From IMG/VR virus record IMGVR_UViG_2728369593_000002: a DNA stretch of 28,060 nt; one strand, given 5' to 3'. Source of the DNA: a virus (lineage: Duplodnaviria > Heunggongvirae > Uroviricota > Caudoviricetes). A program made the translations under genes and the position numbers. Positions 1 to 28,060 of the stretch are shown in pieces; positions within the stretch are counted from its first letter, which is position 1, and each line of letters begins with the position of its first letter. The notes under the pieces are model-generated. The model was not told where the DNA came from and did not search any database. It worked only from the letters and a program-made list of their open reading frames with translations.

Positions 1-6
1 CTTGGA

Positions 7-294
7 ATGGGCGACTGGCGATTCTTTATTAGTGAGCCGGGAATTATTTCAGTTGAGGATTCACCACCTGGCTGGGGATTACTTCACGTTGTTAACGGAA
101 GAGTACGGAAAGTACATGGATGGCCCAGGGGTAATTGCTGTTGGGGTAATCCTGACGATAAGCCATTTACTGGAATTAAGCAGGTTGAATGCGATTACAT
201 GTCATCTGCATTAAGGCGCATGGAGTTGAGAGGGCACCTTAATGAAATATATGACGGTGTAATTGTTAATAAGAAAGAAGGAAACGCGGCATGA
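7..294 (+). CDS. hypothetical nin-region phage protein; frame is open to base 1, so the true start may lie upstream of the window
   Basis: 95-codon ORF whose stop overlaps the next start as ATGA (291-294), a translational coupling typical of lambdoid nin genes. No family recognised. Confidence 0.35.
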   Translation: MGDWRFFISEPGIISVEDSPPGWGLLHVVNGRVRKVHGWPRGNCCWGNPDDKPFTGIKQVECDYMSSALRRMELRGHLNEIYDGVIVNKKEGNAA

Positions 295-944
295 TCGCTA
301 TTACCAAAGAGCGACTGCTGACAATCAAGCAGTGGCGCGAAACATACGGACCTGGCAGCAACGTTGTACTGCCAGCAGAAGAAGCGGAAGAACTGGCACG
401 AATTGCTCTGGTATCGCTGGAAGCAAAACCAATAGGTGCATTTCACATTGCAGAACAGCAAGTTGACGGCACAAGTGACTACATCAAGGATGGGGAGTGG
501 CCTATTGATAATGGGACAATTGAAGTATACGCCGCCCCTCCAGCGCCGGATGTGCCAGCTGTTCTGGAACGTTTGCAATCCATTGTAGCGGCCCCACGCA
601 CATTACCTCGCAGAAAAGAATGGGTTAGCGGGCAGCAGTACAGTTACGTACTTCTCGAAAACGTAGAAGCTATGGTTGATGAAGCCTGCCGCGCCGCCAT
701 GCGTAAGGCTGGCAACTCTCCGGTAACTCCGGATGGTTGGATAAGCTGTAGTGAGCGAATGCCGGATACCAAAACAGCCGTTCTTGTTGCCGTGGAGTTT
801 GACAGGAAAGGTGACTGGCGAATGAAATGGGCGACTTACATCCCTGGGCATCCTGACGCTAATGATGGGTGGATAATTCCTGGTGCGTCGTGGAAACCAT
901 CACACTGGATGCCTCTACCAGAACCGCCGCAAGAGGTGAGTTAA
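291..944 (+). CDS. DUF551-like phage protein
   Basis: 217 aa; C-terminal W/P-rich region (WISCSERMPDTKTAVLVAVEFD...KPSHWMPLPEPP) resembles the DUF551 domain of lambdoid prophages. Family assignment is from memory. Confidence 0.65.
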   Translation: MIAITKERLLTIKQWRETYGPGSNVVLPAEEAEELARIALVSLEAKPIGAFHIAEQQVDGTSDYIKDGEWPIDNGTIEVYAAPPAPDVPAVLERLQSIVAAPRTLPRRKEWVSGQQYSYVLLENVEAMVDEACRAAMRKAGNSPVTPDGWISCSERMPDTKTAVLVAVEFDRKGDWRMKWATYIPGHPDANDGWIIPGASWKPSHWMPLPEPPQEVS

Positions 945-1027
945 TGAGTTGGCCTGAAGCATTCGCAACGGTAGGAATTGCAATGGCGGTGGCGCTGGTA
1001 GTGTATTCGGTTTGCCGCTGGGGGTAG
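944..1027 (+). CDS. 27-aa hydrophobic peptide (MSWPEAFATVGIAMAVALVVYSVCRWG), putative small membrane protein
   Basis: ATG overlaps the DUF551 stop as TAATG; GAGGTG Shine-Dalgarno 5 nt upstream; single predicted transmembrane helix. Too short for the ORF track. Confidence 0.35.
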   Translation: MSWPEAFATVGIAMAVALVVYSVCRWG

Positions 1028-1186
1028 GGTATTAGAAAAACGCCCCGCCTCATAGGTTGGGCGTCTGAGAGGCGGAGGCGGGAGTTATTACATAGTGACA
1101 CAACAATACCTGATTTTGTATTGAAGCAGGGAAGATGTGACTACATATTGAGTTATGTGCGCGTACGTCAAACACGGGAGGTTATC

Positions 1187-1276
1187 GTGCTGGTTCTGAA
1201 AGGGGCGCTGGCTATTGTATCTGTGATGGCAATTTATTGCTTTGTTGTTGTTCTTATTGATCGCTTTTCTGATTGA
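1187..1276 (+). CDS. 29-aa hydrophobic peptide (VLVLKGALAIVSVMAIYCFVVVLIDRFSD), GTG start
   Basis: Strong GGGAGG Shine-Dalgarno (1176-1181) 5 nt upstream of GTG at 1187; single hydrophobic helix. Confidence 0.3.
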   Translation: MLVLKGALAIVSVMAIYCFVVVLIDRFSD

Positions 1277-1399
1277 TTTCGTGTTGGCGAGTTGGCGGGA
1301 GTTAAGTAGAATTGCTGCGGGTGCTTGAGGCTATCTGCCTCAGGCATGAACACCAAAGGCAGATAGAGAAAAGCCCCAGTTAACATTACGCGTCCTGCA

Positions 1400-2560
1400 A
1401 GACGCTTAACATTAATCTGAGGCCCAATCTATGTCTCACAAATGTAGGTTAGCCTCTTACGTGCCGAAAGGCAAGGAGATGTATGGGTCCACCACATATT
1501 GCAATTTTTATTCTCTTTTAAAATATATTCCACGGGCGTCATTAGTGCGAGCGCCTTGTGGGGTCTTTTGCTGTTATACAGCACCAGATATTCCGCCAGC
1601 TTCTGGTTAAATAGCGCCAGATCTTCAAAGAGTAAAATCTCATTAAATTCAATAAACTGCTCTCTTAACGTCCGGTTAAAACGTTCACAGATAGCGTTCA
1701 TTTTTGGCGTGTAGGGATAGGTCCAGAGGTGTTTGATAGCGGCTTCCTGCAGCGTTTTGTCGAAGTTTCCCAGGAACTCTTTTCCGTTATCTGTGATTAT
1801 CTGGCTGATACCGACCGGGAACAACCGGGCTGCGCGGCTGAAGAAGTGATTGACGATATCACTGTTGAGTGACGGCACAGCCAGCGCCAGCGCGTAATTG
1901 CTGCATTCGTCGATCATGGTGATGACATAGCGACGCAGTTCGCCCATTCTGAGCTCAATGGCGTCCATCCCAATGAGCTCACCTGTCTTTGCCGGGCGGT
2001 AGTGCTTTGGCCTGCGGGGTTTGGCAGACCGCTTTTTGACAAGCAGTGCCTTCCCCCGCGATCCCAGACGCACAGGTATCATCCGCATTTTATCATGTGC
2101 GGCAGCGATCATTCTGCCGATGGTGGAAACACTCGGACAGGCCAGATAGCGCTGTTCGCACCAGGGCTTCAGGCGAACAAAAATCTGCTCTTTACCGAGG
2201 TTCGGCAGCTCTGTCCTGAGGCGTCGAATCTCTTTCAGCACATCGGGATGCCAGTGTTTTTTTCGTCGCACCAGAGGTGCCTTACTGTGCGGGATTAGCC
2301 CCTCAGGTCCTTCCTTGTTCAGTAACTGACGCCACCAGTAAAGCGTGCGGCAGGACACGCCAAAGGCTTCAGAAGCTGCAGAAATACCGTGTTTATCCCA
2401 GAAGTGCAGAGCCTTCATTCTCATTGTTGCTATATCAGCCATCACTGAAAGCCTCAACGCATAATCGGCCGTTTGGTAGTACTTAGGATAGCCAACCATC
2501 AGATGCTGCATTTGCATAGTGCAATCTCCACTTACTTATCCGGAGGCAATTGCAATATCT
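1400..2560 (-). mobile_element. IS481-family-like insertion sequence (boundaries approximate; terminal inverted repeats not identified)
   Basis: Lone minus-strand transposase gene inside an otherwise + strand phage operon. Approx. 1.1 kb unit consistent with the IS481 family. Confidence 0.45.
1429..2517 (-). CDS. DDE transposase, IS481-family-like (N-terminal HTH plus rve integrase core)
   Basis: 362 aa with IITDNGKEF and YNSKRPHKAL motifs typical of rve-core transposases. GGAG Shine-Dalgarno upstream of the ATG on the minus strand. True start could be an internal Met (MADIATM...). Confidence 0.8.
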   Translation of the reverse strand: MQMQHLMVGYPKYYQTADYALRLSVMADIATMRMKALHFWDKHGISAASEAFGVSCRTLYWWRQLLNKEGPEGLIPHSKAPLVRRKKHWHPDVLKEIRRLRTELPNLGKEQIFVRLKPWCEQRYLACPSVSTIGRMIAAAHDKMRMIPVRLGSRGKALLVKKRSAKPRRPKHYRPAKTGELIGMDAIELRMGELRRYVITMIDECSNYALALAVPSLNSDIVNHFFSRAARLFPVGISQIITDNGKEFLGNFDKTLQEAAIKHLWTYPYTPKMNAICERFNRTLREQFIEFNEILLFEDLALFNQKLAEYLVLYNSKRPHKALALMTPVEYILKENKNCNMWWTHTSPCLSARKRLTYICET

Positions 2561-2588
2561 CTGTGAACTTACACAGGAGAAGCAGGCT

Positions 2589-2744
2589 ATGAAGCAGCAA
2601 AAGGCGATGTTAATCGCCCTGATCGTCATCTGTTTAACCGTCATAGTGACGGCACTGGTAACGAGGAAAGACCTCTGCGAGGTACGAATCCGAACCGGCC
2701 AGACGGAGGTCGCTGTCTTCACAGCTTACGAACCTGAGGAGTAA
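2589..2744 (+). CDS. hokD: Hok/Gef family type I toxin, 51 aa (HokD/RelF-like)
   Basis: MKQQKAMLIALIVICLTVIVTALVTRKDLCEVRIRTGQTEVAVFTAYEPEE has the Hok transmembrane helix and conserved C..C..E periplasmic tail. AGGAGA Shine-Dalgarno 8 nt upstream. The listed 2550..2744 ORF is the same frame with an N-terminal extension. Confidence 0.85.
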   Translation: MKQQKAMLIALIVICLTVIVTALVTRKDLCEVRIRTGQTEVAVFTAYEPEE

Positions 2745-2813
2745 GAGACCTGGTGGGGGAGAAATCCCTCGCCACCTCTGATGTGTCAGGCATCCTCAAT
2801 GCACCCGCACTTA

Positions 2814-2836
2814 ACCCGCTTCGGCGGGTTTTTTGT
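2814..2836 (+). terminator. intrinsic terminator downstream of hok
   Basis: ACCCGC-TTCG-GCGGGT hairpin followed by a T6 run. Confidence 0.6.
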
Positions 2837-2870
2837 TGCGCGCTGAATACGCAGGGTGAAAAATAACCAT

Positions 2871-2935
2871 ATATTTGATTATATACACAACAAAAAATAA
2901 AAGTCATTGCACCTGCACATTAAATAATCAAATAT
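2871..2935. repeat. 13-bp inverted repeat pair (TATATTTGATTAT ... ATAATCAAATATA) in an AT-rich intergenic region; candidate operator
   Basis: Exact reverse-complement arms at about 2870-2882 and 2924-2936, upstream of the small gene at 3020. Confidence 0.4.
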
Positions 2936-3019
2936 ACGACGTGAAATAAATATTTTTCAGATTAATATTTTTGTCTCTATGTGGATATAACCGTTTGCAC
3001 TTATAAACCTGGAGGCATC

Positions 3020-3232
3020 GTGGAAAAAATAAAGAAACTATTTAGTAGCAAATATGCAGTCATACGTCGTGATGACCTGTCAGTTATAGTCGAAATGGAT
3101 TACTTCCCTGAAACCAAAAAATCAATGATGTATCGTAATGGTCGAAAGGCAATTTTTTTACCGATGAGGGTAAGTGACATTATGGGAAATGATAAACTGC
3201 TGGATGAATTGCGAGTCAGAGCATCCTGTTAG
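3020..3232 (+). CDS. small hypothetical protein (about 70 aa), GTG start
   Basis: GGAGG Shine-Dalgarno (3011-3015) 4 nt before GTG 3020, same frame as listed ORF 2981..3232. No family recognised. Confidence 0.4.
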   Translation: MEKIKKLFSSKYAVIRRDDLSVIVEMDYFPETKKSMMYRNGRKAIFLPMRVSDIMGNDKLLDELRVRASC

Positions 3233-3247
3233 TATTGGCATTAATTC

Positions 3248-3256
3248 TGGTATACT
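3248..3256 (+). promoter_or_regulatory. candidate extended -10 promoter (TGgTATACT) for the DUF1367/ybcO/Q gene block
   Basis: TG dinucleotide one base upstream of TATACT, about 48 bp before the 3304 start codon. Confidence 0.3.
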
Positions 3257-3303
3257 ACATAACGGGCTGAACACCCATTCTACTGCGCCAGCGGAGAACT
3301 ACG

Positions 3304-3903
3304 ATGGCGCATATACAACTGGTCAAACAAACCTATTCCGGATTACTTCTCCCGGCGACGCCGGAGAGTTGCGATTTTTTGCATCAAATCAAAATAGGTG
3401 AGTGGATACACGCGGACTTTAAGCGAGTGCGTAACTACGCGTTCCACAAGCGTTTTTTCAAACTCCTGCAACTGGGATTCGATTACTGGACTCCGAACGG
3501 TGGGGCGATCACGCCTCGAGAACGAGAACTGGTATCAGGCTTCGTTGAGTATCTGTGCGAATCAGTTGGTCGGGAACACACTCCAGCCCTGAGCGAAGCC
3601 GCAGAGCAATATCTGAATGCCGTTGCGACACGCAGAACCCGGGATACGGCATTGCTCAAGTCATTTGACGCTTTCCGCGAATGGGTAACCATTCAGGCCG
3701 GATTTTACACCGAGCATATTTATCCGGACGGTAGCCACGGGCGTCGGGCGAAATCCATTGCTTTTGCGAATATGGACGAAACCGAGTTTCAGCAGGTTTA
3801 TAAAGCCGTACTGAATGTGCTGTGGAACTGGATCCTGTTCCGTAAATTCTCCTCTCCGGAGGAAGTCGAAAATGTGGCCGCGCAGCTTCTGGAGTTTGCG
3901 TAA
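3304..3903 (+). CDS. DUF1367-like lambdoid phage protein
   Basis: 199 aa; GGAG Shine-Dalgarno 7 nt upstream; sits directly upstream of ybcO-like and Q-like genes as in lambdoid prophages. Family assignment is from memory. Confidence 0.6.
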   Translation: MAHIQLVKQTYSGLLLPATPESCDFLHQIKIGEWIHADFKRVRNYAFHKRFFKLLQLGFDYWTPNGGAITPRERELVSGFVEYLCESVGREHTPALSEAAEQYLNAVATRRTRDTALLKSFDAFREWVTIQAGFYTEHIYPDGSHGRRAKSIAFANMDETEFQQVYKAVLNVLWNWILFRKFSSPEEVENVAAQLLEFA

Positions 3904-4193
3904 TGGTGGATTTACGTAAAGCGGCAAAAGGTCAGATGTGTACAGTCAGAATTCCTGGCTACTGCAATCACAATCCCGAAACGTCCGTGCTGGCGCATTA
4001 CAGGCTGGCGGGGACGTGTGGAACAGCGACAAAACCACACGATATGCAGGCAGCGATTGCCTGCAGCTCATGCCACGATTTAATCGACGGGCGGGTAAAA
4101 ACCAGCGATTACACCAAAGAAGAATTGCGCCTGATGCATGCAGAAGGTGTTTTTCGCACACAAGAAATCTGGAGAAAGGAAGGTTATTTATGA
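3903..4193 (+). CDS. ybcO: YbcO-like (DUF1364) putative nuclease, Cys-rich
   Basis: 96 aa with VRIPGYCNHNPETSVLAH...CGTATKP...IACSSCHD, matching the YbcO family of DLP12-type prophages. Start overlaps the upstream stop. Confidence 0.75.
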   Translation: MVDLRKAAKGQMCTVRIPGYCNHNPETSVLAHYRLAGTCGTATKPHDMQAAIACSSCHDLIDGRVKTSDYTKEELRLMHAEGVFRTQEIWRKEGYL

Positions 4194-4744
4194 TTTACCC
4201 AACAAATACAGGCAAAAGCGGGGAACACCTTCGTCTCACCACGCTGGAAAGTGTCTGGATTCAGGGAAAACTGCGCATGTGGGGGCGCTGGTCGTATATT
4301 GGCGGCGGTAAGACGGGAAATATGTTCAACCAGTTGCTGACCTCTAAAAAGCTGACAAAAACGGCAATTAACGAGGCGCTCCGGAGGATGAAAAAAGCAG
4401 GTCTGGACAAACCTGAGCTTGAGGCTTTTTTGCGGGATATGATCAACGGCAAGCAAAAAAGCTGGCTGGTGCATTGTACTGATGCAGAGGCGTTATGCAT
4501 TGATCGGGTGATTAGTGAAGTGCTGGCAGAACACCCAGGATTGATTTGTATCCTCCGGCAACGATATGAAGGGAGGGGGATGACTAAGCGCAAAATGGCT
4601 GAATTGCTGAATGATTCACACCCTGAGTGGTGTTACGCCACGTGCCGTAATCGCATAGATGCGTGGTTGAAAATGGCAGAGTTTATGCTCTATCTGCCGA
4701 TGCGTGATGCATTCTCTTCCGGGGATCTAAAAACCGTCTGTTGA
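4190..4744 (+). CDS. late-gene antiterminator Q-like protein
   Basis: 184 aa from ATG 4190 (ATGA overlap with ybcO stop). A pR'-like promoter and short terminator follow immediately, upstream of the lysis cassette. The listed 3938 start is rejected because it overlaps ybcO. Confidence 0.6.
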   Translation: MIYPTNTGKSGEHLRLTTLESVWIQGKLRMWGRWSYIGGGKTGNMFNQLLTSKKLTKTAINEALRRMKKAGLDKPELEAFLRDMINGKQKSWLVHCTDAEALCIDRVISEVLAEHPGLICILRQRYEGRGMTKRKMAELLNDSHPEWCYATCRNRIDAWLKMAEFMLYLPMRDAFSSGDLKTVC

Positions 4745-4770
4745 CTCAATCTGTTATCCGGGGCTATATT
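4741..4770 (+). promoter_or_regulatory. pR'-like late promoter: -35 TTGACT (4741-4746), 18-bp spacer, -10 TATATT (4765-4770)
   Basis: Sigma-70 consensus-like hexamers abutting the Q stop codon, the position of pR'/qut in lambdoid phages. Confidence 0.5.
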
Positions 4771-4831
4771 CCTCACGCGTCAGCAAAATCTGGCGTCGGG
4801 ATTGGCGTCCTGGATAGAGACCGCGACAGAT

Positions 4832-4857
4832 ACACGCCGCGAGCGTGTTTTTTATTG
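4832..4857 (+). terminator. tR'-like intrinsic terminator about 60 nt downstream of the pR'-like promoter
   Basis: ACACGC-CGCGA-GCGTGT hairpin followed by TTTTTTATT. Confidence 0.5.
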
Positions 4858-5014
4858 TCGTATGCACGCGCACATCTGAATTATGGTGGGCTGTGTGGGG
4901 GCGGAGAGATCCGCGCCGGTCGGTTTCCCGGTTACGCCAACCCTGCACAGTTCACCACCAGATGATTGGCGTCGTCGGTGGTGAGTTATTAAGAAACCAC
5001 CAGAGGGCGTCATT

Positions 5015-5527
5015 ATGACAACTCAAATTTCTGTTGAAACTCTCTCCCCGATCACCCATAACCAGATTCCTGTTATTACCACCGAACTTTTGGCGCAGCT
5101 TTACGGCACTGAGCCGGTGCGCATTCGCCAGAATCATCATGAGAACAAAGTACGCTTCGTTGAAGGGAAACACTTTTTCAAAGTTGTTGGTAATGACCTT
5201 AAAGAATTGCGGGTAGCTTTAAACTACTCACAAAATTTGCGGGTTACTTTAAGTAACTCACAAAATTTGCAACCATCTTTAAGAGGGTTACAAATTTCCC
5301 CGAAAGCCCGCTCCCTCATCCTCTGGACAGAACGCGGAGCAGCCCGTCATGCCAAAATGCTCGAAACCGATCAGGCGTGGGATGTGTTCGAAAAAGCTGG
5401 AAGACTGCTATTTCAGACAAAAAGGATCCGTCAGCGCCAGCTTCATGCCAGAAAAAGTTTACGACACGCGAGTTCTCTGTTATCAGCGAGGCGGTGTCAC
5501 TGTTTCCACAATTCAGTTGCGGGATGA
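5015..5527 (+). CDS. ORF6N/KilA-N-like DNA-binding domain protein (antirepressor-like moron); the C-terminus probably continues in ORF 5349..5630 after a frame break
   Basis: N-terminal region (ITTELLAQLYGTEPVRIRQNHHENKVRFVEGKHFFKV ... LILWTERGAARHAKMLE) resembles the ORF6N domain. The last 35 residues of this frame are Arg-rich and look out of frame. Confidence 0.55.
   Translation: MTTQISVETLSPITHNQIPVITTELLAQLYGTEPVRIRQNHHENKVRFVEGKHFFKVVGNDLKELRVALNYSQNLRVTLSNSQNLQPSLRGLQISPKARSLILWTERGAARHAKMLETDQAWDVFEKAGRLLFQTKRIRQRQLHARKSLRHASSLLSARRCHCFHNSVAG
5205..5294 (+). repeat. three tandem, progressively degenerate copies of a 30-bp unit inside the ORF6N gene
   Basis: aattgcgggtagctttaaactactcacaaa / atttgcgggttactttaagtaactcacaaa / atttgcaaccatctttaagagggttacaaa; encodes LRVALNYSQN-LRVTLSNSQN-LQPSLRGLQI. 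Confidence 0.55.
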
Positions 5528-5725
5528 TGATATTGTTATTTCCCTTGAGTCATGGCTGGAACTGGCGAGAGCCAATGGTTGGTTTGTTGTTCGCAGAGAT
5601 AAACTGGTGGAAAGGCTGATGCAGCTTTAAAAAAGTTCTTGCAATTTTAGCCATAAACTGCTTCAATTTCGGTATGCTTCGCAAAGCTGTATCGCGAGGC
5701 GAACCAAGCGCATGCACTTTACCAG

Positions 5726-5756
5726 AACCCGCCATTGAGCGGGTTTTGTTGTTTCT
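5726..5756 (+). terminator. intrinsic terminator downstream of the ORF6N gene
   Basis: AACCCGC-CATTGA-GCGGGTT hairpin followed by TTTTGTTGTTT. Confidence 0.5.
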
Positions 5757-5978
5757 GACGGATAGAAAAAATGAAATAGCTAAATAAAAAGAATGCATTG
5801 GATGCCATATATTGGCAACGTGACGACAGCGTTAATCTGGTCGGGCTCCCATGGCGACGTAGTGAGGGAGAGGAAGCGTAAAGCATCACTGAGTTACGGT
5901 TGGCACCCGGTTTAACGCGTAAGTGGCCTGATAAAGAGATAGTGCGCCGCGGCACTCACAGCGGCAACGATTAACTGA

Positions 5979-6003
5979 CCTCGGCATTTGCCGAGGTTTT
6001 TTA
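5979..6003 (+). terminator. intrinsic terminator upstream of the lysis cassette
   Basis: CCTCGGC-ATTT-GCCGAGG hairpin followed by a T6 run. Confidence 0.55.
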
Positions 6004-6102
6004 TTTAAGGCCGCAGACAGGCCCATTTAGTGCAACGCCTTTCCCCGTTTCCGCTCCTGGAATATTCGGGGATTTTTTATTCCCTCAATTTGCACCCGCG
6101 AT

Positions 6103-6462
6103 ATGTGCGAGGTGAGAGATGATGAAATGCCTCATAACCCAAATACCTGGCCGGACTGGCTGGAGTTGTTTCAGAGCTGGTGGCGTGGAGACACTCCGCT
6201 GGGCGCAGTGATTATGTCGATCGTTATGGCTGGTTTGCGCATCGCCTATTTTGGCGGTGGTGGGGGCTGGAAACGAAAAACGCTTGAGATTTTGCTCTGT
6301 GGTGCCCTGACGCTGACCTTTGCATCCGCGCTTGAGTATGTCGGATGGCCTAAATCACTTTCTGTTGCCATTGGTGGTGGGGTGGGGCTGATTGGTGTTG
6401 ATGCTATTCGTGGTGCGGCAATGAGGGTCATCGGTAACAAGTTCGGTGCCCATAAGGAGTAA
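6103..6462 (+). CDS. class I holin, lambda S-like; possible dual start (Met at 6103 and Met at 6127)
   Basis: Three predicted transmembrane segments, Gly-rich loops and a charged C-terminal tail; GAGGTGA Shine-Dalgarno precedes the second Met at 6127. Lies immediately upstream of the endolysin. Confidence 0.8.
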   Translation: MCEVRDDEMPHNPNTWPDWLELFQSWWRGDTPLGAVIMSIVMAGLRIAYFGGGGGWKRKTLEILLCGALTLTFASALEYVGWPKSLSVAIGGGVGLIGVDAIRGAAMRVIGNKFGAHKE

Positions 6463-6465
6463 TTA

Positions 6466-6942
6466 ATGCAGACACTTAATTCCCAGCGTAAAGCTTTCCT
6501 TGATATGGTGGCATGGTCAGAAGGAACAGATAACGGACGGCAGAAAACCAGAAATCACGGTTATGATGTTATTGTCGGTGGCGAACTGTTCACTGATTAC
6601 TCCGATCACCCCCGCAAACTTGTCACGCTAAATCCGAAACTCAAATCAACAGCCGCCGGACGTTACCAGCTTCTTTCACGCTGGTGGGATGCCTACCGCA
6701 AGCAACTTGGTCTGAAAGATTTTTCTCCAGAAAGCCAGGATGCTGTAGCGCTGCAGCAGATTAAAGAGCGTGGCGCTTTACCGATGATTGACCGCGGCGA
6801 TATTCGTCAGGCAATCGACCGTTGCAGCAATATCTGGGCTTCGTTGCCGGGCGCTGGTTACGGTCAGTATGAACATAGAATCGGTGACCTGATTGCCCGA
6901 TTTAAAGAAGCTGGTGGGGGGGTAAATGAAGCTGAGATATAA
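6466..6942 (+). CDS. R: endolysin, lambda R-type lytic transglycosylase
   Basis: 158 aa; NSQRKAFLDMVAWSEGTDNGRQKTRNHGYDVIVGGELFTDYSDHPRKLVTLNPKLKST...RGDIRQAIDRCSNIWASLPGAGYGQ is near-identical to lambda R as recalled. Confidence 0.9.
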   Translation: MQTLNSQRKAFLDMVAWSEGTDNGRQKTRNHGYDVIVGGELFTDYSDHPRKLVTLNPKLKSTAAGRYQLLSRWWDAYRKQLGLKDFSPESQDAVALQQIKERGALPMIDRGDIRQAIDRCSNIWASLPGAGYGQYEHRIGDLIARFKEAGGGVNEAEI

Positions 6943-7318
6943 GCTGGTTATTGTTGCCTTCTTTGTTACCGTCATCGGTTCTTTTATCTGGTCTGCCGGG
7001 CATTACTACAGCAAATATCAGCACGAAAAGGAGCGCGCTGATGAGGCTGTACGAAATGCTGAATCTGCAACAGCCATTACCAGTAACGTCCTGCAATCAC
7101 TGCAAATCATCAATACAGTTATAGAGGCTAACCAGCATGCAAAACAGCAGAGCGCACTGGAGTCACAGAGAACCCAGGAAGATATCAAAGTGGCTGTTGC
7201 GGATGATGATTGCGCTGTTCGTGTTGTTCCTTCTGGCGCAGTTAAGCGGTTGCACGAATACGCGAACGGTATACGTGTCGGTGCCGGTCATTCCGTTACC
7301 AGCAAGTCTGACGGCTGA
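6926..7318 (+). CDS. Rz: i-spanin (Rz-like)
   Basis: N-terminal transmembrane helix then a helical periplasmic domain; start overlaps the endolysin stop; contains the overlapping o-spanin frame. Confidence 0.6.
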   Translation: MKLRYKLVIVAFFVTVIGSFIWSAGHYYSKYQHEKERADEAVRNAESATAITSNVLQSLQIINTVIEANQHAKQQSALESQRTQEDIKVAVADDDCAVRVVPSGAVKRLHEYANGIRVGAGHSVTSKSDG

Positions 7319-7481
7319 AACACCCCAGCCAGATTTACCCGACCCGTTTACGTGGGGAGCCAGCCTTAACCTGAATGTTGCGTTGTTGTCAGCGTTAGCA
7401 CAGTGCAACAGGGATAAGGCTGATATCAGGACTTTTGAGAAAAACAGGGCAGCACAAACCAATGGCACGATTAAACGTTGA
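7203..7481 (+). CDS. Rz1: o-spanin (Rz1-like) outer-membrane lipoprotein, overlapped with and extending past Rz
   Basis: Starts inside Rz in the +1 frame; signal peptide with lipobox LSGC; proline-rich mature region (VPVIPLPASLTAETPQPDLPDP). Confidence 0.55.
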   Translation: MMIALFVLFLLAQLSGCTNTRTVYVSVPVIPLPASLTAETPQPDLPDPFTWGASLNLNVALLSALAQCNRDKADIRTFEKNRAAQTNGTIKR

Positions 7482-7647
7482 AGTTATCCCACCAGACAGC
7501 GAAACGATGAACGAGATTTTTGCAGAGATTGAACGTAAATATGCGCATCAGCCGATGACGCCAAAAGTTATCGATGAAATGCAACGCGAAGCGGCGCGCC
7601 TTGTAAGGCGAGTGACAAACACGAAGGTTACGTTTGTTCGGGACTGA
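7462..7647 (+). CDS. small hypothetical protein (about 61 aa) between spanins and terminase
   Basis: Internal Met of listed ORF 7435..7647; no recognised family; overlaps the Rz1 3' end. Confidence 0.3.
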   Translation: MARLNVEVIPPDSETMNEIFAEIERKYAHQPMTPKVIDEMQREAARLVRRVTNTKVTFVRD

Positions 7648-7704
7648 CATTACAGAAGCTCCTTTGATAAGGGGCTTCGATAATGTCACTAAGAGGAATA
7701 ATTC

Positions 7705-8455
7705 ATGGCAAAACCGGACTGGGAGGCCATCGAATCGGCATACCGGGCCGGAGTCCTTAGCCTCCGTGATATAGGCGAGAAATACGGCGTTACAGAAGGG
7801 GGCTATCAGGAAGAGGGCCAAAAAGCTTGGTTGGGTACGCAGTGGCGGTACGCAGGTTTGCAAAAATGGTACGCAAAAAAGAAAAGTGCGTACCAGCAGA
7901 AAGCCTGCCATTACTGGCCTTACACAAAAAGGTACGCAACCAAAAACAGAACCTACACTGGATACGAAACCGATACGCGGAATGCGTACCGATCCCCCGA
8001 CTAACCCATTCCAACCCGGTAACCAGCAGGCATTAAAACACGGTGGTTATGCCCGTCGCCTTCTGCTCAAAGATGAGGTGATAGAGGACGCTAAAGCGTT
8101 GACGCTCGAGGACGAATTATTTCGCCTTCGTGCTAACAACCTTGTCGCTGCAGAGAATATTGGTCGGTGGCTGGTGTCGCTGGAAGATGCTAATGGGGAC
8201 CAGGAAAGGAAGATGCTGATGGAAAATATCAGCGCCGCCGAGAAAGCAATGATGCGCAATACAGTTCGTATTGAGTCCATCGTTGGCACGCTTGCGACGG
8301 TAGGAAAAATATTTGCTGATACAGCCTACCGCAAGGCCGCCACTGATAAGGTGTCTCTGGAGGCTGATCGTCTTCGCCGTGATGCAGGTATTGATGATGG
8401 CAATGGAGAGCGTGACCTCAATGACTTCTACTCTGACATCCAAACCGACGCTTAA
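7705..8455 (+). pseudogene. terminase small subunit, split by a +1 frame break at a G5 run (7798-7802); may be a real frameshift or a homopolymer sequencing error
   Basis: N-terminal HTH MAKPDWEAIESAYRAGVLSLRDIGEKYGVTEG is in one frame. The expected continuation AIRKRAKKLGWVR ... NPFQPGNQQALKHGGYA is in the next frame and ends at 8455. Removing one G restores a single ORF of about 249 aa. Confidence 0.65.
7834..7990. repeat. array of the 8-mer GGTACGCA (4 direct copies, 2 inverted copies TGCGTACC) within the small terminase gene; candidate pac/terminase recognition site
   Basis: Direct copies at 7834, 7847, 7868, 7931; inverted copies at 7887 and 7983; degenerate GATACGAAA/GATACGCGG nearby. 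Confidence 0.55.
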
Positions 8456-9824
8456 TCCGGCTTTACGTAGTTTCTGGACTACGCGGGCACGTAACAAAGT
8501 GCTTTATGGTGGCCGGTCATCGTCAAAATCATGGGATGCCGCTGGCATTGCCATATTTCTGTCGAATAAATACACCCTGCGTTTTTGTTGTGCCCGTCAG
8601 ATCCAGAATAAAATCGAAGAGTCGGTTTATACCCTGCTCAAAATTCAGATAGACAGGTTTGGCCTGCGGCACCGTTTCCGGATTCTGAACAACAAAATCA
8701 TTAACCGGGTTACTGGCTCGGAATTTGTTTTTTATGGATTATGGCGCAACATCGAAGAAATTAAATCACTGGAGGGGATCGATGTGTTGTGGCTGGAAGA
8801 AGCCCACGCACTGACGGAATACCAGTGGAAAATTCTGGAGCCAACGATCCGTAAAGAGGGTTCGGAATGCTGGTTCATATTCAACCCCGGACTTGTTACT
8901 GATTTCGTCTGGCGCAACTTCGTTGTTGATCCGCCCGAAGGCACTCTCATCCGCAAAATTAACTATGACGAAAATCCGTTTCTGTCTGACACCATGCTTA
9001 AGGTTATCGACGCGGCGCGACGCCGTGATCCGGATGGTTTTAAACATGTGTATGAGGGCGTTCCGGAGTCTGATGATGATGCGGCAATCATCAAACTGTC
9101 CTGGATAGAAGCCGCAGTGGATGCGCACAAAACGTTAAATTTCGAACCCAGTGGAAGAAAGCGTATTGGCTTTGACGTGGCTGACAGTGGTACAGATAAG
9201 TGCGCTAACGTTTACCGTCACGGATCCGTTGTTTTCTGGGCCGACGAATGGAAGGCCAAAGAAGATGAATTACTGAAGAGCTGCCAGCGTACTTATCAGG
9301 CGGCGCTGGAGCGTGAAGCAGATATTGTTTACGACTCTATCGGTGTTGGTGCGTCTGCCGGTGCTAAATTCTCTGAAATTAACGCTGACCGGAAGAGCGA
9401 GAATGCATACGCGCGACGTGTGAATTACCAGAGGTTTAACGCTGGTGCTGGTGTGCATGAACCAGATGACGAATACAACGGCATCCCCAACAAAGACTTT
9501 TTCGCAAATCTTAAGGCTCAGGCATGGTGGCTGGTGGCTGACCGTTTCAGAAATACGTTTAACGCCATTAACAACGGAGAACAGTATCCTGTGGATGAGC
9601 TGATCAGCATAGATTCTCGTTGTCCGTTGCTTGAAAAGCTGAAACTGGAACTGACAACACCTCATCGCGATTTTGACCGTAACGGACGTGTGATGGTCGA
9701 AAGTAAAAAAGACCTCGCAAAACGCGAGATACCGTCACCAAACGTTGCTGACGCATTCATTATGGCCTTCGCGCCAATTGATACATCGCTGGATATCTGG
9801 GAACAGCTGGGGAGACAGGCCTGA
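8421..9824 (+). CDS. terminase large subunit
   Basis: 467 aa from ATG 8421 (GGAGAG Shine-Dalgarno upstream). Walker A-like YGGRSSSKS and nuclease-domain acidic residues. The listed 8313 start is rejected because it overlaps TerS. Confidence 0.9.
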   Translation: MTSTLTSKPTLNPALRSFWTTRARNKVLYGGRSSSKSWDAAGIAIFLSNKYTLRFCCARQIQNKIEESVYTLLKIQIDRFGLRHRFRILNNKIINRVTGSEFVFYGLWRNIEEIKSLEGIDVLWLEEAHALTEYQWKILEPTIRKEGSECWFIFNPGLVTDFVWRNFVVDPPEGTLIRKINYDENPFLSDTMLKVIDAARRRDPDGFKHVYEGVPESDDDAAIIKLSWIEAAVDAHKTLNFEPSGRKRIGFDVADSGTDKCANVYRHGSVVFWADEWKAKEDELLKSCQRTYQAALEREADIVYDSIGVGASAGAKFSEINADRKSENAYARRVNYQRFNAGAGVHEPDDEYNGIPNKDFFANLKAQAWWLVADRFRNTFNAINNGEQYPVDELISIDSRCPLLEKLKLELTTPHRDFDRNGRVMVESKKDLAKREIPSPNVADAFIMAFAPIDTSLDIWEQLGRQA

Positions 9825-11290
9825 TGGCACGAAACAAACAAGCCCTGCGGAGAACTGCGCAGGCCACAGCTGATGGTTATGAGAATTTTATTGCCCGCGT
9901 AGGGATGCAGACACCTAACCAGCACTCAGCATCCACCTACCGGGCTAATTTCACCAGTCGTAACCGCATGCTGGTGGAATGGTCCTATCGTTCATCCTGG
10001 ATCATCGGCGAAGCGGTCGATGCTATCCCGGATGATATGACCCGCAAAGGCATTCGCATCACTTCGGAAATTGATGCAAAAGATCGTGGCATTCTCGAAT
10101 CACAACTGGATGAGTTGCAAATCTGGGATGCGCTGAATGACGTACTGAAATGGTCGCGCCTCTACGGCGGCGCGGTGGGTTTCATCATGATTGAGGGGCA
10201 GGCACCAATGACCCCGCTGCGACCCGAAACCATCGGTAAGGGCAAGTTTAAGGGGATTCTCCCGCTCGACCGCTGGATGATTGACCCGGTACTGACCCGC
10301 CGCATTAAAGATATGGGGCCGGACCTGGGTAAACCTGAGTTTTACGATGTGGTGACCACCGCAACGGGAATTCCTGCCTGGCGCATTCATCACAGTCGAC
10401 TGATTCGCTTTGATGGCGTCACGCTGCCATTTCAGCAGAAGATGACCGAGAACGAATGGGGAATGTCGGTTGTGGAGCGTATCTGGGATCGTCTTACCGC
10501 GTTCGACAGCGCTACTGTCGGCGCGGCGCAGCTGGTCTACAAAGCGCATCTGCGCACCTACAGCGTGGAGAAGCTACGCGAGCTTATCGCACTTGGTGGT
10601 CCTGCGTATGAAGCGTTGCTGAAGAATATTGACCTGATTCGACAGTTCCAGAGCAATGAAGGCATGACGCTCATGGACTCGCGGGATAAGTTTGAAACCC
10701 ATCAGTACAGCTTCAGTGGTCTGGATGACATCCTTTCACAGTTTGCAGAACAGATTAGTGGCGCTGTTGGTATCCCACTGGTGCGGTTGTTCGGACAGTC
10801 CCCGAAGGGATTTTCTAACGGCGATGCAGACCTTGCCAACTATTACGACCGGGTAAGCTCGTTGCAGGAGAGGCGTTTACGTCTTCCGGTGCGGCGGATA
10901 CTGGACATCATGCATCGTTCGGAACTTGGCAAGCCGCTCCCGGATGATTTCACGTTTGAGTTTAACCCGCTCTGGCAAATGTCTGATGTCGATCGTTCAA
11001 CGGTGGCGTTAAATACCACCAACGCAATCAGTACAGCGCTGGGTGATGGTCTGATGACACTGAAAGCCGCTATGACTGATTTGCGCGAAAATTCTGACGT
11101 AACCGGCATCGGGGCATCCATTACCGACGAGGACATAGAGAATGCCGAAGACGAAGCGCCGCCCGGCATCGGCGAACCTGATGACGAACCGCAGGAACCG
11201 TCAGGCGGAAATCCGGTATCGAATCAGTCTACGCAGGATAGCGCGGGCGGTCGGGGACATCGTAAATGGTCGCTACGATGGTTCAAATGA
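9824..11290 (+). CDS. portal protein
   Basis: 488 aa directly after TerL with a one-base stop/start overlap (TGATG); acidic C-terminal region. Portal-like by position and size. Confidence 0.8.
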   Translation: MARNKQALRRTAQATADGYENFIARVGMQTPNQHSASTYRANFTSRNRMLVEWSYRSSWIIGEAVDAIPDDMTRKGIRITSEIDAKDRGILESQLDELQIWDALNDVLKWSRLYGGAVGFIMIEGQAPMTPLRPETIGKGKFKGILPLDRWMIDPVLTRRIKDMGPDLGKPEFYDVVTTATGIPAWRIHHSRLIRFDGVTLPFQQKMTENEWGMSVVERIWDRLTAFDSATVGAAQLVYKAHLRTYSVEKLRELIALGGPAYEALLKNIDLIRQFQSNEGMTLMDSRDKFETHQYSFSGLDDILSQFAEQISGAVGIPLVRLFGQSPKGFSNGDADLANYYDRVSSLQERRLRLPVRRILDIMHRSELGKPLPDDFTFEFNPLWQMSDVDRSTVALNTTNAISTALGDGLMTLKAAMTDLRENSDVTGIGASITDEDIENAEDEAPPGIGEPDDEPQEPSGGNPVSNQSTQDSAGGRGHRKWSLRWFK

Positions 11291-11915
11291 CAGTATCACG
11301 GAAATTATTGCGGCGCTGGAGCGCTACAGTGAAATCATAACCCCCTGGGCGACAAAGGTCGCGGAAAACTTTACTGCGGATCTAACCCGGCAGAACGAGA
11401 AAGTTTGGCGGCAACACAGCAAGAACATCAGTCGCGAGCTCCGCAATCTTGTGGAAAGCGCTCCTGTGGGCCAGGTGATGCAATCCATCATCGCCGAACA
11501 GGTCAAGTACATCAAATCGCTACCCCTCGAGGCGGCTGACAGGGTGTACGACATCCAGAATCGGGCGACAGAAGCTGTTGTGACCGGCGGGAGAGCAGAA
11601 CATTTTGCTAAAGAAATAGCCGCATCGGGTGATATAGCAAAGTCCAGAGCTGACCTGATTGCCCGTACTGAACTTGGACGTGCAACCGGCGCGCTGGATC
11701 AGGCGCGTGCGCTGTCAATTGGTTCGAATGGTTATATCTGGCGTACAGCCGAAGATGGTGACGTCAGGCATTCTCATCGGGAAATGGAAGGTAAATTTGT
11801 CGAATGGGGCAAACCTCCAACGCTTGATGGCATGACCGGTCACGCTGGCGAGCTCCCGAATTGTCGCTGTTATAAAGAAATCGTTTTTCCCACTTCCCAA
11901 TCTTATCCCGCCTGA
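11142..11915 (+). CDS. MuF-like (SPP1 gp7 family) head morphogenesis protein; start uncertain
   Basis: C-terminal region ARTELGRATG...YIWRTAEDGDVRHSHREMEGKFVEW...NCRC resembles the Phage_Mu_F domain. No canonical start codon lies downstream of the portal stop, so it either overlaps the portal by about 150 nt or is joined to it by another frame break. Confidence 0.6.
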   Translation: MPKTKRRPASANLMTNRRNRQAEIRYRISLRRIARAVGDIVNGRYDGSNDSITEIIAALERYSEIITPWATKVAENFTADLTRQNEKVWRQHSKNISRELRNLVESAPVGQVMQSIIAEQVKYIKSLPLEAADRVYDIQNRATEAVVTGGRAEHFAKEIAASGDIAKSRADLIARTELGRATGALDQARALSIGSNGYIWRTAEDGDVRHSHREMEGKFVEWGKPPTLDGMTGHAGELPNCRCYKEIVFPTSQSYPA

Positions 11916-11929
11916 ATCGCAGGTAACCC

Positions 11930-13150
11930 ATGAAATATTTTTTCAATACCCGGCTGGGAGAAACCCGCTACCAGCTGGCTGACGGCTCGTTGCTGTGCAA
12001 AGACGTGCCGATAGGACGAACAGGTAAGCAGCTCTATGGTGCTGATGACCTGCCAAAACTGAAACCCGATAAGTTCGGTGAAATAGTCGTCACGCGTTCT
12101 CCTGAGCAGGTATTCCATCCGGCCACGCTTGCCTCATTCGAAGGGATGAGCATCACGATTCTGCATCCTGAAGATGAAAACGGGAATGTGCGGCTGGTAA
12201 ATCCCGAGAACTGGAAAGAGCTTGCTGTCGGGCACCTCCAGAATGTCCGGCGCGGGACGGGTGAGCAGTCTGATTTGATGCTGGTTGACCTTATCGTCAA
12301 AGACGAAAGCGCCATTCAGCTTATCGAAGATGGCCTGCGCGAAGTGTCGTGCGGCTATGACGCGGAGTATGAGCAGACCGAGCCAGGTAAAGCCGAGCAG
12401 GTCGATATTACCGGAAACCATGTGGCTCTTGTCCCTAAAGGCAGAGCCGGAAATCGTTGTGCAATTGGAGACAGAGACACAATGGCAAATCAAAAGAAAA
12501 GCTGGTGGACCCGCATGCGCACGGCCATCAAAACGGGTGACGCTGACACCATGAACGAACTGGTGGAGTCGGCTCCCGCATCGGTTACAGGAGATGAGGG
12601 GGATTTGCCGCAGGGCGTTAATCTCAACATCAACCTGTCCCCGCAGCAACCGCTACCGGACAAAGCACCAGAGATGGGCGGAGGTCCAACCGGCGACAGT
12701 GATGATGACCTCAAAACATTACTGAAAGCCCTGCTGGCTAAGCTGGAAGGAAATGCGACGGGCGATAACGACAATAAGCCTGACGATAATCCGACCGGTG
12801 ACGGCGAGGACGATGAAGAGGAAACCACGATTACTGGTGACTCAGCCTGGCGTGCCGAAGTTATCGTTCCGGGTATCGATCTCAGCCGTAAGATGAAACC
12901 GACCGCGTTCAAACGTGAGGTTCTGGCTTCTGCTGACAAAACGCTGGTTCGCCAGATCGTCGGTGATGCGGATATCCGCAAATTGCCGAAACAATCGGTC
13001 GACATGGCGTTTAATGCCGTGTCTGAGATTGCCAAAGGGCGAAACACCCGCGCCACCACCGGCGATGCACAGCGCCCAAACATGGGCATGACCAGTATCG
13101 CTTCCCTGAACAAACAAAACGCTGAATTCTGGGCAAACCGTAAAGGGTAA
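11930..13150 (+). CDS. DUF2213-like scaffold/prohead protease-like protein with acidic low-complexity linker
   Basis: 406 aa between the MuF-like and capsid genes; D/E/G-rich central region. Family and role are inferred from position and recalled similarity. Confidence 0.5.
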   Translation: MKYFFNTRLGETRYQLADGSLLCKDVPIGRTGKQLYGADDLPKLKPDKFGEIVVTRSPEQVFHPATLASFEGMSITILHPEDENGNVRLVNPENWKELAVGHLQNVRRGTGEQSDLMLVDLIVKDESAIQLIEDGLREVSCGYDAEYEQTEPGKAEQVDITGNHVALVPKGRAGNRCAIGDRDTMANQKKSWWTRMRTAIKTGDADTMNELVESAPASVTGDEGDLPQGVNLNINLSPQQPLPDKAPEMGGGPTGDSDDDLKTLLKALLAKLEGNATGDNDNKPDDNPTGDGEDDEEETTITGDSAWRAEVIVPGIDLSRKMKPTAFKREVLASADKTLVRQIVGDADIRKLPKQSVDMAFNAVSEIAKGRNTRATTGDAQRPNMGMTSIASLNKQNAEFWANRKG

Positions 13151-13153
13151 AAA

Positions 13154-13660
13154 ATGAATAATGTATTTCTGTACCGGATGCCTGTTGGCATTGCCGGGGC
13201 TGTCTCTCGCCCGCAGGACTTAACCGTCGAACCGGTGGTCCTTAAATCCGATAACGCCTTCGCTGCCTATGGCCTGGCTGGTAAATACGATGATGACGGT
13301 TTTTTCGTGCCGCTGGCAGATGGTGATACCGCAGACAAGGTGAAGGGGATCTACGTGCGCCCTTATCCGACCACGTCGCAGCCGGACATGGTTCGCCAGG
13401 TGGGAACAGGCAAGAACTTCCCGGGCGACGCCATGAAGCGTGGCTACGTGACCGTTAATCTCGGTTCTGATTTTGATGCCAGCACCATCAAAAAAGGCGA
13501 CCCGGTATACGTTGTCGTCTCCACTGATGAATCCATCAAAGTGCCGCTGGGTGGATTCATGGCCACGTCAGTCAGTGGCAAAAACGTGGTGCTGACCAAC
13601 GCTGAATTCACAGGTGCCGGTGATGCTGACGGCAATGCAGAAATTTCCTGGAAGATTTAA
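13154..13660 (+). CDS. hypothetical head protein (possible decoration or structural protein)
   Basis: 168 aa immediately upstream of the major capsid gene. Confidence 0.45.
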   Translation: MNNVFLYRMPVGIAGAVSRPQDLTVEPVVLKSDNAFAAYGLAGKYDDDGFFVPLADGDTADKVKGIYVRPYPTTSQPDMVRQVGTGKNFPGDAMKRGYVTVNLGSDFDASTIKKGDPVYVVVSTDESIKVPLGGFMATSVSGKNVVLTNAEFTGAGDADGNAEISWKI

Positions 13661-13671
13661 GGAACAGACGA

Positions 13672-14613
13672 ATGATTACTTTTGATCAGGCAACCGTTGA
13701 CAGCTCTGGTGCCTTTCTCATCGGGGAGCTGGAGCGACTCGACCAGACGCTGAACCTGCCACTGGTGGGGTACACCTGGACCCGCGATATCCAACTGCGT
13801 GAAGATGTCTCCATCGCAGATGACATTTCCAGCTGGACGAATACCAGCTTTGCCGCTGCGGGTACTGGTGCAAATCCGAATGGCAAAAACTGGGTAGGCA
13901 AAGACTCAACCGCTATTGCTGGCGTGAACGTGGATATCGGCAAATCCGGTAACCCGCTGAACCTGTGGGGGATGGAACTTGGCTGGACGGTCATAGAATT
14001 GCAGGCTGCTCAGCAGGTCGGCCGCCCGATTGATACGCAGAAGTATGACGGTATGCAACTGAAATGGCAGATGGATAACGATGAACAGGTATATGTTGGC
14101 GATTCTGCATTAAACCTGAAAGGCCTTGTTACCCTGGACGGCGTGCCTGTCAACAACGCTGCCAAAACGTGGGCAACCTCAACACCGGACGAAATCCGCG
14201 CAAGCATTAACCAGGTGCTGTCTGATGCGTGGGCCGCTTCCGGTTACTCTGTGGTTCCGCGTGATTTGCTGATCCCGCCTGAGCAGTTTGCTCTGTTGTC
14301 CAGCATCATCGTTTCATCTGCGGGTAACCAGTCCCTGTTGACGTATCTTCAGACCAACACCATCAGCTATCACCAGAACGGTGTTCCGCTGAATATCCGC
14401 GCGGTTAAATGGCTGAAAGGCCGTGGTGTGGGGAAAAAGGATCGCATGGTTGCGTACACCAACGATAAAAAATACGTCCGCTACCCGCTGGTTCCGCTTC
14501 AGAGCGTGCCGGTGCAGTATCGCGGTCTGTATCAGATCGTCACTTACTACGGCAAGCTGGGTGCAGTCGAGCCAGTGTACAAAGAAACCATTTCGTACGT
14601 TGATGGCATTTAA
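13672..14613 (+). CDS. major capsid protein (DUF2184-like)
   Basis: 313 aa at the capsid position, followed by a GC-rich hairpin. Family assignment is from memory. Confidence 0.65.
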   Translation: MITFDQATVDSSGAFLIGELERLDQTLNLPLVGYTWTRDIQLREDVSIADDISSWTNTSFAAAGTGANPNGKNWVGKDSTAIAGVNVDIGKSGNPLNLWGMELGWTVIELQAAQQVGRPIDTQKYDGMQLKWQMDNDEQVYVGDSALNLKGLVTLDGVPVNNAAKTWATSTPDEIRASINQVLSDAWAASGYSVVPRDLLIPPEQFALLSSIIVSSAGNQSLLTYLQTNTISYHQNGVPLNIRAVKWLKGRGVGKKDRMVAYTNDKKYVRYPLVPLQSVPVQYRGLYQIVTYYGKLGAVEPVYKETISYVDGI

Positions 14614-14620
14614 CAGCCAC

Positions 14621-14642
14621 ATGGCCCCCCTGGCGGGGCCAT
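14621..14642 (+). promoter_or_regulatory. GC-rich RNA hairpin downstream of the capsid gene (no U-tract); possible transcript stabiliser or attenuator
   Basis: ATGGCCCC-CCTGGC-GGGGCCAT perfect 8-bp inverted repeat. Confidence 0.3.
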
Positions 14643-14655
14643 TAAGGATGACCCG

Positions 14656-14874
14656 ATGGCAAAAAATGATGCAGTAATACACGTACATACCCCGTTTGTG
14701 CTCACGCTTCCCGACGGTTCACGGCGCGAGTTTGTTAAAGGCCGTCATGCTGTGGAGGAAGAAGTTGCCACGCACTGGTTCACTCGTGCGCACGCGGAAG
14801 TATCCGTTGGCAAAGCCACAGACGCGCGTAATGAGGTAAAAAAATGCCAAAGAATCAAAGTCTGCCAGCGGTAA
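14656..14874 (+). CDS. hypothetical head-tail joining protein
   Basis: 72-codon ORF; 3' end overlaps the next gene, whose ATG has a GAGG Shine-Dalgarno. Confidence 0.4.
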
Positions 14875-15251
14875 GTGATTTTCGCCGCGACTTCCCGCAG
14901 TTTGCTGACCCTGCCAAATATCCCGAAGCGCAAATCCAGTTTCGTCTGAATCTGGCCGATGAACTGCTGAGTGAAAACGTCACCGGCAAAAAGTTGTTTC
15001 CGTACTTTGCCGGATTGTTCGTTGCGCACTACATGACGCTCTGGGCGGCAGACAGCAGAGCGATGCTGGCTGGTGGTCCGGGCGGTTCAACCAATGGTGT
15101 TCAGTCCTCAAAGTCCGTTGACAAGGTAAGCGTCAGCTATGACACCAGCGCGACGCTGAATCCTGATGCAGGTTTCTGGAATAACACCCGATATGGCGCT
15201 GAATTTTATCAGTTGATCACGATGTTCGGTGCAGGCGGTCGCCAGCTATGA
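14844..15251 (+). CDS. DUF4054-like head-tail connector protein
   Basis: 135 aa, good Shine-Dalgarno, stop overlaps the next start (ATGA). Confidence 0.5.
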
Positions 15252-15802
15252 GTTTCAAAAGCGGTGTAACAACGAGGGTGGATAACGCTAAGGCCATTCT
15301 GGATGCGCTCAGGTCGTTAACCAAAAAAGATGTGCTGGTCGGCATCCCTTCGGAAGACAGCGAGCGGGATGATGTTCCGTTTGGTAATGCGGGCATCGGT
15401 TACCTCAACGAATACGGCTCACCAGAGCAGAACATCCCGCCACGACCTCACCTGGTCCCCGGCGTTAAATCGGCAGAAGAGCAGACGGTGCCGCAGCTCA
15501 AAACCGCGGCGCAGGCTGCTCTTGATGGTAATGCTGCGGGAGCAGAACGCGCACTCAACCGTGCCGGAACGCTGGCCGCTAATGGCGTCAGGCGTTACAT
15601 GACTATTACCGGCTTTACGCCGCTTGCTGACAGCACTGTTGAAGCCCGGGCTCGTCGGGGGCGCAAGGGGGCAACACTGGAACTTGCCCGGCGTGTTGCT
15701 GGCGAATCTCCCGGAACCGATCTGGCGAAACCATTAATTGACACCGGGCAATATCGCAGAGCGATTACCCATGTAGTGAGGGATAAAGATGCCGACTCTT
15801 GA
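15248..15802 (+). CDS. hypothetical virion protein (head completion or neck)
   Basis: 184 aa, translationally coupled to neighbours. Confidence 0.5.
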
Positions 15803-16178
15803 TGTAACAGATGTGCTTTTTGACCCCGATTTTTGCGACTTCAATTTGTGGGTAACACGCCGAGTGCAAACGGTGGATGAGGACGGGATCGGCAGCGACA
15901 GCGAAGTTAAAAAGCAGTTTGCCGGAGTCGTAACTGTTGATCGCTCTCTGGAAAACCGTCGTATGCAGGCCGGGCAGGTAATCAGTGGTGCAATTCTGAT
16001 TGTGACGACTGAGCGACTGACGCAGGGACAGACTGGCCGTGATGCCGATATCGTGACGTATCAGGGCCGTGATTATCGTGTGACTTTCGTCGACCCGTAT
16101 ACAGCGTATGGTGCCGGATTCGTTCAGGCGCATTGTGAGTTGCTGCCGTTTGATGGGGGAATTCCGGTTGAGCAATAA
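15789..16178 (+). CDS. hypothetical virion protein (head-tail adaptor-like)
   Basis: 129 aa, overlaps upstream stop. Confidence 0.5.
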   Translation: MPTLDVTDVLFDPDFCDFNLWVTRRVQTVDEDGIGSDSEVKKQFAGVVTVDRSLENRRMQAGQVISGAILIVTTERLTQGQTGRDADIVTYQGRDYRVTFVDPYTAYGAGFVQAHCELLPFDGGIPVEQ

Positions 16179-16716
16179 CACCAGCACAGAGCGCGGATGG
16201 CTGATACCAACCAGTGGCGATCCGGATTATGACGAAGCGCTCGACAGGCTGTTAAGCCAGTGGATGCGTAACGTTTCCGGTCTGTCTGCCGGGATGGTTC
16301 GTCCGCGCTGGCAGAAAGAGCAACCGCCACTGCTACCGGCTGAAACGAACTGGTGTGCGTTTGGGGTTATCGGATGGTCAGGTGATGACAGTCCGGCATT
16401 CACCAGACAGACCGATGATGGCTCTCAGCTCTGGCGGCATGAAACGATTGAGTGTATGGCTTCGTTTTATGGACCGGCGGGGATGGTATATGCGTCCCGG
16501 TTTCGTGACGGTATATCTGTGCCGCAGAACAATGCAGCACTGAATGCGCTGGGGCTGTCTCTTGGCGATTACACAGGTCTGACTCCCTTCCCTGAACTTA
16601 TTAATCAGCAATGGGTCCGCCGCTACGATATGACGGTGCGCCTGCGCCGGAAGGTTGTGCGCGAGTACGGTATTAAATCGCTGGTGGAAGCACCAGTCAT
16701 CTTTTTCGGAGATTAA
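16153..16716 (+). CDS. hypothetical tail-completion-like protein
   Basis: Internal ATG of listed ORF 16108..16716; precedes the sheath gene. Confidence 0.45.
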   Translation: MGEFRLSNNTSTERGWLIPTSGDPDYDEALDRLLSQWMRNVSGLSAGMVRPRWQKEQPPLLPAETNWCAFGVIGWSGDDSPAFTRQTDDGSQLWRHETIECMASFYGPAGMVYASRFRDGISVPQNNAALNALGLSLGDYTGLTPFPELINQQWVRRYDMTVRLRRKVVREYGIKSLVEAPVIFFGD

Positions 16717-16719
16717 GCT

Positions 16720-17865
16720 ATGGCACAGGGCTTGCCTGTATCAAACGTTGTTAATGTTGATGTGATCATGTCGCCGCGTGCAGCATCAGGGAGAAATTTT
16801 GGTGCATTACTCATTCTCGGCCCGTCCACAATCATTCCGGTAAGTGAGCGCATTCGTCGTTATTCTGCCGCGGAAGATATTGGAAAAGATTTTGGCGTGG
16901 AATCACCAGAATATAAAGCTGCGCAGGTGTTTTTCTCACAATCACCGAAACCTCAGGAGGTTTTTGTTGGTCGTTGGGTGAAAACGAAGGGAGACAGCGA
17001 ACAGGCCACGCCTGAGACGCTGGAGCAGGCTGTGAATGCCATACTCGATTATACTTCATGGTATGGGCTGGGGATTGCAGACGATGAAGATATTCCGGAT
17101 GCAGACTGGCTGAAAGTGGCTGCGGCGATCGAATCCTCTTCTGTAAGCCGTATTCTGGCGATTACGACAAGCGATGATAAATGCCTGCAGACTGCATCCA
17201 GCGATGATTTGGCATCAAAACTGAAAACCGCCGGATATTCACGCAGTTTTATTCAGTATTCATCGGGTAATAAATACGCTGCGTTATCTGCATTTGGCCG
17301 GGCATTCACGGTTAATTTCAATGGCAGTAATACCGCGATTACGCTCAAGTTTAAGCAGGAGCCGGGTGTCGGGTATGAAACACTGACAGTCAGCCAGGCA
17401 TCGGCACTTGATGCAAAAAACTGCAATGTGTTCGTGTACTATCAGAATGATACAGCTATCCTCCAGCAGGGAGTGATGGCTAACGGCGATTTCTTTGATG
17501 AACGCCACGGCCTGGACTGGTTACAGAATTATGTGCAGACCAACCTCTATAACCTGCTTTATACCAGCACCACGAAGGTTCCCCAGACTGAAGCCGGTAT
17601 TACCCGACTGTTATCAAATGTTGAAAAATCACTGGATCAGGCCGTTCAGAATGGACTGATTGCTCCGGGCGTATGGAACGGGGGCGACCTTGGCCAGTTG
17701 TCATCAGGTGACACGCTGCCCAAAGGTTATTACGTATACGCCCAGCCGCTGGATGAACAGGCACAATCAGAACGTGAAGCCCGTAAGGCTCCGGTGATTC
17801 AGGCTGCAATAAAACTTGCAGGCGCGGTTCATTACGCTGACGTACAGATTAACGTTGTTCGCTAA
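16720..17865 (+). CDS. contractile tail sheath protein (DUF3383-like)
   Basis: 381 aa immediately upstream of the tube gene. Family assignment is from memory. Confidence 0.65.
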
Positions 17866-17875
17866 GGGGAAGTGA

Positions 17876-18317
17876 ATGTCTACCTATTCTTTTATGGATG
17901 TCACTGCGACGCTGACCGGGCCGACCGGTTCGATTGACCTCGGGTACGGTTCTGCAAGTTCTGAAGAGGGGATTGGTGGTTGCGATGGGCGGTCCTAAAA
18001 ACACCATGACCATCGGTGCTGATGGTGAAGTGATGCACAGCCTCCATGCAGATAAAAGCGGGACGATTACCGTTAACCTTCTGAAGACATCACCGACAAA
18101 TAAAAAATTGTCGCTGGCGTATAACGCACAGAGCCAGTCTTCTGCCACATGGGGGAATAACGTTATCGTGATCCGCAACAAGGTCAGCGGCGACATCATC
18201 ACGGCACGCAGTGTTGCGTTCCAGAAACAACCGGATAATGCCAACGCTAAAACCGGTAATACGATGCCGTGGGTGTTTGACTGCGGCAAGATTGACCAGT
18301 TTCTCGGGGAGTTTTAA
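17876..18317 (+). pseudogene. tail tube protein (DUF3277-like) with a +1 frame break near 17975-17976; may be real or a sequencing error
   Basis: ATG 17876 with GGGGAAG Shine-Dalgarno gives MSTYSFMDVTATLTGPTGSIDLGYGSASSEEGI, then stops after 7 more codons. The next frame continues VVAMGGPKNTMTIGADGEVMHSLHADKSG to 18317. Deleting one G in GATTGGTGG joins them into about 146 aa. Confidence 0.6.
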
Positions 18318-18320
18318 TAC

Positions 18321-18773
18321 ATGGAATTCGAAATCAAAGGCGTGAAATATCGCGTGGCAAAACTCAGCGTTTTTGACCAGCTGAAAGTGACCCGCAAACT
18401 TCTGCCGGTGCTGGCAGGAATGATGTCAGATTTCGGGAGCATTCGCTCCCGTTTGCCTGCTGACGGCAAAATCGACACCGTGAAATTCGAGCAGTTAAAA
18501 CCGGTGTTTGAAACCATGCTCCCGCGTATCGCTGAGGAACTGTCTTCCCTGACCGAAGATGACACCGATGCGATTATTCACCCCTGTCTTGCGGTGGTAT
18601 CGCGGCGTCATATGGACGGATGGGTGCCGGTATTTACCCGGGGCGAACTGATGTTTGATGATATTGACCTGCTGGTCATGCTTCATCTGGTGGCGCGGGT
18701 GGTCGCCGATTCGCTGGGAAATTTTTTGCCTACGCCCCTTACCAGCACGACGCAGAGCCTGCAACAGGGCTGA
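18321..18773 (+). CDS. tail assembly chaperone (lambda gpG analogue)
   Basis: 150 aa between tube and tape measure genes; slippery heptamers near the 3' end. Confidence 0.65.
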   Translation: MEFEIKGVKYRVAKLSVFDQLKVTRKLLPVLAGMMSDFGSIRSRLPADGKIDTVKFEQLKPVFETMLPRIAEELSSLTEDDTDAIIHPCLAVVSRRHMDGWVPVFTRGELMFDDIDLLVMLHLVARVVADSLGNFLPTPLTSTTQSLQQG

Positions 18774-18961
18774 CGTTTAACAGCCTGCCGGACGGGCTGT
18801 CCTACCTTCTCAATCCGGTTGACGCCGGGTTAATTCCTTATACAGCACTTAAAGATGGCTCTGTCGATTTGTACGACATTGCTCTCTTGAATGACCATCT
18901 GGCGGTAAAAGCGGATAACCAGCGGCGCATTGAGAAATGGAGAGAGGATAATGAACGCTGA
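18321..18961 (+). CDS. tail assembly chaperone -1 frameshift fusion product (gpGT analogue)
   Basis: A AAT TTT / T TTT TTG slippery heptamers (18719-18728) in the zero frame. The -1 frame is open from there to TGA at 18959-18961 with no start codon of its own. Confidence 0.5.
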
Positions 18962-18999
18962 AACTATTAAAGATTTCCTCGGTCTCGCTTGGCTTCAGT

Positions 19000-20958
19000 G
19001 TGGATGATGCAGGAGCGAAAAAGTTCGGTTCTGTCCTCGCCGGTACAACTGCAAATGTCATCAAAATGGGGCTGGCTGTTGAAGGAGCTGCGCTGTCCGT
19101 GGTGGCCTTCACGGCTAAGATCGCCTCTGGTCTGGATAATCTTTACTGGGCGTCACAGCGCACCGGCGCGACAGTCCAGGGAATTCAGTCTATTGGCTAT
19201 GCGGTTTCGCAGGTTGGCGGCAGCGTGGACGCTGCGCGATCTTCTCTGGAAAGCCTCTCCCGGTTTATTCGTAACAATCCCGGTGCAGAAGGCTTTCTGA
19301 ATCGCCTGGGCGTACAGACCCGTGATGCCAGCGGTAACATGCGTGACATGGCCGCTATCTTTACGGGCGTTGGACAGAAACTCAGCAGCATGCCGTATTA
19401 CCGGGCTAACCAGTATGCGCAGATGCTGGGCATTGACGAAAATACCCTGATGGCTATGCGTCGCGGAGTGGGGCAGTTCAGCGCTCAGTATTCAGAAATG
19501 GTGAAAGCGATCGGATTTAATGCCGATCAGGCTGCCTTATCGTCAAACCGGTTTATGACCTCGCTGAAATCGCTCGGTGAAATGGCCGGGATGGCGCGGG
19601 ACAAAATCGGATCGAATCTTGCGGACGGACTGGCGGGGCAGATTGATAACCTGCGCAAAAAGATAATTGAAAATTTTCCCAAAATTGAAGTCACCATCAC
19701 AAAGGTCATAAAGGGGATCCTCTGGCTGGGTGAGATAGTCGGGCGGGTAGCATTTCGGATAGTCGATGGTGTCGGAGATATCATCGAGTGGTGGGGGAAA
19801 CTGGATGCCGAAACGAAAACCCTGATAGAGGTTATCGGCGGTCTGGTTGTCGCCATGCGGATACTTAACTCTACTTTCTGGATGTCACCTATAGGGCTGA
19901 TTACCGGTCTGATCGTGGCTCTCGGTCTCTTGTGGGAAGACTACAAAACATGGAAAGAAGGCGGTAACAGTCTTATCGACTGGGAAAAATGGCAACCGGC
20001 AATAGATAAAGCGAAGGATGCGATCACCTGGCTTCGTGATCACCTTCTGGAACTAAAAGATGGTGTTGGCGGCTGGCAAAATGCACTGGAAATCCTCGGT
20101 ACATTCATCGCGGGTGTCTGGGTATCCAGGGTTCTGGGGGCTTTCGGAAAAATATCAGGTTTACCGGTCCCACCCTGGCTTAAATTGTGGGCGCTTTACG
20201 CGGGCTATATTGTTAGTGACAGAGAAAATATTGCCGATAGCGCAAAATCTTCACTGAGGTATACGAAGCGAATTATCGGCGACACGCTGGCTGCTATTGG
20301 TATAAAAACAGATATCGGACGCAGGGATGTCAGTGAGGTCCGTGAATGGCCTGCGTGGATGGACTGGTTGCACGGGGGACCCGGTAAAGTTATCCGGCAG
20401 GGACAGAGTAACGGTGTAGTGCATGGCTCCAACGTCCAGCCCGACATCCCCGGCGGCGGCACTCTTGCTGATCGCAACAATAACCCCGGGAACATTCGCC
20501 CGGTGAGCGGTAAAGGGTTCCGGTTTTTCGAATCAGCGCTTGAGGGCTGGGAGGCGATGAAAAACCAGCTCATGCGTTACTTTACCGGGAAAACAACCGG
20601 ACGGGCATTACAGACTATTCAGGATATTGTCAGTACCTGGGCCCCGGCAGGTGATAACAACGATCCGAAAAAGTATGCACAGGATGTTGCGAAATGGATG
20701 GGAGTATCACCGAATGCAATATTGAATCTTACAGATCCCCGGACTATGGGAGCATTGATGCAGTCGATGGCGCGCAAAGAAGGTTATTCAAACTGGAACA
20801 GCCCGCTGGCGTATCAGGCCGCCGCTGGCAGCCTTAACCAGCAGACTGTTATAAATGTTCATGGAGTTAACAACCCTCAGGAGGCGGCTAATCTGATTGC
20901 TGACAAGCAGGGGGCTGTAAATGCCAGGGCGGTACAGCAATTGAAAGGGCCTGCGTGA
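19000..20958 (+). CDS. tail tape measure protein; true start may be ATG 18951 with a frame break near 18981
   Basis: 652 aa, helical, with a hydrophobic central segment, after the chaperone pair. The listed GTG at 19000 lacks a Shine-Dalgarno, whereas ATG 18951 has GGAGAGAGG upstream. Confidence 0.8.
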   Translation: MDDAGAKKFGSVLAGTTANVIKMGLAVEGAALSVVAFTAKIASGLDNLYWASQRTGATVQGIQSIGYAVSQVGGSVDAARSSLESLSRFIRNNPGAEGFLNRLGVQTRDASGNMRDMAAIFTGVGQKLSSMPYYRANQYAQMLGIDENTLMAMRRGVGQFSAQYSEMVKAIGFNADQAALSSNRFMTSLKSLGEMAGMARDKIGSNLADGLAGQIDNLRKKIIENFPKIEVTITKVIKGILWLGEIVGRVAFRIVDGVGDIIEWWGKLDAETKTLIEVIGGLVVAMRILNSTFWMSPIGLITGLIVALGLLWEDYKTWKEGGNSLIDWEKWQPAIDKAKDAITWLRDHLLELKDGVGGWQNALEILGTFIAGVWVSRVLGAFGKISGLPVPPWLKLWALYAGYIVSDRENIADSAKSSLRYTKRIIGDTLAAIGIKTDIGRRDVSEVREWPAWMDWLHGGPGKVIRQGQSNGVVHGSNVQPDIPGGGTLADRNNNPGNIRPVSGKGFRFFESALEGWEAMKNQLMRYFTGKTTGRALQTIQDIVSTWAPAGDNNDPKKYAQDVAKWMGVSPNAILNLTDPRTMGALMQSMARKEGYSNWNSPLAYQAAAGSLNQQTVINVHGVNNPQEAANLIADKQGAVNARAVQQLKGPA

Positions 20959-21608
20959 TGGACTTTTTATCTGTTTTACTGCAGCAGCGAACCCGCTCAA
21001 TAGGAATAATTATTCCTGATGTGGTTATTACCGAAAAGCACACTGACGCCCTGGAAATTACGGAACATCCGGTTGAACAGCCCACGAATGCTGGTGCCAG
21101 TGGTGAGGACGCTGGTTACATATCAGAACACGCATTCAGGCGCCCTTCTGAGGTTGTGATGGAAACCGGTTTTTCCGGAGGCGGATCGCTGCTTGATTTT
21201 GCCAGTAACCTGACTGCTACCAGTTTACTGGGGCTGAGCCCGAAAGAACTGTATCAGGAACTGCTTAACCTGCAGCGGAATCGTATTCCTTTCGATGTGA
21301 CAACCGGCAAGCGTATTTACAACAATATGTTGATAAAAACGCTGGAGGTCACGACCGATAAGAGTAGTGAAAATGTGCTTCTGGCGACACTTACCCTCAG
21401 GGAAGTAATTATTACCTCCACGCAGTCAGTCAGGGTTGCCCCGAAAAACAATATGACCGAGGGAGTCGGAACGTCTGCTGTGCAGAATACAGGCACCAAA
21501 ACAACGGTGCCGCCGAATAATTCCATTCTGAAATCGCTGCCACAGATGGCGCAAGAAGGTATCTCCACTGTTGATGGGTATTTGAGCAATTTATTTCTGG
21601 GAAGGTGA
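20955..21608 (+). CDS. hypothetical tail/baseplate protein
   Basis: 217 aa, start overlaps the tape measure stop. Confidence 0.45.
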   Translation: MMDFLSVLLQQRTRSIGIIIPDVVITEKHTDALEITEHPVEQPTNAGASGEDAGYISEHAFRRPSEVVMETGFSGGGSLLDFASNLTATSLLGLSPKELYQELLNLQRNRIPFDVTTGKRIYNNMLIKTLEVTTDKSSENVLLATLTLREVIITSTQSVRVAPKNNMTEGVGTSAVQNTGTKTTVPPNNSILKSLPQMAQEGISTVDGYLSNLFLGR

Positions 21609-21611
21609 TTC

Positions 21612-21914
21612 ATGAAAGCCGTAGAAATCCCACTGGTTGCTGACAATCAGACTTTTGCCACCACAATTAACGGTTCGGTTTATCACCTGTCTGTCATCTG
21701 GCGAGGTGAGTACTGGGTTCTGGATCTTGCTGACAGCAATGGCTCCGCCATTATATCAGGTATACCGATGATTACGGGGGCTGACTTGCTGGCACAGTAT
21801 CGATATATGGATCTGGGTTTTTCTCTGGTGGTGCTCTGCGATGTGGCAGGGCAGGAGAATCCGACGCAATTCGATCTTGGAACGCTCTCACACCTCTATG
21901 TTTTCACGGAGTAA
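21612..21914 (+). CDS. hypothetical baseplate-associated protein
   Basis: 100 aa, tightly packed between tail genes. Confidence 0.45.
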   Translation: MKAVEIPLVADNQTFATTINGSVYHLSVIWRGEYWVLDLADSNGSAIISGIPMITGADLLAQYRYMDLGFSLVVLCDVAGQENPTQFDLGTLSHLYVFTE

Positions 21915-21916
21915 CA

Positions 21917-22951
21917 ATGTCGAAAAACTGGATGCGTCACTTTGAATTATTGCTTGTTGATGATAAGGGCGACGGGATAAAAATTTCTGAGCTTAAAGTC
22001 ACTTTCAATATTCAGAAAATGCCTGCGACCATATTTAATGGATTCGTTGGGAATTTTAAGGTTTATAACCTGTCCCCTACCACTCAGAACCGGATTATGC
22101 AGAAGGAGTTTTCGCGTATACAGGTTATTGCCGGATACAAGGGGCAACCGGATGCAGCAGGTAATTATCCTGATGAAAACGTTGGTATGATATTCAATGG
22201 AGATATCCGTTTTACTGTCACTGGTAAAGATAATGCCACAGACAGTTGGATCATGTTGCAGTGTATTGACAGCTGGGAAGGCCACCTGAACGCAAGTGTG
22301 AAAACCACAGTGGCAGCTGGCTGGAAGTACAGCGATCTTTTCAGTCTGGGTATGAAATCATTCGAACCATATGGCATCGAATCCGGCGCAGTTCCTGACA
22401 TGCCTGAAACGGTATTTCCCCGGGGTCGCGTTGTTTATCAAAACACATCAAGGTTGATGAATCATATCGCAGGGCAGTGTAAGGCTAACTGGTGGTATGA
22501 AAATAATCTGGTAAATATTGTTCCTGAAGATAAATATATTGGTGTTGCTACGGTGTTGAATGCTAACACCGGGCTTATCGGTATGCCACAGCAGACGATG
22601 GGAGCTGGCGTAAATGTCAGATGTCTGATTAATCCAAATATTAAGCTCGGTGGGCTTATTCGTCTGGATCAGGCATCTGTATACCGTGCCTCTTTGAGTA
22701 ATGACCAGGTAGCGAAATCGCCAGCACGACTGGATGAGTCTGAAAGCGACGGTAATCTCTACGTTAACGGTCTGCCAGGCATGTCACAGCCTGCCAGCAT
22801 TAATACTGACGGTGATTACATTGTGGGCAGCATTGATTATACTGGCGACACCCGAGGGCAGGCGTGGTATATGGACCTGCTTTGCCTGGCTAAAGGTGGC
22901 AAAGAACTATTGGCAAAAGGCACTTTGGACAAAGTCGGAGATGTAGAGTGA
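21917..22951 (+). CDS. baseplate hub-like protein
   Basis: 344 aa downstream of the tape measure and upstream of the spike; role inferred from position and size. Confidence 0.45.
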   Translation: MSKNWMRHFELLLVDDKGDGIKISELKVTFNIQKMPATIFNGFVGNFKVYNLSPTTQNRIMQKEFSRIQVIAGYKGQPDAAGNYPDENVGMIFNGDIRFTVTGKDNATDSWIMLQCIDSWEGHLNASVKTTVAAGWKYSDLFSLGMKSFEPYGIESGAVPDMPETVFPRGRVVYQNTSRLMNHIAGQCKANWWYENNLVNIVPEDKYIGVATVLNANTGLIGMPQQTMGAGVNVRCLINPNIKLGGLIRLDQASVYRASLSNDQVAKSPARLDESESDGNLYVNGLPGMSQPASINTDGDYIVGSIDYTGDTRGQAWYMDLLCLAKGGKELLAKGTLDKVGDVE

Positions 22952-22973
22952 AAAAAGTATTTTTTGGTTATTC

Positions 22974-23282
22974 TTGGCCCTGCCGTTAACAGTTTCGGCG
23001 GCAACGCAGTGCGGACCATTCCGCTTTGATGCTGGTAATGATGGCCTCATGCACATCAATGGTCAAAAGCCAGAAACACAAAAAATGACCTTTTTGAAAC
23101 AAAAAGACGATTTCGATAATGTCATGATGCAATGGATGTTACCTGATCCTAATACTGGACGTTGGTTAGGTATGGACTACATCAAACGAAACAAAAAAGC
23201 GATCCTCAACGTTGAAGTTATCCGCAAAAATATGGACGACCCTCGGGAGTTCTGGACGTATGATTGCCGGAAGGTGAAGTGA
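22974..23282 (+). CDS. small secreted/periplasmic protein (moron); likely true start GTG 22948, which requires a one-base frame correction in a T6 run
   Basis: Listed ORF begins at TTG with a truncated signal peptide. GTG 22948 (GGAG Shine-Dalgarno upstream) encodes VKKVFF, and with T7 instead of T6 (22960-22965) reads MKKVFFWLFLALPLTVSAA|TQCG, a complete signal peptide. Confidence 0.4.
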   Translation: MALPLTVSAATQCGPFRFDAGNDGLMHINGQKPETQKMTFLKQKDDFDNVMMQWMLPDPNTGRWLGMDYIKRNKKAILNVEVIRKNMDDPREFWTYDCRKVK

Positions 23283-23312
23283 TCTTTACCAACACAACTG
23301 TATTAATCATTG

Positions 23313-23352
23313 CTCTCTCATCTTGAATATGCGCTAATCTGTACATGTACAG
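23313..23352 (+). promoter_or_regulatory. candidate promoter (-35 TTGAAT 23313-23318; -10 TAATCT 23335-23340) with overlapping 14-bp perfect palindrome CTGTACATGTACAG (23339-23352) as putative operator
   Basis: Sigma-70-like hexamers with 16-bp spacer; the palindrome spans the -10/+1 region immediately upstream of the antitoxin Shine-Dalgarno. Confidence 0.45.
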
Positions 23353-23362
23353 AGAGGGTGCT

Positions 23363-23776
23363 ATGAAAACCATTACTTATACACAAATGCGTTCGGATTT
23401 ATCTGCCACGCTGGAATTGTTACGCTCAGGTGAGAGTGTAACGGTAACGCAACGGGGGAAGCCTGATACTGTTATCAGTGCAAAAACCGTTGATAAGGTG
23501 GTGTCTGGAAAAGAAATTAAGCCACAAAACAAAACGATAGATGCGCATCTTGCACAGTTAATTTCATCTAATTTATCCCCACAGGTAACGGAGGGAGTCA
23601 TGAAGTTTACTAAGCAATTAGATGTCCTTCTGCAGTCTGATGAGGCGCGCCAGGCAATGATGAAGGCTGCCAATGCTGCACTTGCCCTGCAGGGCGTATC
23701 AGAGTCATTTATTAAAGCTTTGCAACATACTCAGACTAAGCATGCGGAAATTATAAAAAAACTGGAAGATAAATAA
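23363..23776 (+). CDS. Phd/YefM-family antitoxin with long C-terminal extension (137 aa)
   Basis: N-terminus MKTITYTQMRSDLSATLELLRSGESVTVTQRGKPDTVI matches the Phd/YefM fold signature. GAGGG Shine-Dalgarno upstream; stop overlaps the Doc start (TAATG). Confidence 0.7.
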   Translation: MKTITYTQMRSDLSATLELLRSGESVTVTQRGKPDTVISAKTVDKVVSGKEIKPQNKTIDAHLAQLISSNLSPQVTEGVMKFTKQLDVLLQSDEARQAMMKAANAALALQGVSESFIKALQHTQTKHAEIIKKLEDK

Positions 23777-24183
23777 TGGCTGAGATTACGTTTCTTTCGG
23801 TTGATGAGGTTATTGCGATTCAGAAAAGTACGCTGCCGAACAGCGGGCAGCCTGATATAGGTAAGCTCGAAGGTGCCCTGAACAGGGTGCATAATCTGCA
23901 CATATATGAAGGCTGTGAGGATTTATTTAAATTTGCCGCTATGTATATGGTAGCAATAGCGAAGTCTCACGCTTTTAACGATGCCAACAAGCGAACAGCT
24001 TTCCAGGCCACCAGCATTTTCTTGCTAATGAATGGCTATGAACTTAACACCTCCATGGAGTTGGTGAAGTTGACTATCTTTGCTGCTACTGGAGAAGCTG
24101 ATTGTGATAATACTGCACTGGCACTAAAACTCTTGTCAGATTATAAGAATGAGCTGCTGGCAGACACGATTACTGGATACTGA
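23776..24183 (+). CDS. doc: Doc (death-on-curing) Fic-family toxin
   Basis: 135 aa with the Doc active-site motif HAFNDANKRTA; translationally coupled to the upstream Phd-like gene. Confidence 0.85.
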   Translation: MAEITFLSVDEVIAIQKSTLPNSGQPDIGKLEGALNRVHNLHIYEGCEDLFKFAAMYMVAIAKSHAFNDANKRTAFQATSIFLLMNGYELNTSMELVKLTIFAATGEADCDNTALALKLLSDYKNELLADTITGY

Positions 24184-24215
24184 TAGCGTATCAACGGTAA
24201 ACGTAAAATGTGTAT

Positions 24216-24239
24216 AACCCGCCGTCGAGCGGGTTTTTT
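24216..24239 (+). terminator. intrinsic terminator downstream of doc
   Basis: AACCCGC-CGTCGA-GCGGGTT hairpin followed by a T6 run. Confidence 0.6.
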
Positions 24240-24254
24240 ATGTCTGGAGAAAAT

Positions 24255-25007
24255 ATGCCAGTTTCACTTTCCTCTCAACTCGGCAGTAAAGAACAGGCCG
24301 ATGTAAGACTTGCTGGTTCTGTCATGTCGGTGCTGCGTGTTTCTATGCCCGGTATCGTCCAGTCATTTGATCAGGACACGGTAACGGTAGTTGTTCAACC
24401 AGCGATTAAAGGTTATGAGCCGGACTCAAATGGAATCAACCAGTCGACGACATTACCCCTGCTGGTGGATGTGCCAGTGGTATTTCCGCGCGGCGGAGGC
24501 TGTACGTTGACTTTTCCGGTAAAAGCCGGTGATGAATGTCTGGTGATTTTTTCCGATCGTTGTATTGATTTCTGGTGGCAGAACGGCGGGATACAGGAGC
24601 CGGTCGATGACAGAATGCATGATTTATCGGATGCATTTTGTATTGTCGGTCCCCAGTCGCAGGCGAGGAAGATTAGCGGTATTAATACCAGTGCCACACA
24701 GTTGCGTAGTGACGACGGCAGCACCTATTTTGAGCTTAATCCTGATACCAGGAAAATTAAAATTGTCGCTCCGGGTGGTCTTGATGTGGTTGCCCCTCTG
24801 GCTGATTTTTCTGAGAAAGTAACCATTCATGGCCTGTTAACCTGGATGGGGGGCATGGTGGGGTCTGTGGTTTCTGGTGTGGCTTCAAAAATCACTGGTG
24901 CTGTTGAGTTCTTGGGGAGCGTGAAGGCTAACGGCAAGCCAATCGATGATACGCACACTCATGGTGGTGTTCAGCGCGGTGGAAGCAGTACCGACGGGGT
25001 AAACTGA
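24255..25007 (+). CDS. baseplate spike/assembly protein (gpV-like)
   Basis: ATG 24255 with GGAG Shine-Dalgarno; the listed 24210 start lies inside the terminator. Gly-rich C-terminus with a THTHGG motif. Confidence 0.6.
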   Translation: MPVSLSSQLGSKEQADVRLAGSVMSVLRVSMPGIVQSFDQDTVTVVVQPAIKGYEPDSNGINQSTTLPLLVDVPVVFPRGGGCTLTFPVKAGDECLVIFSDRCIDFWWQNGGIQEPVDDRMHDLSDAFCIVGPQSQARKISGINTSATQLRSDDGSTYFELNPDTRKIKIVAPGGLDVVAPLADFSEKVTIHGLLTWMGGMVGSVVSGVASKITGAVEFLGSVKANGKPIDDTHTHGGVQRGGSSTDGVN

Positions 25008-25360
25008 TGCGATACAGACGTGAAGACGCCGATGGCGATTACACCTTTGGCAGCGGTGATGACACCTGGCTGATTAACTCACCGGAGGCCGTGGCGCAGG
25101 CGGTAAAAACGCGATTCGAATTGTGGTATGGGCAATGGTTTCTCGACACCACCGAGGGGACTCCGTGGATCCAGTCCGTACTCGGTAAGCAGAAGCCTGA
25201 AACCTACAACCTGGCGATCCGTAAGCGCATCCTCGAAACGCGGGGCGTTAAATCAATCCTCTCTTTCAATACGACGGTGGATACCACGACCCGACGTGTC
25301 ATGTTTTCCGCTGAAATCGACACTCTTTATGGAATAACGACTGTTACATCGGAGGCGTAA
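25007..25360 (+). CDS. baseplate wedge protein (gpW/gp25-like)
   Basis: 117 aa between spike and J-like genes; start overlaps upstream stop. Confidence 0.5.
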   Translation: MRYRREDADGDYTFGSGDDTWLINSPEAVAQAVKTRFELWYGQWFLDTTEGTPWIQSVLGKQKPETYNLAIRKRILETRGVKSILSFNTTVDTTTRRVMFSAEIDTLYGITTVTSEA

Positions 25361-26559
25361 TGGCTCTGAACCTTGATTCTCTCGGTTTATCTGCAAAGGT
25401 AACCGCGGAGGGGATCAGTGCGCCTGATTATCAGACGATACTCAGCACCCTGATTAGCTATTTTCAGCAGATTTATGGCAGTGATGCCTACCTCGAACCG
25501 GACAGCAAAGACGGCCAGATGGTGGCTCTGATGGCGCTGGCGATTCATGATGCCAATAATATGGCGATAACTGTCTACAACTGTTTTTCACCGGCAACCG
25601 GCTATGGGGCTGCACTGACCAGTAACGTGAAAATAAATGGTATTTCACGTAAAGGCGCGACGAACTCTACGGTTGATTTGCTTCTTGCAGGAACTGCCGG
25701 AACAACCATCATTAATGGCAGCGTGAAAGACAGTAATAATGTGATATGGCGTTTGCCTGCTTCAGTAGTGGTCGGCGTGGATGGTACAGTGATGGCGACC
25801 GCAACATGTTCCGTCAGTGGTGCAGTGGCGGCGCTGGCTGGAACTATCACTGAAATTAATACGCCAACCCGTGGCTGGGTTTCGGTAACCAATCCTGCTG
25901 CAGCTACTGTGGGCACTCCGGCAGAAACTGACGCGGAGTTACGTATCCGCCAGTCGCAGAGTGTTGCGTTGCCATCAATAACCCCATTTGAAGCACTGGA
26001 TGGTGCTGTTTCTAATGTTACCGGTGTAACCCGCCACAAACTCTATGAAAACGATACTGGTTCGGAGGACGGTAACGGGTTACCGCCACACTCTGTTGCT
26101 GTAATTGTGGATGGCGGTGATGTAACGGATATTGCTCAGGCTATCAGAGGGAATAAAGGCCAGGGGACAGCCACTCACGGTACAACATCCGTTACGGTTC
26201 CGGATAAATACGGCAATCCCCATGTAATCAAATTCTCGCGTTCCAGTGATGTGCCTGTTTATGCCCGGATTAAATTAAAAGTTTTTACGGGTTATACCTC
26301 ACAGATAGGGCAGCAGATCCAGCAGGCTATTTCCGACTATATCAATAGTCTGATGATTGGTGATTCGGTCCTTTTAAGTCGCATTTACTCACCGGCGAAT
26401 CTTGGCGTGGTGAGTGGCGGGAATGCACGCTATTACGATATTCAGGAACTGACGATTGGGAAATCCCAGGGGACTTTGTCGTCATCAAACATTGATATCA
26501 GATATAACGAATCTGCGTCCTGTACCCCGGAAAATATCGTTATAACGGTGGAGTCATGA
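25360..26559 (+). CDS. baseplate J-like protein
   Basis: 399 aa in conserved gene order W-J-I upstream of the tail fibre. Confidence 0.65.
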   Translation: MALNLDSLGLSAKVTAEGISAPDYQTILSTLISYFQQIYGSDAYLEPDSKDGQMVALMALAIHDANNMAITVYNCFSPATGYGAALTSNVKINGISRKGATNSTVDLLLAGTAGTTIINGSVKDSNNVIWRLPASVVVGVDGTVMATATCSVSGAVAALAGTITEINTPTRGWVSVTNPAAATVGTPAETDAELRIRQSQSVALPSITPFEALDGAVSNVTGVTRHKLYENDTGSEDGNGLPPHSVAVIVDGGDVTDIAQAIRGNKGQGTATHGTTSVTVPDKYGNPHVIKFSRSSDVPVYARIKLKVFTGYTSQIGQQIQQAISDYINSLMIGDSVLLSRIYSPANLGVVSGGNARYYDIQELTIGKSQGTLSSSNIDIRYNESASCTPENIVITVES

Positions 26560-27236
26560 GCAAATACACCGAACTAATCACAAACTACCACGCCTCCAAA
26601 CCTAAATTTCTTTCACATGTTGATCTGATGACCCGGCCGCTTATTGATGTTGCGGCTGCCACCAGAGGGCTGATTACTGCATTTGATATCGACTCTGCGG
26701 TTGGTGTGCAACTTGACATTCTGGGATTGTGGATCGGACGTAGCCGTGTTGTCAGCCAGCCTATTTCAGGTGTCTATTTCAGCTGGGATACCGACGGGAT
26801 TGGATACGATCAGGGGGTATGGCAGGGACCATACGATCCTGATTCAGGATACATGTATCTCAGCGATGAAACTTATCGTGTCATTCTTAAAGCGAAGACT
26901 GCGATTAATAACTGGGACGGACGGAATGATTCGCTTCCGGCAATTCTTGACGCGGCAACAGCAGGATCCGGGCTGCGAATGCAGATTGTCGATAACCAGG
27001 ACATGACGATATCGGTCTGGGTCTTTCCTGATACTGATATTTCAGATGTATCGCGTGAGTTAATTGCTGCAATTAAACAGGGATATCTCACAGTAAAAGC
27101 CGCCGGGGTGTGGGCGGGTGGTATTGAAACACCTTCGGTGGAAACCCCATCGGAAGGTTCAAAATTTTTTGGTTTTGATATGGATAACGAATTTATCAGT
27201 GGTTTTGATGTAGGGGCATGGGGAGTATTACTCTGA
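26556..27236 (+). CDS. baseplate/tail protein I-like (DUF2612-like)
   Basis: 226 aa; stop overlaps the tail fibre start (TGATG). Confidence 0.55.
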   Translation: MSKYTELITNYHASKPKFLSHVDLMTRPLIDVAAATRGLITAFDIDSAVGVQLDILGLWIGRSRVVSQPISGVYFSWDTDGIGYDQGVWQGPYDPDSGYMYLSDETYRVILKAKTAINNWDGRNDSLPAILDAATAGSGLRMQIVDNQDMTISVWVFPDTDISDVSRELIAAIKQGYLTVKAAGVWAGGIETPSVETPSEGSKFFGFDMDNEFISGFDVGAWGVLL

Positions 27237-28060
27237 TGGCAAAAAATGACTTTAAAGCATTCGCAACGGGTAAAAATGCCAATGTTATGTCGCAGGAGGA
27301 ATGGGAAGCGTTGCCTGCGCTTTTATCCGGATTTACAGCAGGGAAAGCCTCCAGTGCGCAAGTCAATAAGGTTATTCGGCAGGCCAGCTTTATTGCTGCA
27401 GCTCTGGCCCAGTTTGTAAGTGATAAAACGCAACGGGATGTGCTTGATAATGGTGATCTGCCCGGTTTTGTTGAATTGCTGGGATCGGGGTTTGCTGTTG
27501 AATACCTGAGCCGCAAGAATCCGTTTGGTGATATCAAATCGGATGGCACGGTGAAAACGGCTCTCGAAAAACCTTGGTTTGGGAGAAGGAGCTCCAGCTA
27601 TTGGCGTTCCGTTCTTCTGGCCGTCCGCTGCAATGCCAGATACCGTAATCGATAGCTGGTCCGGTATGGTGTTTTTGAAGTTCAACGGCGCGAAATTCTC
27701 TGCCACTGATTACCCTGTGCTGGCGAAAGTGTTTCCGGCGCTGGCATTACCTGACGCACGCGGTGATTTCATTCGTATCTGGGATGATGGGCGCGGGATT
27801 GATGTCGGACGTACCCTACTTTCAGGGCAATCACACACAATTATGGATCATGCACACAATATGGAATTGTGGACGGGGGACGGGCTTGCCGCAGGAAGTG
27901 CACGGGAAGGAGTAAACCCAGGAATACTGGCTACATATGGTGACGGGGGAATAGTTAAAACGGACGAACCCGGTCTTAAGGTGCCTTCCTCACTACGAGC
28001 TATTAGCTCTCGTAGTGTTAAACGTTATGGTGAAATTAGTGGAAATGTAGGTACAGAAAC
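27236..28060 (+). pseudogene. tail fibre protein, 3' partial (runs off window), with a +1 frame break at an A5 run (27567-27571); may be real or a sequencing error
   Basis: N-terminal frame ends in Arg-rich out-of-frame sequence at 27655. The adjacent frame reads NLGLGEGAPAIGVPFFWPS...LPDARGDFIRIWDDGRGIDVGR...HTIMDHAHN (tail-collar-like) to the window end. A4 instead of A5 joins them. Confidence 0.6.

Follow-up and report, generated by a model that had tools for sequence, protein, structure and literature searches.

The window, by which we mean the whole 28,060-nucleotide stretch analysed here, carries a two-gene cassette among the tail genes of an E. coli prophage (Table 1). The antitoxin gene comes first and is followed by the Doc toxin gene, the ATG of which overlaps the antitoxin TAA by 1 nt (position 23776). 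This is the bicistronic arrangement of type II toxin-antitoxin (TA) systems, in which a small antitoxin gene precedes the toxin gene and is coupled to it. Both genes were found together in 17/17 related loci examined, and their RefSeq names likewise describe a type II TA pair, with the antitoxin named as a Phd/YefM family antitoxin. An alternative in-frame ATG at 23345 would yield an antitoxin of 143 aa; the start at 23363 is preferred because the GAGGG ribosome-binding site is conserved, and the RefSeq protein also has 137 aa.

Spacing between adjacent tail genes is 0-4 nt where they do not overlap (20955-21608, 21612-21914 and 21917-22951; 24255-25007, 25007-25360 and 25360-26559), while gaps of 80 and 71 nt surround the cassette genes, in keeping with an earlier reading of this DNA from sequence alone (the sequence-only reading), which saw the baseplate operon as interrupted here. 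The G+C content of the cassette is 0.42-0.44, versus 0.47-0.55 for the flanking tail genes. Its left junction falls immediately 3' of the stop codon of the upstream gene, where the sequence diverges from that of prophage CFS3292, which carries DUF4282; at the right junction, similarity returns at the conserved terminator and the spike gene. The bounds first proposed, 23313-24239, enclosed features that are all present, but have been corrected to those in Table 1. The left-flank gene, named STY1065/STY2022-like by RefSeq in a relative, is frameshifted in the window, with a T-run 1 nt shorter than in the intact 111-aa allele, and RefSeq calls the right-flank gene 'membrane-puncturing spike protein'. 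At 3938-4744, the window carries a DUF1133/Q-like gene, and an IS element is present elsewhere in the prophage.

Table 1. Features of the cassette and its flanks, with coordinates in the window.
Feature	Position	Strand	Basis
Left flank, small phage gene (phrog_3443; STY1065/STY2022-like)	22974..23282	+	ORF; phrog_3443 E = 5e-47
Whole cargo cassette (promoter/operator, antitoxin, Doc, terminator)	23283..24241	+	Junction comparison, G+C
Candidate sigma-70 promoter	23310..23338	+	Phylogenetic footprinting
Candidate promoter elements: -35 TTGCTC; 17-nt spacer ending TGC; -10 GCTAAT	23310-23315 (-35); 23333-23338 (-10)	+	Pattern kept in relatives
Probable operator, perfect 14-bp palindrome CTGTACATGTACAG, two abutting TGTACA hexamers	23339..23352	.	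Pattern search and conservation
Antitoxin gene, 137 aa	23363..23776, stop included	+	ORF; RefSeq WP_000849713.1
Antitoxin residues 1-38, Phd-type DNA-binding/dimerisation domain (N-domain)	23363..23476	+	PF02604, fold match
Antitoxin residues 39-112, hypervariable, partly helical linker (the 'extra' length)	23477..23698	+	Identity, dN/dS, pLDDT
Antitoxin residues 113-137, conserved C-terminal motif SESFIKALQHTQTKHAEIIKKLEDK (C-motif)	23699..23773	+	Conservation across Doc partners
Doc toxin gene, 135 aa	23776..24183, stop included	+	ORF; family models
Doc catalytic loop H65-A-F-N-D-A-N-K-R73	23968..23994	+	Sequence; aligns to P1 Doc HIFNDANKR
Intrinsic terminator, AACCCGC-N6-GCGGGTT + T6	24216..24241	+	Terminator scan; RNA fold
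Right flank, baseplate central spike gene	24255..25007	+	Pfam spike N-terminal domain E = 1.4e-43; Apex motif

The toxin and its three-part antitoxin

HMM searches placed both proteins in known families at scores above the model cut-offs and, together with fold matches and gene order, bear out the Phd/Doc-type type II pair of the sequence-only reading. The toxin matched TIGR01550 (DOC_P1) with 81.2 bits (cut-off 38.65), PF02661 (Fic) with 42.2 bits (cut-off 24, E = 1.5e-10) and the Doc-like toxin family phrog_577 (E = 2.4e-32). P1 Doc (3K33) was matched with E = 1.8e-19 and 40% identity over ~114 residues, and Foldseek comparison of the AF2 model (pLDDT 82) with P1 Doc (3DD7, 3KH2 and 3K33) gave TM scores of 0.77-0.85 and rmsd values of 2.1-2.6 Å. 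The motif HAFNDANKR, noticed earlier, is indeed present at residues 65-73, and H65, F67, D69, N71, K72 and R73 are invariant in 27 members of the Doc subfamily. Castro-Roa et al. (2013) reportedly contrasted a Doc loop of the form HxFx(D/N)(A/G)NKR with the AMPylating Fic loop HxFx(D/E)GNGRxxR; the loop found here fits the Doc-type form and not the AMPylating one. A further C-terminal helix (residues 122-134) is conserved in this subfamily. By family model, loop and predicted fold, this protein is a clear homologue of P1 Doc.

PF02604 matched the antitoxin with 31.1 bits (cut-off 29.8), over residues 1-38 only (model positions 1-39 of 74), while TIGR01552 scored 19.0 bits, below its cut-off of 20.8. 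The fold match is decisive: Foldseek superposed the N-domain on P1 Phd (4ZLX) at 0.8 Å over 40 residues with 35% identity, and it also matched the domain to 2A6Q and 6L8E. P1 Phd was also the top match of the antitoxin family profile among PDB sequences (E = 5.6e-5), and hhalign of the family against P1 Phd gave a probability of 93% over columns 1-47, aligning the N-domain alone. Residues 1-40 have the Phd fold and the antitoxin belongs to the Phd/YefM superfamily, as its N-terminus had suggested from the start.

The rest of the protein divides into two very different parts. Mean pairwise identity is 74% in the N-domain, 25% with many indels in the linker and 73% in the C-motif, compared with 76% in Doc; the corresponding dN/dS values are ~0.07, 0.16-0.58, 0.01-0.14 and 0.02-0.03. 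AF2 predicts four helices in residues 39-137, with a pLDDT of 43-67 in the linker and 77-83 in the C-motif, the best-modelled part of the C-terminal half (residues 1-38, ~91). Alignment of the linker fails outside close relatives; among the partners of one Doc subfamily it is missing altogether in some and up to ~95 aa long in others. Outside the N-domain, the antitoxin had no match in Pfam, NCBIfam, PHROG, PADLOC, PDB sequences or Foldseek. Antitoxins paired with this Doc subfamily have 57, 109, 114, 117, 128 or 134-157 aa, and all of them end in F..AL..T..KHA.IIK.LEDK, with F116, A119, T123, H127, A128, I130, I131, L134, E135 and D136 invariant; the 57-aa Xenorhabdus antitoxin keeps this motif and is missing the N-domain. 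When the last 46 aa were compared by phmmer with 1.84 billion representative proteins, seven hits were obtained, of which four were full-length (128-137 aa), all of this family, and three were short (21-58 aa). The antitoxin had been called twice as long as canonical Phd; its 137 aa are confirmed, but they fall within a continuous range of 57-157 aa in this family. The suggestion that the added length forms an extra functional domain is not borne out, residues 39-112 being the least conserved, poorly modelled and unmatched by any family or fold. Judged by its comparative behaviour, the extra length is best described as a fast-evolving spacer and not an added domain, and residues 113-137 are a probable Doc-neutralising helix on the basis of their co-conservation with Doc.

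No significant homology was detected between the C-motif and the Doc-binding segment of P1 Phd by hhalign, by the family profile against PDB sequences or by local alignment. In shuffle tests, Phd residues 45-73 gave P = 0.86 against antitoxin residues 100-137 and P = 0.18 against residues 45-99; MAFFT places Phd-C beneath the C-motif, which is suggestive only. Because differing C-termini are normal within the Phd/YefM superfamily (PMC1802561), the missing homology limits the term 'close Phd orthologue' and not superfamily membership. A comparable construction is found in C. doosanense PanA:Doc (NetFlax, PMC10440598), in which a DNA-binding/accessory domain accompanies a short, separable, Doc-neutralising helical element. 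There the short Phd-C element can neutralise a Doc by itself; here the same logic emerges from comparative data, including the 57-aa motif-only antitoxin. The two systems differ in their N-modules (Panacea there, the Phd fold here), and neutralisation by the C-motif is here a prediction.

Candidate promoter, probable operator and cargo slot

The candidate promoter has an extended -10 TG at 23330-23331 and a -10 hexamer with C instead of A at position 2. Although a consensus sigma-70 scan with a threshold of 9/12 matches found no site 5' of the antitoxin gene, diverged cassettes whose upstream DNA is otherwise unrelated share the pattern TTGC..N17..TGnGCTAAT, with constant spacing to the palindrome. 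The promoter of its own that the cassette had been credited with is thus predicted solely by phylogenetic footprinting, and is weak by consensus.

The palindrome CTGTACATGTACAG had also been reported, and pattern search found it exact at 23339-23352, immediately 3' of the -10 hexamer, and unique within the window. By our own arithmetic, ~1.7 perfect 14-bp palindromes of any sequence are expected by chance per 28-kb window, so that its mere presence is unremarkable and its conservation in relatives is what counts. It stands 10-17 nt 5' of the start codon in 11/12 family cassettes examined, unrelated flanks included; these come from Escherichia, Serratia, Pantoea, Pectobacterium, Klebsiella, Gibbsiella and Morganella and represent at least three different prophage contexts. 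It is retained in more distant Klebsiella and Enterobacter relatives too, and palindrome and promoter pattern persist together before relatives with as little as 34% identity, again in unrelated flanks. This conservation before distant relatives in unrelated flanks makes an operator likely. Furthermore, YefM and Phd operators are known to share a TGTACA/GTAC core (PMC1802561), and the sequence has, as such operators do, a palindrome with this core overlapping the module's own promoter. On conservation and core together, the palindrome is very probably the operator of the antitoxin.

The terminator consists of a 7-bp G+C stem (24216-24235) followed by T6, ends 14 nt before the start of the spike gene, and folds as RNA with -12.6 kcal/mol (z = -2.9). 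Prophages with DUF4282 in place of the cassette have the same AACCCGC..GCGGGTTTTTT hairpin before their spike gene. A terminator had been assigned to the cassette; the hairpin exists, but because it is kept in prophages with other cargo, it is part of the slot and not of the cassette. Cargo found in the same slot of sister prophages includes, besides DUF4282, a 150-aa gene and a two-gene pair, and PHROG families among the alternative cargo are phrog_26342 (one gene) and phrog_22649 with phrog_5176 (a pair).

Morons of lambdoid late operons are autonomous promoter-gene-terminator units inserted between essential late genes. The cassette occupies a variable cargo slot and is a moron in this sense, with the slot-owned terminator and the consensus-weak promoter as caveats. 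Like phage morons and the cargo of the P2 hotspot, it shows presence/absence and replacement polymorphism and a lower G+C content than its neighbours, and one relative lies in the P2 hotspot itself (PMC9122126). The slot differs in its position, between the phrog_3443 gene and the spike gene of a myovirus-type tail module, and in its terminator, which is fixed in place and common to different cargos. No description of this slot as a hotspot was found in the literature searched.

Distribution, likeness to known systems and possible role

The cassette is present in 5/5,426 complete E. coli genomes. The DEC5A prophage was considered as the source of the window and rejected, as identity is confined to 23250-24260 and the flanks are a different mosaic. 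Genomic contexts of relatives, collected by exact-protein look-ups, showed that cassettes in different genera, with antitoxin identities as low as 45-50%, still occupy this tail slot. Other relatives are at different moron sites, two downstream of antiterminator Q and one in the cos-adjacent P2 hotspot, and one is at a non-prophage chromosomal site, where toxin and antitoxin are still under strong purifying selection. Searches of deposited phage genomes returned no DNA match and no tblastn match to the antitoxin, and the nearest Doc in them is that of the P1 group (39.8%); a plasmid search for the antitoxin gave two distant hits only. Nothing specific to these protein accessions was found in the literature. 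These data document an uncharacterised Enterobacterales subfamily of Phd-Doc modules, in each of which the probable operator is sharply delimited.

P1 Phd-Doc (PDB 3K33, 3DD7, 3KH2, 4ZLX and 4ZM0) resembles the cassette in being phage-borne, in antitoxin-then-toxin order with overlapping stop and start codons, in the HxFNDANKR loop and fold of Doc, in the fold of the antitoxin N-domain, and in an operator with a GTAC core directly 3' of the -10 hexamer, as annotated for Pphd. The P1 antitoxin, however, has 73 aa versus 137 here, where a linker of ~75 aa is inserted; the C-motif does not significantly resemble residues 52-73 of Phd, which form its Doc-binding helix; and the conserved Doc helix 122-134 is additional. 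The P1 operator comprises two 8-bp palindromes 13 bp apart, whereas a single 14-bp palindrome is present here, with TGTACA boxes 6 bp apart centre to centre. P1 is a plasmid prophage, while this cassette is inside the tail operon of an integrated one. YefM-YoeB/Axe-Txe shares the antitoxin N-domain fold and TGTACA hexamers overlapping the promoter (PMC1802561), but its hexamers are 12 bp apart and not abutting, and its toxin is the RNase YoeB, not a Doc (Fic kinase).

We conclude that positions 23283-24241 likely constitute an autoregulated Phd-Doc-type type II TA operon, an optional piece of cargo (a moron) in the baseplate operon of a prophage. The cassette appears functional and is an ordinary kind of module that has been annotated before. 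Transcription of the antitoxin and Doc in the lysogen would start at a weak extended -10 promoter (TTGCTC-17-TGcGCTAAT) and end at the slot hairpin, leaving the tail genes silent. Homology and operator conservation suggest that an antitoxin dimer would bind the palindrome through its Phd-fold N-domain and repress its own promoter, probably with Doc as co-repressor, as in P1. EF-Tu is cited as a target of Doc in a passage of PMC10440598; as the toxin is 40% identical to P1 Doc and retains the HxFxDANKR loop, it is predicted to be a Fic-fold kinase that phosphorylates EF-Tu and stops translation. Comparative evidence points to the C-terminal helix (113-137) as the part that would keep Doc inactive, tethered by the length-variable linker (39-112). 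Should antitoxin synthesis stop, the presumably labile antitoxin would decay and Doc would arrest the cell; possible triggers are loss or deletion of the prophage and shut-off of host transcription by a superinfecting phage. The module would thereby stabilise the prophage, abort the infection of a competitor, or both. When the prophage itself enters lytic growth, its late transcripts would have to extend past the slot terminator, probably by Q-type antitermination, for which the DUF1133/Q-like gene speaks.

With the same module in place, its selected role could be anti-phage abortive infection or exclusion, in which a superinfecting phage shuts off host transcription or causes loss of the antitoxin, Doc freezes translation and the invader fails. 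We regard this as quite possible, though short of probable: sister prophages have other small cargo genes in the slot, relatives lie downstream of Q and in the cos-adjacent P2 hotspot, a documented reservoir of anti-phage systems (PMC9122126), Doc has weak matches in PADLOC-DB v2 to candidate defence families (PDC-M59B, the best, E = 4.8e-6; PDC-S23; PDC-S04), and the linker evolves fast, as arms-race surfaces often do. No curated PADLOC defence model matched, however, and the antitoxin had no hit in PADLOC-DB v2; a validated Doc-based defence system was not found in the literature searched; one relative is at a non-prophage chromosomal site; and P1 Phd-Doc, the sole homologue to have been characterised, acts in addiction. 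That precedent favours classical addiction, in which cells losing the prophage or the tail segment would be arrested or killed, or else a purely selfish hitchhiker of no use to phage or host, and so does the strong purifying selection on both genes even in the chromosomal copy; retention of one tail slot across genera, at antitoxin identities as low as 45-50%, fits a module that resists deletion. Such a role is a tentative possibility, set against the rarity of the cassette in E. coli, the turnover of slot cargo, by which the cassette fails to prevent its own replacement, and the infrequent loss of integrated prophages compared with plasmids. It is improbable that the linker is a rapidly changing sensor or decoy surface, bound or cleaved by proteins of invading phages so that the C-terminal helix is freed from Doc. 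If it were, abortive infection by the cassette would be triggered directly, the diversity of linkers would follow that of phages, and the baseplate slot would be a previously undescribed defence hotspot of this myovirus-type prophage family.

Two further readings concern what the proteins are. Residues 39-137 might constitute an additional functional domain (a sensor, a second partner-binding or an enzymatic domain) on a Phd core. The four predicted helices, the conservation of P73, E77, Q85 and S92 in at least 90% of closer relatives, a linker dN/dS below 1, and the extra helix of Doc, which could pair with something, speak for such a domain; it is nonetheless unlikely in a region that varies from absent to ~95 aa with 25% identity, a pLDDT of 43-67 and no family or fold match, and in which conservation is confined to the last ~25 aa. 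The same conserved positions and dN/dS show that the linker is not constraint-free, and part of it may also contact Doc. It is highly unlikely that the cassette has stopped working as a TA pair and is a remnant, decaying or inactive. The frameshifted neighbour gene, the IS element in the prophage and the consensus-weak promoter are compatible with decay; neither ORF, however, is disrupted, and both are identical in three complete genomes; the catalytic loop of Doc is complete; dN/dS is 0.02-0.07 for Doc and both conserved antitoxin modules; and operator, ribosome-binding site and translational coupling have all been kept.

An autoregulated TA operon carried as cargo leaves the understanding of TA systems unchanged, both genes being correctly named in RefSeq already, and its practical value is modest. 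The three-part antitoxins, together with the natural 57-aa motif-only variant, provide a series in which to study the minimal Doc-neutralising element and how linker length affects conditional co-repression. The recurrent cargo slot before the spike gene, in a widespread prophage tail module, could be mined for genes of lysogen benefit or defence.

The toxin and its modular antitoxin

The sequence-only reading described a two-gene unit set inside an otherwise tightly packed run of tail genes, and this arrangement was recovered in full. The surrounding tail genes all overlap or lie 0–4 nt apart, and the two-ORF unit stands apart from them, with 80 nt free on its left and 71 nt on its right, and with the ATG of the second ORF overlapping the TAA of the first.

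Positions of the cassette, its neighbours and related features (each L locus is from another genome and keeps its own numbering)
Feature	Sequence	Position	Remarks
sok antisense RNA (RF01794)	window	1319-1485 (+)	114 bits
IS transposase ORF, rve family	window	1429-2517 (-)	362 aa
DUF1133 protein	window	3938-4744 (+)	Phage_antitermQ match
isrK sRNA (RF01394), C4 antisense RNA (RF01695), a1/b1 target of C4 (RF03163)	window	4764-4962 (+)
ORF6N-domain gene	window	5015-5527
Upstream small phage gene, phrog_3443/STY1065-like	window	22947-23282	stop codon at 23282, left boundary of cassette
-35-like element, TTGCTC	window	23310-23315	cassette comparison
Extended -10-like element, TGC-GCTAAT	window	23330-23338	cassette comparison
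Palindrome CTGTACATGTACAG	window	23339-23352	exact, 14-bp, unique in window
Antitoxin ORF	window	23363-23776	137 aa, same strand as Doc
Doc ORF	window	23776-24183	135 aa, same strand as antitoxin
Doc extra C-terminal helix	window	24141-24180	residues 122-134
Terminator-like hairpin, AACCCGC-N6-GCGGGTT + T6	window	24216-24241	terminator scan
Baseplate spike gene	window	24255 (start)
Terminator before spike gene	L002	~6900-6925
Terminator before spike gene	L003	~4430-4460
DUF4282 membrane protein	L003; L006	4173-4412; 3006-3245	79 aa, commonest slot cargo
phrog_26342 gene	L004	2455-2910 (-)	150 aa, slot cargo
phrog_22649 + phrog_5176 pair	L005	2523-3682	243 + 142 aa, slot cargo
Antitoxin fragment, Pantoea sp. 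C3 plasmid pC3_1	L014	6001-6174	tblastn match to residues 1-66
Antitoxin + Doc, Enterobacter mori	L024	3148-3908	117-aa antitoxin
Antitoxin, Xenorhabdus bovienii	L026	3331-3504	57 aa

The second ORF encodes a Doc toxin. The protein scores 81.2 bits against TIGR01550 (DOC_P1; cut-off 38.65) and matches PF02661 (E = 1.5e-10), phrog_577 “Doc-like toxin” (E = 2.4e-32) and P1 Doc structures (E = 1.8e-19), whose HIFNDANKR aligns with the HAFNDANKR motif picked out in the sequence-only reading. Its AF2 model (pLDDT 82) superimposes on P1 Doc with TM 0.77–0.85 at 2.1–2.6 Å. Unlike P1 Doc, the subfamily of the window's Doc (169 proteins at E <= 1e-10, far wider than the 137-aa antitoxin family) carries a conserved extra C-terminal helix, LSDYKNELLADTxxGY, with L120, S121 and Y123 invariant. 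This helix is co-conserved with the C-terminal motif of the antitoxin and may be part of a family-specific interface.

The antitoxin had been read as a Phd/YefM-like N-terminus extended by an added domain, of which the first part stands. PF02604 (Phd/YefM) is matched barely over its cut-off and over residues 1–38 only, TIGR01552 scores slightly under its cut-off, and P1 Phd is the top PDB sequence for the family profile (E = 5.6e-5). Hhalign aligns the family with P1 Phd over residues 1–47 at 93% probability, and AF2 residues 1–40 (pLDDT ~91) fit 4ZLX, the DNA-binding domain of P1 Phd, at 0.8 Å with 35% identity. Beyond this N-domain, searches of Pfam, NCBIfam, PHROG, PDB sequences and Foldseek returned no match.

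The added length does not behave as a domain. In a family alignment of 23 sequences the conserved blocks are residues 1–36 and the last ~25 residues, with a middle variable in sequence and length; the C-terminal block (C-motif, SESFIKALQHTQTKHAEIIKKLEDK) has ten invariant positions. Among 12 natural antitoxin–Doc pairs, mean pairwise identity and dN/dS were 74% and ~0.07 for the N-domain (1–36), 25% and 0.16–0.58 for the linker (37–112), 73% and 0.01–0.14 for the C-motif (113–137), and 76% and 0.02–0.03 for Doc. Doc and both antitoxin end modules are under strong purifying selection. The helical C-terminal region suggested earlier survives in part: the AF2 model has residues 45–58 disordered and helices across 59–110 at low confidence (pLDDT 56–67), and only helix 114–136 is both better predicted (77–83) and conserved.

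Partners of this Doc subfamily measure 57 aa (Xenorhabdus, without the N-domain), 109 aa (Klebsiella), 114, 117 (Enterobacter), 128, 134–138, 146, 153 and 157 aa, and all terminate in F..AL..T..KHA.IIK.LEDK, so that 137 aa is a single point along a continuum. The extra length thus appears from these comparisons to be a weakly constrained linker, and the C-motif the element that always accompanies Doc. This layout agrees with published work in which a DNA-binding domain is linked to a Doc-neutralising element that is short and can be separated from it (PMC10440598; PMC1802561). Linker residues P73, E77, Q85 and S92 are conserved in closer relatives, and part of the linker may therefore also touch Doc. 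The Xenorhabdus bovienii antitoxin, which keeps the C-motif ahead of an intact Doc and has no Phd DNA-binding domain, would amount to a natural “neutralising motif only” variant. Neither hhalign nor local alignment gave the C-motif any significant similarity to the helix through which P1 Phd binds Doc. Among 1.84 billion representative proteins, the full-length ones with the motif all belonged to the antitoxin's own family.

A conserved probable operator and promoter-like element

The 14-bp palindrome reported earlier is exact and lies one base to the left of the position then implied. It consists of two abutting TGTACA hexamers. By our own arithmetic ~1.7 perfect 14-bp palindromes are expected by chance per 28-kb window, so its significance must rest on conservation. 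Related cassettes were gathered via exact-protein look-ups and one genome scan. A palindrome with the window's sequence as consensus lies 10–17 nt 5′ of the start codon in 11 of the 12 antitoxin-family cassettes (ATGTACATGTACAG in Morganella), despite otherwise unrelated flanking DNA and antitoxin identity down to 34%; among the 12 it is missing only in Edwardsiella, the most divergent member, whose N-domain differs too. More distant cassettes of the same Doc subfamily retain (C/T)TGTACATGTACAAG in Klebsiella and Enterobacter, and in the Xenorhabdus cassette, whose antitoxin is without the DNA-binding domain, the copy is degenerate (CTGTACACATACAG).

A promoter of the cassette's own had also been proposed. 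A sigma-70 consensus scan found none with at least 9/12 matches ahead of the antitoxin, but comparison of the cassettes revealed a conserved pattern 5′ of the palindrome: TTGC(T/C) at -35, a 17-nt spacer ending in TGn, then (G/A)CTAAT. The pattern resembles a promoter of the extended -10 type, with the palindrome starting exactly at the end of the hexamer. The annotated P1 Pphd has the same layout, TATAAT being followed directly by the TGTGTACACA operator. Operators of YefM consist of paired TGTACA boxes at a distance of 12 bp, those of Phd of 8-bp palindromes that have a GTAC core and a spacing of 13 bp, and both kinds overlap the promoter (PMC1802561); the boxes in the window differ in geometry, abutting at 6 bp centre to centre. 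From this conservation and family precedent, the palindrome is very probably an autoregulatory operator.

A cargo slot in the tail operon

At exactly the same position, sister E. coli prophages that share the tail genes have different cargo (Table), and these cargos are candidate lysogen-benefit or defence genes. Alignments place the left junction directly 3′ of the upstream stop codon. The hairpin earlier assigned to the cassette is real (RNA fold energy -12.6 kcal/mol; z = -2.9 vs shuffles), but it is shared with the DUF4282-carrying version; it therefore goes with the slot and not with the cassette. It is conserved before the spike gene whatever the cargo, and may be an insulator keeping moron transcripts off the tail genes in lysogens. 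Since it lies 14 nt ahead of the spike gene, late transcription of the phage must read through it. The DUF1133 protein, with a Phage_antitermQ match of 25.8 bits, just under the threshold of 26, is a candidate late antiterminator through which tail transcription would get past the slot terminator, antitermination being the likely mechanism. G+C content is 0.42–0.44 in the cassette vs 0.47–0.55 in the tail genes. The phrog_3443/STY1065-like gene has 1 nt fewer than the intact 111-aa CFS3292 allele (T-run ~22960–22966), which breaks the GTG-start frame encoding a signal-peptide-like N-terminus and leaves only a TTG-start 102-aa ORF (22974–23282); it may be a pseudogene or use another start.

Prophages of E. 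coli O55:H7 DEC5A and FDAARGOS_946 match the 1,011-bp cassette region at 100% identity, a third genome matches it at 99.8% and two more at 82%, making 5 of 5,426 complete E. coli genomes. Identity with DEC5A and FDAARGOS_946 is limited to this region, DEC5A carries another allele of the gene immediately upstream, and coverage of the window by any one complete E. coli genome in the collection reaches at most 88% (96.7% identity). The prophage is mosaic; either the cassette has been transferred from one backbone to another, or different backbones have kept it.

The same slot holds the toxin-antitoxin family in E. coli (both versions), Serratia sp. Ag1, Pantoea, Pectobacterium, Klebsiella and two metagenomic contigs. 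The family also lies 3′ of antiterminator Q in Serratia and Gibbsiella, at another prophage position in Klebsiella, and in Edwardsiella beside the portal gene of a P2-like prophage, a cos-adjacent hotspot (PMC9122126). The Enterobacter mori copy keeps the palindrome and lies in the chromosome outside any prophage, with a CDP-alcohol phosphatidyltransferase gene on one side and ABC-transporter genes on the other, so the module is not confined to prophages. Deposited phage genomes gave no match to the cassette DNA or the antitoxin, their closest Doc being that of the P1 group (39.8%); on plasmids just two distant antitoxin relatives were found. On pC3_1 the antitoxin frame ends after MKTIT behind an intact palindrome, itself preceded by a similar terminator hairpin, and this is probably a disrupted cassette.

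Elsewhere in the window, a sok RNA marks a hok/sok type I locus and hence a second toxin-antitoxin system, which the IS transposase ORF abuts or overlaps. The DEC5A prophage is without ~1.35 kb at this region, which suggests IS insertion beside or into hok/sok. The isrK/C4/a1/b1 cluster, just 5′ of the ORF6N-domain gene, resembles an antirepressor or late-control unit under antisense control, of the P1/P7 or Gifsy kind.

Proposed role and relation to known systems

Sequence and structure comparison show a Doc-type Fic-fold toxin with its catalytic loop intact, a Phd DNA-binding domain in the antitoxin, translational coupling, and a conserved palindrome that directly adjoins a promoter-like element, likewise conserved. 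On the P1 and YefM paradigms, an antitoxin dimer would bind the palindrome and shut its own promoter, with Doc strengthening repression, and the C-motif would block Doc. The antitoxin being presumably unstable, any break in its synthesis would free Doc, which would phosphorylate EF-Tu and stop translation.

Such a module could stabilise the prophage by classical death on curing, or it could exclude superinfecting phages. Its occurrence in a cargo slot and in hotspots tilts the balance slightly towards a lysogen-benefit or defence role, but exclusion has no Doc-based precedent in the literature searched and no match among curated PADLOC models. We consider it improbable that the slot is a defence hotspot, with the hypervariable linker acting as a phage-sensing surface.

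The pair appears to work as P1 Phd–Doc does, and its toxin belongs to the Doc family, of which every computationally testable defining feature was found. On the basis of its N-domain and operator the antitoxin belongs to the Phd/YefM superfamily. Its presumed toxin-binding end is a different motif, specific to its own family, and it therefore does not count as a close Phd orthologue; C-terminus swapping is normal within the superfamily (PMC1802561). Both genes are already correctly annotated in RefSeq by PGAP, as “type II toxin-antitoxin system Phd/YefM family antitoxin” (WP_000849713.1) and “death-on-curing family toxin” (WP_000818127.1). Variant details are the continuum of linker lengths, TGTACA boxes that abut, and an additional helix in Doc. 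We conclude that the cassette is a tidy, probably functional and unsurprising example, whose natural truncation series is useful for the study of antitoxin modularity.

Follow-up and report, generated by a model that had tools for sequence, protein, structure and literature searches.

The window, i.e. the whole stretch of DNA analysed here, has a length of 28,060 nucleotides and is the complete draft contig AKYH01000082.1 of the assembly GCA_001605745.1. The host element is a myovirus prophage of the SEN34 / vB_EcoM-611R5 type. The contig ends inside a tail fibre gene of the stfP type, the reading frame of which is broken in the deposited sequence. The following features are found in this region:

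27236..28060, plus strand: stfP-type tail fibre gene, 289 aa when intact, split by one extra A
27236..27565, plus strand: constant N-terminal part of the fibre, 110 codons, to which at least five tip families are joined in relatives
27561..27587, plus strand: pixL crossover site of the Pin DNA invertase, 27 bp instead of 26, encoding ...LENLGLGE
27567..27571, plus strand: A5 run with one A too many, in the outer (constant-side) half-site of pixL, which breaks the frame
27572..27655, plus strand: out-of-frame read-through of 28 codons, Arg-rich and ended by a TAG stop, due to the extra A
27574..27575, plus strand: central TT (AA on the other strand), the strand-exchange dinucleotide (PMC3241671 Table 3)
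27588..28060, plus strand: variable fibre tip inside the invertible segment, with a T4 gp37-like collar region and a His-x-His motif (HAH)

The open reading frame that starts with the ATG at position 27236 ends at 27655 and encodes 139 amino acids: The first 110 residues, ending in ...DGTVKTALE, match tail fibre proteins, and they are followed by 28 out-of-frame residues (KPWFGRRSSSYWRSVLLAVRCNARYRNR), seven of which are arginines. Behind the AAAAA run at 27567-27571, the +1 frame reads NLGLGEGAPAIGVPFFWPS...LPDARGDFIRIWDDGRG up to the end of the window. The original prediction, made from the letters of the window, had described this arrangement and proposed that A4 instead of A5 would join the two frames. 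Its coordinates are all correct, and so is the proposed repair: Deletion of one A yields an open frame of 274 amino acids within the window, and this product is 100% identical to residues 1-274 of the 289-aa fibre of the sister prophage L384. Moreover, three relatives from E. coli (96.8-98.1% identity) have A4 and a single uninterrupted ORF of 870 nt for a protein of 289 amino acids. The contig end cuts the fibre gene 46 nt short of its stop codon, with 15 codons missing. The original prediction had suggested looking beyond the window for the receptor-binding tip and a chaperone. A long tip is not present there, since the gene ends 15 codons past the contig end; the C-terminal motif NIAFNFLVR lies, in relatives, just beyond this end. 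The chaperone, by contrast to the long tip, does exist: in relatives, the fibre gene is directly followed by a gene for tail fibre assembly.

The part of the fibre behind the frame break had been called a typical tail-collar segment. The Pfam Collar domain (PF07484) reaches 17.7 bits over residues 146-179 only and stays below its gathering threshold of 24. Residues 120-212 can be aligned with the collar region of the tip of the T4 fibre protein gp37 (PDB 2XGF, E = 3.5e-5 for the whole match), and this alignment takes in the His-x-His motif; the C-terminal sequence NIAFNFLVR corresponds to NIAFNYIVR in gp37. "Collar-like" is therefore a reasonable description, whereas "typical" is too strong.

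The original prediction had placed a boundary between an N-terminal anchor and a collar-like domain at the A run. A boundary is indeed found here, but what had been missed is its nature, i.e. the pixL crossover site of a Pin-invertible segment. In the window, this site reads CTCTCG-AAAAA-CC, TT and GGTTTGGGAGAA, and the A run stands in the context CTCTCGAAAACC-TT-GGTTTGGGAGAA. The published sites of the e14 element are TTCTCCCAAACC AA GGTTTTCGAGAG for pixL and TTCTCCCAAACC AA CGTTTATGAAAA for pixR, and the central dinucleotide is the point of strand exchange in the sites of the Din family (PMC3241671 Table 3). The two sites in the relatives of our prophage are the reverse complements of the published pixL and pixR with 26 of 26 identical bases each. 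The site in the window is the reverse complement of pixL with one A added, and it matches at 26 of 26 bases once this A is removed.

In all five relatives inspected for this feature, the pix site and its partner are the strongest inverted repeat, and the partner site, which is identical to pixR, lies 1.8-1.9 kb downstream of pixL and thus beyond the end of our contig. It directly precedes a gene for a pinE-type serine invertase; this gene, in or near which a Fis-dependent recombinational enhancer would be expected, is outside of the window. In the sister prophages L381-L383, the 184-aa product encoded directly after the right-hand site contains the domains PF00239 (Resolvase) and PF02796 (HTH_7), and pinE is annotated in L001 and L218. 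Between the two sites, the relatives have the fibre tip, two opposed chaperone genes of the Caudo_TAP family, and an inverted gp53-like alternative tip. Both tips are in frame with the constant part (LENLGLGE-GAPAIG... or LENLGLGE-AAKRDV...), and both orientations exist in nature: The segment of L218 is flipped as compared to L003, and in L381, which is 99.94% identical to the window, the tip that occupies positions 27569-28060 of the window is found inverted at the far end of the segment. In both L218 and L381, recombination has occurred exactly at the central TT. With the pix site in the fibre coding sequence, the inverted partner site, the adjacent serine invertase, the alternative tips that are in frame, and the observation of both orientations, the locus is an already known Pin-invertible P segment of the e14 type within the Din family. 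The constant N-terminal part of the fibre remains on the baseplate-side gene whichever way the segment points, and in the relatives it is continued after ...LENLGLGE by tips of at least five families.

These observations lead to the following mode of action. The crossover site pixL (26 bp), at which a Pin-type serine invertase acts, spans codons 108-116 (LENLGLGE). This enzyme flips a segment of about 1.8 kb with the fibre tip, the two opposed assembly genes and the alternative gp53-like tip, and each inversion joins the constant N-terminal part of 110 amino acids in frame to one or the other tip. The locus is the host-range switch known from the e14 P segment, and it operates like the G segment of Mu and the C segment of P1.

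Several side observations concern the pix site and the segment. The similarity to the fibres of lambdoid siphoviruses (mEp213, mEp043) starts at about position 27559, and the similarity to the Shigella phages SfI, SfII, and SfIV stops at about 27593; since both limits fall at the pix site, it is a module boundary across unrelated phages. The contig stops (28060) within the invertible segment. "Partial" tail proteins with lengths of 124-149 amino acids are encoded on hundreds of draft contigs, one of the sequences on 416 of them, which points to frequent interruption of short-read assemblies at this invertible or repeated region.

The position of the extra base within a recombination site, 3 bp from the crossover dinucleotide, might point to a contingency tract that is subject to phase variation, or to a by-product of faulty strand exchange by Pin at pixL. 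We regard both possibilities as very unlikely. The run comprises only four or five bases, and its length is constant at A4 in 206 relatives, which led us to reject a phase-variable homopolymer. Serine invertases cut at the central dinucleotide (PMC3241671 Table 3) rather than in the A tract, and the eight other insertions on the contig (see below) are not located at recombination sites.

How rare is the A5 allele? In an enlarged set of more distantly related loci, A4 is present at the fibre site in 206 of 206 cases, and A5 in none. A pattern search that covered both alleles recovered 2 genome, 120 viral, and 92 metagenome loci, and every one of them has A4. No A5 copy was found in an A5-specific scan of IMG/VR, and none is present among the 60 best full-length matches listed from 5,426 complete E. 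coli genomes. An exact-sequence look-up in about 15 billion proteins found the truncated product of 139 amino acids on a single contig. The comparison with fibre homologues that the original prediction had asked for gave the following result: In all 199 loci with a complete gene, the ORF reads through the pix site, and among these 199 homologues there is no stop equivalent to 27655 and no separately initiated downstream gene.

The break is located in a homopolymer, and the frames are open on both sides of it. One might thus think of programmed +1 ribosomal frameshifting or of transcriptional slippage on the A run, by which a full-length fibre would be produced from the A5 template. This explanation is extremely improbable: The A5 allele was found nowhere else (0 of the 206 loci, no copy in IMG/VR, and the identical sister prophages have A4), so that a conserved recoding site does not exist, and all homologues are single ORFs. 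In addition, eight other, unrelated +1 insertions are present on the same contig. Finally, five A residues fall far short of the tracts for which transcriptional slippage is known, as these are much longer.

The decisive control is provided by near-identical sister prophages. The same prophage is present in at least six other assemblies with only 0-3 substitutions over 11-19 kb. The exact gpI-like and gpJ-like proteins of the window are found on nine contigs each, the sister loci carry the same Phd/Doc cassette, and the sister prophages adjoin pphA-yebW-yebV-rsmF wherever the locus reaches the end of the prophage. All of them have A4 in the fibre gene. Comparison with these and other relatives revealed nine single-base (+1) insertions in the window, each of which copies the adjacent base, as well as one garbled T-run:

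5391-5395, plus strand: A4 to A5, ORF6N-domain gene, split
5419-5423, plus strand: A4 to A5, ORF6N-domain gene, split
5452-5456, plus strand: A4 to A5, ORF6N-domain gene, split
5458-5460, plus strand: T2 to T3, ORF6N-domain gene, split
7798-7802, plus strand: G4 to G5, splits the gene for a putative small terminase of 249 aa; in 0 of 25 relatives
14838..14844, plus strand: A6 to A7, alters the last codons of a STY1053-family gene; absent in 51 of 51
17975..17976, plus strand: G to GG, divides the tail tube gene into ORFs of 40 aa and 113 aa; in 0 of 111 relatives
18981..18982, plus strand: G to GG, interrupts the tape measure gene about 10 codons from its start; in 0 of 118 relatives
27567..27571, plus strand: A4 to A5, tail fibre gene; in 0 of 206 relatives
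22960..22969, plus strand: garbled T-run (T6GGTT here, T7GTTT in the sister copies), at the beginning of a gene for 111 aa

Private insertions were counted as sums per run, as the placement of gaps by BLAST varies with the strand. Wide sampling was possible at four of the sites (0/25, 0/111, 0/118, and 0/206). Four of the nine insertions fall within 70 bp (5391..5460), and the garbled T-run corresponds to one substitution and one 1-nt deletion relative to the sister prophages. An intergenic C run downstream of the major capsid gene (14625-14630) had been considered as a further error, and this was rejected: The sister prophages also have C6, and the length varies naturally among the relatives (C4, C5, or C6).

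The contig NKAF01000011.1 (GCA_002461645.1) has no substitutions as compared to positions 2575-21293 of the window and a single mismatch over 16555-27650, located within the garbled T-run, and it lacks all nine +1 insertions. The assemblies GCA_023546125.1 and GCA_047897415.1 are also free of the insertions at each site that they cover, and the same holds for the sites covered by the independent Logan read-set assemblies ERR302879, SRR32363447, and ERR144905. Accordingly, the sister copies encode a tube protein of 146, a tape measure protein of 668, and a fibre of 289 amino acids. The remaining proteins of the window are 93-100% identical to those of relatives, and neither nonsense mutations nor larger deletions were found inside its structural genes.

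Because nine private +1 insertions are absent from essentially identical copies of the prophage, a sequence error is the best reading: We infer that the frame break is very probably due to a base-calling or assembly error in AKYH01000082.1, i.e. an over-called A in a short homopolymer, rather than to a mutation of the phage. The real gene is an intact stfP-type tail fibre gene encoding 289 amino acids. Such a pattern of insertions would typically arise when bases are over-called in an early draft assembly. As a counterpoint, the two G to GG insertions are outside of pre-existing homopolymers, and this is less typical of homopolymer miscalls. A literature search for the assembly accession retrieved no paper that mentions it.

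With several broken genes at hand, general decay of the prophage was considered, and this was ruled out as the sister prophages show no accompanying substitutions. The more specific alternative is that A5 is a genuine and very recent frameshift in a prophage that is undergoing inactivation, which would truncate the fibre in both orientations and might impair inversion. The extra base is, after all, present in the deposited record, and E. coli often harbours defective prophages in which tail genes are broken. The strain has its own IS insertion (see below) and is therefore an independent isolate, so that recent mutations are formally possible. Moreover, the sister prophage L384 (GCA_023546125.1) also has its own lesion: Its Dit-like baseplate gene lacks 2 nt at the position that corresponds to 21316 of the window, and the gene is uncalled there; single indels that may or may not be real are thus also present in other drafts of this prophage. 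Even so, we consider a genuine frameshift unlikely. In mutation accumulation experiments with E. coli, substitutions are about tenfold more frequent than indels, and mismatch-repair mutators add many transitions. In the window, nine +1 insertions and one 1-nt deletion are opposed by practically no substitutions relative to the identical copies (0-3 over 11-19 kb), whereas a genuine prophage pseudogene would be expected to show them in proportion. Nine insertions, four of them within 70 bp, with almost no substitutions do not make a natural mutation spectrum. The intact state of the structural genes with respect to nonsense mutations and larger deletions also argues against ongoing inactivation, and the indels, if real, would break the putative small terminase, the tube, the tape measure, and the fibre together. 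The loss of fibre integrity that was implied by the original prediction has thus not withstood the comparison with the near-identical prophages.

It is nevertheless worth considering what a real A5 would mean. Because exchange takes place at the central dinucleotide and the A run is located on the constant side, the frameshift would persist in both orientations. Both fusions headed by StfP would be lost, and the ORF headed by StfE, which runs into the segment from the side of the invertase, would stay as it is. With 13 bp in one half-site in place of 12, the positioning of the invertase would probably be disturbed; a search for published data on how invertase activity responds to one additional base pair in a half-site returned only the general architecture of the 26-bp site. 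StfE2 and PinQ have been reported to act in anti-phage defence, i.e. in a fixed, host-serving kind of module (PMC12529663). It is improbable, and even more so than a genuine frameshift as such, that a real and very recent A5 has abolished both StfP-headed fusions, possibly locked the P-segment switch, and been a step toward such a fixed module that serves the host.

The closest known system is the e14 P segment of E. coli K-12 (stfP-tfaP-tfaE-stfE-pinE), with which the relatives share not only the two sites (26 of 26 bases each) but also the order of fibre head, tip, two opposed assembly genes, inverted gp53-like tip, and serine invertase; some of the relatives are even annotated as StfP. The lengths agree as well, with 1.8-1.9 kb in the relatives and 1797 bp in e14, where the inversion between stfP and stfE by PinE, PinQ, and PinR has been studied experimentally (PMC12529663). 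There are three differences: (i) e14 is a decayed remnant, whereas the segment described here is part of a complete myovirus prophage with the full set of head, tail, and baseplate genes. (ii) The tip variant of our prophage (GAPAIGVPFFWPS..., gp37-like) is one of several families that are attached at the site. (iii) The pixL site in the record of the window has one extra base. The G segment of Mu (Gin/gix) and the C segment of P1 (Cin/cix) use the same mechanism: An invertase of the Din family swaps C-terminal fibre parts and their chaperones onto a constant N-terminus, and the crossover site of 26 bp (PMC3241671 Table 3) is likewise part of the coding sequence of the fibre. In our prophage, however, the site has the pix sequence instead of that of gix or cix, and with 289 amino acids the fibre is much shorter. 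The tip of T4 gp37 (2XGF) shares the collar region, the His-x-His motif, and the C-terminal motif with the fibre of the window, but this similarity is weak (E = 3.5e-5 for the whole match), the tip is much shorter here, and the chaperone is of the lambda-Tfa/gpK type (PF02413).

The frame break is therefore best classed as an artefact in a well-known system rather than as a real feature. Taken at face value, the contig suggests a prophage with a broken small terminase, tube, tape measure, and fibre. The identical copies elsewhere are those of an intact phage, which is probably functional, and related phages of the vB_EcoM-611R5 group have been deposited as complete phage genomes. As the identical copies show an intact phage, any conclusion on host range or on the viability of the prophage that is drawn from this record would be wrong. 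What is gained is a corrected annotation: The gene is a fusion of a constant and a variable fibre part, and the apparent domain boundary is pixL, in a system that is already well characterised.

Two further observations concern accessory genes of the prophage. An antitoxin of the Phd type (PF02604) and a Doc/Fic toxin (PF02661) are encoded at 23345-24183; they form a moron within the baseplate module, with a hypothetical gene on one side and the gene for the spike on the other. The pair is kept in all sister prophages, and it is missing from L218, which has a DUF4282 gene in its place, and from L219. The second one is the IS element of about 1.1 kb at positions 1480-2574 (approximately), the transposase ORF of which (1429-2517, minus strand) encodes 362 amino acids with HTH and rve domains. 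At its ends are imperfect inverted repeats (TGTATGGGTCCACC… / TGTGTAAGTTCACA…), and the target sequence GGAGA is apparently duplicated. The element is missing from the otherwise identical prophages L387 and L388 and is therefore a real strain-specific difference. The insertion is located about 10 nt upstream of a hok-like gene (2589-2744), and it may disturb the translational control of hok/mok.
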